A DNA stretch of 42,916 nt, from assembly GCA_024653825.1 (NCBI GenBank), contig JANLHF010000003.1, positions 1-42,916 of the forward strand, in the 5' to 3' direction. Under the pieces are notes generated by a model. It saw only the letters and a program-made list of their open reading frames with translations, ran no database searches and was not told the origin of the DNA. The position numbers were made by a program, and so were the translations under genes. Shown piece after piece: positions 1-42,916 of this stretch. The stretch comes from Patescibacteria group bacterium. Lineage in GTDB: Bacteria; Patescibacteriota; Minisyncoccia; Phycocordibacterales; Phycocordibacteraceae. Position 1 is the first letter of the stretch, and the number at the start of each line of letters is the position of its first letter.

Positions 1-243
1 CTGATTCTCGCCTGTACGCACTATCCTCTCGTGAGTCACCTTTTTAAACGCGCGCTCGGCCCGATACCGCTCTTTGATCCGGCGCTTGCGGTGGGCGAAC
101 GGGTGAAGAAACAGCTCTGGCCGCGGGAGGTTGCCGAGGGTACGATCCATTTCATCATCAGTAAAGATTCGCAGCCGTTTCGCGACCGCGCAGCGAAGCT
201 CCTGCCGAGCGGTGCGTTTTCGATTGAAGTGCTAAGCGCGTGA
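1..243 (+). CDS. murI: Glutamate racemase, 3' partial (runs off window start)
   Basis: Frame 1 from base 1 reads LILACTHYPLVSHLFKRALG..., matching the MurI second catalytic Cys motif (LILGCTHYP); stop TGA 241-243; lies upstream of murC. Confidence 0.85.
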   Translation: MILACTHYPLVSHLFKRALGPIPLFDPALAVGERVKKQLWPREVAEGTIHFIISKDSQPFRDRAAKLLPSGAFSIEVLSA

Positions 244-269
244 CGCGCTTCCTCCCGGCGCCTGCCTCG

Positions 270-296
270 GACAAATGCATGAGGGCATGCTTTGTC
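270..296. repeat. Intergenic inverted repeat (11-bp stem, one bulge) between murI and murC
   Basis: GACAAA-T-GCATG-AGGG-CATGC-TTTGTC; no U-tract, so function unclear. Confidence 0.4.
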
Positions 297-326
297 ACTC
301 GGCTTGCTTGGTAGTAGATTAGGTAT

Positions 327-1658
327 ATGGAATATACGGGCAAAAAAATTTATTTCATCGGCATCGGAGGGATCGGGATGTCGGCGCTCGCGCAATATGT
401 CAAGGATAGGGGGGCAGACGTGACTGGCTCGGATAGGGAAGCGAGCCCCGTCACTGACCTTCTGGAGAAGAAGGGAATTAAGGTCGAGATTGGTCAGAGA
501 GCAGGAAATGTTTCCGAGGATGCTGAAATGGCAATTTATAGCGATTCGGTACCTGTGGATAACGTTGAGCGCATTCGCGCCACTGAGTTGGGGATAACCC
601 AAATCTCATATTTTGCAATGCTTGGGAAGGTGTCAGCGGATAAGCGCACTATCGCCATCGCGGGGACACACGGGAAGACGACGACGACGGGGATGCTCGC
701 GAAGATTCTTCATGATGCTGGGGCAGACGAGACGGCGATTATCGGCTCGATCGTTAAGGACTTTGGGTCTAATTATCTCAGCGGAGATTCAGATTTGTTT
801 GTTGTTGAAGCCTGCGAATATAAAGACCACCTCCTCGAACTCTCGCCACAAGTGCTCGTCATCACGAATCTCGAGTGGGATCATACCGATTACTTCCCTT
901 CTCTGACTTCTCTTCAGGACACCTTTAAGAAAGCGATTAAACGAGTACCGGAAGACGGCGCGATTATCACCGACCCGAATAACAGAAACATCACTTCCCT
1001 TCTGGCCAGCGCAAAAGCTCGGATTATTGATTACACTAAAGAGCCGGCATATGGGCTCGCCTTGCCGGGCGAGTTTAATCAGATGAATGCACGCGCGGCC
1101 GCCGCGGCCGCGCGTACTGCGTACTCCTCAATAACTGACGAGACCATTCGCACCTCACTTGCCTCGTTTCAGGGTACGTGGCGGAGATTTGAATATAAAG
1201 GGGAAACAGCGAAGGGCGCCGAGGTCTACGACGACTATGCGCATCACCCGACGGCTGTGCGCGAGACGCTGAAGGCGCTTCGCGGGAAAATCCGCGAGGC
1301 CCGCAAAGTGACTCCTCGCGAAGGCGAGGTGTCTCTTTGTGGGCCAGGTAAGATCATTGTTGCATTCCATCCGCATCTTTATAGCCGTACGCGTGACCTG
1401 CTCGACGAATTCGCCGTTGCTTTTGGCGATGCCGACAAAGTATTTATTGCTCCTATTTATGCCGCACGCGAAGTCGATGACGGTACGATCTCGAGCGAGA
1501 TCCTCGCGGAGCGCATCCGCGCAACCGGTACTGAATCGGTCGCACTTGATTTTGACACTATTGAAAAAGAACTCGAAAATGTTGAGTCGGGCGATACCAT
1601 CATCACGATGGGCGCGGGCGATATCTACAAAATTGCCGACGCACTAGTTAAAAAATAA
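327..1658 (+). CDS. murC: UDP-N-acetylmuramate--L-alanine ligase
   Basis: GIGGIGMSALA, AGTHGKTTTTGM, VVEACEY, NLEWDHTDY, DDYAHHPT, FHPHLYSRT, TMGAGDI motifs. Confidence 0.95.
   Translation: MEYTGKKIYFIGIGGIGMSALAQYVKDRGADVTGSDREASPVTDLLEKKGIKVEIGQRAGNVSEDAEMAIYSDSVPVDNVERIRATELGITQISYFAMLGKVSADKRTIAIAGTHGKTTTTGMLAKILHDAGADETAIIGSIVKDFGSNYLSGDSDLFVVEACEYKDHLLELSPQVLVITNLEWDHTDYFPSLTSLQDTFKKAIKRVPEDGAIITDPNNRNITSLLASAKARIIDYTKEPAYGLALPGEFNQMNARAAAAAARTAYSSITDETIRTSLASFQGTWRRFEYKGETAKGAEVYDDYAHHPTAVRETLKALRGKIREARKVTPREGEVSLCGPGKIIVAFHPHLYSRTRDLLDEFAVAFGDADKVFIAPIYAAREVDDGTISSEILAERIRATGTESVALDFDTIEKELENVESGDTIITMGAGDIYKIADALVKK
1298..1345. repeat. 48-bp intragenic palindrome in murC (frame-preserving)
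   Basis: GGCCCGCAAAG(1298-1308)/CTTTGTGGGCC(1335-1345), GAC/GTC and CCTCGC-GAAG-GCGAGG; 20 of 22 positions pair. Confidence 0.8.
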
Positions 1659-1659
1659 C

Positions 1660-1683
1660 AACGCCCCAAGAGTACGGGGCGTT
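1660..1683. terminator. Probable (bidirectional) intrinsic terminator after murC
   Basis: AACGCCCC-AAGAGTAC-GGGGCGTT hairpin right after the murC stop, between convergent ORFs; A-run upstream, TTT downstream. Confidence 0.6.
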
Positions 1684-1696
1684 TGGGTCACAAGAC

Positions 1697-1891
1697 TCAG
1701 TCGAAGAACTGCGGACCACCGATTTTCTTCACGTCAATCGGTTTCGTCTGTGCCGGAGGTGTCCCAACATGGAGTGCGGCGTCAACCGGACTCCGGAATT
1801 CTGCCGGCCAAACAAGCCTTACAGGTATCCCCAATCTTTCTTTGGGCGTGCCGACTTGGAGCGTACGTTCCATCGTGTCAAATATTTTCAT
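1697..1891 (-). CDS. Small hypothetical protein (64 aa, MKIFDTMERTLQVGTP...GGPQFFD)
   Basis: Fills the murC-rsmI gap; AGAGGA SD-like motif just before ATG 1891; ends at the murC terminator; no recognisable homology. Confidence 0.45.
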   Translation of the reverse strand: MKIFDTMERTLQVGTPKERLGIPVRLVWPAEFRSPVDAALHVGTPPAQTKPIDVKKIGGPQFFD

Positions 1892-1955
1892 ATTTCCTCT
1901 TTGGGAGCTCAATGGGTGAACGGAGCCGTTTCTTCCGTTTTTGATTGTATCTCAT

Positions 1956-1964
1956 TGCTATAAT
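1956..1964 (+). promoter_or_regulatory. Extended -10 promoter (TGcTATAAT) for rsmI
   Basis: Perfect TGnTATAAT 25 nt upstream of the rsmI ATG. Confidence 0.6.
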
Positions 1965-1989
1965 ATGTCAATTACGCTAAAGTAGGCAC

Positions 1990-2709
1990 ATGGGAACACC
2001 TTTCGAACAGACTCAAGGCAAACTCTCCATCGTCGCGACGCCGATAGGGAACTTGGAGGATATTACGCTGCGCGCCCTGCGGACGCTGAAAGAGTGCGAC
2101 GTTATCTATGCTGAGGACACACGTGTCATTTCCAAACTGCTTGCGCGATATGAAATCAAGAAACCGCTCCAACGGCTGGATGCGGCGATGGAGTCGAAGC
2201 GGGCGGACCAAATTGTTGAGCGACTCGAAGCAGGCGAGCGTGTCGCGTTTGTCAGCGACGCAGGCACTCCTGGCATCAGTGATCCGGGCGCGCGGCTCGT
2301 GGCGCAGGTGCGTGCACAATTGCTGGGCGCAAAAATTGAAGCAATACCGGGAGCTTCCGCGCTCACAGCCGCGCTCTCCATCGCGGGACTCGACACAGCC
2401 GAGTTTATCTTCCTTGGATTCCTGCCGCACAAGAAGGGTCGACAAACGACGCTGAAGCAAATCGCGGAGATGGTTCGAAAAGACTCACCACAGGGCGGAA
2501 TTCCCGTCGTATTGTATGAGTCGCCACATCGCATAGAGAAACTCTTGAAAGAATTGGAGGTGCTCGGCGTATCTCGGGTCACCATCGCCCGCGAGCTTAC
2601 TAAGATTCACGAAGAAGTTCTCTCTGGCACGCCAGCCGAATTACTCGCGCATTTTGCCGCATGCCCAGACACAGTACGGGGAGAATTTGTCGTCATTGTG
2701 ACGCCCTGA
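1990..2709 (+). CDS. rsmI: 16S rRNA (cytidine1402-2'-O)-methyltransferase
   Basis: IVATPIGNLEDITLRAL, AEDTR, VSDAGTPGISDPG, IPGASA, GFLPHK, YESPHRI, ARELTKIHEE, RGEFV. Confidence 0.95.
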   Translation: MGTPFEQTQGKLSIVATPIGNLEDITLRALRTLKECDVIYAEDTRVISKLLARYEIKKPLQRLDAAMESKRADQIVERLEAGERVAFVSDAGTPGISDPGARLVAQVRAQLLGAKIEAIPGASALTAALSIAGLDTAEFIFLGFLPHKKGRQTTLKQIAEMVRKDSPQGGIPVVLYESPHRIEKLLKELEVLGVSRVTIARELTKIHEEVLSGTPAELLAHFAACPDTVRGEFVVIVTP

Positions 2710-2721
2710 TACAATAGGAAC

Positions 2722-2931
2722 ATGTCCCGATCAAGCACCCTCATTCTATTCGGCATTTTGGTCATTCTTACGCCTTTTTCCGGGCTTCCTATATCTCTGC
2801 GCTCATTGCTCCTGGTTATCTTTGGCGCCTGCGTGTGCGGTCTTGGTTTCTCACAGCGCGTGCGCGAAGCTCGCAGTCATCAGCAGTCAGTAGAGACTCC
2901 TCCGTCTCCGCCGACCATTTCTTCCATTTAG
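2722..2931 (+). CDS. Small two-TM membrane protein
   Basis: Two hydrophobic segments; TGaTACAAT extended -10 ends 6 nt upstream of ATG. Confidence 0.7.
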   Translation: MSRSSTLILFGILVILTPFSGLPISLRSLLLVIFGACVCGLGFSQRVREARSHQQSVETPPSPPTISSI

Positions 2932-2950
2932 TTTTGGTATACTTCTAGGG

Positions 2951-4741
2951 ATGGAAAATCCCGAGCGCGTGACCTACTTCGCGGCGACTGACGCACGCGG
3001 GAAACTTATTCCTTTCGGTATTAAATCGAAGGATCGCGATCGTCACATGTATGTCATCGGTAAGACCGGTATGGGTAAGTCGACCCTCCTCGAGAATATG
3101 GCGATCCAAGATATCAGAAATGGGGAAGGCATCGCCTTTCTCGACCCGCACGGCGCGACGGTTGATCGGCTCCTCGACTATATTCCCGAAGAGCGCGTCA
3201 AAGACGTCGTCTACTTCGCGCCGTTCGACCTCGAACACCCCATCGCCTTCAACGTGATGGAGGATGTCGGCTACGACAAGCGCCATTTGGTGGTCAGCGG
3301 GCTCATGGCGACCTTCAAGAAGATCTGGGAGGACGCGTGGAGCGCGCGTATGGAATACATCCTCACCAATACGCTCCTCGCGCTTCTTGAATATCCGGAT
3401 GCGACCCTGCTCGGCGTGAATCGTATGTACACCGATAAGGATTATCGGACGAAGGTGGTGGATAACGTGAAGGATCCGGTCGTGAAGGATTTCTGGACCA
3501 AGGAGTTCGCAAACTACGGCGATCGTTACACCCAGGAGGCAACGCCGGCCATTCAAAATAAGATCGGCCAATTCACCGGCAATCCGCTCATCCGTAATAT
3601 CATTGGACAGCCGAAATCCTCGTTCGACATCCGTACGATGATGGACCAGAAGAAGATTCTCATCATGAATCTCTCGAAAGGACTTGTGGGGGAGACCAAT
3701 ATGCGTCTCTTGGGCTCGATGCTCACGACGCGTCTCTTCCTCGGCGCGATGAGCCGCGCGAATCTCTCCGGGCCCGAACTCACGAAACTTCCGCACTTTT
3801 ATTTTTATGTAGATGAATTTCAGAACTTTGCGAACCAGACATTCGCCGAGATTCTCTCCGAATCGCGCAAATATAAACTGAACCTCATCATCACGAACCA
3901 ATACATCGAGCAGATGGAGGAGGAAGTGCGCGACGCGGTGTTCGGTAACGTGGGTACGACGGTGGCATTCCGCGTTGGACCCTTTGATGCCGAAGTGTTG
4001 GAGACAGTCTTTATGCCGAAGTTTTTGAAAGAGGACATCGTGGGTCTCGATAAACGGCAGGTGTATCTCACCCTGATGATAGACGGGGTTGGCTCTTCTC
4101 CTTTTTCTGCAGTTACCATCCCGCCGATAGAAGCACCACCAGTATCTCATCGACAAGAGGTCATCGACTCGTCGCGAGAACAATTCTCTACACAGCGCGC
4201 CGGCATCGAGACAGCCATCATGGAGGAGTTCGCGGTAAGTGCGGCGGCTCCCGTTCCGCTCGATGCGCGCATGAAAAAGAAACCACCGATGCGCTCAGCT
4301 TCTTCGTATACACCGACCTCAACTCATACCACTCCATCTCATCCTCCGACCCAACTTCGCCAAGGCTACGATGGGCACAGCAAGGCTACGGAGGGCACGG
4401 TGCGCTCACCAGAAATTCGTCCTGCTCCGCCGAGTAAGAGCGCTGAAGATCTAAAAGCGATACTGCGGAATATGACGGCAAAGACCGGCGCAGAAAGGGA
4501 ACAGAAACAATCGCATACTCAGCAGGAGTTGAAAGGTACGCTCGCTGATGTGTTGCAGCTCCGACGTCAGGAGTCGGGGCTCCGACCGGAAGCGTCGGAG
4601 AAGCCCGTGACGATTCAACCGCCACAACAAAAAGCCCCGACGTCAGAAGTCGGGGTCCCGACCGGAAGCGTCGGGAAAGAGAAAAAGCCTTTTGAAGTTC
4701 CTGAAGAAGAGCTTCGAGACGTCCTCAAAGGCAAACAATAA
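2951..4741 (+). CDS. VirD4/TraG/TrwB-like (HerA/FtsK superfamily) ATPase with low-complexity C-terminal tail
   Basis: Walker A GKTGMGKS, DPHG, Walker B FYVDEFQNF, SESRKYKLNLIITNQY; TGgTATACT 7 nt upstream. Confidence 0.85.
   Translation: MENPERVTYFAATDARGKLIPFGIKSKDRDRHMYVIGKTGMGKSTLLENMAIQDIRNGEGIAFLDPHGATVDRLLDYIPEERVKDVVYFAPFDLEHPIAFNVMEDVGYDKRHLVVSGLMATFKKIWEDAWSARMEYILTNTLLALLEYPDATLLGVNRMYTDKDYRTKVVDNVKDPVVKDFWTKEFANYGDRYTQEATPAIQNKIGQFTGNPLIRNIIGQPKSSFDIRTMMDQKKILIMNLSKGLVGETNMRLLGSMLTTRLFLGAMSRANLSGPELTKLPHFYFYVDEFQNFANQTFAEILSESRKYKLNLIITNQYIEQMEEEVRDAVFGNVGTTVAFRVGPFDAEVLETVFMPKFLKEDIVGLDKRQVYLTLMIDGVGSSPFSAVTIPPIEAPPVSHRQEVIDSSREQFSTQRAGIETAIMEEFAVSAAAPVPLDARMKKKPPMRSASSYTPTSTHTTPSHPPTQLRQGYDGHSKATEGTVRSPEIRPAPPSKSAEDLKAILRNMTAKTGAEREQKQSHTQQELKGTLADVLQLRRQESGLRPEASEKPVTIQPPQQKAPTSEVGVPTGSVGKEKKPFEVPEEELRDVLKGKQ
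4343..4398. repeat. Nested palindromic element with CAAGGCTACG(AT/GA)GGGCAC direct repeats inside the ATPase gene
   Basis: 18-bp imperfect repeats at 4361-4378 and 4381-4398; CCCA..TGGG inner stem; CCTCC(4343-47)/GGAGG(4390-94) outer stem. Confidence 0.65.
4559..4676. repeat. Two copies of a 42-bp double-hairpin element (4559-4600, 4635-4676) inside the ATPase gene
   Basis: Core 38-mers 4561-4598 and 4637-4674 match at 35/38; each unit is two abutting 21-nt hairpins CCGAC-N7-GTCGG. Confidence 0.85.
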
Positions 4742-4750
4742 TACTTTTCT

Positions 4751-6043
4751 ATGCGCATCGCCGTGTTGCTTACGCTGGTTGTTCTTTTCCCAACATTCGT
4801 GTATGCAGATAGTCCTCCGACTGTCGAGACCGTGATTTTACACGACACCATATATCCGTCTGCAACCGTCGAGTCCGGACTTGCAGCGACCACTTCCATC
4901 GACATTGTTTTTTCTGAGCAAGTAAAAGCATCAATAAAAATACTGTCTGCAGATGGTACGATAATCAGTTCACTTTATTCAAGCTCAAAAGTCACAAATC
5001 CGACACCGAAGATTTGGGATGGGACGGACGATACGGGAGCGTCGGTCGGTAATGGTGTCTACATTGTTCTCATTTCTGCTGTCTCTGTTTCGACGGGACT
5101 GTCGATGACCGATTCGTCTAAAACAATCACTGTTGCACTCCCGCCGAACGACTCAGATCCCGCAGGCATCTCTTCCGACACAACAGACACACCGCCACCC
5201 TCCTCCGGCGGCGGACCCGTGGAATATTTGCCAGTGCCGACACTCCGCATTGTCACCAGTGGCGATCGAACCATCTCTTCTGGCGCGGAGGTTGCCTTTA
5301 CCGCTGTTGTGTACGACGGAAACGGAAATAAGCGCAGTGACGCCGTCGTGACGTGGTCGTTTGGCGACGGAATGCAGAAGACGGGCGCAAGCGTTTTCCA
5401 TGCGTATTACAATTCGGGCGAGTATGTCGCGACCGTGCGTGCCACGACCTCTGACGGCGGTGGAGTACTTGGCGAAAGGGTCGTCACAGTCAAAGACGCA
5501 CGCATCAAAATCACATCCGTCTCTTCGCGCGGCATTGCGCTTACGAACAGCGACTCCCGCACACTAGACCTCTCGTTGTGGCGCCTTTCGATGGGCGGGC
5601 AGGAATTCAAGATTCCCGCGGATACAAAGATTCTCGCCGACCACACCATCCTTTTCCCTTCACAAATAATCGAGTTGCCGATTGCGAACTCGGCATCTCT
5701 CCTTTATCCGAGTGGAGAAACGGCTGCCGTATATCCGAGCGTTGCGGTCGCGCCAACGACAGTCGTGCAACCTACAGCGAACAAAATGAGTTATGAACAA
5801 GTACAGGCGGTTGAGCCACCTGTAACACATACCGTCGAACCGATTATACGCACGGAAAACATTCAAGCACATGAAGAAGCAGTAAGTGCCCCCACAGCGG
5901 CGATTGAAGTCGCGGCTGTGGGGGCGGCATCACTCGAATCGTCGGCGCCCGGCTCTTCTGTCGCGGAAATGTTCAAATCTCCGTGGGCGTTCGGCCTTCT
6001 CGGAGTCATTGTCGTAGCCAGCGGGGCGTTTATTCTTCTCTAA
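4751..6043 (+). CDS. Secreted, C-terminally anchored surface protein (FlgD-Ig-like + PKD + lamin-tail-like domains)
   Basis: Signal peptide; IWDGTDDTGASVGNGVYIVLI (FlgD_ig-like); TWSFGDG..HAYYNSGEYVATV (PKD); LTNSDSRTLDLSLWRL (LTD-like); S/T/P-rich linkers; C-terminal TM. Confidence 0.75.
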   Translation: MRIAVLLTLVVLFPTFVYADSPPTVETVILHDTIYPSATVESGLAATTSIDIVFSEQVKASIKILSADGTIISSLYSSSKVTNPTPKIWDGTDDTGASVGNGVYIVLISAVSVSTGLSMTDSSKTITVALPPNDSDPAGISSDTTDTPPPSSGGGPVEYLPVPTLRIVTSGDRTISSGAEVAFTAVVYDGNGNKRSDAVVTWSFGDGMQKTGASVFHAYYNSGEYVATVRATTSDGGGVLGERVVTVKDARIKITSVSSRGIALTNSDSRTLDLSLWRLSMGGQEFKIPADTKILADHTILFPSQIIELPIANSASLLYPSGETAAVYPSVAVAPTTVVQPTANKMSYEQVQAVEPPVTHTVEPIIRTENIQAHEEAVSAPTAAIEVAAVGAASLESSAPGSSVAEMFKSPWAFGLLGVIVVASGAFILL

Positions 6044-6079
6044 CTCGCGTTTCTTCACTTTTTATACTAGTCTTCCATC

Positions 6080-6937
6080 ATGACAGGTCAGAAACTTATT
6101 TTGGTTACCGGCGGGGCGGGCTTCATTGGTTCGCATCTTTGCGCACGCCTCGTGAAAGACGGTCACCGCGTTATCTCGCTCGATAATTATTTTACTGGTA
6201 GCCGTGAGAATCACGTTCCTGGCGTCGACTACCGAGAAGGTCATACGAAGAATATAGAGAAGCACATTCCTGAGACTCCGGATCTCATCTACCATCTCGG
6301 TGAATACTCGCGTGTTGAAAAGAGCCTTGAGGAGCCCGCACTCGTCTGGGATCTCAATAAAGACGGTACGTTTGGTGTCGTAGAATTTTGGAGAAAAAAG
6401 AAAGGGAAACTTGTCTATGCCGGTTCGTCTACAAAGTTTGGCGATGGCGGTCTTGGTCGTATGCAAAGTCCTTATGCGTGGACGAAGGCCTCCAACACTG
6501 AACTGGTTAAAAATTACAGTGCGTGGTATGACCTGTCGCACGCAATCACTTATTTTTACAACGTATACGGCCCCGGCGAGCGTTCAGGCGCTTATGGAAC
6601 GGTTATCGAAATTTTCAGACAGGAACAGCAGGCAGAAAAACCTCTTGTCGTGACTGCACCAGGGACGCAAAAACGTAACTTTACTCACGTGGACGATATT
6701 ATCGATGGACTCATCCTTGTTGGAGAAAACGGTGTGGGAGACGACTTCGGCATTGGCAACGAGCATGCTTATTCGATTCTTGAAGTAGCGCACCTCTTCG
6801 GTGAAGAGGTTGTTATGAAGCCTGCCGCACTAGGCAATCGTATGGGGGCGACACTAGACACAACAAAAACACGCGCGCTAGGCTGGATTCCTAAAAAGAA
6901 TCTCATTGATTATATAAATGAAGTTAAAAGGAAATGA
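6080..6937 (+). CDS. NAD-dependent epimerase/dehydratase (extended SDR)
   Basis: TGGAGFIGSHL, GSS, SPYAWTK (YxxxK), YFYNVYGP, RNFTHVDDI. Confidence 0.9.
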   Translation: MTGQKLILVTGGAGFIGSHLCARLVKDGHRVISLDNYFTGSRENHVPGVDYREGHTKNIEKHIPETPDLIYHLGEYSRVEKSLEEPALVWDLNKDGTFGVVEFWRKKKGKLVYAGSSTKFGDGGLGRMQSPYAWTKASNTELVKNYSAWYDLSHAITYFYNVYGPGERSGAYGTVIEIFRQEQQAEKPLVVTAPGTQKRNFTHVDDIIDGLILVGENGVGDDFGIGNEHAYSILEVAHLFGEEVVMKPAALGNRMGATLDTTKTRALGWIPKKNLIDYINEVKRK

Positions 6938-8100
6938 AACGAGTCCTCATTTTTTCTCTTGCATACTATCCTCATGTGGGTGGTGCCGAGGTGGCCATAA
7001 AAGAAATCACCGGCCGCATGCCGGATATTGAGTTTCATATGGTAACCATGCGCTTCTCTGTTGCCGAAGCGCGTGAAGAAAAAATCGGCAATGTGTTCGT
7101 ACATCGCATTGGGAACGGTAGCGGCAAGTTGAGCAAATTCTTTTTTCAGTTTTACGCGGCGAGGAAAGCCGTGGTGCTGCATCGGCAGAACAAGTTCGAC
7201 GGCATCTGGGCGATGATGGCTCATTCGTCCGGAGTTCCTGCCGGCTTGTTCAAAACATTCCATCCGGAGGTGAAGTATTTTCTCACGCTTCAAGAAGGAG
7301 ATCCTCCCGAATACATCGAACGGTTGATGCTCCCAGTGTGGCCGCTCTTCAAGCGTGGATTCACGAAGGCTGATGCAGTTGTGGCGGAATCGACGTTTCT
7401 CGGGCGCTGGGCGCGCCGTATGGGATTTACAGGGCCTCTCGAAGTTATACCGAACGGCATGGATGCCGACCGCTTTGCACAAGTGCCTGCCACAGGGCTT
7501 CTGGAAACGATCCGCACGAAGATTGGAGTGAAGGAGGACGAGACCTGGCTCATCCACACTGGCCGGTTGGTGTACAAGAATGCGCTCGATATAGTGATCT
7601 GTGCGCTGCCGCTTCTGCCAGAACACATACATATATTTATGATCGGTGACGGCCCCGACAAGAGCGCCCTTGCGGAGCTTGCGCGCGAACTGGGTGTCAC
7701 AGCGCGAACACACTTTCACCCGTATGTGCCGCTCACCGACATTCCAAATTATTTGAAAGCATGCGATGTATTTATTCGCCCATCGCGTTCTGAAGGCATG
7801 GGCAACTCATTTATTGAAGCAATGGCGGCAGAATTGCCGGTCATCGCGACACAGGAGGGCGGTATCGCGGACTTTCTTTTTGATGCGAAACGCAATCCGG
7901 ATAAAGAAACGACCGGCTGGGCGGTAGACAAAAACTCGCCTGAACAGATCGCAGAAGCAGTTGAGGATATCCTCGCGCATCCCGAACAAGTTGCGCGCGT
8001 AAAGGAAAACGCGAAGAAAATGGTTTTTGAAAAATACGACTGGAATCTCATTGCCGCGCAGATGAGGTCGGTTTTCGACCGGGTGTTCGAAAACCGTTAG
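6934..8100 (+). CDS. Glycosyltransferase family 4
   Basis: YYPHVGGAE N-terminus; PSRSEGMGNSFIEAMA (E-x7-E). Confidence 0.9.
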   Translation: MKRVLIFSLAYYPHVGGAEVAIKEITGRMPDIEFHMVTMRFSVAEAREEKIGNVFVHRIGNGSGKLSKFFFQFYAARKAVVLHRQNKFDGIWAMMAHSSGVPAGLFKTFHPEVKYFLTLQEGDPPEYIERLMLPVWPLFKRGFTKADAVVAESTFLGRWARRMGFTGPLEVIPNGMDADRFAQVPATGLLETIRTKIGVKEDETWLIHTGRLVYKNALDIVICALPLLPEHIHIFMIGDGPDKSALAELARELGVTARTHFHPYVPLTDIPNYLKACDVFIRPSRSEGMGNSFIEAMAAELPVIATQEGGIADFLFDAKRNPDKETTGWAVDKNSPEQIAEAVEDILAHPEQVARVKENAKKMVFEKYDWNLIAAQMRSVFDRVFENR

Positions 8101-8109
8101 AATACAAAT

Positions 8110-9180
8110 ATGCGCCTTGTTATTGCCACTCCTTTGTATCCGCCGGAAATCGGCGGGCCGGCGACGTATGTGCGGTTGCTTGAAGAAGGATTGCCGAAAA
8201 AGGGTATTGAAGTAACGGTGGTGAAATTTAGCGACGTGCGGCACTTGCCGAAATTCATTCGTCATTATGCCTACTATCGTCATGTGCTCGCGGCAGCGTA
8301 CGATGCAGACGTGGTACTCGCACTTGATCCGGTCTCGGTTGGATTCCCAGCGATGAAGGCGGCGCAGAAAGCGGGGAAGCCGTTTGTGGTGAAAATTGTC
8401 GGCGATTACGCGTGGGAGCAGGGGCAACAACGGTTTGGTGTCACGCAGAGTTTAGATGAATTCGTGAAGACGGAGAACGTTTCCTTTTTTGTACGTGTGT
8501 TCAGAAGGATTCAAACGCGCGTGGCGCGAAGCGCTACGCGCGTCATCGTCCCGAGCGAGTACCTGAAAGGCATCGTGGAATCGTGGAGGTCGCCTTCGCA
8601 GGGCTTCGGCGGACCAAGTATTTCACAGAAAAAGATAACGGTTATCTACAACGCCGTTACTCCCGAGGCAATCGGGACAGTGCCGAAAATGGTGCAGGAC
8701 TTGCCACGGCCGCTGGTGGTTTCCGTGGGCCGGCTCGTGCCGTGGAAGGGCTTTGACGGCCTTATACGGGCCGTAGAGGCCATCGGAGCCTCACTGGTAA
8801 TCGTCGGGGACGGCCCCGAACGGGAGGCTCTTGCGAAGTTTCTGGGCAATCATATGGTGCTCACAGGGTCGCTTTCTCATGCCGACACGCTCGCCATGAT
8901 GAAAAGCGCGGACGTGTTTGCACTCAACTCGTCGTACGAAGGATTGTCGCACGTACTAGTGGAAGCCCTCGCGCTCGGTGTGCCAATTGTGGCAACGGAT
9001 GCGGGAGGCAATCGGGAAATCATTGAAGACGGAGTGTCAGGAACACTGGTGCCGGTCGGTGATATGGACGCGCTTGTGCGCGCACTGCAATCTCCGAAAT
9101 TGTCTGCGCATGGTGCCGCGTCTCGCTTCACGAAAGAACGGATGCTTGAGGCGACGACGACTCTTCTCAAAACTATATGA
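8110..9180 (+). CDS. Glycosyltransferase family 4
   Basis: YPPEIGGPATY; GRLVPWKG; SSYEGLSHVLVEALA. Confidence 0.9.
   Translation: MRLVIATPLYPPEIGGPATYVRLLEEGLPKKGIEVTVVKFSDVRHLPKFIRHYAYYRHVLAAAYDADVVLALDPVSVGFPAMKAAQKAGKPFVVKIVGDYAWEQGQQRFGVTQSLDEFVKTENVSFFVRVFRRIQTRVARSATRVIVPSEYLKGIVESWRSPSQGFGGPSISQKKITVIYNAVTPEAIGTVPKMVQDLPRPLVVSVGRLVPWKGFDGLIRAVEAIGASLVIVGDGPEREALAKFLGNHMVLTGSLSHADTLAMMKSADVFALNSSYEGLSHVLVEALALGVPIVATDAGGNREIIEDGVSGTLVPVGDMDALVRALQSPKLSAHGAASRFTKERMLEATTTLLKTI
8588..8615. repeat. Short palindromic element inside the GT4 gene
   Basis: GGTCGCC-TTCGCAGGGCTTC-GGCG(G)ACC; shares the CTTCGC..AGGCTnCG core with 4355-4370; encodes RSPSQGFGG. Confidence 0.6.
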
Positions 9181-10502
9181 AAGTCCTCATGATTAGCGGT
9201 GATCGGTATCTCCTTGAAGCGGGGACGGAAGCGCACGCACGCCTTGTACTGCAAAGAGCACAGGTAGAGCAACTTGATGTCTTCGTCTGGCCACAGGTAC
9301 ATTCGCGAAGTGAGATTATGCGCGCGGCGCGCGCGACCGCGTACGACGTGGTGACCGCACAGGACCCGTTCTGGCGCGGGCTTGTCGCGCGCCGTGCCGC
9401 GCGCGTTGCCGGCGCGAGGCTGAATCTGCAGGTGCACACTGATCTCTCGGCGCAACCGTTGTTTCGTCGGCTTCTCGCACGTTTCCTCTTGCGCCGCGCC
9501 GACTCAGTGCGCGTCGTGTCGGAGCGCGTACGCGCACAGGTGCAGGCGCTCGGTGTTACGGCTCCGATACACGTACTGCCGGTATATGTTGACGTGAGCC
9601 GGTTTGAAAAGGTAGTGCGCGAACCGCATACACAGAAAACGATATTGTGGGTAGGACGATTTGAAAAAGAAAAGGACCCGCTTCGCGCCGTGTCGGTGTT
9701 GAAAGAAGTTCGCACAACGGGCGTTGATGCTAAGCTCGTGATGCTTGGTTCAGGAATGTTGGAATCAGAGTTACGACAACAGTCGGCGGGATTGTCGGTA
9801 GAATTTCCCGGGTGGCAAGACACGGTGCGGTATCTGCCGACGGCTGACCTTGTGCTGTGCACATCACTTCACGAGAGTTGGGGAGCGAGTATCGTAGAGG
9901 CGCTCGCGGCGGGTGTGCCGGTGGTTGCACCTGATGTCGGCATCGCCAAAGAGGCGGGAGCCACCATCGCTTCGCGCGCTGAGCTTACGGGTAAGGTCAT
10001 TGAAACGCTACGCGCTGGTCAGCGAGGAGAACTCAAACTTTTCATACCAAGCGCGGAAGAATGGGCGGAACGTTGGCTGGGAACGCTCATAAACAATAAG
10101 GAAGAACCTGTCTTAAATGCACTGCGCGTACGTATTCCGAGGCCGGTACGGTACATCGTTTCTGGTGGTACCGCCGCTGTCGTTAATATAGGAATACTTT
10201 TTGTTTTGACGCATTTTGCGGGGATTTGGTATCTTGCCTCGTCGGTAATCGCTTTCCTTGTCGCCTTTTTTGTCAGTTTTATCCTTCAGCGGACGTGGAC
10301 ATTTGACCAACGGACGACCGACGGGCTCGCGCGCCACACGTCGCTGTATTTCATCGTCACGACGGTCAACACGTTTGTGAATACGGCGCTTGTGTTCAGT
10401 TTTGTGGAATACGCACACATCTGGTATATCGCAGCGCAGGTTATTGCTGGGGCACTCATCGCGTTCGCTAGCTTTTTCATATATCGGAAAATCTTCGTAT
10501 GA
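9177..10502 (+). CDS. GT4 glycosyltransferase fused to a C-terminal GtrA-like (4-TM) domain
   Basis: GRFEKEKD, SLHESWGASIVEALAAG; then RYIVSGGTAAVVNIGILFVL...FILQRTWTF...SFFIYRKIF, typical of GtrA. Confidence 0.85.
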   Translation: MKVLMISGDRYLLEAGTEAHARLVLQRAQVEQLDVFVWPQVHSRSEIMRAARATAYDVVTAQDPFWRGLVARRAARVAGARLNLQVHTDLSAQPLFRRLLARFLLRRADSVRVVSERVRAQVQALGVTAPIHVLPVYVDVSRFEKVVREPHTQKTILWVGRFEKEKDPLRAVSVLKEVRTTGVDAKLVMLGSGMLESELRQQSAGLSVEFPGWQDTVRYLPTADLVLCTSLHESWGASIVEALAAGVPVVAPDVGIAKEAGATIASRAELTGKVIETLRAGQRGELKLFIPSAEEWAERWLGTLINNKEEPVLNALRVRIPRPVRYIVSGGTAAVVNIGILFVLTHFAGIWYLASSVIAFLVAFFVSFILQRTWTFDQRTTDGLARHTSLYFIVTTVNTFVNTALVFSFVEYAHIWYIAAQVIAGALIAFASFFIYRKIFV

Positions 10503-11500
10503 AGCTTCTTATCGTGACGCAGGCCGTTGATACCGAAGACCCGGTCCTTGGTTTTTTCGTTCGTTGGATAGAAGAGTTAGCGAAGCACAGTGAACGTGTG
10601 GAAGTCATATGCCTTAAAGAAGGAAAGTATTCGCTTCCCGAGAATGTGCGGGTGCATTCGCTTGGGAAACCGGCGTCGCGATTTCGCTATGTTTCGAATT
10701 TCTACAAGTACATATTCTCACGTAACTACGACGCCGTGTTTGTGCATATGAATCAGGAATATGTGTTGCTCGGGGGCTGGTTCTGGCGTCTCGTGGGCAA
10801 AAAAGTATTCCTGTGGCGCAACCACAAAATGGGTTCATGGCTCACACGACTGGCGGTCCTTTTCTCGCATACCGTTTTCTATACGTCACGACAATCGTTT
10901 ACGGCACCGTTTAAGAATGCGCACAAAATGCCGGTCGGTATAGACACCGACTTTTATAAACCGAATGCGCTCGTTCCTAAAAAACCCAATTCGATACTCT
11001 TTTTGGGGCGAATCGCGCCGGTTAAAAATATTGACATCTTTATTGACGCGCTTAATGAGTTGCAAAAGCTCGGAGTTGAGTTTACGGCTAGTGTTGCCGG
11101 CAGTGCTTTGAGCAAAGATAGTGGATATGAGAAAGCGGTTCGGAATAAAGTATCTGACTATGGTTTAACGAGCAAGGTTCAGTTTGTCGGCCCAGTGACG
11201 CAGGACGAAGCACTCAAGTTATACCGAGAGCACCGACTCTATGTGAACCTCACTCCTTCCGGTAGTATGGACAAAACCATATTTGAGGCAATGGCTTGTG
11301 GTGTTACCCCGCTCGTTTATAATGATGACTTAAGGAGTACCTTGGGGGATGGATGTCTAGTGAAGAATCTCAGAGCACAAGATATTGCAGGAGATATTAA
11401 GAAAATACTGTCTGGAGAGTGCCGAAATTTTAGGAACCAAGTGATTGAAAACCATAGTCTGAGGCTTTTGGCAGAGAAACTTTCCGATGAATTAATATGA
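10499..11500 (+). CDS. Glycosyltransferase family 4
   Basis: GRIAPVKN; GSMDKTIFEAMACG; ATGA-coupled in operon. Confidence 0.88.
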   Translation: MKLLIVTQAVDTEDPVLGFFVRWIEELAKHSERVEVICLKEGKYSLPENVRVHSLGKPASRFRYVSNFYKYIFSRNYDAVFVHMNQEYVLLGGWFWRLVGKKVFLWRNHKMGSWLTRLAVLFSHTVFYTSRQSFTAPFKNAHKMPVGIDTDFYKPNALVPKKPNSILFLGRIAPVKNIDIFIDALNELQKLGVEFTASVAGSALSKDSGYEKAVRNKVSDYGLTSKVQFVGPVTQDEALKLYREHRLYVNLTPSGSMDKTIFEAMACGVTPLVYNDDLRSTLGDGCLVKNLRAQDIAGDIKKILSGECRNFRNQVIENHSLRLLAEKLSDELI

Positions 11501-12213
11501 AAAATATTCTATTTAACGTAATGATAGCGTGTCATCGTTTAGTTAAAGGACTTGCCAACAGGATCCTCGATAAAGAGTTTATTCGGCCGAGAAATTTCTC
11601 TAATGCCATGCTACGAAAGTATTCAAAATACTTTTCCGGTGCGGTGATCAATGTGTCCGGGTGGAAGGACAGTGATGGTGAAGGAGGATGGTATAGAGAT
11701 TATTTTAATACCATCTCCCAGTACGTCGTCTCAAATGTTGGTGGTCAAGGAAAAGGATTAGGATCGGCGGGCACTGACTATCAAGAGATAGAAATCGATC
11801 TGACAAAAGAAATTCCCCCTGATTTAAGGAACCATTTTGACGTCGTGTTCAATCACACCACCTTGGAACATGTGTACGAGTGCCAGATTGCTTTTAAACA
11901 CCTCTGTCAATTAAGTAAGGATATCGTTATTGTCGTGGTGCCTGTTATGCAACAAATTCACAATACGGCCGATTTTGGAGATTATTGGCGTCCGACAACA
12001 ATGACCATCGCCAAATTATTTTTGGACAACGGATTCAAACCGCTGGTCATCAAATGTAACGATCAACCTTTTGCTCCAGTATATTGTTTTGCCATCGGCT
12101 CTAGGAAGCCTGAAGTATATACAGACATATTTCCTGAGGAAATTGATTTTCAGATGGGAGCATATAGTTACGGCTCAAGTATCAAAAAAGAATATATTCG
12201 CGACCTCTTATGA
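11497..12213 (+). CDS. Methyltransferase-like protein with degenerate motif I
   Basis: DLTKEIP..HFDVVFNHTTLEHVY..DYWR resemble class I SAM MTase motifs; VINVSG replaces the LDxGxG motif. Confidence 0.55.
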   Translation: MKNILFNVMIACHRLVKGLANRILDKEFIRPRNFSNAMLRKYSKYFSGAVINVSGWKDSDGEGGWYRDYFNTISQYVVSNVGGQGKGLGSAGTDYQEIEIDLTKEIPPDLRNHFDVVFNHTTLEHVYECQIAFKHLCQLSKDIVIVVVPVMQQIHNTADFGDYWRPTTMTIAKLFLDNGFKPLVIKCNDQPFAPVYCFAIGSRKPEVYTDIFPEEIDFQMGAYSYGSSIKKEYIRDLL

Positions 12214-13256
12214 AAATTTGTTACGTAAATTTTAATTTTAAGTGTCCTCGTGACCACATTACGTTACAGGGCCTACGAGAAAATGGGATTACGGTCAAAG
12301 AAATTGTAGACGATACGCCGGGCTGGAGAAAATATCTAAATATCGCGCGAGAATATCGTGCATGTCGGCGCGAGTGCGATCTGGTTATGGTTGGTTTTGC
12401 GGGCAGTATCCTTGTTATCTTTATGAGACTGCTGACCCGAAAAAAGATAGTCTATAACGCATTGTCCTCATTCTATGACAGTATGATCGTCTCCCGGCAG
12501 GGGGGCAAGATTTTTTCTTTTTCAGCAGCAAGGCATTACCTTATTGATTATCTCGCGTTTCGTCTCGCAGACCGTTCTTTTATTGAGTGTCAGACCCAGA
12601 AGGATCTGATAGTCAGAATTTTTGGCGTCAATCCACGCACACTCTCGGTTCACTTCGTCGGTTCCGACGACCGACAATTTTATTTTAATTCCGCTATTCC
12701 GAAACGAGATCAATTCACCGTTATTTTCCGCGGTGCTTTTTTGCCTGAGGCCGGAGTAGATGTCGTTGTCCGTGCCGCCAAAGAATTAGAGAACGAAGAT
12801 ATCACAGTGAGAATTATAGGGCGTGGATTGCTCCAAAAGGAGATTGCGGCCCTGATACAAGAACTCAAGCCGACCAACGTTGAGTTTACTACGGCGATGC
12901 TCCCGATGGACGAACTACGAAAAAAGATGTTGGAGTGTCACCTCTCTCTCGGACAGCTCGCGAATCATCCACGGGTGCACACGACCATCCCGCATAAAGC
13001 GTTTGACAGTATTGCGATGAAACTCCCGTATCTTACCGGAGAAAATAGGGGGGTGATGGAAATACTCGAAGACGGCGAAACCTGCTTCACAGTCCCGCCG
13101 GGCGATTCTCACGCGCTGGCCCGCAAGATTATTGAACTGCGAGACCGCCCGCAAGAACTTGAACGAGTGGCGGAGAATGCGTATCAGTTATACCAGCGAG
13201 AATTTACGCCAAAGATCTTGGCCAGGAAAATGATTGAGGAAATAAAAGATATATGA
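12210..13256 (+). CDS. Glycosyltransferase family 4-like
   Basis: FRGAFLPEAGVD; IPHKAFDSIAMKLP; VPPGDSHALA. Confidence 0.85.
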   Translation: MKICYVNFNFKCPRDHITLQGLRENGITVKEIVDDTPGWRKYLNIAREYRACRRECDLVMVGFAGSILVIFMRLLTRKKIVYNALSSFYDSMIVSRQGGKIFSFSAARHYLIDYLAFRLADRSFIECQTQKDLIVRIFGVNPRTLSVHFVGSDDRQFYFNSAIPKRDQFTVIFRGAFLPEAGVDVVVRAAKELENEDITVRIIGRGLLQKEIAALIQELKPTNVEFTTAMLPMDELRKKMLECHLSLGQLANHPRVHTTIPHKAFDSIAMKLPYLTGENRGVMEILEDGETCFTVPPGDSHALARKIIELRDRPQELERVAENAYQLYQREFTPKILARKMIEEIKDI

Positions 13257-14320
13257 AGTCTGTCCTATTTATCTTTGCCGGCGATCGGAAGAGCAAATTT
13301 CGTGGGGTGCCTGGCGTCGATTTCCCCGATACAGCCCTGTATGGGCTGAATCATCTTGTTCAGTACGGGTTTGCAACTGCAGCTCTTGAACCGGCAGACG
13401 TGTTTGCCAGTGAGCGACTGCGTCGATGGGTGCCGTATCGTCTGAAACATTTCATACTTTTTTTCAAAACGCTTCGCCACGACATTGTATTCGGTCCATC
13501 TCTCTTGTACTTGATGCTGGCAAAAAAGGTGTGGAAGACTCGTACAAAATTTGTACTACTGAACATTGAGTTGACGCGGATGCTCAACGCGAACAAGAAC
13601 AATAGGGTGAAATTACGCTTCATCGTCTGGCTTCTGAAAGAGTTGGACGGCATTGTGTGCCTAACGCAATTCCAAAAAAAGTATCTGGAAGAAACGTTTC
13701 CTTTTTTGAGAGGGAAGTGTTTTTTTGTCCCTTTGGGTGTAGATGTGAAGTACTACCTCCCGACCTACGAAAACAGAAGCGCCTACCTCCTGTCGGCGGG
13801 GCGGGATATGGGACGAGACTACGCGACCGTGATAGACACTGCTCGTCGTATGCCGGAACGTGAGTTTCATATCGTGTGTAGTCAGAGAAATTTGAAGGGC
13901 ATACACGATGTACCCCCCAATGTCAGGATCTTCATTGATTTGCCGTTTGCAGAACTGCATAAAAAATATCAAGAAGCGGAGTTACTTCTGCTTCTTACAC
14001 ACAATGACTCCTTTCAGGGTGGCGCCGACTGCTCTGGGCAGACCGTTTTATTGGACGCTATGGCGAACGGCCTGCCGGTTGTCGCGAGCCGAAAGAAGTA
14101 TGTGGAAGAGTATGTTACAGACGGGAAGGAAGCAGTACTTGTAGACTGTTATGACCCCGCAAAAGCACGCATTGCCATTGAGTCTCTTCGTGCGGTAGAC
14201 TTACGAAAAGAAATGGCTCTACGGGCGCGGACGCGCGTCGAGAGGGAATTTTCAACCGAGAAGATGGCCGAGCGGTTAGCTACAGTATTTACCCGCCTAT
14301 CAGAACATAACTATGGATAA
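13253..14320 (+). CDS. Glycosyltransferase family 4
   Basis: SAGRDMGRDY; SGQTVLLDAMANGLPVV. Confidence 0.88.
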   Translation: MKSVLFIFAGDRKSKFRGVPGVDFPDTALYGLNHLVQYGFATAALEPADVFASERLRRWVPYRLKHFILFFKTLRHDIVFGPSLLYLMLAKKVWKTRTKFVLLNIELTRMLNANKNNRVKLRFIVWLLKELDGIVCLTQFQKKYLEETFPFLRGKCFFVPLGVDVKYYLPTYENRSAYLLSAGRDMGRDYATVIDTARRMPEREFHIVCSQRNLKGIHDVPPNVRIFIDLPFAELHKKYQEAELLLLLTHNDSFQGGADCSGQTVLLDAMANGLPVVASRKKYVEEYVTDGKEAVLVDCYDPAKARIAIESLRAVDLRKEMALRARTRVEREFSTEKMAERLATVFTRLSEHNYG

Positions 14321-14879
14321 CCTGCTTGCTATCATAGGATCGAACATAAAAAATAAGTCCGCTCTCCTAGAACTCGGCTGCGGTTCCGGCGCGCTCAGCA
14401 ATGCGATTGCGGAGAAGTTTGATAGTCTGCAGACCATTGTTGCCGTTGATTTTTTTAACGAACCCGAGGCTCTGAATAAAAAAATTCAGTTTATAAAACA
14501 GGACCTTGAAGCCCTGAATCTAGAGGGGCGTTTTGACCTCATTGTCTTAAACCAAGTATTGGAACACATTAAAAATCCGCTCGGTTTGCTCGTAGCGCTT
14601 AAAAAAAATCTCAATCCACACGGGCGCATTCTTATTGTGGTCCCGAATCGCCGTGGTTTCAACAACGAGGCGAGAGTCTACTTGCCGGAACACGGAAGGC
14701 ACTATTTTCTCTGGGATAGGGAAAGTCTGGAATTCAGTCTCAACCGGATAGGCTTTACGTGCCGGTTCTACAATCTGTATACCGCCGCGAGCCACACTCT
14801 TTTTTTGCGCTACTTGCCTACCCTGCTTCGGATACAGAATCCCAATCTGCCCTGCATCGCGATGGTCGACGACATATGA
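14313..14879 (+). CDS. Class I SAM-dependent methyltransferase
   Basis: LLELGCGSG; FDLIVLNQVLEHIKNP; HGRHYFLW. Confidence 0.88.
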   Translation: MDNLLAIIGSNIKNKSALLELGCGSGALSNAIAEKFDSLQTIVAVDFFNEPEALNKKIQFIKQDLEALNLEGRFDLIVLNQVLEHIKNPLGLLVALKKNLNPHGRILIVVPNRRGFNNEARVYLPEHGRHYFLWDRESLEFSLNRIGFTCRFYNLYTAASHTLFLRYLPTLLRIQNPNLPCIAMVDDI

Positions 14880-15970
14880 AGGTACTCTATTTCGCAAACA
14901 TACGTTTCCCGACGGAACGCGCTCACGGGGTGCAAATAGCAAAAATGTGCGAAGCGTTTTCGGATGCAGGTGCGTCGGTGACACTGGTCGTTCCCAATAG
15001 GGCAGTAACAATCGATGGCGATCCGTATGAGTACTACGGCGTCAAAACCAACTTTAACATCATCAAGATTGGGAAACGTGAAGATCCTCAATCCAACCTC
15101 GGGTACTGGATATCCTATGTGAAATTCGCCTTGCGCCTTTCCGCATACTGCTCAAAAAATAAGGCGGACGTGTATTACAGCCGTGATGAATCAATCGTAT
15201 TCATCCTCTCGCTGTTTGGTGTCGGGGTGGTGTGGGAAGCGCATGGGTGGAAGGGCGGTGCACTCGTTGGTTATTTCTTGCGCACCATAAAAAAGATCGT
15301 CGTCATCACAAGTATTGCTAAAAGGCAGTTTGTTGAAGGCGGCGTTTCAGAGCAGAAAATTATCGTTGCGCCGGACGGCGTCGACTCATCGCTCATAGAT
15401 GCGCGCGTAGACAAGATTTTCGCTCGCAAAAAGCTTGGTCTGCCGGCAGAAGGGAAGCTCGCGTTTTATGTTGGCTCGTTGAGCGAATGGAAGGGATTTC
15501 AGACGCTACTACAATGCGCTGACACGCTCGCCAAAAAGCAGATTACCGTGGTTCTTGTCGGCGGCATTGTGGAAAAACTGAAAAAAGAATTTCCCAACGT
15601 CATCTTTCTTGACTTCATTCCGTATAAAGAATTAGCGACCGTGCAGGCGGCTGCCGATGTGTTGGTCATACCGAATTCTGCAAAATCGGTCGTGTCGACG
15701 GACTACACATCGCCCTTGAAACTGTTCGCGCATATGGCTTCTGACCGTCCGATTGTCGCTTCCCGTCTGCCGTCCCTGCGCGAAGTGCTTGATGAAGAGA
15801 CCGCATATTTTTTTGCTCCGGACAATCCGAAGAGTTTGGCGGAAACTATTATATACGCATTGGCCCATACGGAGGAATCAAATGAGAAAGCGCGGAAGGC
15901 TCTCGCGAAAGTGAGGGAGTATACGTGGGACGAACGGGCCCGCAAGATACTGGCATTCATAGGAGAGTGA
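14876..15970 (+). CDS. Glycosyltransferase family 4 (start at ATG 14876, not 14759)
   Basis: MKVLYFANIRFPTERAHGVQ; YVGSLSEWKG; YTSPLKLFAHMAS; ATGA overlap with upstream stop. Confidence 0.9.
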   Translation: MKVLYFANIRFPTERAHGVQIAKMCEAFSDAGASVTLVVPNRAVTIDGDPYEYYGVKTNFNIIKIGKREDPQSNLGYWISYVKFALRLSAYCSKNKADVYYSRDESIVFILSLFGVGVVWEAHGWKGGALVGYFLRTIKKIVVITSIAKRQFVEGGVSEQKIIVAPDGVDSSLIDARVDKIFARKKLGLPAEGKLAFYVGSLSEWKGFQTLLQCADTLAKKQITVVLVGGIVEKLKKEFPNVIFLDFIPYKELATVQAAADVLVIPNSAKSVVSTDYTSPLKLFAHMASDRPIVASRLPSLREVLDEETAYFFAPDNPKSLAETIIYALAHTEESNEKARKALAKVREYTWDERARKILAFIGE

Positions 15971-15978
15971 GTAACGAA

Positions 15979-16007
15979 TTGACAAATTAGAAAATAAAGT
16001 TCAGAAT
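15979..16007 (+). promoter_or_regulatory. sigma70-type promoter for the radical SAM gene
   Basis: TTGACA (15979-84), 17-bp spacer, CAGAAT (16002-07); GAGGAG SD before ATG 16075. Confidence 0.55.
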
Positions 16008-16074
16008 CACATCAGAGCGTTTGAAATATAACGCACACAAGCCCTTTTGATTAATTTCCAGTGAGGAGAATTCG

Positions 16075-17604
16075 ATGGAACCCAAAGTACTTCTTGTGTA
16101 TCCGCCGAATCAACTGATGCCGGTGGAATTGCCCCGGCCAGACGGTTCGCTCGGGCCACTATATCTTGCAGGGGCTCTTGAACGGGCCGGGATTGAGGTA
16201 GATGTTCTCGATGCCTCTGTAGGCACGCCGGACGACAGTCTCGAAACGACCTTCAACAATCGTGTCCTGCAATCAAATGGACTGATCCGCATCGGTATGA
16301 CGGCAGAACGGATAAGCGAAGTCATTTCCAACGGCGGCTATAATGTCGTCGGGGTTAACTCCAACTTCACTCCGCAGACGAAAATGGCTCTTGAAGTTGC
16401 CCGTTTGGCCAAGGGCGTCTCAGAGGACATTCTGGTTGTGGCGGGTGGCGTCAATGCTCGTGCCCTGCCGGGGAGGTTTCTTGCCGGTGGTGTGGACGTC
16501 GTTTGTGCTACCGAAGGGGAGCGAATCATCGTTGAGCTTGCCCGAAGATTGGAAGAGGGGAGAAATCTCGAAGTTTCCGGAACAATCACCACAAAGAGGG
16601 GAATAGTCGTAAGACACCCACTCCGCGCCGGCGATACGGTGACCAATCTTGATGAACTACCTTTCCCTACATGGCAGAAACTCCCGTTCGAACAGTATGA
16701 CGGCATCGCATCGGCCGGACGGGATTCGCTCAAACAAAACGAACGGTCGGCTTCTCTCATGACCTCACGCGGATGTCCCTTCAGGTGCGCCTACTGCCAT
16801 ATCTCTATGGAAAAACAGAATGAAAAAGAGAGTGGCGGCATTGGAGCACTGAGGACCAAGTCTGTCAGTCGCGTGATGGAAGAAGTGAAATGCCTCAAGG
16901 CGCTGGGCGTCAAGAAGATCTACTTTGAGGACGACAGCTTGCTCGCGCACAAGTCCCGAGTGAAGGAGATTTTCACTAAGGTGACGGGTATGGGTATGAA
17001 GATTGCTGACGTCAACGGAGTCAATCTCACGCATTTCCTGAAAGGTGGACCGGGAGGGAAACCGATGATTGACGTGGAGTATCTCGAACTGCTTGCTTCA
17101 GCCGGATTTGATCAAATTGTCTTTCCGGTGGAATCGGCATCCCAACGCATTCTCAACAAGTATGCGACCGGGAAACTCAACCATGCCAAACTTGATGTTG
17201 TGGAGCTGGTAAAGTTGGCGGTGCGGATAGGAATCACCTGCCCCGTTAACATGATGATTGGCTTCCCCGATGAAACAGAGGAAGAAATTCTTTCATCGAT
17301 TGAGCTTGGTCGTCGGCTGGTTGATGCGGGCGCGCCTTACTGCTCGCTCTACGTCCCTATTCCATTCCCGGGAAGCCAGCTTCACGAGATTGCCTTGCAT
17401 GACGGATACCTTGCGTCGAATTTCGACACGGACGCCTTCAACTGGCGAAAACCAACCATGCGAGATACGACCGTCTCTCCGGAAAGGATTGAAGAACTAC
17501 AGCAATGGGGCTGGAGAGATATCAATCCGAAGGAGTACGTCCGTAAGAGACTCGAGATGGACATCGGCAGGCGGTGGAAGAGCGGCGAGCCGGAAGTTGC
17601 CTGA
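16075..17604 (+). CDS. Cobalamin-binding radical SAM enzyme (class B methylase-like)
   Basis: N-terminal B12-binding-type domain (SLGPLYLAGAL..VDVLDA, VAGGVNA); TSRGCPFRCAYC (CxxxCxxC); YFEDD, ESASQRIL, MIGFPDET, PFPGSQL. Confidence 0.9.
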   Translation: MEPKVLLVYPPNQLMPVELPRPDGSLGPLYLAGALERAGIEVDVLDASVGTPDDSLETTFNNRVLQSNGLIRIGMTAERISEVISNGGYNVVGVNSNFTPQTKMALEVARLAKGVSEDILVVAGGVNARALPGRFLAGGVDVVCATEGERIIVELARRLEEGRNLEVSGTITTKRGIVVRHPLRAGDTVTNLDELPFPTWQKLPFEQYDGIASAGRDSLKQNERSASLMTSRGCPFRCAYCHISMEKQNEKESGGIGALRTKSVSRVMEEVKCLKALGVKKIYFEDDSLLAHKSRVKEIFTKVTGMGMKIADVNGVNLTHFLKGGPGGKPMIDVEYLELLASAGFDQIVFPVESASQRILNKYATGKLNHAKLDVVELVKLAVRIGITCPVNMMIGFPDETEEEILSSIELGRRLVDAGAPYCSLYVPIPFPGSQLHEIALHDGYLASNFDTDAFNWRKPTMRDTTVSPERIEELQQWGWRDINPKEYVRKRLEMDIGRRWKSGEPEVA

Positions 17605-17618
17605 AATTGTCTGACATG

Positions 17619-17649
17619 GGGCCGACGCGTGCGTCGGCCTTTTCTTTTT
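17619..17649 (+). terminator. Intrinsic terminator
   Basis: GGCCGACG-CGTG-CGTCGGCC followed by TTTTTCTTTTT. Confidence 0.85.
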
Positions 17650-17685
17650 CTCTTTCTTGTTTTATAATTGTTAACATCGGCCATT

Positions 17686-18843
17686 ATGAAGGTCATCCAC
17701 AGAGTCGGCAGAATAGTGCTTCTTGTACAATGCATAGTGAGAGCGATTTTCTATGGTGCAGCAAATCGCATTCCTTCTAAGATATCTCGAGTCGTAGTCC
17801 ACCCGGACGGTAAATTGGGTGATGTTGTTTGCTGTACGCCGGTACTTGTCGCACTCAGAGCCAATTTACCAGAGGCGCATCTTATCGTAGCGGGAAACTC
17901 CAAACTGCATCGCCCGCTTTTGTCCGACAGCGGCTTAGTCGACGAATATATAGACCTCGGAGAAAAGGGGGCCTTATCACACATTAAGGCCTGCAAGGCC
18001 GACGTAGCCCTCGTGACGGGGGTATCGTTTGATGCCGCGGCATTGTTTTATGTGGCTGGAATTCCCTTGGTAGTAGCCCCAGTTGTTGTGGGGGGTGAAT
18101 CCGAGCAAGAGACGCGTCTGTATAAAATCTTGCAGAGATTTATTAAAACATTTCCGTATAGAATAGGCGCGTATGCTCCCCGCGAACGTTTACGTGTGCT
18201 TGAGCCGCTCAACATTTTTTTTGACGACACGAAGAAACGTCTTGGTTTTTCCGAAGATGCTAAAAGGAACGTTGAGAATGTACTCAATAAAATCGTCGGC
18301 TCTTATACGTATCTTGTCGGCATATCAGCCGGAGTCGGCAACAAAGAAAAATTATGGGATCCAGAAAAGTTTGCCGCAGTGGCGAATTACTTTATACAGA
18401 AGCGTGGGGCCCATATTGTCGTCTTGGGAGGGAAAAGTGATGCACCAGAATCTGCAAAAATGATAGCGGCCATTGAAGACAAATCGAAAATATCTGATGC
18501 CACACTGACATCGATAGACGACCTAAAGGCTATGATAGCGAAACTCGACGTATTTGTGGGTGTGAATACGGGCCCCATATACATCGCTGAAGCATTTGAT
18601 GTTCCGACGGTTGACCTTATCGGTCCGGTTAATCCGTGGGACCAACCGCCACAAGGGAAGATCCATAAAATGGTATTCCCTCCGGGAGAGCCGAAACCCC
18701 TCCTTAATATGCTGAATACACGAAACCATGACGTGAAAGAGGCTGAGCGTATAGCACACTCTACGCGACTTGAAGACGTTATAATGGCAGTAGAAGAAGC
18801 GCTTAAAGAGGTTGATGCACTGAGGTTGGCTAGGAAAAAATAA
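17686..18843 (+). CDS. Glycosyltransferase family 9 (heptosyltransferase-like)
   Basis: KLGDVVCCTPVLVALRANLPEA; KLWDPEKF; FVGVNTGPIYIAEAFDVPTVDLIGP; TATAAT at 17663-68. Confidence 0.85.
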   Translation: MKVIHRVGRIVLLVQCIVRAIFYGAANRIPSKISRVVVHPDGKLGDVVCCTPVLVALRANLPEAHLIVAGNSKLHRPLLSDSGLVDEYIDLGEKGALSHIKACKADVALVTGVSFDAAALFYVAGIPLVVAPVVVGGESEQETRLYKILQRFIKTFPYRIGAYAPRERLRVLEPLNIFFDDTKKRLGFSEDAKRNVENVLNKIVGSYTYLVGISAGVGNKEKLWDPEKFAAVANYFIQKRGAHIVVLGGKSDAPESAKMIAAIEDKSKISDATLTSIDDLKAMIAKLDVFVGVNTGPIYIAEAFDVPTVDLIGPVNPWDQPPQGKIHKMVFPPGEPKPLLNMLNTRNHDVKEAERIAHSTRLEDVIMAVEEALKEVDALRLARKK

Positions 18844-19588
18844 ACTTTTCTATTACATGCGCTACGCCGTCTTTATCTACTGATGGTGCGATATAGTGTG
18901 CCACCGCTTTCAGTTTGTCGTCGGCGTTTTCCATAGCGACTTTAAGACCGCAGGCATTGAGAAACGGCATATCGTTTCTTGAGTCCCCGATGCCTATCAT
19001 TTCCGATGCCTGGACCTTCAGCATTTTGGCAAGTTCTTGTGTGGCGTATTGCTTGGTGGCTTCTGCCTGCGTCACATACACTTCCATTTTGTAGTTTCTG
19101 TCTTTGTCCCAAGAGAAAAATTTATGTGCAGAAACGCCGGGCATATGTTCGAATGTTCGAAGACACTCGTCGGACTCCTCTTTCGAATTAAAATAGGACA
19201 TTTGTACCGCAAGCGGTTTCTCAAATTTCAACACAGAAGGATTTTTATACTCAATACCTCCGTCGTTCACAATGAAAGGAGTTTTGTAATATTTGATTAT
19301 TTTCATCAAACTATCCATATCTCCTCCAGCAATCGGTTTCTCCCAAAGGATATCTCCTGATTGTGGATCGACTATCTGCGAGCCTCCGTTTATGATGCAA
19401 GGGCTTGTCAGCTCCAATGTTTTGAAGGTCTCGGTAAGCCAATTTAGTGGCCGGCCAGAGACAATAGATACGAAGACTTCTTTTTTCGCTTTTTTTATCG
19501 AGTCCGTTACTTTTTCGGACGGAACGGTGTAAGGCCCGACAGGGACGATGGTCCCATCGACGTCTAAAAGGAGGGATTTATATTTCAT
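18830..19588 (-). CDS. Cof-type HAD-IIB sugar-phosphate phosphatase
   Basis: LDVDGT, VSGRP, IINGGS, IGDSRND, VAMENA; likely start ATG 19588. Confidence 0.9.
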   Translation of the reverse strand: MKYKSLLLDVDGTIVPVGPYTVPSEKVTDSIKKAKKEVFVSIVSGRPLNWLTETFKTLELTSPCIINGGSQIVDPQSGDILWEKPIAGGDMDSLMKIIKYYKTPFIVNDGGIEYKNPSVLKFEKPLAVQMSYFNSKEESDECLRTFEHMPGVSAHKFFSWDKDRNYKMEVYVTQAEATKQYATQELAKMLKVQASEMIGIGDSRNDMPFLNACGLKVAMENADDKLKAVAHYIAPSVDKDGVAHVIEKFIFS

Positions 19589-19611
19589 AGGCACTGTTGT
19601 AGTATACATTC

Positions 19612-20577
19612 ATGAAGTCGTCCGTGGCCATGTCTTTTAAGCGGAAAAGGGTTCTGCTAGTTGGGGATGCAATACTTGATATGTATATCTACTGTAATGC
19701 CGTTGGTCAAGCGTTGTACGCGGACGTACCCGAGGTTGAAGAAATAAAAACCAAGGTTTCCTTTGGTGGCAACGGTTTGGTGGCGACAAACATTTTGGAG
19801 CTTGGGGGGAATCTCACGTTTGTTTCTGTGGTCGGAGACGATGAAGACGCAAGACAGTACGATTCCTTCGTCCATCCGAGAATGAAGAAGATTTTCTTTG
19901 TAGATCCTACGCGTAAAACGACGGTCAAGAGAAGGTGGTATGTAGGCGAGAAAGCATTGCTTCAGGTAAACACCGTCGATAACCACAGCCTCAGTGTCCT
20001 GCTTGAAAAAAAGCTGATAGGCCGTATCGAGAAAGAAGCAAGAAAAGCCGATGTGATTGTTGTGATGGATCCACAGCACGGGCTACTGACCAAGAGTGTC
20101 ATCAATCGGTTAAAAAAAATAAGCAGGGAACTCAAGAAGCCGTTGTACGTTGATGGACAGATATCGCACAGAAAAAGCAATCACTATCTCTATCGAGGTG
20201 TTGACTGCATCCTTTTGAACGAAAAAGAGGCGAGGGCCGTCTACCCCGCATTTGATATAAAAACCCCTCAACAAACACTCCTCACTATATTGAAAAAACT
20301 GGAATTAAAGAACGTTGTTGTAAAGCTCGGAGATAAAGGGTCTATAGCGCTCTGCAACGGTCGTTACATAAAGACCTCCCCGTATAAAGTAAAGGCAGTG
20401 GATACCTGCGGGGCCGGTGACGCTTTCCTCGCAGCCTTCAGTCTTGGAGATATGAATACGCCTGAAGAATCTCTCGCGATAGCCAATATGTGGGGAGCGC
20501 TTTCCACGAAAATTCATGGTACTATTCCGCCCGGAAGGAAAGAATTGGTTAGAATCATAAAGGAGAATACACGATGA
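19612..20577 (+). CDS. PfkB-family kinase, RfaE domain I (heptose-7-phosphate kinase)-like, diverged
   Basis: LLVGDAILDMY, TTVKRRW..LLQVN, LNEKEA, VKLGDKG, DTCGAGDAF. Confidence 0.8.
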   Translation: MKSSVAMSFKRKRVLLVGDAILDMYIYCNAVGQALYADVPEVEEIKTKVSFGGNGLVATNILELGGNLTFVSVVGDDEDARQYDSFVHPRMKKIFFVDPTRKTTVKRRWYVGEKALLQVNTVDNHSLSVLLEKKLIGRIEKEARKADVIVVMDPQHGLLTKSVINRLKKISRELKKPLYVDGQISHRKSNHYLYRGVDCILLNEKEARAVYPAFDIKTPQQTLLTILKKLELKNVVVKLGDKGSIALCNGRYIKTSPYKVKAVDTCGAGDAFLAAFSLGDMNTPEESLAIANMWGALSTKIHGTIPPGRKELVRIIKENTR

Positions 20578-21290
20578 GCTCTCAGTTACATATCAAGTTG
20601 TTTGCAGACGGCGCGGACCTTGCCGGCATCAAGGAAATGGCAGCGAACCCTCTTGTAAAGGGTTTTACCACCAACCCGACGCTGATGCGTAAGGCAGGCG
20701 TGACGGATTACAAAACGTTCGCGCAAGAGGCACTCAGTGTCATTGGCGATCGGCCACTATCGCTCGAGGTATTTGCTGACGAGTTCGCCGAGATGGAAAA
20801 ACAAGCCCTCGAAATCGCTTCGTGGGGCAAGAACGTGAATGTCAAAATCCCGGTGACGAACACGAGGGGCGAGTTTTCCGGGCCACTCGTGGAGCGTCTG
20901 TCGAAGGCAGGAGTTCAGGTCAATGTAACGGCGTTGATGACGCTTGAGCAGGTTTCATCCGTAACGGATAAGCTTGCCCCCGAAACACCGGCGATTATTT
21001 CGGTATTCGCCGGTCGCATTGCCGATACGGGACGCGACCCGGTGCCGATGATGGCCGAGGCGGTTCGCGTCATGAAGACGAAGCCGAAGGCGGAACTGAT
21101 CTGGGCGAGTCCACGGGAATTACTCAACGTGTTTCAAGCGGACTCGGTCGGGTGTCATATCATCACGGCGACGAACGACATTCTCAAGAAGATGGCGCTA
21201 GTTGGCAAAGATCTAGACGCCTATTCGCTCGAGACGGTCAAGATGTTCTACGACGATGCGCAAGCCGCGGGCTACAACGTCTCAACCTAA
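20574..21290 (+). CDS. tal: Transaldolase (short TalC-type)
   Basis: LFADGAD, GFTTNPTL, SLEV, VKIP (Schiff-base Lys), NVTA, SVFAGRIAD; Glu and Phe at the TAL/FSA-discriminating positions. Confidence 0.9.
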   Translation: MSSQLHIKLFADGADLAGIKEMAANPLVKGFTTNPTLMRKAGVTDYKTFAQEALSVIGDRPLSLEVFADEFAEMEKQALEIASWGKNVNVKIPVTNTRGEFSGPLVERLSKAGVQVNVTALMTLEQVSSVTDKLAPETPAIISVFAGRIADTGRDPVPMMAEAVRVMKTKPKAELIWASPRELLNVFQADSVGCHIITATNDILKKMALVGKDLDAYSLETVKMFYDDAQAAGYNVST

Positions 21291-21310
21291 GAACGAAGAA
21301 CGGGCCGTCA

Positions 21311-21340
21311 AAAAGCCGCCAGCATCTGCTGGTGGCTTTT
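21311..21340. terminator. Bidirectional intrinsic terminator
   Basis: AAAAGCCGCCAGCA-TC-TGCTGGTGGCTTTT. Confidence 0.8.
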
Positions 21341-21377
21341 GTTGTGAGTTTTAGAACAACCTTGTACCATATCCAAT

Positions 21378-21863
21378 ATGAATACTCGCGCAAAACTCGT
21401 TTCTTTGGCCGAACTCCCCGCGATAGTCGAGAAACTAAAAAAACAAGGCAAAAAAATTGTCACGACCAATGGAGCTTTTGACATTTTGCATGTTGGCCAC
21501 AAGAGGGCGCTTGAAGAGAGTAAGTCGCTCGGGGATGTTCTCATTGTTGGCGTAAACTCAGATTCATCTGTTAAACAATATAAATCAGACTTACGGCCGA
21601 TCATTCCTGAGGACGATCGGGCTGAGGTGCTCGCCGGACTTGCTTGTGTTGATTTCGTGACCATTTTTACCGAAACTGACCCAAAGAATTTTCTAGATCT
21701 GGTAAAACCTGACATTCACACTAAGTCCGGAGATTATAAGGAGGAAGAGCTTAAAGAAACATCAACCGTTCTACAAAACGGCGGAGAGGTGGTGATTATT
21801 CCCTTCATAGAGGGTAAATCAACGACGAATATTATCGATCGAATCCTTAAGGTTTACGGATAG
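21378..21863 (+). CDS. rfaE2: RfaE domain II / HldC-like heptose-1-phosphate nucleotidyltransferase
   Basis: TNGAFDILHVGH (HxGH), VGVNSDSSV, RPII..DRAEVL, VDFVTIF, KSGDY, STTNII. Confidence 0.88.
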   Translation: MNTRAKLVSLAELPAIVEKLKKQGKKIVTTNGAFDILHVGHKRALEESKSLGDVLIVGVNSDSSVKQYKSDLRPIIPEDDRAEVLAGLACVDFVTIFTETDPKNFLDLVKPDIHTKSGDYKEEELKETSTVLQNGGEVVIIPFIEGKSTTNIIDRILKVYG

Positions 21864-23013
21864 GCTCGACAGTATAAATGAAAAGGGGAGTAGTGCCGGT
21901 ATTTTTCACCTTCACCTCTGTGTGAGGGATAACCAGAAACTCGTTCATCCCGTCTTGGGCGATCTTGTTCCCATTAATATCTCCTTCTCCGCTCCAGACG
22001 ATTCCGCCCTGGGGTTCTTTTTTTGGAGCCAGCGTAAGGGTCTTGCCGGGGAATATTTTCCACTCCTCTCCATAGAACATATCGAAGAATATCTGGTGGC
22101 GCTCCCCCCAGTCTCCTGAATCAATACGTTTGGGCGTATGGAAGTATTTTTTCGCGAGTTCCGGATCGCTTGTTGTTTCCCAATCCAACACCTTTTCGAT
22201 AAAATCATCCTCGCTTGGAAGTCCGCGGAGTACGTGTTCTTCGTATTTCTTTTCTCGTTCTTTTTCGGAAAGTCGTTCTCCTAGTCGCCACGAACCGTTA
22301 TTGTAATCGTCTTGTGGCAACTGGACCTCAAACGTAAGGTAGGGGCCGGGAGCATGAAGCACTCCCTCTGGAACGGTCCAACCAGTGTTGGGCAATATCG
22401 GAAATTCGTTCAGAAGCTCGTACATCGAGTCGTCTTTCCCAAATGAGTGAAGCCTTTGTTTTATATCCTCTTTTGTAACACCCTCCTTAAGACCGATTCT
22501 CGTTATTACTGACAACTTTTTATTGTAAGGAGGGATATCAGTAGGCGGAAAAAAATATGCCTCTGATTTCCCCGGTTTATTGACCGAACCGTGTACAATA
22601 TTTCCCCCGTGTACATGAACCGGTATCGGCGGGATTTCCGTAGTACCAAAACTGGTGGCAACCTCTTTCCCGCCGATGTCGAGAATCTTGGTGAGAGGCC
22701 AGCGTGCGGCATACTCTCCAAACAGAAGCGATTCGGCAACGTGTCTCAAATCGGCCAGTGGGACTTCCTCTTCAAAAATTTTTATCTTTGTGAGTCCCTC
22801 CCCAGTTACTCGGACGGCGTTTTCTGCTTCTACCGTTGATAGTATCCAAAGTTCTACAGGCACGTACCCGCGCGAATCGGCTTTGTTAGGGGAGCTATTT
22901 GGCGCGATGATGTCATTTCCGAAATAAGATTCACGACAGACAATCGCACTTTTTGTTACAAGCACTCCATTTTTTTCATCCAACCCTTTTTTTATTTTTT
23001 CGACCGAGGACAT
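21847..23013 (-). CDS. Divergent type I phosphomannose-isomerase-like cupin (start ~23013)
   Basis: PIPVHVH, GKSEAYFF, GVLHAPG, TFEVQLPQD correspond to PMI-I metal-binding segments (QVHP, KPE, VHA, EIQQxSD); track N-terminal extension overlaps the opposite gene. Confidence 0.65.
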   Translation of the reverse strand: MSSVEKIKKGLDEKNGVLVTKSAIVCRESYFGNDIIAPNSSPNKADSRGYVPVELWILSTVEAENAVRVTGEGLTKIKIFEEEVPLADLRHVAESLLFGEYAARWPLTKILDIGGKEVATSFGTTEIPPIPVHVHGGNIVHGSVNKPGKSEAYFFPPTDIPPYNKKLSVITRIGLKEGVTKEDIKQRLHSFGKDDSMYELLNEFPILPNTGWTVPEGVLHAPGPYLTFEVQLPQDDYNNGSWRLGERLSEKEREKKYEEHVLRGLPSEDDFIEKVLDWETTSDPELAKKYFHTPKRIDSGDWGERHQIFFDMFYGEEWKIFPGKTLTLAPKKEPQGGIVWSGEGDINGNKIAQDGMNEFLVIPHTEVKVKNTGTTPLFIYTVEPIRKP

Positions 23014-23040
23014 GAGTTTTGATGGTATCATACAAAAAAT

Positions 23041-23901
23041 ATGTTGGTATCTCCATGCCCTTCCTGCGGCAAAACAGAGAACAAAGAATGGGGCAGCAAG
23101 AATGGCTATACGCTGCTTCGATGCACTTCCTGTGGTCTCATTTTCGTCTTTCCACTGCCGAGCGAAGCGCCGGCTATCTATGATAAGACCTATTTTGCCA
23201 GCGGTGACGGGTATGGTTATGTGGATTATGATCGCGACAAGGAACCGATGCGCCGTGCATTTGAACTGTATCTGGAGCACATAGAAGAGGTGCTTGGGAG
23301 GAAAGGGAACCTTCTTGATGTCGGTGCAGCCACTGGGTACTTCATGAACATAGCAAAGGGACACGGTTGGAAAGTGGAAGGAGTCGAGATATCAGACTAC
23401 GCTGCGTCGCTCGGTCGGGCGAAGGGATTGTCTATACACACGGGTACTCTCGAAAATACCTTTCTTACAGAAGAGAGTTTCGATGCAATAACCTTCTTTG
23501 ACATACTAGAACACGTAAGAGACCCCAAGTCGGTTTTGCTAGAAGCGAATCGATTTTTAAAGAAGGGGGGCATCGTTGTCGTGACGACTCCCGATAGTGG
23601 CAGTCTATGGGCTCGAGTGCTCGGGCAACAGTGGCATCTCGTGGTGCCGCCAGAGCACCTGATTCTATTCAATCGGAAGAATTTTGCAGACTTACTTAGA
23701 CGCACAGGTTTCACTCCGTCTCTTGTCACGACCATAGGCAAGCATTTCACTGTGCCGTACATATTTCAGACACTTTATCACTGGCAGGGTCTTTCCTTGT
23801 GGAATATACTAGCCAAAGCGACAAACAGAGGAATTTTATCAAAACTGAAAATACCGATTAATCTTCACGACACTTTTTTTATGATAGCTAAGAAGTCATG
23901 A
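23041..23901 (+). CDS. Class I SAM methyltransferase with N-terminal Zn-ribbon
   Basis: CPSC...CTSC; LLDVGAATG; FDAITFFDILEHVRDP; PPEHLILF. Confidence 0.9.
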   Translation: MLVSPCPSCGKTENKEWGSKNGYTLLRCTSCGLIFVFPLPSEAPAIYDKTYFASGDGYGYVDYDRDKEPMRRAFELYLEHIEEVLGRKGNLLDVGAATGYFMNIAKGHGWKVEGVEISDYAASLGRAKGLSIHTGTLENTFLTEESFDAITFFDILEHVRDPKSVLLEANRFLKKGGIVVVTTPDSGSLWARVLGQQWHLVVPPEHLILFNRKNFADLLRRTGFTPSLVTTIGKHFTVPYIFQTLYHWQGLSLWNILAKATNRGILSKLKIPINLHDTFFMIAKKS

Positions 23902-25541
23902 AAAAGCTTTTTGTACTCATAGCATTGGCGGCGACGCTCGCTCCAGCAACTTTCGTCATACACGAGGCTGGCGGATGGCAACAATGGAAGGGCGTTCTCC
24001 CTCCGGGAACTACTGACAGTCGGTATTATTATGGACGCATCCATGAAGTCACAGACGGGCATCTTTTCGTCGGTAATCCATATGCGTACGAATATCGCAA
24101 CGCTCTTCCGCCGGCGCAATTTCTACCCGACGTAGTCTCAGCGATTCCTATGTTTTTCGGAATACCATTTGATAGCGCGGTTTTGGTCAATGTGTTCGTG
24201 TGGAGTTTCGTATTCTTGTTGCTCTCTTTCGTTCTTTTCCGTCTTTTGCAAATGCCGAAATGGTGGGCAGTTGTATGGTCCGTTCTTACCTATGTGTGTG
24301 CATACGCTTTTATGCTTCGGCCGACGGTGATGCAGATCGTGTATCCGGTGTTTTTGCTGTTTCTCATTGCGCTTCTGAAATTTTTGTATGAACCATTTGT
24401 CCGGCGTAAGGCACTCTGGCTCGCGTTCACCGCGGCCCTCACTTTCTACGCCTATACGTATCTCGCCTACATTGTCTTTATCGTTTTTGCCTTTCTATTC
24501 CTCGGGTACGCGGGCACTCGCCGTTTCAAAGAATTGCGCGCGCTCATTTCAGCCGGCGTATACACCGCTCTTCTGCTCATCCCTTTTGGAGTCCTTACAC
24601 TCCTGCAGATGGGAGATCCAAATTACCTTGAAACCTTTAACCGCATTGGTCTCCTCTACACACACATCCCTTCTATCGAAGCGTTTTATTATGGTCGATG
24701 GGTCGTGATAGGAGGGGCTATCTTTGGTCTTTTGTGGTTTTTCTTTCCTAAAAGAGAAGAAGGCAACCCAACACAAAACGTTTTCTGGCTAGCGACCGGG
24801 GCAGGTCTTTTGGGCGGTTTATTGTTGAATGTTATTACCGGTGTTGAGTTAACGCTCGGGGTTCATATTGGACGTTTCGTCTTCGTATGGATGCCGCTCC
24901 TTCTGGGGGCTGGTTTGTACGAATGGTATTCTGCGAAACCTTCCACTATTGGCGTCAACGCTGTGAGCGCCAAATATGCGCTCGTGGCCGTTCTTCTCAT
25001 TCTGCTCTCAGTCGGGGTGCTTGCGAACATTCCTCGCGGACTCGGATTTTTCAATTCAAATAATCGAGAAGACACTATCGCCAGTCTTCAGCCGTATGCC
25101 ACGCCGCTCGCGTGGCTCGAGGCGCATGCACCTGAGCAGTCCGTAATCTGGGCCAATGACTCAATCTCTCAATATGTACCGATTATGACTCGGCATTACC
25201 CGCTATTCGCTCCTCAGACGATGCTCCACAACATGCCCTCTAAGGAGCTGGAAGATCGTTACTTGCTCTCGCGCAGTATGGCCACACTAACGATTGACGA
25301 CCTTAAGCGTGATTTCGCTCTTTACTCCGGCACCCTTCCGATCGCCTCTCGTGGAGAAGAGTATTTCAGACTACTACTTCAACGGTTTGAAGAGATGAGG
25401 AAAAATCAAGCCGTTTCCCTCCAAAAATTCAACGTGAAATACCTCACCATTGATCGCATGCATGACGATATAGGAAACATCTCTCTAAAAAAAGCCGTGT
25501 ATGACGATGGGCGATTTACAATTCTACCGGTGCCTTTTTGA
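23898..25541 (+). CDS. Polytopic membrane protein, putative GT-C-type glycosyltransferase
   Basis: About 11-12 TM segments, first loop DSRYYYGRIHEVTDGH, soluble C-terminal domain WLEAHAPEQSVIWAND..FNVKYL; paralog of 28313-30052. Confidence 0.6.
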   Translation: MKKLFVLIALAATLAPATFVIHEAGGWQQWKGVLPPGTTDSRYYYGRIHEVTDGHLFVGNPYAYEYRNALPPAQFLPDVVSAIPMFFGIPFDSAVLVNVFVWSFVFLLLSFVLFRLLQMPKWWAVVWSVLTYVCAYAFMLRPTVMQIVYPVFLLFLIALLKFLYEPFVRRKALWLAFTAALTFYAYTYLAYIVFIVFAFLFLGYAGTRRFKELRALISAGVYTALLLIPFGVLTLLQMGDPNYLETFNRIGLLYTHIPSIEAFYYGRWVVIGGAIFGLLWFFFPKREEGNPTQNVFWLATGAGLLGGLLLNVITGVELTLGVHIGRFVFVWMPLLLGAGLYEWYSAKPSTIGVNAVSAKYALVAVLLILLSVGVLANIPRGLGFFNSNNREDTIASLQPYATPLAWLEAHAPEQSVIWANDSISQYVPIMTRHYPLFAPQTMLHNMPSKELEDRYLLSRSMATLTIDDLKRDFALYSGTLPIASRGEEYFRLLLQRFEEMRKNQAVSLQKFNVKYLTIDRMHDDIGNISLKKAVYDDGRFTILPVPF

Positions 25542-26276
25542 CCTGAAGGATGAAAAGAATGGCGAGAAGCGCCACGGCACGATGAGCCCTTCATAAATGA
25601 TGTGATTAGAGATTTTTGATTGCCCCTCTATACGCGGTCCGAAAATAATAGGTACTTCTTTTATTTTTGCGCCTAATTGATGGGCAACAATCTTCATCTC
25701 CATCTGGTAGCCATAGCCGGCAGCTTTGAGGGAATCAAAGTCGTATCGTTTTAACAGGCTGGCGCGATAACAGACAAACCCGGCCGTGAGATCGTGGATG
25801 GCACTTATTGTCACGAGCCGTGCATACAGGTTGCCGCCAAGAGACAGTAGGCGACGCGAAAGTTCCCAATTTTTTACTCCGCCCCCCTGTATATAGCGCG
25901 AACCGATTACTAAGTCATACTGTTCCACTTCCTTCAGCATCGTGCCAATCACCACAGGGTTGTGCGAGAGGTCGGCATCCATGGTGATGATATTTTGGAC
26001 AGTAGGGTGTTCGTTCAGGACATCTTTGAATGCGCCGAGGTAGGCACTTGCGAGGCCAAGCTTGCTCGGGCGCTGCTTTAAATGGAGATTGGAATAGGTT
26101 CGTTGGAGCTTCTGCACGACTGCGGCAGTGCCATCCGGCGAGCCATCATCTATGACCAATATGTGGATGGCTGGGTAGAGAGAAAAGATTTTTTCAACAA
26201 GCACGCGAATATTATTGTGCTCATTATAGGTGGGGATTAGTACAAAATTAGTCACGGAATCTTTTTTGTCTTTCAA
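25524..26276 (-). CDS. Polyprenol-monophosphomannose synthase-like GT2 (DPM1-like)
   Basis: IPTYNE, IDDGSPDGT, KLGLASAY, MDADLSH, IGSRY, GYGYQME, GQSK; start uncertain (TTG 26276 or GTG 26255). Confidence 0.9.
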   Translation of the reverse strand: MKDKKDSVTNFVLIPTYNEHNNIRVLVEKIFSLYPAIHILVIDDGSPDGTAAVVQKLQRTYSNLHLKQRPSKLGLASAYLGAFKDVLNEHPTVQNIITMDADLSHNPVVIGTMLKEVEQYDLVIGSRYIQGGGVKNWELSRRLLSLGGNLYARLVTISAIHDLTAGFVCYRASLLKRYDFDSLKAAGYGYQMEMKIVAHQLGAKIKEVPIIFGPRIEGQSKISNHIIYEGLIVPWRFSPFFSSFRSKRHR

Positions 26277-26303
26277 GAATAAAAGTGTATCATATATAGA
26301 ATA

Positions 26304-26555
26304 ATGCCGTCAGAAGATAAAGTAGAGGAACGAATGCTCAGTCGCCTGCGCGATACACGGATGGGGAAGCTCTTTCTGCACAAAAAGTTCGCCCACTACA
26401 CGTGGATAGGCATCTTTATCTCTATCCTCAATATCTTCCTCCTCTGGCTTCTTATTGATAATTTCCATATCCCAACGGTTATTTCAAGCACACTCGTCAT
26501 CGCAGGGACTTTCGTCCTGCGGTACGTGCTCTTTGATTCCTTTAAGATTTTGTAG
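26304..26555 (+). CDS. Half-size GtrA-like membrane protein (2 TM)
   Basis: KFAHYTWIGIFISILNIFLLWLLID..TFVLRYVLF resembles the first half of GtrA. Confidence 0.65.
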   Translation: MPSEDKVEERMLSRLRDTRMGKLFLHKKFAHYTWIGIFISILNIFLLWLLIDNFHIPTVISSTLVIAGTFVLRYVLFDSFKIL

Positions 26556-27291
26556 AAAGTGGTTTTTTTGCGATAATGATGAGACTGAGACCGAACCTAA
26601 AATCAATAAAGTGTTCAACCGAAGCAAGCCACCACGAAATCATTCTTCTCAAACTTTTTTTCGCTCCTTTTACATTTTTGTTTGCACGGTAGCTCACAAC
26701 CAGTTCTCGATGGAGGATTTTTTCAGCAAACCAGTAAGGCAGAAAGGCGAGCGCGTTCCAATGTCGTGTTTCCTGGATTGTAAATCCGACACTCGAGATT
26801 TTTGAAAACAACTCTTCTTTGCCGTATCGCCGATAATGTCCCATCGCGACATCTCGTTTGCCGTAGAGAATTTGATGTGCGGGGACAACGAGAACCAGTT
26901 GTCCGCCCGGAACAAGTTTTTTGTATATCTTGTGCAGTGCCGCGACATCGTCTTCAACGTGTTCAAGAACATCGAGGAGCGTAATGGTATCAAAGACCCC
27001 CGGTACCTCTTCGAGAGACTCTACGGTCTTTTCTGCAATGGAGATTGCGGGATAGCGCTTCCGCAACAGAGTTGCCAATTCGTGGTTTGGCTCAACACCG
27101 AAGACCCTTTTCCCCTTTTTGGCGAGTTCGCCCAAGAGAAACCCACTCCCACATCCGATATCAAGGACCGTTGTACCTACTACCTTGGGCAGTACAAGCG
27201 CTATCAAGGTTGAATTGCGCAAATCTGCGCTTGTTCCGGTACCTTCCTCGCTATAGTGGTCGGCGAGACGTTTCTCAGCTGTAGATGGCAT
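26542..27291 (-). CDS. Class I SAM methyltransferase (start ~27291)
   Basis: VLDIGCGSG; FDTITLLDVLEHVEDD; VPAHQILYGKRD..GHYRRY. Confidence 0.88.
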   Translation of the reverse strand: MPSTAEKRLADHYSEEGTGTSADLRNSTLIALVLPKVVGTTVLDIGCGSGFLLGELAKKGKRVFGVEPNHELATLLRKRYPAISIAEKTVESLEEVPGVFDTITLLDVLEHVEDDVAALHKIYKKLVPGGQLVLVVPAHQILYGKRDVAMGHYRRYGKEELFSKISSVGFTIQETRHWNALAFLPYWFAEKILHRELVVSYRANKNVKGAKKSLRRMISWWLASVEHFIDFRFGLSLIIIAKKPLSTKS

Positions 27292-27375
27292 TGACGATAC
27301 TCTACTACATATCACTGTGAACGGCCCATACAAATCATTGAATAAGGGGGTGAAATACGGCATAATCGAGGGATA

Positions 27376-28302
27376 ATGATTTCCGTCGTCATTCCCTCCC
27401 ATAACGAAGAGGAAGCCGTTGGGTCGCTCCATGCTGAGCTGGTGAAGGTGCTGTCCGCCATGGGGAACCCGTTTGAAATCATCTGGGTGGATGATGGGTC
27501 AACGGACCGTACCTATGAAAAACTCTCTTCGCTTTCTCCGGTTACTATTATCCAGTTTCGCCGTCGTTTCGGCCAAACGGCAGCGATGGACGCCGGAATC
27601 AAACAAGCCAAGGGCGAATATATTGTGACAATGGATGGCGACGGGCAGAATGATCCCGCGGATATTCCTCGGCTTGTTGATGCGCTTGAACAGGGATCCA
27701 ACGATCTCATTGCCGGATGGCGCAAATATCGCAAAGACCCGTTTATGAAAAAGATTTCATCGAGGGCGGCGGCCATTGTTCGAAGTATCATTCTCCACGA
27801 CGGGATTCACGACAGCGGCTGCTCTTTAAAAATCTACAAGCGCGAATGTTTCGAGAATGTGGACCTCACGGGCGAGATGCATCGCTTTATCCCGGCGATT
27901 CTCGCGACGCGCGGATTTAGAGTAGGGGAGTTAACGGTCAATCACCGCCCTCGCGCGCACGGGGAAACAAAATATACATGGTCGCGCGGCATAAAAGGTC
28001 TGCTTGATATGGTGGCAGTATTTTTCTGGCGCGTCTACGCTAATCGCCCGTTGCATCTCTTTGGGGGCGTCGGTGTTGTCCTCATTGTTTTTTCCGCACT
28101 TGCCGGCCTCTTTGCTACATATGAGAAATTCGTATTCGGGGTCGATCTTTCTAACAACTTCCTCGCAACACTTTCGGTCTTCGGAATCCTCACCGGCATT
28201 CAGCTTTTGGTTGCAGGTCTTCTTGCCGATATGGTGGCGAAATTGTACGTTGCGCAAGGAAGGTCGCAGGCGTATACAATCAAAGACGTAATAACCCGAT
28301 AG
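27376..28302 (+). CDS. GT2 polyprenol-phosphate glycosyltransferase (GtrB/ArnC-like, C-terminal TMs)
   Basis: VDDGSTDRT, FGQTAA, MDGDGQNDP, DSGCSLK, GEMHRFIP, HRPRAHGETKY, RPLHLFG. Confidence 0.92.
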   Translation: MISVVIPSHNEEEAVGSLHAELVKVLSAMGNPFEIIWVDDGSTDRTYEKLSSLSPVTIIQFRRRFGQTAAMDAGIKQAKGEYIVTMDGDGQNDPADIPRLVDALEQGSNDLIAGWRKYRKDPFMKKISSRAAAIVRSIILHDGIHDSGCSLKIYKRECFENVDLTGEMHRFIPAILATRGFRVGELTVNHRPRAHGETKYTWSRGIKGLLDMVAVFFWRVYANRPLHLFGGVGVVLIVFSALAGLFATYEKFVFGVDLSNNFLATLSVFGILTGIQLLVAGLLADMVAKLYVAQGRSQAYTIKDVITR

Positions 28303-28312
28303 CACTTGAGGT

Positions 28313-30052
28313 ATGCATGTCCCTAAGATAGTGACAAACCATAAATGGGCGATTGTTCTCGCAGTGTTTGTTGCTCTTATCGTTTCTGCTCCGCAGGTCG
28401 CTTTTCGTATTCAGCACGCACACGACGGCATCTATCAGGGTATAGAACTCCTGCCGGACAATTCGTGGCCGCCGCGCGTACGCGAAATAATGGATGGACA
28501 CGGGTTTGGGAGCATCTATTTCAAAGAGGGGAAGAGTGATCCGTATCTTTTCCAGCCACTCGGTTCTATGACCGTGGCATATATGGGAGAAGCGTTCGGT
28601 CTCAATATCAACGATACTCTTCTGTTTGCGAGGTTCGTTCTCTCCTTCGTTGTTTTTCTTCTCATCTACAGCTTTGTTTTCCTGTTGTCTAGAAGCAGAC
28701 TTGTGGCACTCTCTGGTGCCTCAGTATTTTTGTTCGCGGATTCGATAACGAATCTCTCCGGTCTTAAAAGTTTACTTGCTGGTGTGAGCCCCTCTAATTT
28801 CTTAAATATCGATTTGCCAGTCAATCCGGCGATGATATACATCCCCCCTTTCTTATTTTTAGTGTCTTTTTGGTTGTTCTATAAAAAGGGGGGTTATAAA
28901 TGGGGAATAGCGAGTGCGATATTTCTCGGTTTAAACTTCTACGCGTACTTTTATTCGTGGACATACCTCTATGCTTTCGGGGGTATTTTAGTTTTGTTAT
29001 ATCTCGTGCAGAAAAAATGGTCAGAAGCAGTCCGTATAGGAAGTGTATTTCTCGGTGCTTTAGTGATGGCCATCCCTTATGGAATCAATCTATATCGCGC
29101 TTCTCAATATTCGACATTTGCAGACGTCGGCATGCGACAGGGCATACTCTTCACTCATGCTCCTTTGTTTGTTGGAATTGTCGTTGTTGTCGCGCTGCTG
29201 ATTTTCCTAGGAGGATTCCCTCGGGAGGATAGAGAAAGGTACCTGTTCGGACTCGCCCTGCTTCTAGCGCCCTTCATCACGATGAACCAGCAAATTTTGA
29301 CAGGCAAGATTATGCAGGAGGCTCACTATCATTGGTACTTCCACAAGCCGATGGCTGTTCTGTTTGTTATTATTATTGTTTTTTATCTTCTCAGTCGTCT
29401 CAAAACAGGTTGGTATAAGCAGACTGTCGCTATAGTGATGATAGTGTCGAGTTTCGCTCTAGGGATTTTTATACAAGTCAATTCTTTCACGAGTAATCGT
29501 GGCGATGCTGGCGCGATTGCTATCGAGCGGCAGAAATACGGGCCGGTTATGGATTGGCTCAACCAGAACGCCACCAAAGAAGATGTCGTCCTCTCAAATG
29601 ACCCCATATCGTATCTGGTAACTATCTATACTTCTCTAAATATCTATTATTGCCGTGCTGATCTTTATTCGCTTTCTGCGACCAATGAACGTTTGCGCGA
29701 TATTCTCTTCACGCTCTATCGGCTACGGGGTGTCGGTAAGGAAGAGGTACAGAAAGTATTTTATGCGGAACGCAAGTTCATTTCGCTCAATCTCTACGGC
29801 ATCTATTATCGCCAACTTTCTGGCTCATATGAGGCTATTCCCGATGAAGAACTCAATCGGACCATTGCGCTCTACGAGGAGACACTCGCTACGCCAACCG
29901 AAGAGTGGTTGAAGCAGAAGATGACACAGTACGAAGTGAATTATGTCATCTGGGATAAAAAATCCGATCCTGACTGGCAACTGCAAAAGTATCCGTTCCT
30001 GCATGAAGCCGCCGTTTTCGGCGATATCGTTATTTATCAATTTCAGAAATGA
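28313..30052 (+). CDS. Polytopic membrane protein, putative GT-C-type glycosyltransferase
   Basis: Multiple TMs, first loop PPRVREIMDGH, C-terminal WLNQNATKEDVVLSND..YEVNYVIWDK; paralog of 23898-25541. Confidence 0.6.
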   Translation: MHVPKIVTNHKWAIVLAVFVALIVSAPQVAFRIQHAHDGIYQGIELLPDNSWPPRVREIMDGHGFGSIYFKEGKSDPYLFQPLGSMTVAYMGEAFGLNINDTLLFARFVLSFVVFLLIYSFVFLLSRSRLVALSGASVFLFADSITNLSGLKSLLAGVSPSNFLNIDLPVNPAMIYIPPFLFLVSFWLFYKKGGYKWGIASAIFLGLNFYAYFYSWTYLYAFGGILVLLYLVQKKWSEAVRIGSVFLGALVMAIPYGINLYRASQYSTFADVGMRQGILFTHAPLFVGIVVVVALLIFLGGFPREDRERYLFGLALLLAPFITMNQQILTGKIMQEAHYHWYFHKPMAVLFVIIIVFYLLSRLKTGWYKQTVAIVMIVSSFALGIFIQVNSFTSNRGDAGAIAIERQKYGPVMDWLNQNATKEDVVLSNDPISYLVTIYTSLNIYYCRADLYSLSATNERLRDILFTLYRLRGVGKEEVQKVFYAERKFISLNLYGIYYRQLSGSYEAIPDEELNRTIALYEETLATPTEEWLKQKMTQYEVNYVIWDKKSDPDWQLQKYPFLHEAAVFGDIVIYQFQK

Positions 30053-31254
30053 AGATCGTATTTTTACAGGATGACTTTCCACCGACGAGCTTCGGCGGTG
30101 CGGGGATTTCTACCTACGAGCTTGCCAAAGGTGTGCAGAAAGCTGGTCACGAGGTCTTTGTCATTACGACGGTACGGAATGAAAGTGAAGCAGGGAAGTC
30201 GGAATATGATGGCCTCACTGTGTATAAGATAGCGAGCGACTACGATGGGCGGTGGCGTGCGTGGGTTAGTCTGTACAATCGGCCGGTTGTCCGACAGGTG
30301 GAAGCGTTGTTAAGGCACATACGGCCGGATGTTGTGCACGTCAATAACGTACACAACTATCTTTCATACCACTGCATAAAAATTGCGAAGCGATATGCCA
30401 AAGAGGTCGTGTGGACCGCACGTGACGCGATGGCCTTCAGCTATGGGAAACTTTGCACAAAAAGATATCTGGGACATCTTGATGCTCGGCTTACGTGGCG
30501 TGACAATATACGACAAGCGAAGCTGCGTTACAATCCGCTACGGAATTTCTGCATAAAAAAATATCTAGCATACGCGGATAAGCGTTTCGCGGTGAGCGAC
30601 GCTCTTTCACAGGCGCTCGAACAAAATGGCATTCATCATGTAACAACCTTGCATACGGGTATTGATGTTGATGAATGGCAGGCGAGCGACGATGTTGTGG
30701 CAACATTCCGTAAAAAATATGATTTAGGAAGTAAAAAGGTGATTCTCTTCGGCGGGCGGCTGGGTGCCGGAGTGCAGGTCGTGCGGGCTATGCAGCTGCT
30801 TGCGCGTGTGGAGCCTACTGTTCTTTTGGTTATGGGAAGGGAGGAAAACACCGAACGGATGAAAACTGAAAGCATAGGCCTTGACGTGGTCTATACTGGC
30901 TGGCTCGCGGGAGAAGAAAAGATTGCCGCCTATAATGCCTCGGACATCGTGTGGGTGCCTTCACCCTATTTTGATGCCTTTCCGCGTTCGGCACTTGAGG
31001 CGTCAGCGTCGGGGAAGCCAGTTATTGTTACAAACTATGGTGGAGCGCCTGAGTTGGTGCGAGACGGCGAGACGGGCTACGTCGTCAACCCGCTTCACCC
31101 TCAAGAAATCGCTGACAAGACGCTTGACCTGTTACAGCATCCGGGGAAGGCCGCTGCCTTCGGCAGAGCCGGTTTAGGGCGCGTTAAGAAGGACTTCAAC
31201 TTAGACGACTACGTTGCGCGGTATCTTACTCAGTATCAAGCGCTGCTTGGGTAA
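30049..31254 (+). CDS. Glycosyltransferase family 4
   Basis: FPPTSFGGAG; PSPYFDAFPRSALEASASGKPV. Confidence 0.9.
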   Translation: MKIVFLQDDFPPTSFGGAGISTYELAKGVQKAGHEVFVITTVRNESEAGKSEYDGLTVYKIASDYDGRWRAWVSLYNRPVVRQVEALLRHIRPDVVHVNNVHNYLSYHCIKIAKRYAKEVVWTARDAMAFSYGKLCTKRYLGHLDARLTWRDNIRQAKLRYNPLRNFCIKKYLAYADKRFAVSDALSQALEQNGIHHVTTLHTGIDVDEWQASDDVVATFRKKYDLGSKKVILFGGRLGAGVQVVRAMQLLARVEPTVLLVMGREENTERMKTESIGLDVVYTGWLAGEEKIAAYNASDIVWVPSPYFDAFPRSALEASASGKPVIVTNYGGAPELVRDGETGYVVNPLHPQEIADKTLDLLQHPGKAAAFGRAGLGRVKKDFNLDDYVARYLTQYQALLG

Positions 31255-32407
31255 ATACCGCTAGCGTCTCTTTCGCTGCTTTCTCCCAGGAAAACAGTTT
31301 TGCGCGTTCGTGACCTTTTCGGATTAATTCGCCACGAAGATGGTCGTCTGTGAGCACTTTTTCTATAGCACTCGCTAGATCTTGTGCATCGCCTGTTTTT
31401 ATGAGCAACCCTGCTCCGTCTACCACTTCGGTAATGCTTGAATTATCAGCCGCTATGACTGGAAGTCCTAACTGAAATGCTTCAACTAATGGGATGCCGA
31501 AACCCTCAAAGGCCGACGGGAACACCAATGCCTTTGCTTTTGTAAAAAGCGCATAAAGATTCCCGCCGAAAAGAAATCCCGAGAACGACACGCGTCCCTG
31601 CAAACCCTCCGATTCAGCCAGCAGTTCCAATTCTTTTTTAAAGCCTCCGCCTTTAACCGTACCAGCACACACTACGTGTAATGAAGGGAAACGGTCTTTC
31701 AGTATCCCAAGTGCTCGAATAAGAACGCGGTGATTCTTGTGCGGCCATAGTGCCGCCGGATAAAAGATGAACTCTTTCGGAAAATCGAAGTCAGTCGGAC
31801 CTTTTTTAATCTCTTGTGGGGCAAAGTAGATCACCGTTATTTTGTCCGGAGCGGCGGCGCATTTATCTACGAGCGACTTCTTTGTGTATTCGGATATGGC
31901 GATGAGACGGTCTGAATGTTCGACGGCGTATGCAAAATCTACCCTTCTTTTTGCAAGATACGCAGACGAAAAGTTTTCGGGAAAATATTCGTGCTGGAGG
32001 TCCATAATTGCCGTTACCTTTTTTACCGCGTCAAGACCGCGAGGGAATACTGTTGACGCTGGCGAAAAATACACGTCGATTGTTTCTTTACGTATTACGT
32101 CTCGGATTTCCTCGGCGATGATGCTTTCGCGAGTACGATAGTCGCGTCGTATCTTCGCCACAATCTTCTTTATCGCTCTGATGGGATTAGCCACAAGATC
32201 GTGCTTGATGCCAAAAACACGGTACTTGACGTTGGGGAGGTGTCCATACAACAGTCTGAAGTAGTCGACCGATTCAGATTCTCCAAAAAGATAATAGGTA
32301 TTTTTTTCGTCCGCCTTGAAAAGGGCTGGCAGAATTTGCTGAATATACACAAAAGCACCGGTAACACTTTTCGGCGAAGTTAAAAAAAGATTTACTGCGA
32401 TTTTCAT
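31226..32407 (-). CDS. Glycosyltransferase family 4 (WbdA/MtfB-like)
   Basis: IMDLQHEYFPE; YPAALWPHKNH; PSAFEGFGIPLVEAF. Confidence 0.92.
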   Translation of the reverse strand: MKIAVNLFLTSPKSVTGAFVYIQQILPALFKADEKNTYYLFGESESVDYFRLLYGHLPNVKYRVFGIKHDLVANPIRAIKKIVAKIRRDYRTRESIIAEEIRDVIRKETIDVYFSPASTVFPRGLDAVKKVTAIMDLQHEYFPENFSSAYLAKRRVDFAYAVEHSDRLIAISEYTKKSLVDKCAAAPDKITVIYFAPQEIKKGPTDFDFPKEFIFYPAALWPHKNHRVLIRALGILKDRFPSLHVVCAGTVKGGGFKKELELLAESEGLQGRVSFSGFLFGGNLYALFTKAKALVFPSAFEGFGIPLVEAFQLGLPVIAADNSSITEVVDGAGLLIKTGDAQDLASAIEKVLTDDHLRGELIRKGHERAKLFSWEKAAKETLAVFTQAALDTE

Positions 32408-32880
32408 GCGTGTGGCGGAAGGATATTTTTCTGCAGAGAGCGCAGAAAGCCTGCTTGCCCCGGGTAGATATTTTTTGGTGCCTTCGAAAAATATCGAAAT
32501 TTCTCAGCTTGGGAAGACCCCTGTATCTTTTTGTTTGCTAATTTTACCCAAAACGCCAGACTTATGGAATGGCGTTTGTTAGAATTCTGGATTTCTCGAA
32601 GGAACTCCATATGGCCCAACATAGCATGGACGACCACTTTCGATCCGAGTTCGGCTACTGCGATTCTTTGAATAGCTTTACTAATAGGTTCTCTAAAACG
32701 TACTCTTCCGCCCGGGAAATGCCATGTATTCTTGTTGGGTTCGATTTTCCTTAATGACAGCAAGATGTCCCCTCGATCGTTTCTAACGACAAGGTCGATA
32801 CAGAGCCTCGGAACGCGAGAATAGATGAAATTATAGTCTTCATCCGTCAATGTGGCGGTTTTTCTGGTTCTTTTGTCCAT
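32404..32880 (-). CDS. NUDIX hydrolase, GDP-mannose mannosyl hydrolase (Gmm/WcaH)-like
   Basis: PRLCIDLVVRNDRGDILLSLRKIEP..WHFPGGRVRFREPISKAIQRIAVAELG, the Gmm-type modified NUDIX box; likely start 32880. Confidence 0.75.
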   Translation of the reverse strand: MDKRTRKTATLTDEDYNFIYSRVPRLCIDLVVRNDRGDILLSLRKIEPNKNTWHFPGGRVRFREPISKAIQRIAVAELGSKVVVHAMLGHMEFLREIQNSNKRHSISLAFWVKLANKKIQGSSQAEKFRYFSKAPKNIYPGQAGFLRSLQKNILPPHA

Positions 32881-32937
32881 TTTGTGAGTGTCTTTTAAAT
32901 TTAACACTTTCAGATTATACTGGCGACTATATACGTT

Positions 32938-34026
32938 ATGGTTACGATAAAAAAGATATCGAAAACAAGAGGCAAGAAGAAACTCCTCATCACCGGTGGA
33001 GCTGGCTTTATTGGTGTCAATGCCGCTAAACACTTTTTACAGAAGGGTTATGATGTCACTATCTTCGACAATTTTTCTCGAAGAGGTTCCAGCATAAACC
33101 TGCAACTTCTGAAGAAAGAGACGAGAGGAATAAAAGGAAGTCCAAGGGTCGTACGAGGAGACGTTGTCACAGATGCAAAGGCGCTTGGTCGCGAAGTGAA
33201 TAAGGCAGACGTCGTCCTTCATCTTGCAGCTCAGGTGGCGGTCACGACCTCAATTGTCGACCCTCGTGCCGACTTTGAGACGAATACCATTGGTACTTTC
33301 AATGTACTTGAGGCCGCCCGCCTTTCGAAGAAGAGACCCATCCTTCTCTACTCCTCAACAAACAAGGTCTACGGTTCTTTACCGCACCTTTCGGTAAAGG
33401 AACTGAAGACACGGTATGTCTTTGATTCGCGTCGTCATGCCAAGTATGGCGTTGGAGAGAATGAGCAACTCGACTTCCATTCGCCCTACGGTTGTTCGAA
33501 GGGTGCTGCCGATCAGTATGTCATCGACTACAGCCGCATCTACGGTCTCCAGACGGTCGTTTTCCGCCAATCGTGCATCTATGGGCCATCTCAGTTCGGC
33601 GTTGAGGATCAAGGCTGGGTCGCGTGGTTCACCATCGCAGTTCTTCTTGGTCGCCCCATCACTCTCTACGGTTCGGGCAAACAGGTGCGTGATCTTCTCC
33701 ATGTTTCTGATCTCGTGCAACTATACGATCTTGCTATCAAGAATATTAAGCGCACGAGCGGCTCGGCCTACAATGTAGGGGGCGGACCTTCTAACACGAT
33801 CTCACTTATTGAACTTATGGCTCATCTTGAGGAACGAATGGGTAAGAAGATACGGCCGAAACACTCAGGCGTACGCGCGGGCGACCAACCCGTCTTCATT
33901 GCGGATATTCGTCGGCTCAAGGATGACCTCGGATGGAAGCCATGCCACTCAGTGCTTAAAGGATGGGAAGATATGTATCAATGGATCGTGCTCCACGAAG
34001 CAGACATCCGCAAAGTACTTAAGTAA
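32938..34026 (+). CDS. rfbE: CDP-paratose 2-epimerase (RfbE)-like extended SDR
   Basis: TGGAGFIG, DNFSRRGS, QVAVTTS, SSTNKVYG, SPYGCSKGAADQY, FRQSCIYG..FGVEDQGWVAWF. Confidence 0.8.
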   Translation: MVTIKKISKTRGKKKLLITGGAGFIGVNAAKHFLQKGYDVTIFDNFSRRGSSINLQLLKKETRGIKGSPRVVRGDVVTDAKALGREVNKADVVLHLAAQVAVTTSIVDPRADFETNTIGTFNVLEAARLSKKRPILLYSSTNKVYGSLPHLSVKELKTRYVFDSRRHAKYGVGENEQLDFHSPYGCSKGAADQYVIDYSRIYGLQTVVFRQSCIYGPSQFGVEDQGWVAWFTIAVLLGRPITLYGSGKQVRDLLHVSDLVQLYDLAIKNIKRTSGSAYNVGGGPSNTISLIELMAHLEERMGKKIRPKHSGVRAGDQPVFIADIRRLKDDLGWKPCHSVLKGWEDMYQWIVLHEADIRKVLK

Positions 34027-34034
34027 ACATTTTC

Positions 34035-34691
34035 TTATTTTTTGTATCCGACGAGGATTATATTTCCGGAAAACATCGCTCGATGGTCGAGACCGACTAC
34101 TTTTGCCAAGACTCTTTGTGCCAGCTTTATGAGCGGGTTCCGTAAGTTTGGATGATACTTGACTTTGATATCGTCAAAACCGGCGATGCGGAACAGGGTG
34201 AGTGCCAGTTTCTTACTGAAGGCGAATTCGTGGGTCAGGTCAGAGAAGTAGACTTGGACGCCGAGCGGACTGTCTGCGTTCGGAACTTCCATAATCAGCA
34301 TTCCGCCCCGTCGTAATTTCTTGTGTATGAGGTTCAGGAGATACTGCACGCGGTCTTTTTTTACATGCTCAACAATATTGAACGCTGTTACAACATCAAA
34401 GCACCCGTCCTCCTTTGACTCGAGGAAGTCAAATATATCGCCAGTGGAGATATTCTTCAGGCCAAGCTCCTTATCGGCATACTTCGCAAAGGCGTCGATC
34501 GCCTCCACTCCTTCACAGTTCTCGTACCCTGTTTTTTTACATGCGTCGAGGAATAATCCGTAGCCACACCCGATGTCGAGGATTTTGGACGCCTTATCTT
34601 TCGGGAACAAGGGTTCAATGAATCTGCTTCTGTATTCAATTAACCTGCGTCGTTTCAGTGGTTCATCCGGCTCTGAATAAAAGTCTTCCAT
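34035..34691 (-). CDS. Class I SAM methyltransferase
   Basis: ILDIGCGYG; FDVVTAFNIVEH; EVPNA..DLTHEFAF. Confidence 0.9.
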   Translation of the reverse strand: MEDFYSEPDEPLKRRRLIEYRSRFIEPLFPKDKASKILDIGCGYGLFLDACKKTGYENCEGVEAIDAFAKYADKELGLKNISTGDIFDFLESKEDGCFDVVTAFNIVEHVKKDRVQYLLNLIHKKLRRGGMLIMEVPNADSPLGVQVYFSDLTHEFAFSKKLALTLFRIAGFDDIKVKYHPNLRNPLIKLAQRVLAKVVGLDHRAMFSGNIILVGYKK

Positions 34692-34758
34692 AACAGATAG
34701 TGTACGAGACTCTGTGGCTTTTCACAAACGACCTCTTCCTGTATGCTTTCTCGCATCT

Positions 34759-35418
34759 ATGCCCGTAGGCGCGTACCAACAGCTAAGTACCATTGCGGAC
34801 CTTATCGTCCGCATCAATCCGCAAAAAACGCTTGATGTCGGAATGGGCTTCGGGACCTACGGTGTGCTAGTGCGCGAATATCTGGATCTTTGGGACAACG
34901 CGAATGAATCAAAAATGTACGCGTGGAAGCGGACACTTGATGGGATTGAGATTTTCGAAAAATACATAACGCCATCGCATCGTTTCCTCTACGACAATAT
35001 TTATATTGGTGATGCACGAGCTATTATTCCTACGCTAGAAAAGCACTACGATTTGGTCATTTTTATGGATGTGATAGAACATATGACCCTCGCTGATGGT
35101 AAAAAGCTCCTCTCCAACATTCTCTCTGTTTCCGGCAATGTGATTGTTTCAACGCCAAAAAATGCAAAAGAGCAGGGCGCACAATACGGGAACGAGCATG
35201 AACGGCATATTTCACAATGGAGCGAAAAAGATTTTAAAGAATTTGGCGACTGTCTGTTTATCCCAAACGATGGTGGCTCAATCATTTGTTGCATCGGCAC
35301 GGCCGTTCCGCGACTTCGGAGAGAACTGTTCTCGTTCAAAAAGAGAATGCATTCTCTTTTTCCTTTTGCTGTCCTGTTGTATAGAAAAATAAAAAAAGCG
35401 GTGCGCGCTATTTTTTAA
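34759..35418 (+). CDS. Class I SAM methyltransferase (start 34759 or GTG 34714)
   Basis: TLDVGMGFGTYG; LDGIEIF; YDLVIFMDVIEH; NEHERHISQW. Confidence 0.85.
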   Translation: MPVGAYQQLSTIADLIVRINPQKTLDVGMGFGTYGVLVREYLDLWDNANESKMYAWKRTLDGIEIFEKYITPSHRFLYDNIYIGDARAIIPTLEKHYDLVIFMDVIEHMTLADGKKLLSNILSVSGNVIVSTPKNAKEQGAQYGNEHERHISQWSEKDFKEFGDCLFIPNDGGSIICCIGTAVPRLRRELFSFKKRMHSLFPFAVLLYRKIKKAVRAIF

Positions 35419-36607
35419 GGGCACGTTCAAGGGCGGCGTCCATACTTTTTGTAAACGCCTCTCTGGAACAGGTTGTGAGCGCAAAAGCTTGCGTCGCTTT
35501 TATTTCTTTTTTCAGAACATCGTCGGAGAGTTCGAGTGCGGCGCGAGCCAGTCGTTCCACTTCCTCCACCGACAATTCAGCGAAGTACATTCCGGCACCT
35601 TCGGGCAGGTCAATACCGGTTTCGTGGCTGATAAGAGGGTAAAGTCCCGCCTGCATCATCGTGCCGACGGCGGTGGAAATGGATTCGGTGCAGGTCGGTG
35701 CAATGAAACAGAAGCATCGACGCATAAGGTCGGCGAACGCTTTGCTGTTCGGGTTTAGGTATCCGTGGAGCGTGATGTTTGGCGTTTCCAAGAGCTCCTT
35801 CCGATATATTTTCATAAAGTCCGGCTCTGTCTGTGGCAGTCCGATGATGTTCAGTTTCCAGTCGGGATGCTTCGCAAAGGCCTCCAACACAAGGTCAAGT
35901 CCTTTGCGTACGGCGCCATTACCGAAGTACCACACGAATTCACGTTCCGGCGGCGCGTACTCCTCTTCGGTTTTGACGTGATAGAGCAATGAAGCGGAAA
36001 CTGGTATGAGATCTATTTTAGAGTGAAAACGTTTCGGGTATGTATTGAGAACAACGCTATTCCCACCCATAATACAGCGATCGGCAAGTGCAAGTGTTTT
36101 CTCCTGCAATCGCTCATAGGGCTCTTGTCGTTTGGGGAAGTAGAGCGCGCCGGACCGGCGCTTTTCAAGCGCCGCAATTTGCTCAAGTTCCGAGCGGTTG
36201 TTTTGTTCTATTGAGCTGATATTCATATGCCAGATCTTAATGATGTTCTCTGGCGGATCTTTTGCATAAGCGACCAAACGATACAGCTCTCCCGTCAGTG
36301 CGAAAATCACATCATATCGTTCCTGCGGAATAAATGTGCGGTTCGTGAAGTGGATGACGTCCACCGCATAACCTCGCTTCAAAAAAAGCGACACAATCAT
36401 ACTGCTCTCCCACGGTCCACTGTGGTAATCAAACATCGGATGGTCCGGAGGTAGGCCCGCCGACGTAAGCGCATAGGAAATAAGCACGCGTCCGATTGGC
36501 GCATGTCCTTTGGGGAGAAGGCGGACCGACTTAAAGTATTTACGCTGAAAGGCGAGCGGGAGGAGATGCCGATGCTTTTTCAGAAAGTTTTTAACTGCGG
36601 TTTTCAT
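35408..36607 (-). CDS. GT4-like glycosyltransferase
   Basis: GNGAVRKGLDLVLEAF; PTCTESISTAVGTMMQAGL; TGtTACCAT extended -10 supports start 36607. Confidence 0.8.
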   Translation of the reverse strand: MKTAVKNFLKKHRHLLPLAFQRKYFKSVRLLPKGHAPIGRVLISYALTSAGLPPDHPMFDYHSGPWESSMIVSLFLKRGYAVDVIHFTNRTFIPQERYDVIFALTGELYRLVAYAKDPPENIIKIWHMNISSIEQNNRSELEQIAALEKRRSGALYFPKRQEPYERLQEKTLALADRCIMGGNSVVLNTYPKRFHSKIDLIPVSASLLYHVKTEEEYAPPEREFVWYFGNGAVRKGLDLVLEAFAKHPDWKLNIIGLPQTEPDFMKIYRKELLETPNITLHGYLNPNSKAFADLMRRCFCFIAPTCTESISTAVGTMMQAGLYPLISHETGIDLPEGAGMYFAELSVEEVERLARAALELSDDVLKKEIKATQAFALTTCSREAFTKSMDAALERALKK

Positions 36608-36671
36608 AGGGTAACTTCTTGATGGTAACATAGGGTTTCATTCTATATGGAGAGAAGAAAACATCACACAA

Positions 36672-38435
36672 ATGATAGATAGTAAAGGCGTGGCACTCGT
36701 TGTCTTCGGTAAGGAATTCCCGAGCCGAGGCATACGGGGACAGAAGTTCAGCATACTTATTGCAGACAAGATATTCCGAGAGAAAGCGGAAGTTTTCGGG
36801 TGTCCATTCGTCGAATTGGACTCCCTTGTCGGCCCGGGAAGCGTGTATGAAGCGGGAGTGTTACTGGACGAACTTTCCCTCTTGGAGCTTGCTGGTGGGA
36901 CTCGCATCACAAAGTCGTTCCTCTACAAAGGGTATGAGTTGTGGTGGACACACTACGGCAGTCTCTTTAATTATTTTTGTCTACCGTATACACAGTACAA
37001 AATTCTTTTAGAACAATTGAGAGGGTTTCAGAAGGTGTCTTTTTACCGCGCACCGTATAAAGCCCTGTTTTTTTACTATCTCAAAGCACAGGGGAGTGAA
37101 ATGAGCGAGCTACGGGAACCGGGCATAAGAAGCCCATCATTTCTTCCATTTGGCGTTTTATTGCAAACCTTTCTTACTCTTCTTTCTCTTCCGGTACTCG
37201 CGCTGCAGAAGCGTCGCCTGATGCTCTATACAGGTGACAAATTTGAGAAAGGCAAGGACTACGATTTCAGAATGAAATTCGTCTATGAAGAATTACGGAG
37301 TAAGAGGATTCGCTTTGTTGAGTTCATCCGCGGCTTGGAGTCATGGAAAGTGGTTCTACAGCACGCGTTCGTGCGGGGACGTCCAGTCGTGTATTCGGAA
37401 GGAATAGTTTTTCTCGCACAAATCGCAAGCCTGCTTTCAGGCGGGCGTTTTCGTACCCAATGGAAGTTAAATCGTCTCCTTCCTACTTTACCCACCGGTT
37501 CCGACGGGCACTTTAAGTTGATGATGTCCACCCACTACTTATCCGCTGTTTCTGTCGACCAGTGGGCGATACGGATAATGCGATGGATCCTGCAGATGGT
37601 GGGGATACGGGCGGCGTTCGTTCCCGCTACAAATGAAAGAAATTTTCACACGATTTTAGGATGTAAGTTGAACGATATACCGACTGTGGGGATTCTCCAC
37701 GGCGTCGCTTCTCGGTACGGCACCCCCTACGACTTTTTGCCCGGTTTTGATGGGGAGAAACTGTTGTCGGTTGATGCTTACGGCCTCTGGAGTGAGTGGT
37801 GGAAAGAATTTTATATAAAAAACAGCAAAGCGTATAGGCCGGGGCAACTCTTCGTGTCAGGCCCAATGCGACCCATTATAGAGAGTGTTGATGGAGAGTC
37901 TTCCAAAAAATCGCCGCACGGCACGACGCGTGTCCTGTTCATCTCCGAACAGGTTGCAGAACCATTGGAAGTATTGCTGTATCTGAAAGAACTGCTGAAG
38001 CAAAAAGACCTCGTCTGCACCATAAAGTTCCGTCCGTATCGGGACGGATTTGAAGAATGGATCCTTGCAAACGAGCCGGGGCTGCTTCAGAGCGGCGGGG
38101 TATCAATAGTCCGAGAGTCTATGCAAGAAGCAATTGCCGGTGCGGATGTCGTGGTTGGCTCATACAGTACTGCAGCGCTTGAGGCGTTCTTGCAACTAAA
38201 GGTTCCTCTTTTTATGCAAACGAAGAAGTGGGGTGACTACTATAGTATGTCTGAATCAGACGAGACACGGCGTTTCCTCGTGAAGAATCCGGATGAGCTT
38301 GTACAACAGGTGAGAGAGGTGGGCTCTGTGCCAAAAGAATTGCTTATGAAATTGCGCGAACAATACTTCGGTGATCCGCATAAAAACGGGAGCGCATGGG
38401 TCGTAGATCAGCTACAGCGTCTGCTCTCCCGTTAG
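36672..38435 (+). CDS. Uncharacterised GT-B-like surface-carbohydrate protein
   Basis: C-terminal half: GCKLNDIPTVGILHG, FVSGPMR, IKFRP, ADVVVGSYSTAALEA resembles TagF/CDP-glycerol or CMP-ulosonate transferase-type GT-B domains. Confidence 0.5.
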   Translation: MIDSKGVALVVFGKEFPSRGIRGQKFSILIADKIFREKAEVFGCPFVELDSLVGPGSVYEAGVLLDELSLLELAGGTRITKSFLYKGYELWWTHYGSLFNYFCLPYTQYKILLEQLRGFQKVSFYRAPYKALFFYYLKAQGSEMSELREPGIRSPSFLPFGVLLQTFLTLLSLPVLALQKRRLMLYTGDKFEKGKDYDFRMKFVYEELRSKRIRFVEFIRGLESWKVVLQHAFVRGRPVVYSEGIVFLAQIASLLSGGRFRTQWKLNRLLPTLPTGSDGHFKLMMSTHYLSAVSVDQWAIRIMRWILQMVGIRAAFVPATNERNFHTILGCKLNDIPTVGILHGVASRYGTPYDFLPGFDGEKLLSVDAYGLWSEWWKEFYIKNSKAYRPGQLFVSGPMRPIIESVDGESSKKSPHGTTRVLFISEQVAEPLEVLLYLKELLKQKDLVCTIKFRPYRDGFEEWILANEPGLLQSGGVSIVRESMQEAIAGADVVVGSYSTAALEAFLQLKVPLFMQTKKWGDYYSMSESDETRRFLVKNPDELVQQVREVGSVPKELLMKLREQYFGDPHKNGSAWVVDQLQRLLSR

Positions 38436-38447
38436 AAAACGGAACAG

Positions 38448-40229
38448 TTATTTCTTCACGACCAAATAATCGTCCAAGACCAGATAATCCATCTCGGTAG
38501 CCAAGAATGTCCTCAGTGTGTCTTCGGGAGTTTCCACAATCGGCTCGCCACCGAGATTGAAAGAAGTGTTTAGAATCAAGGGGACCTGCGTCAAATCATA
38601 AAAACTCTTAATGAGGTCGTAATAACGACCGTTAGCAGCTTGGGTAACTGTTTGGATTCGGCACGTCCCATCAACGTGAGTAACTGATGGAATGGTCCCC
38701 CGTTTATCTTCCTTTACGTTTGTGGCTAGCACCATGAAAGGACTTGTTTCATCGCAGTCGAAAAAGTCACCGACCCTTTCCTCCAGCACCGATGCGGCAA
38801 ATGGCCGCCAGGGCTCGCGATGCTTAACCCGCAGGTTCAGGACATCTTTCATATCGGGTCGCCGGGCATCGCATAGGATAGAACGATGTCCGAGTGCGCG
38901 CGGTCCGTATTCAGATCCCCCATAGAACCAACCAATGATATTACCATCGGCTATCAGACGGGCCGTCTCGGCGGCGATGTCCGCCGGTTTTGTATACGAG
39001 ATGCGTGCCCCGTCTTTTTTCAGTGCGGCTACGACCTCCTTTTCGGAATAAGCGCGACCAAGAGAGGCGCTTTCCATTTCGTAGAATCGCGGAAGGCCGG
39101 CGATCATGTGGTGACCGTAAAACGCAAGTCCCAACGGAATACCTGTGTCGGAGGAGGCAGGCTGAATGAAGATATTTTTAAAACCAACCTCACTTAAGAA
39201 ATTCATATTGGCGTCAATATTGAGCCCACACCCGCCGGCGACACACAGATTTTGTGACCGAGTTATCTTTTTTAATTGCATCCCAAGTAGTACGGCCACC
39301 CGCTCAAACACCTTTTGAACAGCATAGGCGACCGATGAATAATATTTGTCGGGCAGTTTCTCATCTGTACGTCGAGGATTCTTCAACTTGAGCTCTGGGA
39401 AAATAATAGTGGATTCAAAAGCACCATCTTCGGTAAGATGCCTTTGCGCGAAACGAATTATTGGTCGCAGCAAGCGAATAAGGCCGTGTCGTAGTCGGGG
39501 CAGGGCATTCGCGCGAGTTAGTGGCTGCTGCTGCGCATCCTTTCCCGGGAACGAGATGTTACTGTTGCAGACCACATGGCCGTTATGTTCGACGCACCAT
39601 TCATCATAGGGATGTTCCTTTAAGATTTGGTCGCTTCCGTATGGAGCTAGGCCCATCATCTTCCCCTCATTCAACGAGCCCAAATTGAGGTACTCGCAAA
39701 TGAAGGAGTATAGTTTCCCAATCCCGAATGTGTAGGGATAAAATCCATTTTCTCGCACATGGAGATTCTTTTTAATCAGTACCAGCTCTTTGTCTTGTCC
39801 GGAATACAAGCTCTCTGTTTCCGTCGCGTAGACACCTAAATGAGTGGCAAATCTTTCGCCGGCGCCATCGTAGATGAGGACGGCAGCTTCGGTAAAGGGC
39901 GAACAGAAGAAAGCCGACGCGGCGTGGGCATCGTGGTGGTTCACAATATGGATCTGCGCTTTGGAAAATATACCGTCGGTTTCCCGTGTGAAAGTTTCTG
40001 CCATCTTCGTTTGAGACGGCAAGCCGATCTGGTCAATCAATACCATATCTATGTCGGCGGGCTTTAAATCGAAATAATCCAGACAATAGGTAATGGATAG
40101 ACGTGGAAACATCTTTGAGGAATGCTTCACACGGTTGAGCCGCTCTTCAGCAATAGCTATAACGCGCTGATTGGAGATCAGTGCCGCTCCCGTATCATGT
40201 CCGGTTATTTTAACGCCGAGAATATTCAT
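38448..40229 (-). CDS. O-carbamoyltransferase, NodU/CmcH/TobZ family
   Basis: GHDTGAAL, EERLNRVK, HHDAHAASAF, DGAGE, GKMMGLAPYG, AGGCGLN, EYGPRALGHRSIL, KHREPWRPFA, LNTSFN. Confidence 0.95.
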   Translation of the reverse strand: MNILGVKITGHDTGAALISNQRVIAIAEERLNRVKHSSKMFPRLSITYCLDYFDLKPADIDMVLIDQIGLPSQTKMAETFTRETDGIFSKAQIHIVNHHDAHAASAFFCSPFTEAAVLIYDGAGERFATHLGVYATETESLYSGQDKELVLIKKNLHVRENGFYPYTFGIGKLYSFICEYLNLGSLNEGKMMGLAPYGSDQILKEHPYDEWCVEHNGHVVCNSNISFPGKDAQQQPLTRANALPRLRHGLIRLLRPIIRFAQRHLTEDGAFESTIIFPELKLKNPRRTDEKLPDKYYSSVAYAVQKVFERVAVLLGMQLKKITRSQNLCVAGGCGLNIDANMNFLSEVGFKNIFIQPASSDTGIPLGLAFYGHHMIAGLPRFYEMESASLGRAYSEKEVVAALKKDGARISYTKPADIAAETARLIADGNIIGWFYGGSEYGPRALGHRSILCDARRPDMKDVLNLRVKHREPWRPFAASVLEERVGDFFDCDETSPFMVLATNVKEDKRGTIPSVTHVDGTCRIQTVTQAANGRYYDLIKSFYDLTQVPLILNTSFNLGGEPIVETPEDTLRTFLATEMDYLVLDDYLVVKK

Positions 40230-40263
40230 TGAGTAAATCCTTTATACCAGGTATTGTGAGCCT

Positions 40264-41229
40264 ATGAAAGAGCAAAGTCCGGAACACAGGGCTAAACGGA
40301 CGCTTGTTGCCGCCCAAGACGCCCTCCGCCATCTTACAAGCTCTCTTGCAGGTGTTCGTCGAGCGGTGAAGCTTATTGAAGGGCGAAAAGGGGATATTAT
40401 TGTGACTGGTATCGGCAAGTCCGGGTTCATAGGACAAAAGTGTGCCGCCTCCCTCACTTCGCTTGGTGAGAAGGCTTTTTTCATTCACCCAACAGAAGCG
40501 TTGCACGGCGACTTCGGTATGTTGTCAAAGGGCGATGTTCTCATTGCGCTTTCATTCTCGGGAGAAACTAAGGAGGTCGTGAGCATCGCCAAGTACGCCA
40601 AGAAAAATTTTGCGGTTCCCGTCATTGCACTTTGCAAGAGCTCCAATTCGTCGCTCGGTAAGATTGCAGATTCCTGTGTACCGATAGTTATCAGATCCGA
40701 GGGAAGCCCGAACGGTATCGCACCAATGGCTTCAACGACCGCGATGTTGGTTGTCTGCGACATGATTGCGGCGTCAGTAATGAGTATCAACTTTAAGGAC
40801 GAGCATTTTGCCGCGTATCATCCCGGCGGAGCATTGGGACTACGTTTAAAAAGGGTGGAGGAATTGATGAAGAAAGGTATCGCCATACCGAAAGTAAAAG
40901 AGACCGACACCTTCTTAAGAGCGGTCAAAGAGATAAATGATAAGAGAATGGGGATTACGGCAGTTATTGGAGCGCACGGGAAGATAACAGGCGCGATAAC
41001 CGACGGCGATATCAGACGCTTTGTTCTGAGGAACAAACTCACCTCGTCAGCAACGGCGAAGAATACGATGACCCTCAAGCCGAAATGCGTGCAGGCGACT
41101 GACTCGCTCGAGAAGGCACTTGACGCTATGGAGAGCTATAAGATAACCAGTGCGTTTGTACTGGACGCACGCGGAAAACTCGTAGGAGTTATTCATATTC
41201 ACGATATTATTGAGCACACGATTGTTTAA
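40264..41229 (+). CDS. kpsF: KpsF/GutQ-family arabinose-5-phosphate isomerase (SIS + 2 CBS)
   Basis: TGIGKSGFIG, HPTEALHGDFG, SFSGET, PMASTT, YHPGGALG, ITDGDIRR. Confidence 0.92.
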   Translation: MKEQSPEHRAKRTLVAAQDALRHLTSSLAGVRRAVKLIEGRKGDIIVTGIGKSGFIGQKCAASLTSLGEKAFFIHPTEALHGDFGMLSKGDVLIALSFSGETKEVVSIAKYAKKNFAVPVIALCKSSNSSLGKIADSCVPIVIRSEGSPNGIAPMASTTAMLVVCDMIAASVMSINFKDEHFAAYHPGGALGLRLKRVEELMKKGIAIPKVKETDTFLRAVKEINDKRMGITAVIGAHGKITGAITDGDIRRFVLRNKLTSSATAKNTMTLKPKCVQATDSLEKALDAMESYKITSAFVLDARGKLVGVIHIHDIIEHTIV

Positions 41230-42485
41230 TGCGTTTCACTTTTGAAAGGGTACGTGACAAGATAATACGACAGGAGACCGCTGAAAACCCGCACTGTTAT
41301 TTGTGCCACGACCAAACCCATAAGTCCAAACGAAGGAATGAGTACGAAGTAGAGAATTATCGTGGTGATTGGAATAACGGTTCGGCTTAGATATAATTCA
41401 CGTTTCTTTCTGTGGGCAACTAGATGTGAGTCGAGCACGGAGCCTACGATGCCGAACAGAGTGAGAGAATACACTTGTGAATAAAATACCGACTCAATAT
41501 ATTGGGGGTAAAAGAACTTGTAAAAGTAGGGAATGAGGGGGATATAGATACCGACGAGGACGGCGGCGTAGGCCGCAAGCATCCATATCCTGCGCGGGGC
41601 GGATTTCTGCAAATCTGTAAATGACCGACCGCTTAACTTCGGCAGCATAAGTGCATTCAATATTTTTTTTCCGCTCTGCAGTTGTTCAACGGGAGCAATA
41701 GCAAATGCGTAGACAGCCAGAGGGACTGCGCCGAGGTAGTGGAAGACAAGTATCTTATCAAGATTGCCGGCAACCTGTCCTATAACTCCCATCACACCCA
41801 AATGTCCGGCATAGGATACAAGCCCGGGTTCTTCTTTTTCATTTTCTCCTCGGTAGGCAGATCGCGTCGCATAATAAAGGAATAATGAAACGAGCGCCGT
41901 GGAAACGAAATAGACAGCAATAAGAATCAACAGGCTCTGGGTCAGGAAGATGGTGATGATAAGAGCGACGGCGGGTACGACGTTTCGAATGACGCCATAC
42001 AGGGTGCTTCTCTTGAAATCTTTTTTACCGAGCAGGTATGCGCCATACAGACCGGCACTTGCGGCCACCGGCGTTAAAATGCCCGCCAACAGAAACGAAA
42101 GAGAAAGCAAGGCGTTGCCGTTTACGTAGTAGTACACACTCAAAACGAGCCCTGCCAAGATTGTACCGATGCTCCATTTCAAGTTGGCTCGGAATCCCTG
42201 TCGCAGAGAATTGCCGAAGCCACGCGCGACTGCTTGCGTGACTGCCGTCCCCATATCTATGAAAGAGAAGACCCCTATCAACGCCACCGTGGAGAGGACG
42301 AATTTATAGGTGCCGAAAGACTCCTTGGGGAAGAAATTAGCGAAGGCGAGCGATACGAGGAATCCCAAAGCCATATTGATGCCTTGGCCAAACGACATCC
42401 ACGAGCCGCCCTTGGCGAGGTACACCATGTCGGCCTTAAAAAACGCTTCGCTTCGGCGGAGGATGGAGACGGCGCGGTCTTTCAT
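41226..42485 (-). CDS. wzx: Wzx-type oligosaccharide flippase
   Basis: About 12 TMs; PKESFGTYKFVLS, DKILVFHYLGAVPLAVYAFA, LIPSFGLMG. Confidence 0.85.
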   Translation of the reverse strand: MKDRAVSILRRSEAFFKADMVYLAKGGSWMSFGQGINMALGFLVSLAFANFFPKESFGTYKFVLSTVALIGVFSFIDMGTAVTQAVARGFGNSLRQGFRANLKWSIGTILAGLVLSVYYYVNGNALLSLSFLLAGILTPVAASAGLYGAYLLGKKDFKRSTLYGVIRNVVPAVALIITIFLTQSLLILIAVYFVSTALVSLFLYYATRSAYRGENEKEEPGLVSYAGHLGVMGVIGQVAGNLDKILVFHYLGAVPLAVYAFAIAPVEQLQSGKKILNALMLPKLSGRSFTDLQKSAPRRIWMLAAYAAVLVGIYIPLIPYFYKFFYPQYIESVFYSQVYSLTLFGIVGSVLDSHLVAHRKKRELYLSRTVIPITTIILYFVLIPSFGLMGLVVAQITVRVFSGLLSYYLVTYPFKSETH

Positions 42486-42534
42486 TGTGTGCCACTACTA
42501 TAACTCTTTCCTAGGTGGTATAGTTGCCCACATC

Positions 42535-42916
42535 ATGCAGTCTGACGGGACAGCGAAAAGCATCGCACGGTGGGTAGCGCTCGGGGCGTTGTTCCTCATC
42601 CCGTTTACCCCGCTCATTGTCGCGAACACGTACTTCTTCCCCTTTATTACCGGTAAGGCGTTTTATTTCCGCATTCTCGTTGAAGTGGTCGTTGCCGCGT
42701 GGGTAGTGCTCGCACTTCTTGATAAGGAATACCGTCCCCGCTTTTCTTGGATAGGAGCGGCGGTACTCGCTTTCGTCGTTTGGATGTTTGTTGCGGATGC
42801 CTTTGCGCTGAATGCCACGAAAGCGTTCTGGAGCAACTTTGAACGAATGGAGGGCTGGGTGCTTCTTGCGCATCTTCTCGGACTTTTCTACGCCGCCGGT
42901 GCGGTACTCCGCGTGG
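42535..42916 (+). CDS. O-antigen ligase/PglL-like membrane protein, 5' partial (absent from ORF track)
   Basis: Open from ATG 42535 to window end: MQSDGTAKSIARWVALGALFLIPFTPLIVANTYFFPFITGKAFYFRILVE...AFWSNFERMEGW; TGgTATAGT at 42516-24. Family call is from recalled motif similarity; the Wzy_C domain itself lies beyond the window. Confidence 0.7.
   Translation, partial: MQSDGTAKSIARWVALGALFLIPFTPLIVANTYFFPFITGKAFYFRILVEVVVAAWVVLALLDKEYRPRFSWIGAAVLAFVVWMFVADAFALNATKAFWSNFERMEGWVLLAHLLGLFYAAGAVLRV

Follow-up and report, generated by a model that had tools for sequence, protein, structure and literature searches.

It has been shown that the repeats of the REP/REPIN-RAYT system are short imperfect palindromes of 20-40 nt with conserved mismatches, which occur in many copies per genome, form genome-specific subfamilies and are sited between co-directional ORFs (PMC3733652; Bertels & Rainey 2011, PMC3116915). 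A single conserved Y1 transposase gene, that of the RAYT, is bracketed by inverted hairpins of the same repeat. REPs are predominantly extragenic and have an unpaired GTAG or CGTC end tag (PMC3733652), and REPINs are inverted doublets. Some REPs are intragenic, as in repair genes of the uvrA/uvrB type, where they encode from a few to 30 residues; in other phyla, REPs are on record as intragenic copies, many of them in repair genes (Di Nocera et al. 2013, PMC3733652). A search of the repeat literature retrieved no paper on Patescibacteria/CPR as host phylum.

As far as they are described in the accounts that report them (Ogata et al. 2000, via PMC1779305, PMC1458961), Rickettsia palindromic elements (RPEs) are selfish repeats of a small, reduced genome. 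They lie in frame in many housekeeping genes that are unrelated to one another, add peptides at permissive sites and have no transposase within the element. Two short types, RPE-4 and RPE-6, are REPs with a CGTC tag (PMC3733652). Inverted repeats in coding sequence with both arms translated, as in the elements described here, are also known from the mitochondrial coding palindromes of Nematomorpha and from hairpin elements of organelle genomes; these, however, are up to 284 bp long, perfect and organellar, and form no dispersed short-core family (PMC6649704).

Hairpins and insertions in three genes

The window, that is, the whole stretch of DNA analysed, comprises 42,916 nt (42.9 kb) of a small, uncultured CPR bacterium of the Paceibacteria/Kaiserbacteria type. 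An initial annotation had located at least four hairpin elements in three of its genes, murC, an ATPase gene and a GT4 gene, and our analysis agrees with the identities and places of these hosts. The features are the following.

327-1658: MurC gene, host of E1
1296..1346, + strand: 17-codon MurC insertion relative to the empty site AKxKGK (alignments of 120 homologues, 72 species loci)
1298..1345, + strand: E1, 48-nt imperfect palindrome in murC, by folding the strongest hairpin of the window
1308-1335, + strand: E1 core, GTGACTCCTCG-CGAAGG-CGAGGTGTCTC, arms with two conserved T.T mismatches
2951-4741: TraG/VirD4-like ATPase gene, host of E2, E3a and E3b
4361..4398, + strand: E2, 20-nt tandem duplication (CAAGGCTACGRWGGGCACRG x1.9) in an ATPase linker, 88% matches
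4557..4603, + strand: E3a, CTCCGAC-GTCAGGA-GTCGGGG + CTCCGAC-CGGAAGC-GTCGGAG, in the variable C-terminal ATPase linker, read as LRRQESGLRPEASEK
4633..4679, + strand: E3b, second copy of the E3 unit, in another frame, read as APTSEVGVPTGSVGKE
8110-9180: GT4 gene, host of E4
8587..8616, + strand: E4, 30-nt in-frame insertion RSPSQGFGGP (10 codons), from GT4 alignments

Among the hairpins claimed, the one at 1298-1345 and the ATPase pair at 4557-4603 and 4633-4679 were borne out, while 4343-4398 was not significant as a hairpin (z -1.4, 22/200 shuffles as good) and 8588-8615 was not above chance (z -0.2, 72/200). None of the murC, ATPase and GT4 elements is followed by a T-run, and all three are internal to ORFs.

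The DNA fold of E1 has an energy of -21.9 kcal/mol (z -7.95; 0/200 shuffles as good), ranks first in hairpin strength among all 50-nt windows of the 42.9 kb and was equalled by no block shuffle. Its outer stem is GGCCCGCAAA/TTTGTGGGCC and its translation (E)ARKVTPREGEVSLCGP. In the protein, the insert comes after the helix that follows the HHPT motif and before the strand IIVAFHPH, the peptide across it being KVTPREGEVSLCGPGK; in an AF2 model of MurC, helix 308-327 is followed by a coil (328-342) in which local pLDDT is lowest, at 61-76. The insert is missing from 83 of 120 close MurC homologues and from 60 of 72 species loci, and inserted types are scattered across the MurC tree. The empty site of the orthologues is mostly AKxKGK, encoded by 18 unstructured nucleotides, and relative to it the whole hairpin is extra sequence.

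In the ATPase gene, E3a and E3b measure 47 nt each, are 87% identical and lie 76 nt apart. Each consists of two 21-nt hairpins (z -3.0 and -4.6). The repeat within 4343-4398 has a period of 20, not 21. The two copies are indeed translated in different frames, as had been noticed. E3-related copies were found in the ATPase tails of two relatives, L010 and L049, and in a PKD gene of L049, so that the element also occurs in a gene other than the ATPase gene. Outside the L010 contig, the 80 metagenome loci contained no new E3 copy. E3 is a second, younger, low-copy double-hairpin family. E2 is a local tandem duplication whose units are read in different frames (QGYDGHS and KATEGT), one of them (KATEGT) being present also in the L049 and L020 orthologues.

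E4 was absent from 27/27 GT4 orthologues, so that the empty sites anticipated by the annotation were found at GT4 as well as at murC. Because E4 aligns at 24/27 with a hairpin insert, GPTSLGSFGGAS, which another species (L165) has at its murC hot spot, it is probably, on this alignment, a decayed member of a third family. A 14-nt motif based on E2 and E4, stricter than CAAGGCTACG, had no match other than the window.

At least six unrelated hairpin types occupy the murC site in different lineages. Such diversity is what could be expected if the palindromes were formed de novo, through replication template switching or by duplicating an adjacent stretch in inverted orientation, being no mobile copies at all, and if the murC loop were merely tolerant. 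Nested, partly duplicated arms in both orientations at hot spots, as in the 123 nt of L049, argue in the same direction, as do the plain tandem duplication E2 and the L049 PKD copy of E3, which is only ~1.3 kb from the ATPase-tail copy and inverted, as template switching predicts. Hairpins created by template switching are, moreover, already known (PMC10710096). Against a local origin stand the murC comparison, in which the entire hairpin is added to the empty site, and the distribution of the E1 core.

Dispersal of the E1 family

A pattern scan detected the E1 arms in at least 80 metagenome stretches, with 89 matches among those listed. Up to six E1-family copies were found on one 65-kb contig and three on one 105-kb contig of relatives; since the metagenome loci were picked by the E1 pattern itself, densities are biased upward, and they reach ~1 per 10 kb at best. 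The window contains no second E1 copy, and among 80 species-level genomes the core was present in L010 and L049 only, at murC in both. A loop of 3 nt is found in 74/89 listed matches, and both T.T mismatches, which read as A.A on the opposite strand, are kept in 68/89; the variant with the CGAAGG loop occurs also in the TsaD gene of L130. The core spans 25-28 nt and the full stem-loop 37-48 nt. Below the core, a basal stem of ~7 bp differs between copies with complementarity retained, and the outer stem covaries accordingly (87% of cells paired; score 0.249 versus 0.105 in shuffled data, 0/500). Copies of one contig have a common outer stem, as in L119 with CCGTAAG..CTTACGG at four sites, and the family has genome-specific subfamilies.

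On many contigs, one 22-nt core, identical down to its two mismatches, was found both in spacers and in genes of at least 13 protein families that are unrelated. Copying of neighbouring sequence cannot be the source of a core that is identical in unrelated places, nor does it account for the genome-specific subfamilies, and a local origin of these hairpins is therefore improbable. E1 is a member of a dispersed 'GTGAC-core' family, and its core is not unique: related genomes from metagenomes have it dispersed over spacers and many genes that are unrelated to one another. As the sharing of E1 is partly due to vertical inheritance, independent insertion events are fewer than copies.

At least 41 of the 89 listed matches (at least 46%) lie within identified protein genes, and 50 within ORFs of at least 450 nt. 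Hosts of the family are UvrC (four sites), GAPDH, UvrD, TrmD, Dus, HhH-GPD, RecG, UvrB, TsaD, PyrD, MurC, MurD and GT4, a set rich in DNA-repair genes. Five open frames and both orientations are used, yielding peptides such as VTPRxEVSP, ETPRxEESP, GDSSxRGVS, GDTSxRGVT and RRHLAARSH. Either hairpin form can occupy the same site among orthologues, for which inversion of the whole hairpin would be one conceivable reason; whichever form is present, the gene-strand loop is often CAG, perhaps owing to selection on the loop codon. Many other copies are intergenic. They lie in short spacers of co-directional operons, with distances of 2-70 nt to the ORF ends, and a T-run follows some of them. That inserts are selected for their peptides, with palindromy incidental, might be suggested by their in-frame position in loops or linkers. 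However, one and the same DNA gives unrelated peptides in five frames and both orientations, E3a and E3b use different frames of a single protein, and many copies lie between genes. The frame data already contradict selection at the protein level, which can hardly be the explanation.

Signals and other hairpins in the clade

It could also be that the structure is kept, and perhaps spread, as a terminator, an mRNA-stabiliser, a processing site or, in a competent CPR cell, an inverted DNA-uptake-type pair, the peptide being a by-product. The invariant core and mismatches, the covarying basal stem and the intergenic copies close to ORF ends, some with T-runs, are consistent with this. So is a hairpin at 5888-5925 that was missing from the initial annotation, the second-strongest of the window: it is a 38-nt intragenic hairpin in a PKD-protein gene, and compensatory changes conserve it across 33 species even though the encoded peptide drifts. 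The abundance of DNA-repair genes among hosts fits as well and resembles that of intragenic REPs (PMC3733652). On the other hand, E1, E3 and E4 are lineage-specific and missing from most orthologues, so there is no conserved function at these sites; no T-run follows the murC copy; and Rfam 15 gave no gathering-level match in the window and none for the element in eight E1-bearing loci.

The uptake sequences of Neisseria and Haemophilus (DUS/USS) are short conserved motifs found in both orientations, often as inverted pairs and frequently within genes, with a bias to genome maintenance and a reported repair-gene bias similar to that seen here. They arise mostly by substitution in existing sequence, roughly once per kb. 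In contrast, E1-family members are whole-hairpin insertions and at least ten times rarer, their ~1 per 10 kb at best falling far below the density of uptake sequences. We thus regard selected signals as a distinctly unlikely source of these elements.

Where conserved genes of the relatives have lineage-specific inserts, these often form near-perfect hairpins, which sets them apart from the protein-level indel in GT4a, and an identical 30-nt palindrome is present in MurC of L167 and UvrB of L107. Two further palindromes of the window were rejected as elements: those at 1091-1115 (murC) and 8515-8543 (GT4) encode the conserved native segments NARAAAAAAR and QTRVARSATRV, respectively, which are present in orthologues. 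The window has 9 perfect-stem hairpins versus 4.5 in shuffles, a count too crude to be of use, as it misses imperfect elements. When 335 hairpins were grouped on shared 9-mers by single linkage, they fell into one GC-rich cluster; the method was discarded as a way to define families, although it did reveal the conserved PKD hairpin. An 11-mer census of syntenic loci, in which CAAGGCTACG appeared repeated in 16 loci, was likewise abandoned; it was dominated by conserved genes and tRNAs.

A candidate mobiliser and the nature of the elements

The 42.9-kb window contains no transposase genes. Related genomes, however, encode a conserved RAYT-like Y1 transposase with its own flanking hairpins (3045 homologue clusters). 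PF01797 Y1_Tnp matched 30/30 tested homologues, with 22.5-23.7 bits at a cut-off of 23, and NCBIfam REP_Tyr_transpos matched with an E value of 6.7e-7 but at 29 bits, far below the RAYT cut-off of 80. PDB sequence searches with the protein and its profile gave no meaningful match, and the AF2 model (pLDDT 54) was too poor for a fold search. In eight distinct loci, inverted hairpins were found on both sides of the gene, with a GGTTTCGTAAACC-type apex and, in one of the eight, GGACCTACGAGGTCC; neither E1 nor E3 brackets the gene in any of them. In L102 and L155, the gene adjoins E1-bearing gap genes. The Y1 transposase suspected earlier is thus present in the clade as a RAYT-like family with flanking hairpins, but these belong to another family than E1 and E3.

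Like REPs, E1-family elements are short imperfect palindromes with conserved mismatches and genome-specific subfamilies; multiple copies on one contig were seen in relatives, the window having one E1 and two E3 in 42.9 kb. They are sited between co-directional ORFs, some are intragenic, and the clade has a single conserved Y1 transposase gene between inverted hairpins. Unlike REPs, they lack a GTAG or CGTC tag, none being conserved in column profiles of 71 copies or in the 8 nt beyond each stem. Furthermore, E1 copies are mostly singlets and not inverted doublets, at least 46% of the sampled copies lie in identified genes, and the transposase gene is flanked by another hairpin family. No target-site duplication or flanking direct repeat was found at E1 copies, neither the E1 nor the E3 core had a single match in scans of viral contigs, and the layout of a MITE, with terminal inverted repeats and an internal segment, does not fit, since the whole element is one hairpin.

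In-frame insertion into unrelated genes with the flanking frame intact, a feature of RPEs, is also seen in these elements. Classical RPE-1-type elements, however, measure ~100-150 bp as against 25-48 nt here and come from another phylum; they are set apart by length and not by sequence comparison. The CGTC tag of RPE-4 and RPE-6 (PMC3733652) is absent from E1. The label 'REP/RPE-like' is therefore apt as a likeness but not as membership, given the missing tag and the different hairpins around the transposase gene. With this restriction, the view that this CPR genome has palindromic repeats of REP/RPE-like character within its genes is supported. The initial observation as a whole is confirmed in part, and for E1 it is much strengthened. 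Its proposal that palindromic elements add peptide segments to proteins is supported by the outcome of all three checks it suggested: the empty sites, the dispersal to unrelated genes and the RAYT-like Y1 family of the clade.

We consider it likely that several families of palindromic repeats, all very short (~25-48 nt), exist in the genomes of this lineage, located in spacers and in frame within genes, and that the murC element is a copy of one of these families. Hairpins, empty sites, dispersal to unrelated genes, both orientations, five frames and subfamilies were observed directly. Unusually often, copies lie in frame within housekeeping genes and add 9-17 residues to tolerant loops or linkers; those that survive there have lengths divisible by 3 and stop-free frames only. 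The repeats may spread as hairpins of single-stranded DNA on which an HUH/Y1 enzyme acts, the conserved RAYT-like transposase of the clade, as the sole candidate seen, being a putative mobiliser. Once inserted, they may build up at a small number of permissive hot spots, the murC loop among them, and decay by in-frame deletions; an 18-nt loss between CACCT repeats, for example, could give rise to the 'RKVTPYG'-type mini-hairpins.

Unlikely, though worth stating, is that in Paceibacteria-type CPR bacteria the intragenic hairpins are more than tolerated junk and form a maintained genome layer. A RAYT-like enzyme that is passed on vertically would, together with its hairpin substrates, seed palindromes into genes; some of these would become fixed and be conserved as nucleic acid over long periods, because they serve expression, replication or DNA uptake. 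The 38-nt PKD-gene hairpin would be an example. If this were true, DNA structure would partly dictate protein loops in these organisms.

CPR genomes are of ~1 Mb and are regarded as streamlined. The presence of REP-like hairpin families in murC, murD, gap, uvrB/C/D, recG, trmD and tsaD, together with a clade-wide domesticated Y1 transposase, indicates that selfish or semi-domesticated repeats persist even in such genomes. Short palindromic repeats of this kind would offer a concrete origin for lineage-specific extra segments and odd peptides of low complexity in CPR proteins, such as VTPRxEVSP, GDTSxRGVT, SAGGGSASGG and GLPAGQAG. The insert segments can be masked in annotation and alignment and may serve as strain markers, and together they make up a natural map of the loops in which essential enzymes tolerate insertions. 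Finally, the clade is a system for asking whether HUH enzymes mobilise untagged hairpins.

A hairpin element at a variable site of murC

The window is a 42.9 kb contig (49% GC) of an uncultured member of the Patescibacteria (CPR), assigned to the Paceibacteria/Kaiserbacteria type because its best MurC homologues bear those names. The genes and hairpin considered here are:

327-1658: MurC
after MurC: RsmI-like methylase, then a small membrane protein
2951-4741: TraG/VirD4-like ATPase
4751-6043 (+): secreted PKD-domain protein
5888-5925 (+): second-strongest hairpin of the window, GCCCCCACAGCGGCGATTGAAGTCGCGGCTGTGGGGGC, z -7.9, within the PKD-domain protein ORF
after the PKD-domain protein: epimerase
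6934-8100, 8110-9180 and others: GT4 glycosyltransferases

Most of the window (6934-42485) is a single large glycan/cell-surface biosynthesis cluster with at least 12 glycosyltransferases (GT4, GT2, GT9), five class-I methyltransferases, a B12-binding radical-SAM enzyme, a carbamoyltransferase, epimerases/dehydratases, a SIS-CBS isomerase, a flippase-type Polysacc_synt protein and several large ORFs without a Pfam match. Terminator-like hairpins are found at gene ends, at 1660-1683 (AACGCCCCAAGAGTACGGGGCGTT, directly past the murC stop) and 21311-21340 (AAAAGCCGCCAGCATCTGCTGGTGGCTTTT), and intergenic regions of relatives contain many ACAAAAACACCC-loop-GGGTGTTTTTGT hairpins.

The murC hairpin (E1, 1298-1345) is a 48-nt imperfect palindrome with a DNA fold of -21.9 kcal/mol (z -7.95, reached in 0/200 shuffles), the top fold among all sliding 50-nt windows of the contig. 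With RNA parameters, a 10-nt-step scan gave -35.8 kcal/mol, while no block-wise dinucleotide shuffle of the window fell below -28 kcal/mol; in a 5-nt-step scan E1 reached -38.6. In 83 of the 120 closest MurC homologues (70-78% identity) the site is empty, reading ...ALRAKxKGKIIVAFHPH, and precisely this point is filled in the other 37, by inserts of 3 to about 35 residues. Several of these inserts are unrelated (REVTPRG / RKATPCG, KETPRSEESPR, GLPAGQAG, GPPSLGSSGRAS, SAGGGSASGG), and the types are dispersed across the MurC tree without forming clades. Among 80 species-representative genomes with conserved synteny, the site was readable in 72; in 60 of these loci it is 18 nt of unstructured AKxKGK sequence, and in six it is a strong hairpin (L009, L010, L014, L020, L030 and L049, labels denoting loci of related genomes or metagenomes). 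The L010 insert has exactly the arms of E1, as the reverse complement (GAGACACCTCG...CGAGGAGTCAC). A further hairpin family is the GLPAGQAG type (CCTGCCTGCCGGTCAGGCAGG), which L009 and L014 carry at this murC site. In the AlphaFold model of the window MurC (pLDDT 86) the insert forms the end of helix 308-327 and the coil 328-342, the stretch of lowest local confidence, and is followed by strand 343-348.

When six conserved genes were compared, lineage-specific inserts of relatives were often near-perfect hairpins: rsmI of L078 has one of 57 nt, and murC of L030 has three, of which a pair share their DNA but not their reading frame. GT4a, by contrast, has a true indel at the protein level, and this forms no such hairpin. 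Two further candidates, 1091-1115 in murC (ACGCGCGGCCGCCGCGGCCGCGCGT) and 8515-8543 in GT4b (ACGCGCGTGGCGCGAAGCGCTACGCGCGT), were rejected as native coding sequence: they encode the conserved NARAAAAAART and TRVARSATRV and recur in orthologues. Both are strong palindromes; runs of Ala/Arg codons are mostly self-complementary by default.

The E1 repeat family

JGI metagenome contigs were scanned with a single pattern, GTGACTCCTCG-N(1-9)-CGAGGWGTCWC, which returned at least 80 stretches with 89 matches among them, in unrelated genes and spacers. The murC element is therefore a member of a repeat family. Among the listed matches, 74/89 have a 3-nt loop, most commonly CCG, and 68/89 retain both T.T mismatches; the window variant, with the 6-nt loop CGAAGG, is also present in the TsaD gene of L130. 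The invariant core is bordered by AAG/CTT (or GAG/CTC), and outside it lies a basal stem (mean 6.7 bp) that varies between copies yet stays complementary: in 71 copies 87% of cells are paired, and covariation is 0.249 against 0.105 when shuffled (0/500) and at most 0.096 when slid. Basal stems form subfamilies, one common to the copies of one contig, as with CCGTAAG...CTTACGG at four sites of L119; judged from these sequences, amplification of genome-specific master copies would give such a pattern. Six copies occur on one 65-kb contig and three on a 105-kb contig. Neither a conserved GTAG/CGTC-type tag nor a target-site duplication was found at the ends and flanks of the copies.

Identified housekeeping genes contain at least 41 of the 89 listed copies, spread over about 17 different sites in genes of 13 families: UvrC (four sites), GAPDH, UvrD, TrmD, Dus, HhH-GPD glycosylase, RecG, UvrB, TsaD, PyrD, MurC, MurD and a GT4. 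Local template switching may add to the growth of hot spots, but it cannot yield a 22-nt core that is identical, mismatches included, across 13 unrelated gene families. Among the genes that host copies in L081-L160, those for DNA repair stand out (UvrB, UvrC, UvrD, RecG and HhH-GPD glycosylase), and the same bias is reported for intragenic REPs of other phyla (PMC3733652); gene length, dispensability or targeting may account for it.

In one orientation E1 is read as VTPRxEVSP or GDSSxRGVS and in the opposite one as ETPRxEESP, GDTSxRGVT or RRHLAARSH; the sixth frame, which contains TGA, was not seen. At one and the same site, some orthologous proteins may have the form with T.T on the gene strand and others that with A.A. 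Selection for the encoded peptides is contradicted by these frame data.

About 14 more listed hits lie in the rpsQ-rplN (S17-L14) spacer, a hot spot that at times holds 2-3 tandem copies; those of L110 (947-1060) repeat every 42 nt and are separated by identical 17-nt spacers. Other intergenic copies lie 2-70 nt off ORF ends between co-directional genes, some followed by a T-run. When 80 species were sampled without bias (1.04 Mb around murC), only L010 and L049 had the core; the family is therefore lineage-restricted, and its sharing in murC is partly by descent. Short 'RKVTPYG'-type hairpins (CGTAAGGTGACACCTTACG) recur beside full copies and could be derived from them if 18 nt between direct CACCT repeats were deleted, in which case many small MurC inserts would be decay products.

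Other hairpins in the window and its relatives

The initial annotation had listed four palindromic elements inside coding sequences, of which those in murC (1298-1345) and the ATPase (4559-4676) proved to be genuine hairpins. The ATPase pair consists of two 47-nt copies (E3a, 4557-4603; E3b, 4633-4679) with 87% identity, 76 nt apart, each made of two 21-nt hairpins sharing a CCGAC/GTCGG stem (z -3.0 and -4.6). The spacing of 76 nt is not divisible by 3, so the two copies encode different peptides within one protein, LRRQESGLRPEASEK versus APTSEVGVPTGSVGKE. The proposed hairpin at 4343-4398 folds no better than shuffles (z -1.4) and is a tandem duplication (E2) of period 20, not 21, which local template switching explains; that at 8588-8615 (z -0.2) likewise does not exceed shuffles and is an insertion without significant palindromy (E4).

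The ATPase elements lie in a linker that separates the conserved ATPase domain from a likewise conserved C-terminal KPFEVPEE..LRKVLKGE motif. This hypervariable, Pro/Ser/Arg-rich linker (residues ~440-575), bordered by ...DARMKKKP and KPFEVPEEELRKVLKGE, varies in length and sequence in every orthologue and is where repeats accumulate. The ATPase tails of L010 and L049 carry E3-related copies at the corresponding position, L010 two of them with the frame order reversed. L049 has one more, in reverse orientation, in its PKD-protein gene, a site without a copy in the window and other orthologues. No copies were found in 0.5 Mb of other metagenome loci or in viral contigs, which makes E3 a young, low-copy family of this subclade.

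The GT4 insert, RSPSQGFGGP, is missing from 27/27 orthologues, which confirms an empty site. It aligns at 24/27 positions (0/2000 shuffles) with an imperfect hairpin, GGCCCCACTTCGCTCGGAAGCTTCGGCGGGGC, that occupies the murC hot spot of a different species (L165, GPTSLGSFGGAS) and that E2 resembles only weakly. An identical 30-nt perfect palindrome, TCCGCCGGAGGCGGATCCGCCTCCGGCGGA (SAGGGSASGG), is found in murC of L167 (~1175-1204) and uvrB of L107 (~6504-6533), unrelated genes on different contigs, and is another dispersed intragenic hairpin family. From the behaviour of E1, E3, the E4 type and TCCGCCGGAGGCGGATCCGCCTCCGGCGGA, we conclude that several hairpin families act alike in this clade.

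The hairpin at 5888-5925 is not an insertion. At the orthologous place, 33 species have a hairpin whose length is exactly 38 nt and whose clamp is GCCCC...GGGGC. In these loci, which were chosen by the detection of a hairpin, 95% of cells are paired, compensatory changes occur in 12/16 pairs, and the covariation score is 0.50 versus 0.147 when shuffled (0/500). As the paired hairpin is kept while the encoded peptide drifts (APTAAIEVAAVGA / APTETVETASVGA / APGGRPPRRPPGA), selection acts on nucleic-acid structure inside the coding sequence, about 120 nt before the stop. Together with the invariant mismatches of the E1 core and the operon-spacer positions of intergenic copies, this speaks for a selected nucleic-acid function that the hairpin family as a whole may have, but such a function is unlikely for the copies in this window, which most orthologues do not carry.

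A candidate enzyme and the relation to known repeats

No transposase gene is encoded anywhere in the 42.9-kb window. Screening every ORF in 1.58 Mb of loci for motifs gave two proteins, homologous to each other and about 225 residues long, whose genes each adjoin an E1-bearing gap gene; these two and further members of the family are:

L102, 151-831 (-): RAYT-like Y1 transposase
L155, 1391-2053 (+): RAYT-like Y1 transposase
L161-L164, L168-L171: further RAYT-like Y1 transposase genes

The L102 and L155 proteins match Pfam Y1_Tnp at about the cut-off, and the NCBIfam 'REP-associated tyrosine transposase' model with E 6.7e-7, yet far under its cut-off. The family comprises 3045 homologue clusters at E<=1e-10, mostly ~62-70% identical to the query and named 'transposase' by the sources in Kaiserbacteria, Minisyncoccota and Paceibacterota; Y1_Tnp was matched by 30/30 sampled members. 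No PDB sequence match was found, and the structure model was of poor quality. The conserved gene context (e.g. cysS-dnaB-recR) and roughly one hit per Mb sampled would suit a single-copy, vertically inherited gene.

In 8/8 distinct loci examined the gene has inverted hairpins on both sides, with a conserved apex GGTTTCGTAAACC (GGACCTACGAGGTCC in one locus) and a variable base, and in L102 and L155 a further apex-type hairpin lies in frame within the transposase gene (NIKGLRNPYFY / HSGGFVNPHIR). A RAYT-like Y1 transposase family of the kind that the initial annotation had proposed to look for thus exists in the clade, flanked by hairpins, and its architecture is that of RAYT genes bracketed by their REPs (PMC3733652, PMC3116915, PMC5581495). 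In these eight loci the bracketing hairpins are neither E1 nor E3, and none occurs in the window; the enzyme might be tied to the window's elements, although its own hairpins differ from them.

Classical RPEs are textbook in-frame palindromic inserts. The present elements act like them and like intragenic REPs, and the RPE/REP-like reading of the initial annotation is supported in substance. They are, however, far shorter than RPE-1-type elements, and they are not members of the tagged REP superfamilies as these are defined, having no GTAG/CGTC tag, not being chiefly extragenic and not being the repeat that flanks the RAYT-like gene. Intragenic REPs have been reported in Opitutus terrae, Rickettsia conorii (the short RPE-4 and RPE-6) and other species, many of them in replication/repair genes (PMC3733652). 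Full-text searches yielded no paper that connects Patescibacteria/CPR with such repeats, which does not prove that there is none. The findings raise the question, which is testable, of which enzyme moves untagged hairpins in CPR genomes.

Follow-up and report, generated by a model that had tools for sequence, protein, structure and literature searches.

A hairpin within murC of a Patescibacteria group bacterium belongs to a dispersed palindromic repeat family of Paceibacteria

Why should the gene of an essential enzyme carry a near-perfect hairpin inside its coding sequence? The question is raised by murC in the 42,916-nucleotide stretch of DNA analyzed here (hereafter the window). An earlier note on this DNA had described a hairpin with arms of 22 positions, 20 of them paired, closing a GAAG loop, and had proposed that it adds 16 codons to MurC as an in-frame insertion tolerated by the enzyme. 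We thus asked what this segment is, where else it occurs and how it could have reached murC. Other loci are designated below by L and a number.

The hairpin and the MurC loop that it occupies

Read directly from the letters of the window, positions 1298-1345 consist of GGCCCGCAAAGTGACTCCTCGC, GAAG and GCGAGGTGTCTCTTTGTGGGCC, in that order (Table 1). As RNA, the arms form 19 Watson-Crick pairs and one G.U pair with two U.U mismatches; read as DNA, they show three mismatches. The minimum free energy of the hairpin is -38.4 kcal/mol, versus -15.1 +/- 2.6 for dinucleotide shuffles (z = -8.83), none of the 200 being equally stable, and 50 nt of added context left the fold unaltered. The arms, pairs and loop described in the earlier note are thus confirmed by sequence, by folding and by comparison with shuffles. 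In a custom hairpin scan, the 42.9-kb window had no more than three strong hairpins, at 1091-1115, 1298-1345 and 5888-5925, versus a mean of 0.2 in 20 shuffled windows. By its custom score, hairpins matching 1298-1345 in strength numbered two in the window and zero in the 20 shuffled windows. The murC hairpin had escaped an exact-seed repeat search (seed 8), as none of its exact runs is long enough, and it was the custom scan that found it. We rejected a terminator, since there is no T-run and the hairpin lies inside an ORF; a CRISPR array, since spacers are absent and L115 is a plain 42-nt tandem repeat; and an assembly artefact, since the same hairpin family is seen in many independent assemblies.

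Table 1. Features of the murC locus, in positions of the window
Feature	Positions	Strand	Basis or remark
murC (UDP-N-acetylmuramate--L-alanine ligase), host gene, 443 aa	327-1658	+	ORF list; Pfam; PDB matches
Small hairpin TCGCGG-GAAAAT-CCGCGA upstream of the main hairpin	1280-1297	+	
Inserted segment relative to insert-free MurC genes (approximate)	1296-1346	+	51 nt = 17 codons, E324-P340; codon alignment
Complete hairpin, 22-nt arms and GAAG loop	1298-1345	+	sequence, folding, hairpin scan
Hairpin arms	1298-1319 (GGCCCGCAAAGTGACTCCTCGC); 1324-1345 (GCGAGGTGTCTCTTTGTGGGCC)	+	
Left outer stem GGCCCGCAAA	1298-1307	+	its CCCGCAAA part is common to the murC inserts of L084, L049 and L140
Family core GTGACTCCTCG-CGAAGG-CGAGGTGTCTC	1308-1335	+	two conserved T.T mismatches; 'T-type' on the coding strand
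GAAG loop	1320-1323	+	centre CGAAGG gives one extra C-G pair; most members have a 3-nt loop (CCG/CGG)
Right outer stem TTTGTGGGCC	1336-1345	+	distal GGGCC(A) missing from the homologous L084 insert

The host gene was identified as murC from the three Mur ligase domains (Pfam Mur_ligase, Mur_ligase_M and Mur_ligase_C, found in homologues of the window MurC), from the motifs GTHGKTTT, DDYAHHPT and HPHLYSRT, and from PDB MurC structures, which match the product with E = 5e-74. The peptide found between TLKALRGK and KIIVAFHPH is IREARKVTPREGEVSLCGPG. We read the borders of the insert by codon alignment with the empty sites of L171, L173, L003 and L001, but since identity to the nearest relatives is no higher than 76-79%, they are approximate. 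The hairpin is indeed 16 codons long (48 nt) but is one base off the codon grid, A325-P340 being encoded by 1299-1346. Likewise, the insertion is in frame, as proposed, but the net gain amounts to 17 residues or 51 nt (443 versus 426 aa) and not to 16.

Among the 120 MurC homologues nearest to the window protein, which come from Patescibacteria/Paceibacteria/'Kaiserbacteria' and are 70-79% identical, about two thirds have a linker of 3-4 residues at this site (LRAK[VT]KG-KIIVAFHPH; 'KVKG'). The same short linker is present in about 85% of the 77 readable loci among 80 murC loci fetched from GTDB species representatives, and a gap of 13-17 residues opens opposite the insert when solved MurC structures are aligned. 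These three comparisons agree with the short linker that the earlier note had taken as normal for the family. Relatives with an equal-length but non-palindromic loop, which would have told against an insertion, were looked for among the homologues and were not seen. In an AlphaFold2 model of the window MurC (mean pLDDT 90.6), a helix at 308-327, after the DDYAHHPT motif, is followed by coil at about 328-342 and by a strand at 343-348 (IIVAFH); pLDDT is about 62 at residues 331-340. The extra residues thus fall within a coil modelled with low confidence, where a surface loop had been expected. Altogether, the short-form homologues, the structure gaps and the predicted coil support the idea of a tolerated in-frame insertion, but this idea is incomplete, as a dispersed repeat family lies behind it.

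The insert would be transcribed and translated together with murC, as a loop of 17 residues that is probably disordered; VTPREGEVSLCGPGK is an example of the peptide expected if 1296-1346 is read through in MurC. A k-mer search of sequencing runs returned only two soil DNA runs, with 4-6% of the k-mers, and no RNA run. The native murC site itself bears short palindromes (TTCGCGCGAA in L-R-A-K).

A dispersed family of palindromes

The hairpin in murC is one member of a family of palindromic repeats dispersed in Paceibacteria (Patescibacteria/CPR). When metagenome contigs were searched for exact matches to GTGACWCCTCGN{2,8}CGAGGWGTCWC, 95 core copies were obtained in 89 stretches, often several per contig; Ga0172379_10000933 (64.9 kb) carries six or more and Ga0172379_10000441 four, whereas the 43-kb window holds one copy. 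Perfect-palindrome matches from the high-GC contigs L081, L099, L103, L160 and L167 are probably unrelated. Trained on 55 copies, with that of the window left out, a covariance model recovered 1296-1347 with 47.8 bits (E = 4e-15) and found no second copy in the 43-kb window. Across the murC neighbourhoods of 84 genomes (808 kb), its confident matches were confined to the murC site. Single arms are not over-represented, and a scan of IMG/VR viral contigs for the core gave 0 matches. Neither the window nor 13 element-bearing loci matched any Rfam 15 family at gathering score; the one sub-threshold match, to a miRNA hairpin, is spurious (22.7 versus 99 bits).

The family core measures 25-28 nt (GTGACTCCTCG-loop-CGAGGTGTCTC) and the entire hairpin typically 37-41 nt, versus 48 nt in murC. 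The consensus is ...C(A/G)AG-GTGACTCCTCG-CCG-CGAGGTGTCTC-CT(T/C)G..., with a variable loop triplet and with two T.T mismatches (A.A on the other strand) that are conserved in the core. Copies are found in both orientations with equal frequency (36 T-type and 34 A-type), and in several reading frames; in murC the copy is an insertion relative to the homologues and lies in a loop. A 28-mer of the window that includes the CGAAGG centre is identical in the TsaD gene of another organism (L135, 2059-2086, opposite strand). Whereas loop and outer stems vary, the 11-nt arm hardly changes, which is due in part to the search pattern.

Beyond the core, the outer stems extend for about 4-8 bp, and their sequence is copy-specific yet complementary, with up to five pair types at one position. 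Pairing reaches 82.7% of cells, compared with 74.9% after shuffling and 38-55% with slid partners, and covariation is 0.246 versus 0.114 shuffled. This complementarity is strand-symmetric (G.U = A.C), which disfavours selection on an mRNA fold.

Comparison of orthologous copies suggests how such stems could arise. In murC, the inserts found in the window and in L084, L049 and L140 have a common upstream GAAGCCCGCAA(A/G), whereas the downstream GGGCCA, which pairs with the upstream GGCC, is present in the window only. Similarly, in orthologous UvrD genes, a downstream TTTGGGGGCG that is present in L109 and absent in L137 complements the upstream CGCCCCCAAA common to both. Both pairs of sequences suggest that the palindrome has been extended outward by copying its own flank. 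We also considered a scheme in which the flank, in one or two copies, is added to the core to make the insert, and rejected it since the stem-length classes give it no support. At the orthologous sites of the rpsQ-rplN spacer, GAPDH, UvrD and murC, both core orientations are found between similar outer stems, the copies in the rpsQ-rplN spacer having identical outer stems and opposite cores; opposite cores at one site could reflect flipping or re-insertion. No target-site duplication and no conserved flanking motif outside the stem were found among the copies.

A further regularity is that the motif AGGTG(A/T)CTCCT occurs in the same direction in both arms, which gives an 18-nt (6-residue) direct repeat. 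This repeat explains the two conserved mismatches as well as the one-unit short forms, such as L172 CGCGAGGTG-A-CACCTCGCG (+15 nt), and it also accounts for the arrays in L049, L140 and L115 and for the periodicity x-x-(V/E)-(T/S)-P-x. The CGCGAG(G) of the small hairpin at 1280-1297 recurs in one-unit 'short form' murC inserts (L172 and L020).

The loop itself is frequently occupied. About 40 of the 120 MurC homologues carry inserts of 4-35 residues in this same loop, and such inserts are only sporadic in other MurC loops. Their peptides fall into several classes, among them one with REVTPRG, RKVSPRGEVTPYG and ETPRSEESP, a second with GLPAGRQG, a third with GPPSLGSSGRAS and GPPSPEASARRG and a fourth with SAGGRSASGGKG, and every readable insert belonging to these classes is a hairpin at the DNA level. 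The insert of L010, GAGACACCTCG-AAG-CGAGGAGTCAC, is the window core reversed with the same two mismatch positions, and L049 and L140 have arrays of three or four hairpins in the murC loop. In a neighbour-joining tree of MurC, poorly resolved and star-like so that gains and losses are not reliably countable, the insert-bearing sequences are scattered and their sister sequences are insert-free. The murC loop is a hot spot for at least two dispersed hairpin families, probably four. A beta-turn of GAPDH behaves in the same way, and the two sites are struck by several families in a third to half of the relatives.

Host genes, reading frames and spread

Stop-free frames of at least 150 aa contain 70% of the copies, versus 78% of random positions in the same loci; as the two shares are close, the family does not avoid genes. 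We identified 13 host families by Pfam domains that flank the copy on either side, namely RecG, UvrB, UvrC, UvrD, an HhH-GPD glycosylase, GAPDH, TrmD, TsaD, Dus, PyrD, a GT4 glycosyltransferase, MurC and MurD. Five of these 13 belong to genome maintenance and DNA repair. UvrC carries copies at three sites at least, the UvrD copy lies directly before the VTLMTxHxAKG motif, and the GAPDH and TrmD copies fall opposite gaps in solved structures. The spacer between rpsQ and rplN is a recurrent non-coding site. The 'TGCAACATATTATT' context, considered as a ncRNA or a promoter, was rejected as such since it is the start of rplN on the other strand.

Five of the six frames of the element are read, and the sixth, which holds a TGA, is unused. 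In ORFs, the phase counts are 11/14/0 for T-type and 7/17/3 for A-type copies, so that the TGA-containing phase is used by 0 of 25 T-type copies when about 8 would be expected. A single DNA core is in this manner read as RKVTPRREVSPYG, QGDSSQRGVSL, KETPRGEESPY, QGDTSRRGVTL or RRHLAARSHL. Because five frames are used and the TGA phase is avoided, it is the DNA and not the peptide that is conserved, and copies appear to be read through and not removed; from these sequence patterns we infer that copies in genes are translated rather than excised. Orientation relative to the host gene is balanced (25:27), and the count of interior G.U versus A.C on the mRNA strand, a test for selection at the RNA level, is flat (10:10). 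The lack of a G.U bias points to a constraint that acts on DNA, and neither on the peptide nor on the mRNA fold. In-silico deletion of the element to heal broken genes revealed no convincing interrupted gene, but mostly copies just past stop codons, and no near-identical filled and empty pairs were found for GAPDH, where the closest relative is 86% identical.

Regarding the machinery of spread, no transposase gene was found in the 43-kb window. A regex screen of 1.37 Mb revealed two RAYT-like genes that adjoin element-bearing GAPDH genes (L107, 151-849, and L163, 1349-2053). They display HYHLL...Y[VL]HLNP and reach 22.6 bits with Pfam Y1_Tnp, just under the cutoff of 23. In REP-RAYT-REP style, both have another palindrome, TTAAGGATTTCGTAAACCCTTAA / GTGGGGATTTCGTAAATCCCCAC, on their flanks, and the L107 transposase gene itself contains a copy of it in frame.

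We propose that copies would reach new sites by way of single-stranded hairpins. The most likely agent would be either a transposase of the Y1/HUH type (RAYT-like) that works in trans, or template switching by copy choice. Once settled, the palindrome could be perfected, extended outward and flipped by intra-hairpin template switching and slippage, and the same processes could duplicate it in 18-nt units or shorten it. Copies that break the frame or the fold would be lost and those in permissive loops would persist. On the other hand, since the 808 kb of murC neighbourhoods gave confident copies at murC only, old vertical inheritance and loss, and not active mobility, could account for much of the repeated occupation of the same sites.

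Competing explanations and relation to known systems

The explanation that we prefer, with a probability of roughly 0.7, is that of a selfish or neutral palindrome, similar to REP and RPE elements, that sits in frame in a permissive surface loop and plays no role in MurC chemistry. The hairpin in domain 3 of MurC would then be translated as a neutral passenger, and the element would persist for two reasons: five of its six frames are free of stop codons, and selection spares only copies that are in frame and in tolerant loops. A purely neutral model does not, however, explain the strength of the murC hot spot or the excess of DNA-repair hosts, and both invite other readings. One is that the hairpin is a functional mRNA structure selected in murC, for example one that makes translation pause ahead of the folding of the final beta-alpha units in domain 3, or an RNase or stability determinant. 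Any stable hairpin would then suffice, which would let several families be recruited to one loop, in keeping with the great stability of this hairpin, with the unrelated sequence classes of the palindromic inserts found exactly here in a third of the close homologues, and with the much lower occupancy of other murC loops. We nevertheless regard a function of this kind as unlikely, because most homologues and species representatives do without any insert, because the same element is found, in either orientation, in at least 13 further gene families as well as between genes, and because the mRNA strand shows no preference of G.U over A.C; the GAPDH beta-turn, likewise struck by several families, points to loop permissiveness. 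We give an equally low weight to a DNA signal selected genome-wide, either DUS-like or a protein-binding site for recombination, repair or chromosome maintenance, occurring as inverted pairs. The near-invariance of the 11-nt arm amid variable loops and outer stems, the share of genome-maintenance hosts and the identity that the two conserved mismatches confer on each strand would all suit such a signal. However, the density of the family is low and uneven, with one copy in the window and, in the 808 kb from other genomes, confident copies at murC only; single arms show no excess, and the invariance of the arm owes something to the search pattern.

Two further readings are considerably weaker. 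That the palindrome is a purely local product, grown in the murC loop by template switching and unrelated to other loci, appears very improbable: the short palindromes of the native site and the outward extension relative to L084 fit local growth, but they explain the outer stem alone, and the proposal is contradicted by a 28-nt core identical in unrelated genes of other organisms and by the covariance-model score. Still harder to credit is the removal of the segment after transcription or translation, as a mini-intron or in an intein-like manner, leaving MurC protein without it. A clean hairpin could in principle act as a processing site, and nothing direct speaks for it; in-gene copies are always in frame and avoid the TGA phase, two features that removal would make unnecessary, neither a match in Rfam nor a structure of ribozyme size is present, and 17 residues are far too few for an intein. 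Bolder than the selfish or neutral palindrome, and in our opinion doubtful, would be the idea that Paceibacteria proteomes are being systematically remodelled by several self-propagating, translated mini-palindrome families that strike the same protein loops again and again, one family being possibly no junk but a strand-specific DNA signal (for uptake, recombination or repair) kept preferentially in genome-maintenance genes. If true, selfish hairpins would be tied both to DNA repair and to the emergence of new protein loops in ultra-small symbionts.

A full-text literature search found no description of such elements in CPR/Patescibacteria. Translated palindromes have so far been best documented in Rickettsia, and they are now seen in essential CPR enzymes (MurC, GAPDH, TrmD, TsaD and Uvr), although CPR genomes are among the smallest and most streamlined known; the bacteria concerned are ultra-small groundwater Paceibacteria. 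Many 'lineage-specific insertions' in CPR proteins may thus be explained as events at the DNA level and not as functional adaptations, which calls for caution from annotators and structure predictors regarding such loops. The elements could also naturally mark the loops that tolerate insertions in enzymes used as drug targets, such as MurC. With a short core, many independent sites and presence/absence variation, they offer a tractable system for the spread and growth of hairpins under a reduced repair repertoire.

A parallel can be drawn with several known systems, the closest analogue being, as we see it, the Rickettsia palindromic element (RPE) in function and the REP in structure. Ogata and colleagues, whose study PMC3733652 cites, reportedly described RPEs in 2000 as dispersed elements, in frame in housekeeping genes and translated as surface loops. 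RPE-1 measures 100-150 bp. Both cases involve a dispersed palindrome lying in frame in many housekeeping genes of a small-genome, host-dependent bacterium, translated in surface loops without obvious effect on host protein function, and also present as intergenic copies. In frame in functional genes, the Patescibacteria repeat would be read through as RPEs are, as far as translation can be judged from sequence. It differs by its size (core of 25-28 nt, hairpin of 37-48 nt), by its unrelated phylum, by the several families that strike the same loops, and by flipping, outward stem growth and 18-nt arrays. Given size and phylum, homology with RPE-1 to RPE-8 is unlikely.

REP and BIME elements are likewise imperfect palindromes, 20-40 nt long, that occur in many copies and also form dimers and arrays, and the short imperfect palindrome with 95 dispersed copies in 89 stretches conforms to this description. 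Some GTAG- or CGTC-tagged REPs are intragenic and concentrate in replication and repair genes such as uvrA and uvrB (Di Nocera et al. 2013, PMC3733652), and Patescibacteria copies also lie in repair genes (UvrB, UvrC, UvrD and RecG). As with REP/RAYT systems, related contigs carry RAYT-like genes flanked by palindromes; these flanks, however, belong to another family (…GGATTTCGTAAA…) and not to that of the murC hairpin. Moreover, REPs are extragenic by name and predominantly so in location, whereas about 70% of Patescibacteria copies are inside ORFs, and the GTAG/CGTC tag is absent from the consensus ...CAAG-GTGACTCCTCGC-CGC-GAGGTGTCTC-CTTG..., whose flanks have no conserved bases. The elements do not resemble MITEs either: direct duplications and a conserved flank are absent, and one hairpin is too short for terminal inverted repeats plus an internal region.

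Other comparisons concern a part of the picture. Mutagenesis of quasi-palindromes by template switching, said to have been worked out by Ripley and by the Lovett laboratory, accounts for copy-specific complementary stems, for the perfection and extension of arms and for core inversion; being a mutational process, however, it cannot alone place one 25-nt core at many loci. The Neisseria DUS and Haemophilus USS are short conserved motifs in coding DNA, biased to genome-maintenance genes, and uptake signals usually occur about once per kb. They share with the present family a short motif that is tolerated in coding DNA in several frames, frequent inverted pairs and the enrichment in genome-maintenance genes, but they are about 100 times denser and usually single. 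Mitochondrial genes of Nematomorpha contain coding palindromes in which both arms encode conserved parts of the gene itself (PMC6649704). They too are long inverted repeats within translated, functional genes, whereas the murC hairpin is an added, repeated module; within the same murC gene, the palindrome in the Ala run at 1091-1115 is the closer analogue of the Nematomorpha case.

Dispersed hairpins at recurrent protein loops

The murC loop, a short linker, is reached by a 'GLPAGRQG' class of insert which reads CCTGCCTGCCGGTCAGGCAGG at the DNA level. Among the fetched loci (L-numbers), we also observed this class at unrelated positions (L009 6085-6105, L014 6957-6974, L111 6996-7016, L134 12806-12823, and L005 1582 and 6600), so no fewer than two distinct families of dispersed hairpins have landed in this one loop. 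A beta-turn of GAPDH (VEAK-DG-ALVIDGK) carries inserts of 5-16 residues, of several sequence classes, in about half of the closest relatives, as counted over homologues P0121-P0240 and loci L091, L107, L113, L148, L155 and L163. Two more GAPDH loops hold inserts in 15-24 sequences (PPVGEAS/LPTGQAG/GMDSTGSP; TGSPQDA).

Element copies outside murC and RAYT-like genes

In eight genomes, the murC-type element lies immediately upstream of the rplN start codon, within the rpsQ-rplN spacer. Since these copies occur in both orientations with similar outer stems, they suggest that at this ribosomal-protein operon site the core could have been inverted or the element inserted repeatedly. The tandem array of L115 shows that the element is able to amplify locally. 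DNA-repair genes account for five of the 13 host gene families (UvrB, UvrC, UvrD, RecG and HhH-GPD glycosylase; L082-L168), which echoes the host-gene bias reported for intragenic REPs.

Each of the two RAYT-like genes stands between copies, in inverted orientation, of a palindrome that belongs to a separate family (...GGATTTCGTAAA...). Forms related to it are GTAGGACGTCGGACGTCCTAC and double hairpins of 43 nt in L112, L135, L140 and L164. The L107 transposase gene itself contains one in-frame internal copy (668-692).

Features of the window and of the fetched loci
Feature	Location	Details
murC palindrome	window 1091-1115	perfect 11-bp stem, ACGCGCGGCCG-CCG-CGGCCGCGCGT
Palindromic module, two copies	window 4561-4594 and 4637-4669	direct orientation; C-terminal tail of VirD4/TrwB-like ORF (2951-4741)
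PKD-domain surface protein ORF	window 4751-6043	host of next hairpin
38-nt hairpin GCCCCCACAGCGGCGATTGAAGTCGCGGCTGTGGGGGC	window 5888-5925	-34 kcal/mol; within coding region
Island genes	window 6080-42485	~14 GT4/GT2/GT9 glycosyltransferases, two epimerase/dehydratases, B12-radical SAM enzyme, carbamoyltransferase, methyltransferases, Polysacc_synt flippase
rpsQ-rplN spacer copies	L093, L100, L101, L127, L129, L138, L141, L151	
Tandem array	L115 947-1040	42-nt period: hairpin core plus identical spacer TATCCTTATCC
RAYT-like Y1 transposase gene	L107 151-849 (-)	adjoins GAPDH
RAYT-like Y1 transposase gene	L163 1349-2053 (+)	adjoins GAPDH

Other hairpins and genes of the window

Most of the window is filled by a glycan-biosynthesis island, in which neither an Rfam RNA at gathering score nor a transposase was found. 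Upstream of it, the murC palindrome encoding the Ala-rich helix NARAAAAAART is a conserved 'coding palindrome', kept with compensatory synonymous changes in nearly all related murC genes. The site folds below -12 kcal/mol in 55 of 60 such genes, with a mean dG of -22.1 versus -15.6 when synonymous codons were resampled from each gene's own usage.

Compensatory changes are also seen in the syntenic counterparts of the PKD-domain ORF hairpin, located 3' of murC (L001 10041-10078, L002 8011-8048, L003 11224-11263). Finally, the module of the VirD4/TrwB-like ORF, CCCCGACGTCAG(G/A)AGTCGGGG followed by CTCCGACCGGAAGCGTCGGAG, is also found at L010 8637, L138 818 and L169 298; it is thus an additional dispersed hairpin family, predicted to be translated in the window ORF.

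Follow-up and report, generated by a model that had tools for sequence, protein, structure and literature searches.

A dispersed, apparently undescribed family of 42-nt double-hairpin repeats in Parcubacteria, with two copies in the linker of a VirD4/TraG-like ATPase

Within a 42,916-nt stretch of DNA from a Patescibacteria group bacterium (hereafter the window), the C-terminal linker of an ATPase gene contains two copies of a 42-nt unit, each made of two abutting 21-nt hairpins. The copies belong to a dispersed family of such repeats in Parcubacteria, apparently an undescribed one: a literature search returned no description of the element sequence or of palindromic repeats of this type in Parcubacteria, Patescibacteria or CPR. 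We read the unit, with a probability of roughly 60%, as a REP/RPE-like palindromic insertion element of Parcubacteria whose 42-nt, nearly stop-free design permits its persistence in protein linkers.

Table 1. Coordinates of the features discussed, in positions of the window
Feature	Position	Strand	Description	Basis
VirD4/TraG-like ATPase gene	2951..4741	+	type IV secretion coupling-protein-like, 596 aa	Pfam TrwB_AAD_bind, TraG-D_C
Hypervariable C-terminal linker	4554..4690	+	~aa 535-579, contains both copies	homolog alignment
Element copy 1	4559..4600	+	hairpin 1 4559-4579, hairpin 2 4580-4600	sequence, covariance model
Element copy 2	4635..4676	+	hairpin 1 4635-4655, hairpin 2 4656-4676	sequence, covariance model
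Intrinsic terminator hairpin	17619-17638 (core 17622-17637)		just after ORF 16075..17604; GGCCGACGCGTGCGTCGGCC then T-rich run	

The two copies and their host gene

Each hairpin has a 7-bp stem and a 7-nt loop. Copy 1 reads CTCCGAC-GTCAGGA-GTCGGGG / CTCCGAC-CGGAAGC-GTCGGAG (5' arm, loop and 3' arm of hairpin 1 / hairpin 2), with one U.G pair in hairpin 1 (CT..GG) that the initial annotation had left unmentioned, and copy 2 reads CCCCGAC-GTCAGAA-GTCGGGG / TCCCGAC-CGGAAGC-GTCGGGA; the loop of hairpin 2 is C[GGAA]G+C in both. These letters are as the initial annotation had described them, four 21-nt hairpins in two abutting pairs. A repeat search of the window returned two 47-nt copies with 87% identity and a start-to-start distance of 76 nt. 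Since 76 is not a multiple of 3, the copies are read in two frames of the same gene, as had also been noted: copy 1 in frame F0 as LRRQESGLRPEASE (aa 537-550) and copy 2 in frame F2, the commonest frame of the family, as PTSEVGVPTGSVG (aa 563-575). Hairpin 2 differs between the copies at both outer pairs and on both sides (CT/AG in copy 1 vs TC/GA in copy 2). The double compensatory change claimed from this difference is present in the letters, but it represents variation between family sub-types and not a duplication that was later compensated.

The family covariance model (R1) scored copy 1 at 67.7 bits on the plus strand and 41.8 bits on the minus strand and copy 2 at 70.7 and 45.4 bits, and these were the only full copies in the window. 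Predicted RNA folds of the units range from -23 to -26 kcal/mol (z -2.7 to -3.4); the minimum-energy fold of copy 2 is the two hairpins (-25.7 kcal/mol as RNA, z = -3.4) and that of copy 1 alone is one long hairpin. The one-hairpin fold, pairing arm 1 with arm 4 and arm 2 with arm 3, was rejected, as covariation for it is absent. Rfam gave 0 matches over the whole window at gathering thresholds, and over positions 4450-4780, ranked by E-value, the best match reached 19-20 bits vs cut-offs of 43-50. An identity of the copies as intrinsic terminators was likewise rejected, as no T-run follows either copy on the plus strand and both are inside the ORF; the terminator-like match within them is on the minus strand only (4655-4635).

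The pattern CCGAC-N3-12-GTCGG occurs five times in the window vs 0.52 expected from shuffles, and 0/100 shuffles reach five. Four of the matches are the hairpins of copies 1 and 2, and the fifth is the core of the terminator hairpin in Table 1, which the initial annotation had named as a recurrence of the same stem. The core sequence is indeed shared, but this hairpin scores 11 bits (E ~0.1) against the family model, compared with 68-71 bits for the window copies, and with its single stem and 6-nt loop it was set aside as an ordinary intrinsic terminator.

Judged from sequence, the ATPase gene is of Kaiserbacteria-like Parcubacteria origin; its homologs, 70-83% identical, are labelled Kaiserbacteria, Paceibacterota or Parcubacteria. 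The linker holding the copies is bordered by a conserved SLKGxLxxVL block before it and a conserved C-terminal KKPFEVxExxLRxVLKG helix after it. In an alignment of 46 ATPase homologs the invariant columns end at L531 and restart at P580, and the tails of the homologs differ in length and content. An AlphaFold model of the ATPase, poor overall (mean pLDDT 55.8), has no secondary structure at residues 542-581 (pLDDT 33-37). A second kind of small hairpin repeat is present in the ATPase tail at 4341-4398.

Comparison of the tail among orthologs, as proposed in the initial annotation, found an intact copy, as peptide, in 2 of 120 ATPase homologs; the nearest homolog (P0002, 83% identical) has no copy, and P0010 (75%) has copy 2. 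Orthologous copies occupy the site of copy 2 in L058, L078 and L106, and L078 also carries a decayed ortholog of copy 1 in the same place. The spacer between the window copies has no homology to their flanks. On sequence comparison, copies 1 and 2 are separate old insertions, both older than the split from the L078 lineage. The site and orientation of the element in the tail differ between the window and L047. We somewhat favour regarding the tail as a permissive landing site, which would have received at least two element insertions in addition to the second hairpin repeat; the elements probably add just spacer residues to the ATPase.

The family and its two-hairpin fold

Copies were collected by exact-pattern scans of a genome collection and of metagenomes. 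The scan of the genome collection returned 57 loci, 51 of them with the family signature, against fewer than 0.1 chance matches expected at 35-50% GC, and the metagenome scan returned at least 120 loci, with Hainich groundwater and Rifle-type series contributing many of the matches. Pooled, the matches listed comprise 152 non-redundant copies with 131 distinct 42-mers at 91-113 distinct sites. Almost all are from Parcubacteria: the named carriers are Kaiser-, Zambryski-, Nomura-, Yanofsky-, Brenner- and Adlerbacteria, Paceibacterota and Minisyncoccia, and a few carrier records are labelled just 'bacterium' or 'Saccharibacteria'. No copy was found in the viral contigs of IMG/VR, which gives no indication that phages carry the element. 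Strict-pattern matches number at most four per species genome (two in the 43 kb of the window), with a density of roughly one element per 40-130 kb.

The consensus, rCC-CCGAC-GTCAGAA-GTCGG-GG / NN-CCGAC-C[GNRA]GC-GTCGG-N'N', describes two abutting 7-bp hairpins and is nearly constant, loops included, over carrier genomes of 34-60% GC. Covariation was assessed on the five base pairs that the search pattern left free. Among the matches listed, 94-97% of sequences are Watson-Crick at these pairs, each of which takes 3-5 pair types. Both sides of a pair had changed in 200 cells, compared with 38 +/- 10 for shuffles and 9-58 for slid controls. The family is real, and it is the two-hairpin fold that is conserved; a one-off duplication, with no further copies and no covariation, had been named in advance as the outcome that would speak against an element. 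The outer pairs fall into sub-types (CT/AG, TC/GA, AG/CT, CG/CG, CC/GG and others). Two positions outside the search pattern, the G that opens loop 1 and the C that ends loop 2, are invariant in 52/52 copies of the first scan. Hairpin 2 has a C-G-closed GNRA tetraloop with a bulged C; among the matches listed, the GNRA loop occurs in ~90 and the C-G closing pair in 105 of 131 sequences, and the bulged C is retained. Mismatches on the canonical strand are G.U in 8 cases and A.C in 11, and G.U being no commoner than A.C, there is no RNA-specific wobble signal and the comparison is uninformative. Pairing of the flanks into a closing helix (a three-way junction) was not above shuffles.

Among the matches listed, 17 clusters of orthologous sites (flanks 70-83% identical) show compensatory stem switches in situ, including a change of the tetraloop-closing pair from C-G to U-A. 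Such switches resemble the outcome of purifying selection acting on structure locus by locus, for clusters that were ascertained for an intact core. All 152 copies listed have their hairpins head-to-tail without a spacer, an arrangement demanded by the search patterns; looser searches found almost always doublets or a triplet, and few singles. A weak 5' flank consensus, n-C-A-G/A, is kept in copies outside frame F2 and in non-coding copies. Two candidate identities were discarded: mimicry of a tRNA anticodon arm by loop 1, as the middle of that loop varies freely, and CsrA-type GGA loops, as GGA is missing from most copies.

Sites, reading frames and turnover

About 87% of the copies are intragenic, 20 of the 152 not being spanned by an open frame of 100 codons or more (among the matches listed). 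The genic copies sit in linkers or terminal extensions, and Pfam domains were matched on both sides of copies in TopA, DnaE, DnaX, PolA, IF-2, SecA, NusG, UvrC, PilB/T2SSE and TrmD. In PolA, IF-2 and NusG the copy is outside or between Pfam-matched stretches; in TopA, PilB, DnaE, UvrC and TrmD it is within a matched stretch that exceeds the length of its profile, consistent with insertion into a loop. Four copies are associated with rRNA, all in rRNA sense, three in 16S leaders and one in a 23S-5S spacer, and two of the three leader copies are directly 3' of a boxA-like motif, GTTCGTTGA(A/C)AAT. One apparent insertion into a tRNA gene (L090) was discarded, as the copy lies in a truncated 5' piece of a tRNA that precedes tRNA-Arg.

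The consensus has a stop codon in frame R1 only, and the other five of six frames are stop-free. Counted per independent site among the matches listed, the frames are F2 29, R2 11, R0 6, F0 5, F1 4 and R1 1, and the two frames that give PTxxVGxPTxxVG account for 40 of 56 independent genic sites (p = 1e-8); because the unit is palindromic, the same motif is encoded on both strands. Frames other than the PTSEVGAPTESVG one give Arg/Lys-rich peptides, and PRRQKSGLRPKASE-type peptides of another frame are found at conserved sites in window copy 1, in UvrC of four orthologs and in TrmD. Codon third positions left unfixed by the first search are invariant (ACG 52/52, AGC 52/52), even at 34% GC. The claim that constraint acts on nucleic-acid structure and not on protein is supported by the covariation and by the fact that the element is read in more than one frame, is found on both strands and also occurs outside coding sequence in rRNA spacers, but the bias in frames shows that choice of reading frame is not indifferent.

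Within genes, sense copies outnumber antisense copies by 55:19, or 38:18 by independent sites (p = 0.01, among the matches listed), which puts the antisense share of genic copies at roughly a quarter to a third. Orientation was not associated with the replication strand as assessed by GC skew (60:41, p = 0.07; F copies 22:20), and the sense-strand bias is thus not explained by GC skew.

The family occupies ~100 unrelated sites, with presence or absence among orthologs, decay in some lineages (L078 and L182) and copies that can be nested. Among 120 TopA homologs none has an intact copy and one a decayed copy, and in L183 a different, 58-nt hairpin element is at the same place in the TopA linker. 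DnaX carries copies at differing sites and orientations in L049 and L014, L024 has a loop insertion, and L046 has a nested or triple copy whose inner unit is again preceded by ACAG. Among the retrieved loci we found no transposase, no target-site duplication and no filled/empty pair between near-identical strains; the small number of loci inspected for ORFs or called genes showed neither a transposase nor a RAYT gene. Tracing through the exact neighbouring small protein returned no strain variants on record, and a search of public sequencing runs listed none that contains the window.

Origin of the element and related systems

As an insertion element, the unit would reach, or would once have reached, new sites by being copied as the single-stranded hairpin substrate of a trans-acting enzyme; this putative enzyme would, by analogy, work like those of REP/RAYT or IS200/IS605-type systems. 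A length of 14 codons and five stop-free frames would mean that insertion never breaks the host frame. Selection would then retain only insertions in tolerant, disordered segments, and the preferred frame would be the one that yields the small, neutral peptide PTSEVGAPTESVG. The stems may be kept paired because propagation needs pairing, because template switching within the hairpin repairs the arms during replication, or both. Several observations count against an insertion element, among them the negative result for a transposase, target-site duplication or filled/empty pair at the retrieved loci. Copy number, on strict-pattern matches, appears low for a REP-like element, and near-identity across candidate phyla of 34-60% GC is out of the ordinary for selfish repeats, most of which are restricted to one species or genus. 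The in-situ compensation at the 17 clusters and the sense-strand bias, in genes and in 4/4 rRNA-spacer copies, also count against it, and the GNRA tetraloop together with the position 3' of a boxA-like motif in 16S leaders hints at an RNA role.

Several of these features speak for a host-functional RNA module acting in cis. Its transcribed double hairpin would be bound by an RNA-binding protein or an RNase specific to the lineage, or would serve in stability or pausing, and it would be placed in replication and translation mRNAs and in the spacers of pre-rRNA, with the coding frame as a secondary accommodation. Sequence constancy over 34-60% GC, the conserved GNRA loop, closing pair and bulged C, and the sense orientation all agree with such a module. 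We nevertheless consider it unlikely: occupation is sporadic per site, as in the ATPase and TopA orthologs, decayed copies are tolerated, one gene is hit at varied positions and orientations, antisense copies make up roughly a quarter to a third of those in genes, and both the wobble comparison and Rfam are silent. Slightly less likely still is a broader alternative in which the double hairpin is not selfish at all but a conserved Parcubacteria cis signal, a structured RNA or a single-stranded DNA tag for a lineage-specific factor, located within coding regions and rRNA spacers that belong to the machinery of replication, transcription and translation (TopA, DnaE, DnaX, PolA, IF-2, NusG, SecA, ribosomal proteins, the 16S leader by boxA), with pairing under selection and codons forced into a compatible frame. 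The expectation of the initial annotation, a REP/BIME-like element, did not hold in its strict form. A bona fide REP/BIME (REPIN), with hairpins recognised and moved by a RAYT (REP-associated tyrosine transposase), would account for short GC-rich paired hairpins that are dispersed and covary in structure, and for the 5' flank that persists outside F2 and recurs inside the nested copy of L046, but we regard it as doubtful given that GTAG precedes 5 of 131 copies (among the matches listed), CGTC occurs solely at the stem-loop junction (GACGTC), the hairpins are head-to-tail with zero spacer, most copies are inside ORFs and copy number, on strict-pattern matches, appears low.

The remaining readings are far less probable. 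A double-stranded DNA signal (an operator-like palindromic protein-binding site, a DNA-uptake sequence or a partition site) would fit 5-N7-5 palindromes placed 21 bp, or two helical turns, apart, and few copies kept across lineages, as with parS, which is present in few copies per genome and conserved across lineages. It is made very improbable by outer pairs that covary freely, differing even within one genome and gene, which indicates hairpin pairing and not base-specific recognition by a dimer; the loops, moreover, are asymmetric and conserved, and two copies in 43 kb are far under the density of uptake sequences. Marginally more remote is a protein-level repeat, in which (PTxxVGx)2 is selected as a peptide motif or linker module and the palindrome is a by-product. 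It has the frame bias and the double-stranded coding of the motif on its side, but is contradicted by the non-coding and other-frame copies, and the invariant third positions and covarying pairs that alter encoded residues likewise oppose it. A one-off local duplication or chance palindrome without wider meaning, to which only the presence of just two full copies in one gene of the window lends itself, has a negligible probability and is refuted by ~150 further copies (among the matches listed) and their covariation; the spacer and the age of both window copies are also against it.

Among known systems, the insertion element most resembles Rickettsia palindromic elements (RPE) and intragenic REPs, short palindromes in frame in functional housekeeping genes, in-frame RPEs being described as 'many within replication and repair genes' (PMC3733652). 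It shares with RPEs the occurrence in ORFs that still code functional proteins, in non-coding and RNA-gene contexts, and in loops, linkers and termini, and the possibility that one gene is hit twice (PMC3733652). It differs in its Parcubacteria hosts, its 42-nt unit, in which two hairpins stand head-to-tail and a CGTC tag at the end is missing, its near-identity across several candidate phyla and its GNRA tetraloop with a bulged C; from RPE-1 to RPE-8 it is set apart by the missing CGTC end and by host lineage. REPs are defined by a tetranucleotide, GTAG or CGTC, that is conserved at one terminus of the palindrome, and head-to-tail dimers were negligible in a survey of them (PMC3733652). With REP/BIME and REPIN-RAYT systems the element has in common short, GC-rich, imperfect palindromes with stem-loops (two 7-bp stems per unit), paired and dispersed, structure-preserving sub-type variation and, by analogy, a plausible single-stranded hairpin mobilisation, whereas its hairpins are direct and not inverted, without spacer or tag, mostly intragenic and not extragenic, and apparently far sparser than the hundreds of REPs per genome. 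REP/BIME sequences occur in tens to thousands of copies per genome, mainly extragenic and typically downstream of genes.

PARCEL repeats similarly combine coding sequence with dyad symmetry, a similar peptide from both strands and a patchy distribution suggesting mobility, but they are long tandem arrays of ~25-residue amphipathic units in proteins of unknown function, often membrane-targeted, whereas the element is a single 14-codon unit in unrelated housekeeping proteins, with at most 2-3 near each other and unrelated spacers between them. Uptake sequences (USS/DUS) are also nucleotide-level signals tolerated in genes, mainly in certain frames and in poorly constrained protein segments; those of Pasteurellaceae and Neisseria are 9-12 nt, are not hairpins alone and occur at ~1 per kb, unlike the 42-nt, structured and rare element (2 copies in 42.9 kb).

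The element accounts for part of the hypervariable, low-complexity linkers in Parcubacteria housekeeping proteins, and its covariance model offers a marker for tracing lineages and insertions. As a source of artefacts, a 42-nt repeat may give chimeric assembly joins and places PTSEVGAPTESVG and PRRQKSGLRPKASE peptides in protein databases. Covariation, the GNRA loop and cross-phylum conservation raise the question of whether the structure is kept by propagation, by template-switch repair or by a host function. The genomes of Parcubacteria are very small and densely packed with genes, and they are usually regarded as repeat-poor. If our reading is true, Parcubacteria own a class of palindromic elements inside essential genes, the counterpart in an unrelated lineage with reduced genomes of what in Rickettsia is called 'selfish DNA in protein-coding genes'.

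A pair of hairpin elements in the tail of a coupling-protein-like ATPase

A repeat search of the window returned two 47-nt copies (identity 87%, spacing 76 nt), and the four 21-nt hairpins in two abutting pairs described in the initial annotation were confirmed. Because 76 is not divisible by three, the two copies are read in different frames of the host ORF, as had been noted, and are translated as LRRQESGLRPEASE and PTSEVGVPTGSVG. The window has 5 occurrences of CCGAC-N3-12-GTCGG, where 0.52 would be expected. When the window was searched with a covariance model of the 42-nt double-hairpin family built from the collected copies (R1), only copy 2 (70.7 bits on the plus strand, 45 on the minus strand) and copy 1 (67.7 and 42 bits) were recovered. 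The stem had also been said to recur in a downstream terminator; that hairpin does have the CCGAC/GTCGG core in common but scored only 11 bits with the family model (17616-17643), and it resembles an ordinary intrinsic terminator.

Coordinates of the window features
Feature	Position	Strand	Description
Copy 1	4559-4600	+	two abutting 21-nt hairpins; stems 7 bp, loops 7 nt
Copy 2	4635-4676	+	two abutting 21-nt hairpins; stems 7 bp, loops 7 nt
Host ORF	2951..4741	+	type IV secretion coupling-protein-like ATPase; Pfam TrwB_AAD_bind, TraG-D_C
Terminator-like hairpin	17619-17638		GGCCGACGCGTGCGTCGGCC then T-rich run, directly 3' of ORF 16075..17604

The nearest relatives of the ATPase (70-83% identical) were from Kaiserbacteria, Paceibacterota and Parcubacteria, which belong to the Parcubacteria group within Patescibacteria. 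In a 46-homolog alignment, conservation ended at L531 and restarted at P580, placing both copies inside a hypervariable linker; residues 542-581 had no predicted secondary structure in an AlphaFold model of low quality (mean pLDDT 55.8). In the window, the two copies are relics or residents of a tolerant ATPase tail.

A second small hairpin repeat, at 4341-4398, lies in the same tail. It consists of GACCCAACTTCGCCAAGGCTACGATGGGCAC with a partial tandem duplicate of 20 nt (period 20) behind it and is likewise translated in two frames (QGYDGHS and KATEGT), so that elements of this type appear to accumulate in the linker. Eight retrieved loci (L069, L169, L073, L015, L082, L119, L083 and L002) had hairpins of a related type, CCCTRC..CG-CCAAGGCT(A/T)-CG..GYAGGG, among which compensatory changes were seen, and 'RPPLRATEG' was found at the matching position of the ATPase homologs P0004 and P0037. 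A terminator-like match of the scan on the minus strand (4655-4635) fell on copy 2 hairpin 1 in reverse complement, followed by CTTTTTGTTG; this match is probably incidental, because the A-run is missing at the orthologous site in locus L058.

Size, spread and structure of the family

One genome per species was scanned with the pattern CCGAC-N7-GTCGGGG-NN-CCGAC-N7-GTCGG, for which chance alone would give about 4 matches at 70% GC and <0.1 at 35-50% GC. The pattern matched 57 loci, with a maximum of four matches per genome; six were in high-GC non-CPR genomes and are chance matches or tandem arrays, and the other 51 had a common loop signature. Clade-named carriers among these 51 were Kaiser-, Zambryski-, Nomura-, Yanofsky-, Brenner- and Adlerbacteria, Paceibacterota and Minisyncoccia, the rest being bins labelled 'Saccharibacteria', 'Patescibacteria group' or only 'bacterium', and the GC of carrier loci was 0.34-0.60. 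Although the pattern leaves both positions free, loop 1 began with G and loop 2 ended with C in 52/52 species-scan copies each. A metagenome scan with a looser pattern yielded at least 120 loci, and pooling gave 152 non-redundant copies with 131 distinct 42-mers, so the pair is not the one-off local duplication that the initial annotation had named as the alternative. The hairpins were nearly always doublets, with an occasional triplet and rare singles. Searches of IMG/VR viral contigs found no copy, those of Rfam no matching family, and in the papers searched neither the element sequence nor a description of such a repeat in Parcubacteria was found.

Two further groups of hairpins were noted. 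A Thermoanaerobaculia contig, from an unrelated phylum, contained a tandem head-to-tail array of at least 12 CTCCGACGCRGTGTGTCGGGG hairpins with period 21 and the same CCGAC/GTCGG core (L008, 5500-5790). A sub-family with loop 1 GATAAAT or GATGAAT and hairpin-2 outer pairs TG/CA (5' arm/3' arm) was found in L066, L068, L138, L150, L151, L157 (two copies), L159 and L174, mostly at sites without a convincing ORF in sense frames, and some of its copies were flanked by GGTGAGTGGTGA-like or GACGCAAC motifs.

Covariation was assessed at the five pairs that are free of the search pattern, namely the two outer pairs of each stem and the pair closing the tetraloop in loop 2. In 94-97% of the 131 sequences these pairs were Watson-Crick, and CG, UA, AU and GC all occurred. 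Changes on both sides of a pair were counted in 200 cells, compared with 38 +/- 10 in column shuffles (0/500 reached 200) and 9-58 in a control in which the partner was slid; the structure-preserving covariation for which a covariance model had been proposed is therefore present. Loop 2 has the form C-[GNRA]-G plus a bulged C, with tetraloops GAAA (54), GGAA (16) and GCAA (10) and closing pairs C-G (105), U-A (14) and U-G (4). Pairing between the flanks was absent, and the element is therefore exactly 42 nt. Mismatches on the canonical strand were equally rare as G.U (8) and A.C (11), so that these data do not separate RNA from DNA pairing. A single long hairpin, the minimum-energy fold of window copy 1 alone, was rejected because it had no covariation support.

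Host sites, reading frames and turnover

An open frame of 100 codons or more ran across all but 20 of the 152 copies. Pfam-confirmed hosts included TrmD, PilB/T2SSE, DnaE, TopA, SecA, UvrC, DnaX, PolA, IF-2 and NusG. The element lay outside or between the matched Pfam stretches in PolA, IF-2 and NusG, and within a Pfam stretch longer than its profile in TopA, PilB, DnaE, UvrC and TrmD, as expected for loop insertion. Further hosts identified by eye were ribosomal proteins L19, S16 and S5, TrxB, Def and a PKD-domain protein homologous to window ORF 4751..6043.

The consensus is stop-free in five of its six reading frames (F0-F2 on the canonical strand, R0-R2 on the opposite strand), frame R1 containing TGA. 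F2 encodes PTSEVGAPTESVG and its mirror frame R2 encodes PTLSVGAPTSDVG; F0, F1 and R0 are Arg/Lys-rich. When each independent site was counted once, frames were used in the order F2 (29), R2 (11), R0 (6), F0 (5), F1 (4) and R1 (1), so that F2 and R2 accounted for 40/56 sites (p = 1e-8 versus one third), and sense exceeded antisense by 38:18 (p = 0.01). Orientation was not associated with GC skew. From the F2/R2 excess we infer that copies are filtered by protein-level tolerance, and the frame bias reflects selection on the spacer peptide that they encode. The earlier view that constraint acts on nucleic acid and not on protein must be amended in this respect; its first half stands, since other frames are used (window copy 1, the UvrC copy, F0 in 4/4 orthologs, and the TrmD copy) and third codon positions in the element are invariant, AT-rich genomes included. 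The element is nucleotide-defined, the protein filter notwithstanding.

Three copies were found in 16S rRNA leaders (L009, L046 and L053), two of them a few bases 3' of a boxA-like GTTCGTTGA(A/C)AAT (L009, ~3330-3360; L046, ~670-700), and a fourth rRNA-associated copy lay in the 23S-5S spacer of L053 (7390-7438); all four were in the rRNA sense. L012 had a near-identical copy, with no rRNA or boxA detected in the stretch examined. In L090 (1186-1285, minus strand) a copy directly upstream of an intact tRNA-Arg(CCT) was inside a truncated tRNA-like 5' half, GCCCCTGTAGCT|element|CAACGGATAGAGCG...

The 152 copies formed 113 site clusters when both flanks had to match and 91 when either sufficed, and 17 clusters contained orthologous copies from different genomes with flanks 70-83% identical. 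Orthologs had locus-specific signatures in common (e.g., loop GGCAGAC with AG/CT in L038, L137 and L147), and differences between paralogs of one genome show that the family is not undergoing homogenisation. Within clusters, compensated switches were observed at the outer pairs (CC/GG to CT/AG to TC/GA; TT/AA to CT/AG) and at the tetraloop-closing pair (C-G to U-A); these are the strongest evidence for an in-situ constraint or repair process, in loci ascertained for an intact core.

Ortholog samples chosen by protein are free of this ascertainment bias. In the comparison of ATPase tails, which the initial annotation had suggested, copy 2 orthologs were present in L078, L106 and L058, the latter two having copy 2 only. 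Among the best 120 homologs the peptide was found only in the window protein and P0010, and the nearest homolog, P0002, had a short linker and no peptide. L078 retained a decayed relic, CCCCGACGTCCGCAAGGGCCGGAGCCCCGACCGATAGCGCCGGAA, in frame F0 at the place of copy 1, and the window copies are therefore old, separate insertions. The ATPase tail of L047 had two copies in reversed order (F2, then F0-like) 59 nt apart, and DnaX was occupied at two different positions in opposite orientations (L049 and L014). Among the best 120 homologs of the TopA C-terminal region none had an intact copy, and one (P0121/L182) had a decayed copy (GTCGG to GCCGA and GCCGG). In L046 (5637-5717) a 40-nt double hairpin, with the 5' flank usual for the family (ACAG) before it, lay in the hairpin-1 loop of another copy, giving a nested or triple arrangement, and in L024 (1455-1543) the hairpin-2 loop had a ~39-nt insertion with its own stem. 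The same TopA linker in L183 (~1030-1090; P0133) had a different 58-nt perfect hairpin with a 21-bp stem, CCCGAAACAAGGTTCGACCTT-(14 nt)-AAGGTCGAACCTTGTTTCGGG, and this linker seems to have been colonised by several hairpin repeat families.

The L183 hairpin encodes PETRFDLKSESSRSNLVSG, with a similar peptide in P0181, and 'RSDL'/'KSDF'-type peptides were found in P0131, P0150 and P0172. In L018 (1-200), a low-coverage contig, the frame upstream of the element resembled the L19 C-terminus (as in L019) and the downstream frame the TopA C-terminal repeat (as in L025), a pattern that a chimeric assembly at the 42-nt repeat might explain, as might genuine recombination of two copies.

Nature of the element

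Published REPs have terminal GTAG or CGTC, occur mainly as head-to-head dimers and mainly downstream of genes, and those of the GTAG type associate with RAYT genes (PMC3733652). The Parcubacteria element has none of these three features of sequence, arrangement and location, so the proposed REP/BIME-like label applies to its insertion behaviour but not to REP membership. It works similarly to intragenic REPs and Rickettsia RPEs yet belongs to neither family, and it resembles PARCELs in encoding a similar peptide on both strands but differs from their long tandem arrays.

By analogy with REP/RAYT and IS200/IS605, propagation may proceed by a single-strand hairpin mechanism; no moving enzyme, target duplication or filled/empty strain pair was seen among the loci examined. 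Pairing might be kept because propagation requires it, or through correction by template switching in quasi-palindromes, which is known to happen during replication. It might also serve a host function, as the excess of sense-strand copies, the GNRA loop, the copies in rRNA leaders and sequence conservation across phyla would suggest; we consider this unlikely. The many unrelated sites, the presence, absence and decay among orthologs, the repeated insertions into the same permissive linkers, the nested copies and the coexisting hairpin families together make a REP/RPE-type palindromic insertion element the more likely reading, rather than a gene-specific regulatory structure. A length of 14 codons with almost no stops accounts for its survival in essential genes of very compact genomes.

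What the first reader, a model, noticed from the sequence alone, without database searches (positions are those of the whole stretch)
16075..17649. Self-contained cobalamin-dependent radical SAM cassette inside the glycan locus
Seen: its own TTGACA-17-CAGAAT promoter, a GAGGAG SD (rare in this window) and a strong terminator; it sits directly before the GT9/heptose module. Established: class B rSAM enzymes methylate unactivated carbons, including sugars (GenK, GenD1), and CPR are not known to make B12. Inference: an acquired gene that C-methylates a surface sugar using scavenged cobalamin.
Basis: partly seen in the sequence, partly recalled or inferred. Interest (0 to 1): 0.65.

Follow-up and report, generated by a model that had tools for sequence, protein, structure and literature searches.

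The report
Heptose-pathway B12-type radical SAM enzyme
This gene encodes a vitamin-B12-type radical SAM enzyme from an unstudied family that, in many ultra-small bacteria and some archaea, always sits among genes that make an activated seven-carbon surface sugar; it most likely edits (probably methylates) that sugar and is an old partner of the pathway, not a recent foreign insert.

Summary
ORF 16075-17604 (509 aa) has a B12-binding Rossmann domain, a radical SAM core with CxxxCxxC, a near-consensus promoter, one of only two strong ribosome-binding sites in the window, and a hairpin terminator. The promoter, ribosome-binding site and terminator position recur in relatives, so this is a conserved single-gene transcription unit.

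The protein belongs to a tight orthologous group (50-80% identity) found across Patescibacteria and also in SAR11, Woesearchaeota, Dehalococcoidales and Elusimicrobiota. It is almost always embedded in a nucleotide-heptose module of transaldolase, isomerase, kinase, phosphatase, nucleotidyltransferase and a glycosyltransferase.

In this window's clade every sugar-activation gene has been swapped for a non-orthologous ADP-heptose-type analogue. Even the transaldolase is xenologous, nested among high-GC bacterial sequences. The radical SAM gene is the one constant and the most conserved gene of the module. Its raised GC is family-wide (40 of 41 loci). It is therefore not a recently acquired cassette.

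Near-identical transaldolase-heptose modules exist without it, so it is a tailoring enzyme. C-methylation is the most likely chemistry but is untested. The gene belongs to no curated family.

The parts
15979..16007 (+). Sigma-70-type promoter TTGACA-17-CAGAAT of the radical SAM gene
   Evidence: It is the best promoter-like site in 10-26 kb. The -35 box and A-rich spacer are conserved in L049, L050, L051 and L006. The word is unique in the window.
16063..16068 (+). Shine-Dalgarno GAGGAG, 6 nt before the ATG
   Evidence: Read from the sequence. Only this gene and the transaldolase have a strong SD among 38 window genes. An AGGAG-type SD is conserved in relatives.
16075..17604 (+). Class B-type radical SAM enzyme, 509 aa (P0001)
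   Evidence: Supported by Pfam and NCBIfam. The AlphaFold2 model has pLDDT 90.1. Foldseek finds TsrM, MgmA, AprD4 and TokK.
16150..16539 (+). N-terminal cobalamin-binding-type Rossmann domain (residues 26-155). It has the S96 'SxL-like' and G124-G125 'GG' motifs and no His of DxHxxG.
   Evidence: PF02310 scores 55.8 bits. The domain is as conserved as the catalytic core, 0.73 against 0.74. Invariant residues are listed.
16762..17307 (+). Radical SAM core (residues 230-411). The [4Fe-4S] motif C234-x3-C238-x2-C241 lies at 16774-16797, and an invariant E285-D286-D287 motif follows.
   Evidence: PF04055 scores 62.8 bits. Invariant columns are listed.
17618..17659 (+). Intrinsic terminator: a 10-bp GC-rich hairpin (17618-17641) followed by a U-rich tract
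   Evidence: Found by the scan and the fold. A hairpin occurs at the same place in L049, L050, L051, L006 and L008. It is not a repeat element.
14759..15970 (+). Upstream GT4 glycosyltransferase. The true start is probably downstream of the listed GTG.
   Evidence: Pfam annotation. A GT4-family gene occupies the same upstream slot in relatives, but it is only 23-24% identical to the window's.
17686..18843 (+). GT9 (heptosyltransferase-family) gene. It occupies the slot that a GT2 holds in most other loci.
   Evidence: PF01075. ATG at 17686 and TATAAT at 17663-17668 are read.
18830..19609 (-). HAD-IIB (Cof-type) sugar phosphatase
   Evidence: Family hits. Syntenic in L049-L051, 59-63% identical.
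19612..20577 (+). PfkB-family kinase, RfaE domain I-like
   Evidence: TIGR02198 scores 152 bits, below its cut-off of 345. Syntenic in relatives.
20574..21290 (+). Transaldolase (TIGR02134 type), xenologous to the transaldolases of most other modules
   Evidence: It scores 351 bits against a cut-off of 282. Its origin is shown by the identity comparison and the tree.
21378..21863 (+). Heptose-1-phosphate adenylyltransferase (RfaE domain II type)
   Evidence: TIGR02199 scores 184.2 bits against a cut-off of 181.5.
21847..23364 (-). 505-aa ORF with no family hit. It sits where relatives have the SIS-type isomerase (GmhA).
Evidence: No family hit. Position comparison.

Best explanation
P0001 is a cobalamin-type (class B) radical SAM tailoring enzyme of a nucleotide-heptose surface-glycan pathway. 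The sugar could instead be an LmbR-style octose.

Proposed mechanism (inferred, not shown): the [4Fe-4S] cluster bound by C234/C238/C241 reductively cleaves SAM to a 5'-deoxyadenosyl radical. That radical abstracts a hydrogen from an unactivated carbon of the sugar. The substrate radical is then quenched by methyl transfer from methylcobalamin held in the N-terminal Rossmann domain. A second SAM re-methylates cob(I)alamin. The product would be a C-methylated heptose, for example CH2OH to CH(OH)CH3 at C7, as GenK and Fom3 do on their substrates. The adjacent glycosyltransferase (GT9 here, GT2 elsewhere) would then pass this sugar into the envelope glycan.

The gene is transcribed on its own from a strong conserved promoter and ends at its own terminator. 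It is an ancient, conserved partner of the pathway, not a recent acquisition.
For: Shown here:
- Domain architecture and motif.
- A confident model (pLDDT 90) whose best structural matches are the class B enzymes TsrM (E 6e-23), MgmA/QCMT, AprD4 and TokK.
- The N-terminal domain is as conserved as the catalytic core.
- Orthologues at 50-80% identity occur in more than 100 clusters.
- Of 46 homologue loci, 32 carry a transaldolase, 30 a GHMP kinase, 30 an NTP-transferase, 29 a SIS isomerase, 25 a GmhB-type HAD and 37 a GT2. The typical gene order is NTPtr>rSAM>GT2.
- The link persists at 42-44% identity.
- The relatives L049-L051 and L057, L058, L107 share the window's exact gene order.
- It is the most conserved gene of the module, and its divergence co-varies with its neighbours.
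- It stays orthologous while the kinase, nucleotidyltransferase, phosphatase, glycosyltransferase and transaldolase are all replaced in the window's clade.
- Transaldolase-heptose modules with 70-79% identical transaldolases exist without it in high-GC bacteria, one of them labelled Burkholderiales. It is therefore a tailoring step, not a core step.

From the literature: C-methyltransferases are by far the most represented class B group, including enzymes that act on carbohydrates (PMC12931638). The closest curated family is a methyltransferase (NF038361, 151 bits).
Against: - No biochemical datum exists for any member, and no paper on the family was found.
- The score to NF038361 is far below its cut-off (151 against 575), and that family methylates phosphorus, not carbon.
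- The profile search of solved structures ranks the non-methylating AprD4 and OxsB first.
- Cobalamin binding is inferred from sequence only.
- The loci already contain many ordinary SAM methyltransferases.
- The enzyme tolerated a switch from a GDP-alpha-type to an ADP-beta-type pathway with only two coincident substitutions, K458R and R476Q. This fits poorly with tight recognition of the nucleotide. It leaves open that the substrate is a sugar phosphate, a lipid-linked sugar or the finished glycan.
Confidence: 0.5

Rival explanations
1. The enzyme belongs to the same pathway and is a tailoring enzyme, but its chemistry is not methylation. It would use the 5'-deoxyadenosyl radical, with cobalamin as electron sink or unused, for another reaction on the heptose. 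Candidates are 1,2-diol dehydration/deoxygenation of the exocyclic C6-C7 glycol (AprD4-like, finished by a partner reductase), epimerisation, or ring contraction/rearrangement (OxsB- or HpnJ-like).
For: - AprD4 and OxsB are the best profile hits among solved structures, and AprD4 gives the highest TM-scores (0.64-0.73).
- HpnJ is the third-best NCBIfam hit.
- A GFO/IDH/MocA-DAO oxidoreductase or SDR genes lie next to the rSAM-GT2 pair in many loci and could finish a redox-neutral radical step.
- Non-methylating class B reactions are documented (PMC12931638).
Against: - Such reactions are sporadic exceptions in the class.
- All hits to these families are far below their cut-offs (AprD4 44.5 against 500; HpnJ 78.9 against 577.6).
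- The N-terminal domain is as conserved as the core, unlike what would be expected if the cofactor were dispensable.
- The window's clade lacks the GFO-DAO partner yet keeps the enzyme.
Confidence: 0.25
2. The enzyme does not act on the soluble nucleotide sugar. Its substrate is a polyprenyl-phosphate-linked sugar, the lipid carrier, or the assembled glycan or glycoprotein. The reaction is methylation or another radical modification.
For: - The commonest downstream neighbour is a DPM1/ArnC-like GT2 that makes polyprenyl-phospho-sugars, and GT-C-like membrane proteins recur.
- A 42%-identical relative sits beside DprE1/DprE2/UbiA-like genes of a polyprenyl-phospho-sugar pathway.
- Only two residues changed when the pathway's nucleotide and anomer type changed.
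- Several class B enzymes act on lipids (HpnR, HpnJ and the ladderane-type family appear among the hits).
Against: - The protein has no predicted membrane segment. The model is a compact soluble three-domain fold.
- In the window's clade the adjacent transferase is a GT9, which uses a nucleotide-heptose directly.
- Gene order NTPtr>rSAM>GT2 places it between activation and transfer, though this is weak evidence.
Confidence: 0.15
3. One reading: a stand-alone cassette recently acquired by this genome from elsewhere and dropped into an existing glycan locus.
For: - It has its own promoter, SD and terminator.
- Its GC is 53.4% against 43-47% in the genes just downstream.
- The family is scattered over distant phyla at about 50% identity.
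- The rSAM and the neighbouring ADP-heptose genes do have different histories.
Against: - The order rSAM-GT9-HADIIB-PfkB-TAL-CTPtr, with a GT4-family gene in the upstream slot, is the same in six other contigs.
- The promoter and terminator are conserved with it.
- The rSAM is 75-78% identical where the conserved module neighbours are 59-84%.
- GC excess is seen in 40 of 41 loci and follows host GC from 0.28 to 0.64.
- The rSAM tree nests the window within Patescibacteria, whereas the transaldolase nests among high-GC bacteria.
Confidence: 0.05

Closest known systems
Sden_1168 / PhpK-type cobalamin-dependent radical SAM P-methyltransferases (NCBIfam NF038361, TIGR04479)
   Same: This is the best curated sequence match, aligned over the full length (residues 3-489; 151 bits, E 3e-44). 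The B12 domain plus radical SAM architecture is the same.
   Different: The score is far below the family cut-off (575). No PEP-mutase or other phosphonate genes were annotated in the loci whose gene calls came with Pfam labels, and none was found among the window ORFs scanned. The context is heptose or glycan, so the substrate and probably the atom attacked differ.
GenK / GenD1 (gentamicin) and Fom3 (fosfomycin) class B C-methyltransferases
   Same: This is the functional analogy. They methylate unactivated sp3 carbons of carbohydrates, or of a nucleotide-linked alcohol in Fom3, typically turning CH2OH into CH(OH)CH3. This rests on the literature (PMC12931638; PMC4340712 listed) and on general knowledge.
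   Different: They are secondary-metabolite enzymes of actinomycetes. No sequence-level membership could be shown, because none of them appears among the NCBIfam or PDB hits. Here the context is primary envelope glycan synthesis in reduced genomes.
TsrM, TokK, MgmA/QCMT (solved class B methylases)
   Same: They share the three-domain fold. Foldseek gives E 6e-23 to 3e-16 and TM 0.57-0.65.
   Different: Identity is 16-20%. Their substrates are tryptophan, a carbapenem and a protein glutamine. TsrM does not use radical chemistry.
AprD4 (radical SAM 1,2-diol dehydratase acting on an aminoglycoside sugar)
   Same: It is the top profile hit in the PDB (E 2e-11) and has the highest TM-score. It acts on a sugar.
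   Different: The sequence matches cover only the radical SAM half: residues 228-467 in the PDB profile search and 166-472 against the NCBIfam AprD4 model. The NF033070 score is 44.5 against a cut-off of 500. From general knowledge, AprD4 is not a methylase and works without cobalamin.
GDP-/ADP-D-glycero-D-manno-heptose pathways (GmhA, HddA or HldA, GmhB, HddC or HldC) and the lincosamide octose pathway (LmbR, LmbN, LmbP, LmbK, LmbO)
   Same: The partner genes of the rSAM are exactly these enzyme types. A dedicated transaldolase is a feature of the Lmb pathway (PMC4351081).
   Different: None of the described pathways contains a radical SAM enzyme.

Membership tests
Radical SAM superfamily | CxxxCxxC cluster motif and a PF04055 match above the gathering score | tested here: met
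   The motif is C234-x3-C238-x2-C241. PF04055 scores 62.8 bits against 29.5. C238 and C241 are invariant, and C234 is present in at least 90% of 68 homologues.
Class B (cobalamin-binding) radical SAM enzymes | An N-terminal B12-binding Rossmann domain fused to the radical SAM barrel | tested here: met
   PF02310 scores 55.8 bits against 32.1. The predicted fold superposes on TsrM, TokK and MgmA over about 490-530 columns. The domain is conserved as strongly as the core.
Class B (cobalamin-binding) radical SAM enzymes | Actual binding and use of a cobamide | not testable with these tools
   There are only sequence hints: the S96 and G124-G125 motifs are present and the His of DxHxxG is absent, as in base-off class B enzymes. 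Homologous AprD4 shows that the fold alone does not prove it.
NF038361 Sden_1168 family P-methyltransferase | A whole-protein score of at least 575 bits to the equivalog model | tested here: not met
   The score is 151.4 bits.
TIGR04479 PhpK family P-methyltransferase | A score of at least 600 bits | tested here: not met
   The score is 65.4 bits, covering the core only.
NF033070 AprD4 family diol dehydratase | A score of at least 500 bits | tested here: not met
   The score is 44.5 bits.
TIGR03471 HpnJ / TIGR04367 HpnR hopanoid enzymes | A score of at least 577.6 (HpnJ) or 650 (HpnR) bits, and a hopanoid gene context | tested here: not met
   The scores are 78.9 and 32.6 bits. No hopanoid genes lie nearby.
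GenK/GenD1-type sugar C-methyltransferases | Sequence membership in their clade, and formation of SAH plus 5'-dA with a methylated sugar product | not tested
   No model or solved structure of these enzymes is in the libraries searched.
Heptose-linked class B rSAM orthologous group (defined here and by earlier scan notes) | At least about 42% identity over the full length, and a neighbourhood containing transaldolase plus heptose-activation genes | tested here: met
   The window falls in a clade with SH-aLRT 100 inside a 48-row group that also has support 100.

The most novel reading that the evidence does not exclude
This orthologous group would be the first cobalamin-dependent radical SAM enzyme of primary cell-envelope glycan synthesis. 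It would carry out a carbon-level edit of an activated heptose or octose: a C-methyl branch, or chain extension to a deoxy-octose. That edit would define the surface sugar of many Patescibacteria, some DPANN archaea and some SAR11. Because it is the one gene kept while every sugar-activation enzyme around it was exchanged, the edit itself would be the selected trait. These auxotrophic, B12-non-producing cells would then depend on community-supplied cobamide to build their surface.
Probability: 0.35. Interest if true: 0.75.

Novelty: new variant of a known kind. Interest (0 to 1): 0.55.

Why it matters
Class B radical SAM enzymes are known almost only from antibiotic, cofactor, lipid and peptide pathways. 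A clade wired into envelope heptose synthesis would be a new biological role and probably a new sugar.

The group is widespread in organisms with tiny genomes that are thought unable to make B12. If the enzyme really needs a cobamide, then surface-glycan structure would be tied to a cofactor obtained from hosts or neighbours. That would be a concrete and testable dependency.

The finding that this gene stays constant while the activation enzymes are swapped gives a clear experimental entry point: one enzyme and a short list of candidate substrates.

This result is not unique to this window. Earlier notes of this scan reached the same general reading for homologues in other genomes. The added value here is threefold: the demonstration of module swapping, the existence of rSAM-less sister modules, and the conserved private promoter and terminator.

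Tried and rejected
- Whole-genome search for B12 uptake or use genes and other B12 enzymes: the tool was shut. Earlier notes on this genome held nothing on B12.
- The TP_methylase ORF at 1990-2709 was checked as a possible corrin gene. It is RsmI, the 16S rRNA methyltransferase.
- A cobalamin riboswitch or any Rfam RNA in the leader or the window: none. The leader is only about 60 nt.
- Public sequencing runs to look for transcription: none listed.
- The terminator or promoter as copies of the hairpin-repeat families noted in this genome: both are unique in the window.
- P-methylation of a phosphonate, suggested by the best NCBIfam hit: rejected, because no phosphonate gene was annotated in any locus examined.
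- GC excess as a sign of horizontal transfer: rejected, because it is family-wide.
- Clade-specific residues as a read-out of nucleotide recognition: only K458R and R476Q coincide with the pathway switch. That switch is a single evolutionary event, so there is no statistical weight.
- Literature searches for the family (heptose, Patescibacteria, CPR and Parcubacteria, each combined with radical SAM or cobalamin) found nothing relevant.
Full report
**1. The observation**

The window carries an ATG-to-TGA ORF at 16075-17604 on the + strand, 509 aa. Pfam finds a B12-binding domain at residues 26-155 (55.8 bits) and a Radical_SAM domain at residues 230-411 (62.8 bits). Both are above their gathering scores. 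The cluster motif is SRGCPFRCAYCH (C234, C238, C241).

- TTGACA-17-CAGAAT at 15979-16007. It is the best-scoring promoter-like site between 10 and 26 kb, although such sites as a class are no more frequent than in shuffled sequence.
- GAGGAG at 16063-16068.
- A 10-bp GC-rich hairpin at 17618-17641 followed by a U-rich run (-17.5 kcal/mol, z = -3.1).

I scanned the 25 nt upstream of 38 window genes. Only this gene and the transaldolase gene have a 5-6-nt Shine-Dalgarno match, so the ribosome-binding site really is rare here. Neither the promoter word nor the hairpin is a dispersed repeat of the window.

**2. The signals are conserved, so they are not chance**

In five related loci the proteins are 62-78% identical to P0001, and in the five-locus alignment the upstream intergenic DNA outside these signals shows little conservation. 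The upstream region nevertheless keeps TTGACAAA(T/A)T, an A-rich 17-18-nt spacer, an nAnAAT-type -10 box and an AGGAG-type ribosome-binding site in four of them (L049, L050, L051, L006). A strong hairpin follows the stop codon in all five, L008 included. The gene is therefore a conserved monocistronic unit inside the glycan locus. No Rfam family, and in particular no cobalamin riboswitch, is present in the short leader or anywhere else in the window.

**3. What the protein is**

NCBIfam places it in no curated family. [quoted passage not shown] After it come MJ_1487-type, HpnJ, RiPP C-methyltransferase, PhpK and others, all far below their cut-offs.

By sequence, the nearest solved structures are TsrM (single sequence) and AprD4, OxsB and TokK (family profile).

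An AlphaFold2 model built on 68 homologues is confident (pLDDT 90.1, pTM 0.89). Foldseek returns the class B enzymes TsrM (E 6e-23), MgmA/QCMT, AprD4 and TokK, with TM-scores of 0.57-0.66 normalised to the query, ahead of MiaB/RimO and the rest of the superfamily.

The N-terminal domain is as conserved across the family as the catalytic core (0.73 against 0.74 mean majority fraction). It keeps an SxL-like serine (S96) and the GG motif (G124-G125) but has no histidine in the DxHxxG position. This fits the base-off, protein-ligand-free binding mode described for class B enzymes (PMC12931638). Cobamide binding itself remains an inference.

**4. Family and distribution**

The word-indexed search found more than 1000 relatives. 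The top 120 are 56-80% identical full-length proteins, and where named they are almost all from Patescibacteria/Parcubacteria lineages. The exhaustive search shows a compact orthologous group. About twenty 50%-identity clusters score above roughly 290 bits, and below that there is a drop to about 30% identity for the general class B background.

In species-representative genomes the gene occurs in many Patescibacteria. At 49-52% identity it also occurs in Pelagibacteraceae and other Alphaproteobacteria, Woesearchaeota, a Methanosarcinales MAG, Dehalococcoidales and Elusimicrobiota.

**5. Neighbourhood**

I called ORFs in 48 loci plus the window and clustered them by BLASTP. Of 46 loci with the gene, many of them truncated contigs:

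| Neighbour gene | Loci carrying it |
|---|---|
| GT2 (DPM1/ArnC-like) | 37 |
| TAL_FSA transaldolase | 32 |
| GHMP kinase | 30 |
| NTP-transferase | 30 |
| SIS isomerase | 29 |
| SDR | 28 |
| GmhB-type HAD phosphatase | 25 |

The commonest order is NTP-transferase > rSAM > GT2 > GFO/IDH/MocA-DAO oxidoreductase > kinase/phosphatase/isomerase/transaldolase.

[quoted passage not shown] With its dedicated transaldolase it also matches the set that builds the GDP-octose of lincosamides: LmbR, LmbN, LmbP, LmbK and LmbO (PMC4351081).

The linkage holds for more distant relatives:
- A 44%-identical protein is followed by an NTP-transferase and a GHMP kinase.
- A 42%-identical one lies in HAD > TAL > rSAM > NTP-transferase, with the rSAM start codon immediately following the TAL stop.
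- Another 42%-identical one sits with DprE1/DprE2/UbiA-like genes, that is, a polyprenyl-phospho-sugar pathway.

**6. 'Acquired' is not supported; if anything the reverse holds**

- **Synteny.** The closest relatives (L049, L050, L051; 75-78% identity) and three metagenome contigs (L057, L058, L107; 76%) share the window's order rSAM > GT9 > HAD-IIB(<) > PfkB > TAL > adenylyltransferase, with a GT4-family gene in the upstream slot. The conserved module neighbours (GT9, HAD-IIB, PfkB, TAL, adenylyltransferase) are 59-84% identical; the upstream GT4 gene is only about 23% identical.
- **Co-variation.** Pairwise distances of the rSAM correlate with those of TAL, kinase, nucleotidyltransferase, phosphatase, isomerase and GT2 (r 0.28-0.54, Mantel p = 0.001). 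The rSAM is the slowest-evolving member, with mean distance 0.43-0.44 against 0.57-0.68.
- **GC content.** The gene is more GC-rich than the other ORFs of its locus in 40 of 41 loci, by 6.3 points on average. It still tracks host composition, from 0.28 in SAR11 to 0.64 in Dehalococcoidales. The excess seen here (53.4% against 43-47% just downstream) is a family trait, not a transfer scar.
- **Phylogeny.** In the rSAM tree the window falls in an 8-member clade (SH-aLRT 100) nested within Patescibacteria whose modules are of the GHMP/NTP-transferase/GT2 type. In that clade the kinase is PfkB, the nucleotidyltransferase is RfaE-domain-II type (184.2 bits against a cut-off of 181.5), the phosphatase is HAD-IIB and the adjacent transferase is GT9.
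- **The transaldolase is not orthologous either.** It is 26-33% identical to the transaldolases of most other Patescibacterial modules but 70-82% identical to transaldolases on metagenome contigs, most of them high-GC. In a tree it nests inside that radiation (clade support 97).

The radical SAM gene is therefore the only orthologous constant across module types. Either it was retained while the activation genes were replaced, or the two parts were joined at the base of this clade. A species tree is needed to decide between these. A recent insertion into this genome is excluded.

**7. It is a tailoring step**

This was a reciprocal test. Twenty-two loci were found through the window's transaldolase and have at least 5.5 kb of upstream flank. 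Only the three low-GC syntenic ones carry the rSAM. The other 19 (GC 0.44-0.69) have SIS > GmhB > TAL with SDRs and a fused adenylyltransferase-PfkB protein, and no rSAM within the flank held on either side, at most 10 kb. One of these proteins is recorded as 'transaldolase [Burkholderiales bacterium]'. The sugar-nucleotide can thus be made without the enzyme, so the enzyme adds a modification.

**8. Mechanism**

The steps that are shown are the architecture, the fold and the pathway membership. The chemistry is inferred. C-methylation of an unactivated sugar carbon is the most likely reaction for three reasons:
- It is by far the commonest reaction of the class, including on carbohydrates.
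- The nearest curated family is a methylase.
- The putative cobalamin domain is under strong constraint.

I put this at about 0.5.

A non-methylating radical reaction on the sugar (AprD4-like deoxygenation of the exocyclic diol, epimerisation or rearrangement) gets about 0.25. It is supported by the AprD4 and OxsB profile hits and by the frequent oxidoreductase partners.

Action on a lipid-linked sugar or the finished glycan gets about 0.15. The GT2 and GT-C neighbours and the DprE-type context of a distant relative point that way.

Where in the pathway the enzyme acts stays open. Only K458R and R476Q coincide with the change from a GDP-alpha-type to an ADP-beta-type pathway, while 171 positions are identical in both groups. 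That argues against tight reading of the nucleotide, but it is a single evolutionary event.

**9. Cobalamin supply**

The claim that the organism scavenges B12 could not be tested. Whole-genome search was shut, earlier notes on this genome mention no B12 genes, and no sequencing run could be listed. The one tetrapyrrole-methylase-like ORF in the window is RsmI. That Patescibacteria lack cobamide synthesis is general knowledge and was not verified here.

**10. Novelty**

I found no paper on this family or on any radical SAM enzyme in a heptose pathway. Earlier notes of this scan reached the same general reading for homologues in other genomes. I treated them as leads and re-derived the linkage independently.

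New here are:
- the conserved private promoter and terminator;
- the demonstration that the rSAM is the constant element while all activation genes, including the transaldolase, were exchanged;
- the existence of rSAM-less sister modules.

I rate it a new variant of a known kind: a class B radical SAM enzyme in an undescribed role. Interest is moderate to good (0.55).

Noticed in passing
window 20574-21290: The transaldolase is xenologous. It is 70-82% identical to transaldolases on metagenome contigs, most of them high-GC (one labelled Burkholderiales), and nests inside them in a tree. It is only 26-33% identical to the transaldolases of most other Patescibacterial heptose modules. It has the highest GC3 in the window (0.674) and the only other strong Shine-Dalgarno (AAGGAG).
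   Followed up: partly
L059-L136 (e.g. L070 7781-15254): A widespread module in bacteria from soil and other metagenomes, GC mostly 0.5-0.69: SDR > GmhA > GmhB > transaldolase > SDR ... fused adenylyltransferase-PfkB (domains in reverse order to HldE) > GFO/IDH/MocA. It has no radical SAM gene.
   Followed up: partly
window 17663-17688: The GT9 gene probably starts at ATG 17686, not at the TTG at 17668 listed by the ORF finder. A perfect TATAAT at 17663-17668 lies only 17 nt upstream, which suggests a very short or absent leader without a Shine-Dalgarno.
   Followed up: no
window 21847-23364 (-): A 505-aa ORF with no Pfam or NCBIfam hit occupies the position where relatives (L049-L051) have the SIS-type heptose isomerase. 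Only L009 shares it.
   Followed up: no
window 38448-42485: The far end of the locus holds a carbamoyltransferase (38448-40229, -), a KpsF/GutQ-type arabinose-5-phosphate isomerase that passes its NCBIfam cut-off (40264-41229), and a Wzx-like flippase (41226-42485, -). An arabinose-5-phosphate supply next to a dedicated transaldolase would fit an eight-carbon sugar.
   Followed up: no
L054 (relative P0124, 42% identity): A more distant member of the rSAM group sits with FAD_binding_4, short-chain dehydrogenase and UbiA genes (DprE1/DprE2/phosphoribosyltransferase-like), a sulfatase-family protein and a GINT1_N protein. This is a polyprenyl-phospho-sugar context rather than a heptose one.
   Followed up: no
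L047 3277-16146: A Bacteroidetes MAG contig carries six adjacent class B radical SAM paralogues, about 26% identical to P0001.
   Followed up: no
L027, L028, L031: SAR11/Pelagibacteraceae MAGs (GC 0.22-0.24) carry part or all of the module GT2 > rSAM > TAL > GHMP kinase > NTP-transferase ... SIS > HAD: complete in L027, without the HAD in L028, and only GT2 > rSAM > TAL on the short L031 contig. A B12-type enzyme in this lineage is unexpected.
   Followed up: no
rSAM residues 213-216, 458, 476: Most family members have a conserved S-P-H motif at 213-215 and R476. The window's clade has (S/A)-A-G-R and Q476. The sister L005 already has the AGGR form but keeps R476.
   Followed up: partly

Follow-up and report, generated by a model that had tools for sequence, protein, structure and literature searches.

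The canonical route to activated heptose, carried out by GmhA, HldE and GmhB, follows the logic of an isomerase, a C1 kinase, a 7-phosphatase and a nucleotidyltransferase. A comparable order of reactions leads to the octose of lincomycin, with the transaldolase LmbR at the start, followed by a GmhA-like isomerase (LmbN), a GHMP-type kinase (LmbP), a phosphatase (LmbK) and an HddC-type guanylyltransferase (LmbO) giving the NDP-sugar. For septacidin, the isomerase, kinase and nucleotidyltransferase activities are joined in a single tridomain polypeptide, SepB, whose N-terminal isomerase domain is of the GmhA type. According to Tang et al. 2024, as cited in PMC11461863, NDP-heptose is known outside LPS producers. 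A heptose pathway has already been noted in Paceibacteria (PMC9166423).

The window, i.e. the whole 42.9-kb stretch of DNA that was analysed, is placed by its MurC in the Patescibacteria/Paceibacteria, in agreement with the lineage claim of a preliminary description. The six genes claimed there are all intact and contiguous (17668-23013), and a radical-SAM gene precedes them:

16075..17604, + strand, B12-binding radical-SAM enzyme (PF04055 and PF02310), a conserved neighbour of GT9
17668-18843, + strand, GT9-family glycosyltransferase, of the heptosyltransferase family (PF01075, 60.2 bits)
18830-19609, - strand, Cof-type HAD-IIB sugar-phosphate phosphatase (PF08282, 128 bits; DVDGT and GDSRND motifs)
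19612-20577, + strand, PfkB kinase, HldA-like (PF00294, 95.8 bits; DTCGAGD and NEKE motifs)
20574-21290, + strand, short-form transaldolase (TIGR02134, 351 bits, above the cut-off of 282)
21378-21863, + strand, cytidylyltransferase-like nucleotidyltransferase of the RfaE domain II/HldC type (TIGR02199, rfaE_dom_II, 184.2 bits, cut-off 181.5)
21847-23013, - strand, PMI-like bicupin of 388 aa, by predicted fold (394 aa if translated from an alternative start at 23031)

This arrangement is not due to chance: about 15 further long contigs of CPR bacteria (Patescibacteria) carry the same module, at 57-85% amino-acid identity. Our data indicate that it probably encodes a complete NDP-beta-D-manno-heptose pathway of a Paceibacteria-like bacterium, with unrelated proteins standing in for two of the four canonical enzymes; it would be a variant form of a known pathway, arisen by non-orthologous displacement. 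[quoted passage not shown] Phosphorylation at C1 by the PfkB kinase is suggested by its homology to HldA. The Cof-type protein, constantly co-located with this kinase, is proposed as a heptose-1,7-bisphosphate 7-phosphatase, the analogue of GmhB, and the homology of the RfaE-II/HldC-type transferase proposes it as the heptose-1-phosphate nucleotidyltransferase that would yield NDP-heptose. The GT9 protein would then move the heptose onto a cell-surface acceptor, presumably not LPS, which neighbouring genes of the GT4, GT2, membrane-protein, methyltransferase and radical-SAM kinds would build.

The module has in common with the canonical pathway a homologous kinase, a homologous transferase with the HxGH and xxGxSTT motifs, and a downstream GT9, whereas the SIS-fold GmhA would be replaced by a PMI-like bicupin and the HAD-IIIA GmhB by a Cof-type HAD-IIB protein (a DUF89 protein elsewhere). 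The module is also without a convincing HldD, a dedicated transaldolase is added, and the host presumably has no LPS. The kinase has rfaE_dom_I as its top NCBIfam model (152 bits, far under the cut-off of 345), a level equally seen in sister modules carrying a GmhA-type gene (153.6 bits), and its closest PDB sequence is 4e84, the heptose-7-P kinase HldA of B. cenocepacia. In the nucleotidyltransferase, closest to 5x9q (E 5.6e-30), HxGH is present as ILHVGH, and FIEGKSTTNII corresponds to FEDGCSTTNII of E. coli; (F/L)xxGxSTT is the motif of heptose nucleotidyltransferases (PMC11461863). Its fifth position is Lys in the window protein, compared with Arg in the promiscuous enzymes and Cys in E. 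coli. The transaldolases 1vpx and 3s0c are the closest PDB sequences to the module transaldolase, above F6P aldolases. Across most CPR loci no other protein of the module is as well conserved (identity of 74-85%, against 48% in L001 and 30% in L002). The Cof-type phosphatase reaches 117.5 bits on TIGR00099 (cut-off 137), and in all CPR module loci, of the cupin and the GmhA type alike, an orthologue with 57-66% identity adjoins the kinase gene. The GT9 protein is closest in the PDB to 3tov (GT9) and 1psw (WaaF), while the RfaQ, RfaC and RfaF equivalogs of NCBIfam all score far under their cut-offs; orthologues were found in L003, L086-L093 and L094-L108. Position 17686, at which the preliminary description began, is the first ATG of the GT9 open reading frame.

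The 388-aa cupin gave no sequence match in Pfam, NCBIfam or the PDB, and a prior description of its family was not found in the literature. Its AF2 model (pLDDT 95.8, pTM 0.92) was compared with the PDB by Foldseek. Type I phosphomannose isomerases (PMI) take all of the first 17 places, among them 1zx5 (E 2e-15, target-normalised TM 0.75, the highest of these), 1qwr, 3h1m and 1pmi, with generic bicupins next. The cupin shares with this family (ManA) the bicupin fold, putative metal and catalytic residues in a matching order and, as proposed, the reaction class, from a ketose-P to a manno-configured aldose-P. It differs in having no Pfam PMI match, identities of 10-17% in fold alignments, partners from heptose rather than mannose metabolism, and a proposed substrate longer by one carbon. 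Sequence similarity to PMI is marginal: the family profile matches the PMI-like 1zx5 at E 2e-4, with HAPGP aligned to HAGEG, and comparison with E. coli ManA is non-significant by both hhalign and hmmsearch, so that the equivalence of ligands rests on the fold and on motif order. In the cupin this order is K109 / H133-x-H135 / K149-x-E151 / H220 / E229 / R243, and in ManA K86 / Q97-x-H99 / K132-x-E134 / H255 / E264 / R274, the first ligand being His instead of Gln. A tabulation across homologues, which took in all the listed cupin positions except R243, showed K109, H135, K149, E151, H220 and E229 to be invariant in those compared, and H133 to be kept in at least 90%.

The assignment of this undescribed family as an S7P isomerase, analogous to GmhA, is drawn from the fold together with gene displacement and gene fusions. 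As to displacement, sister CPR modules keep orthologues of the radical-SAM, GT9, Cof, kinase, transaldolase and nucleotidyltransferase genes in the same order (59-85% identity) but carry, exactly in the slot of the window's cupin, a GmhA-type SIS_2 gene of 185-187 aa. The clearest pair is L089 and L092, which share the gene order and are 90% (kinase), 85% (radical SAM), 85% (GT9) and 84% (transaldolase) identical, whereas the same slot holds a 185-aa SIS_2 protein in L089 and a 384-aa cupin, 66% identical to that of the window, in L092. With GmhA of E. coli the SIS_2 proteins share 32-34% identity; on phosphoheptose-isomerase models they reach 156-171 bits, and their best matches are without exception isomerases of this kind. 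Every CPR module locus with sequence spanning the isomerase slot carries either the cupin or the SIS_2 gene, never both and never neither; the cupin type comprises the window, L001, L002, L003, L092, L094 and L102, and the SIS_2 type L086-88, L089-90, L091, L093, L096-L100, L103, L106 and L108.

In many archaea and bacteria, the cupin is found linked with, or fused to, enzymes of the heptose pathway. Among 29 orthologous loci in GTDB genomes, HldE-like kinase or nucleotidyltransferase genes lie within a few kb of the cupin in 20 and DUF89 in 17, GmhB is found in none, and a weak GmhA-like SIS gene occurs in L017 alone, at 7 kb from the cupin there. The triad of HldE, DUF89 and cupin recurs in DPANN, other archaea and several bacterial phyla, and is accompanied by GT9 in archaea. 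DUF89/ARMT1-like damage-control phosphatases (PF01937), which do not occur in the window, fill the role of Cof in these archaeal and non-CPR bacterial modules; to our knowledge, a biosynthetic part in heptose synthesis has never been proposed for them. Fusions occur in at least six arrangements (PfkB-NTase-cupin, DUF89-NTase-cupin, DUF89-cupin, NTase-cupin, cupin-NTase and cupin-PfkB, NTase being the nucleotidyltransferase). The cupin is thus fused with each of the three other activities, and the isomerase alone is unassigned. The PfkB-NTase-cupin proteins of Woesearchaeota (L011, L013, P0121) recall SepB, with the difference that the isomerase domain is a cupin and C-terminal. Taken together, the fold, the exchange with SIS_2, the fusions and the constant Cof gene favour the substitutions put forward in the preliminary description (cupin for GmhA, Cof for GmhB), whose interpretation was largely right.

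That description had also reported neither a GmhA-type SIS protein nor GmhB in the window, and a six-frame search of its 42.9 kb (phmmer --max, with GmhA and GmhB of E. coli and one CPR GmhA as queries) likewise found no relative of either. One SIS-domain sugar-phosphate isomerase does lie in the same glycan cluster:

40264-41229, KpsF/GutQ-family SIS+CBS isomerase, not GmhA-type (259 bits, cut-off 203.7)

It is very unlikely to be the S7P isomerase of the pathway, being above its subfamily cut-off with negligible similarity to GmhA (E 0.02-0.2) and located 17 kb from the module, with a carbamoyltransferase and a flippase as neighbours; among the related loci L001-L080, no KpsF homologue was found. 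The same protein could serve an octose route, in which the transaldolase would join a C3 unit to a pentose-5-P (R5P, or A5P from the KpsF-like isomerase) and the resulting octulose-8-P would pass through the cupin, the kinase, the phosphatase and the transferase to an NDP-octose. Such a start reportedly has a precedent in LmbR and LmbN, and the transaldolase, constant and highly conserved in the CPR module, would be dispensable if central metabolism gave S7P. We consider this route unlikely, as most archaeal and other bacterial loci with cupin, HldE and DUF89 have no transaldolase nearby (L017 alone has one within 10 kb), so that the cupin substrate there must be a common metabolite, which favours S7P supply over an LmbR-like C8 start. 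Moreover, the SIS_2 proteins of sister modules match best only phosphoheptose isomerases, the kinase and transferase are of the HldA/HldC type (by their descriptions, the enzyme types of LmbN, LmbP and LmbO are absent from the window), the glycosyltransferase is a GT9, and no KpsF homologue was found in L001-L080. The product is more probably a C7 heptose than a C8 octose.

Improbable too is a cupin acting as phosphomannose or other hexose-phosphate isomerase, with a beta-linked NDP-hexose as product, e.g. NDP-beta-mannose via mannose-1,6-bisphosphate, even though its closest folds are all F6P/M6P isomerases, F6P to M6P is chemically identical to S7P to manno-heptose-7-P on homologous substrates, and the kinase diverges too far to be called an equivalog. 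The exchange in situ is with a GmhA-type protein, not with PMI or PGI; the nucleotidyltransferase is above the equivalog cut-off for heptose-1-P adenylyltransferases and bears their motif; the transaldolase fits S7P and not F6P; and GT9 again points to heptose. There is likewise only a slight chance that the cupin stands outside the pathway, in salvage, catabolism or heptose modification, with canonical gmhA (and gmhB) elsewhere in a genome represented by this one contig. The weak GmhA-like gene of L017 would fit, as would the sugar-catabolic context of the cupin in L015, L018 and Carboxydochorda subterranea (Limnochordia, Limnochordales, Bacillota). In the latter, a monophyletic subclade with identical active-site residues neighbours LacI, FGGY kinases, a DeoC-type aldolase and an ABC transporter, without HldE, and the family is therefore not solely heptose-biosynthetic. 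However, the window cupin belongs to the clade of the CPR modules and not to the catabolic one, and the strict mutual exclusion with SIS_2 between two conserved flanks, together with several independent fusions to kinase, nucleotidyltransferase or phosphatase, argues for a cupin working within the heptose pathway.

The radical-SAM enzyme upstream of GT9, whose top NCBIfam match scores far under its cut-off, has orthologues (63-76% identity) adjoining GT9 in most CPR module loci and may be a candidate for sugar or glycan methylation.

An ORF listing and profile searches bore out the six contiguous, intact genes of the preliminary description, at the following positions of the window.

Genes of the proposed heptose module
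17668-18843 (+), GT9 glycosyltransferase; PF01075, 60.2 bits, cut-off 22
18830-19609 (-), Cof-type HAD-IIB protein; PF08282, 128 bits
19612-20577 (+), PfkB kinase; top model rfaE_dom_I, 152 bits, cut-off 345
20574-21290 (+), transaldolase; TIGR02134, 351 bits, cut-off 282
21378-21863 (+), RfaE domain II nucleotidyltransferase (NTase); TIGR02199, 184.2 bits, cut-off 181.5
21847-23013 (-), 388-aa protein (hereafter the cupin); no match in Pfam, NCBIfam or PDB sequences

The GT9 protein scored 22-67 bits on the NCBIfam equivalog models of WaaC, WaaF and WaaQ, all under their cut-offs of 135-569, and orthology to these LPS-core heptosyltransferases was thus not found. The Cof protein has a Hydrolase_3 domain with the catalytic motifs DVDGT and GDSRND in its translation and reached 117.5 bits on TIGR00099, below the cut-off of 137. 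The top PDB sequence match of the kinase was HldA (4e84, E 9e-13), and its rfaE_dom_I score is the same as that of the kinase in GmhA-bearing sister modules. The NTase, which passes the TIGR02199 cut-off and matches 5x9q in the PDB, carries ILHVGH and FIEGKSTT, corresponding to HxGH and (F/L)xxGxSTT. Homology thus supports the assignment of the kinase as a putative HldA-like heptose-7-phosphate kinase and of the transferase as a putative heptose-1-phosphate nucleotidyltransferase. The transaldolase is of the short 'staph-type' subfamily (TIGR02134), and the PDB transaldolases 1vpx and 3s0c ranked above FSA entries. The Cof and kinase genes are divergent, with start codons 2 nt apart (19609/19612), and 27 nt separate the start of the cupin gene from that of the divergent methyltransferase gene beside it (23013/23041). 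Either the promoters sit within coding sequence or the real starts are internal methionines (Cof M8, kinase M7).

The claim that a GmhA-type SIS protein and a HAD-IIIA GmhB are missing from the window also held: phmmer at maximum sensitivity, with GmhA and GmhB of E. coli and a GmhA from CPR as queries, detected none in the six frames of the window, which is the entire contig and to which this absence refers. The sole HAD protein is the Cof-type IIB protein, and the sole SIS protein is a SIS+CBS isomerase of the KpsF/GutQ family (40264-41229 (+), 259 bits against a cut-off of 203.7). As the isomerase of the pathway the latter was ranked very low, being of the KpsF/GutQ type, with no GmhA match in the frames of the window. 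Its gene adjoins a NodU-like carbamoyltransferase and a Wzx-type flippase (38448-40229 (-), 41226-42485 (-)), and no Kdo synthesis genes were found in the window despite this isomerase with an arabinose-5-phosphate-type product. No convincing HldD was found in the window either: against a TIGR02197 cut-off of 274.6, its two SDR epimerase/dehydratase genes reached 61 and 65 bits.

The interpretation given earlier, that GmhA and GmhB are replaced in a heptose-type module, is supported by a swap of genes in one slot, by gene fusions and by the fold of the cupin. Additional CPR contigs were obtained from Cof homologues and from a kinase-based metagenome scan, and the array of radical-SAM, GT9, Cof, kinase, transaldolase and NTase genes recurs on them with approximately 57-85% identity to the window. 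In L086-L091, L093, L096-L100, L103, L106 and L108, a gene for a 184-187-aa SIS_2 protein follows the NTase and is convergent to it. The best models of these proteins were all phosphoheptose isomerases (156-171 bits), and they share 32-34% identity with E. coli GmhA. In the window and in L003, L092 and L102, the same convergent slot is occupied by the cupin, and L001, L002 and L094 have a cupin without SIS_2 in a slightly different local arrangement. The cleanest pair is L089 and L092, whose gene order is identical and whose kinases (90%), radical-SAM proteins (85%), GT9 proteins (85%) and transaldolases (84%) are nearly the same, with SIS_2 in the former and the cupin in the latter. None of the loci covering the slot had both genes or neither. 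Cof is found in cupin-type and SIS_2-type modules alike, with a HAD-IA protein in its stead in L002. The search of Cof homologues returned no fusions, and the one argument for its proposed role in the pathway is constant adjacency.

The B12-binding radical-SAM gene (16075-17604 (+)) is the constant neighbour of GT9 in most CPR heptose modules, with orthologues of 63-76% identity in L003, L086-L092, L095-L098, L102, L103, L106 and L108 and weaker relatives near the archaeal modules L012 and L014. No curated family lies near this enzyme, for which methylation of the heptose or of the glycan is a possible role.

Scanning the species genomes of GTDB gave 80 loci, of which L001-L029 hold orthologues of the cupin (41-61% identity) and L030-L080 distant paralogues (25-30%). 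Among the 29 orthologous loci, an HldE-like kinase and/or transferase lies within a few kb in 20, and a DUF89/ARMT1-like phosphatase (PF01937) is adjacent or fused in 17. GmhB was found in none of the 29, and a GmhA-like gene only in L017, with a weak score (51 bits on TIGR00441, cut-off 209). Several orthologues are encoded together with other activities in a single ORF.

Single-ORF fusions of the cupin
PfkB-NTase-cupin: L011, L013, P0121
DUF89-NTase-cupin: L008, L014, P0122
DUF89-cupin: P0123
NTase-cupin: P0046, L012
cupin-NTase: P0040, L016
cupin-PfkB: P0127
PRK-like kinase-cupin: P0139 (681 aa), with an N-terminal phosphoribulokinase/uridine-kinase-family domain (PF00485) in place of PfkB

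All three remaining activities of the four-step pathway have thus been joined to the cupin in independent fusions, and the PRK-like fusion may be another version of the kinase step. According to Pfam, GT9 genes adjoin the triad of HldE, DUF89 and cupin in Woesearchaeota, in Aenigmatarchaeota and in a MAG labelled Methanosarcinales. Two archaeal loci, L006 (11170-12669, 13568-14071) and L008 (6985-8415, 8387-11149), have two NTase domains each. The domain inside the HldE-like protein lacks HxGH (FIHAGI, LLNEGK), and in L008 also the C-terminal STT motif, whereas the separate or cupin-fused domain retains both motifs; the HldE-like protein of these loci is probably a kinase only.

The homologue search returned more than 200 relatives of the cupin, none named and none with a Pfam domain. 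Besides Parcubacteria and DPANN archaea, their sources are several bacterial phyla and, among eukaryotes, sponges, Pelomyxa and protist transcriptomes; a fused cytidylyltransferase domain is present in several of them, and no relative was found on viral contigs. When 1.84 billion cluster representatives were searched exhaustively with a profile, 699 clusters scored at E <= 1e-3, of which 96 reached E <= 1e-30. The AlphaFold model, with 50 homologues as input, had a pLDDT of 95.8, and its best 17 Foldseek matches in the PDB were all type I phosphomannose isomerases (PMI; E 2e-15 to 5e-11), namely those of A. fulgidus (1zx5), B. subtilis (1qwr), Salmonella (3h1m and mutants) and Candida (1pmi), followed by generic bicupins. 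Direct searches with the sequence gave no usable match in Pfam, NCBIfam or the PDB and no membership of the Pfam PMI families, so the link to PMI consists of the fold and of one weak match of the family profile to 1zx5 (E 2e-4), the sole link in sequence; the profile had no significant match to E. coli ManA with hhalign or hmmsearch. As modelled, the cupin has the bicupin fold of type I PMI. Residues K109, H133-x-H135, K149-x-E151, H220, E229 and R243 are invariant or nearly so, in an order that parallels ManA K86, Q97-x-H99, K132-x-E134, H255, E264 and R274, the positions mutated in the Salmonella structures among the Foldseek matches. The putative metal site (H133, H135, E151, H220) is ordered as ManA Q97, H99, E134 and H255, a correspondence of motif order and fold and not of significant sequence alignment.

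Taken together, these data are best accommodated by an NDP-beta-D-manno-heptose pathway as the predicted function of the module. We consider it likely that the PMI-like cupin is a sedoheptulose-7-phosphate (S7P) isomerase in the place of GmhA. The transaldolase, a constant member of the CPR module and nearer to ordinary short transaldolases than to fructose-6-phosphate aldolases, would supply S7P; the cupin would take the step of GmhA as a PMI-like isomerase; and the step of GmhB would be taken by the Cof-type HAD in the CPR module and by DUF89 elsewhere. A transaldolase is missing from most archaeal and other bacterial cupin loci and lies within 10 kb in L017 only. The window shares with the canonical GmhA/HldE/GmhB pathway an NTase with HxGH and STT motifs, whereas GmhA, GmhB and HldD are not in the window. 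The lincomycin octose pathway has a GHMP-type anomeric kinase, an HddC-type guanylyltransferase and the GmhA-like LmbN, whereas the window has a PfkB kinase, a cytidylyltransferase-like protein and no GmhA-like protein. For the wider proposal, that the PMI-like bicupin is a second, evolutionarily independent S7P isomerase which together with DUF89 or Cof forms an alternative NDP-heptose route of CPR, of DPANN and other archaea, of several bacterial phyla and possibly of the eukaryotes carrying it, our judgement leans slightly in favour.

The view that the family as a whole is purely biosynthetic was rejected in light of its catabolic context in Carboxydochorda and Limnochordales. In simple neighbour-joining trees, which carry no support values, a monophyletic subclade with identical active-site residues contains Carboxydochorda subterranea (L084), Limnochordales (L015), Bacillota (L018) and probably L019. 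Where neighbours were readable (L084, L015, L018), they comprise LacI, FGGY kinases, a fucose-isomerase-like gene, a DeoC-type aldolase and an ABC transporter; the cluster of L084 (CP141615.1, 3186412-3207653) has LacI, four FGGY kinases, a Fucose_iso_C protein, a HAD, a DeoC-type aldolase, DJ-1/PfpI, a glycerol-3-phosphate dehydrogenase and an ABC transporter. Since the subclade sits among sugar-catabolic genes, the family would be one of sugar-phosphate isomerases with at least one catabolic branch, which may, as a speculation, run the proposed S7P isomerisation backwards. Carboxydochorda subterranea is cultivated, and the family could be studied there.

The distant paralogues of L030-L080 were set aside as evidence, having no Pfam match and no HldE neighbours; DUF89, GmhB and GmhA neighbours were not found at these loci either. 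They are mostly from Planctomycetota, Victivallales, Chloroflexota, Acidobacteriota and Spirochaetota (for example L031 10001-11245; L061 9992-11197 and 13673-14875). They retain the metal-site residues, have Phe or Tyr for R172 and at times have LacI or FGGY neighbours; they are probably isomerases acting on another sugar. Stand-alone orthologues with 43-48% identity occur in three sponges, in Pelomyxa and in several protist transcriptomes (P0057/L085 from Sycon ciliatum OZ025896.1, P0082, P0117, P0115; EukProt P0051, P0058, P0068, P0073, P0087). The Sycon gene spans 12 kb and therefore has introns and is not contamination; its neighbours were uninformative.

Pathway calling has already pointed to heptose synthesis in Paceibacteria (PMC9166423), and enzymes of NDP-heptose synthesis have been described outside LPS producers (Tang et al. 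2024, as presented in commentaries). According to these commentaries, producers were found by homology to four canonical enzyme types, and the phosphatase was not found in eukaryotes or viruses. No account of a cupin-type S7P isomerase, of HldE with a cupin, of DUF89 in heptose synthesis or of a non-orthologous phosphoheptose isomerase was found in the literature searched, which covered Tang et al. 2024 through the commentaries. The finding is thus best seen as a known pathway with two steps probably displaced non-orthologously, and not as a wholly new system.

If the proposal is true, more organisms would be expected to make NDP-heptoses, which ALPK1 senses as innate-immune agonists. Surveys of producers of these ALPK1 agonists through GmhA and GmhB homology would then have missed a whole class of producers, and the DUF89 'damage-control' phosphatases would receive their first dedicated biosynthetic role, with heptose-1,7-bisphosphate as a suggested physiological substrate. 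A function would be given to an unannotated family of approximately 700 clusters at 50% identity, without Pfam model and present in all three domains. It would also fill the absent first step of many archaeal and CPR clusters containing HldE, which homology-based pathway callers see as incomplete, and would be an unusually clean case of non-orthologous gene displacement in situ. Heptose-containing surface glycans made through GT9 would then be a feature of envelopes without LPS.

The MurC of the window (327-1658) shares 70-76% identity with proteins named Paceibacterota, Kaiserbacteria, Minisyncoccota or Patescibacteria, which makes the source a CPR bacterium. Apart from the module, the window holds a large cluster for surface glycans with many GT4 and GT2 genes, methyltransferases, a carbamoyltransferase, a flippase and three large membrane proteins without Pfam domain.

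Other features of the window
23898-25541, 28313-30052 and 36672-38435 (all +), membrane proteins of 547-587 aa; no match in Pfam or NCBIfam
2951-4741 (+), TrwB/TraG-like type IV coupling-protein ATPase
4751-6043 (+), PKD-domain protein, directly after the ATPase

The three membrane proteins have the look of GT-C-type transferases or polymerases not yet described, and the Saccharibacteria locus L003 conserves two of the three (509-620 bits). The membrane-protein genes adjoin a GT2 resembling polyprenyl-phosphate-sugar synthases (25524-26276 (-)) and the GtrA domain of 9177-10502. The ATPase and PKD genes separate the housekeeping genes (murC, rsmI-like) from the glycan cluster.
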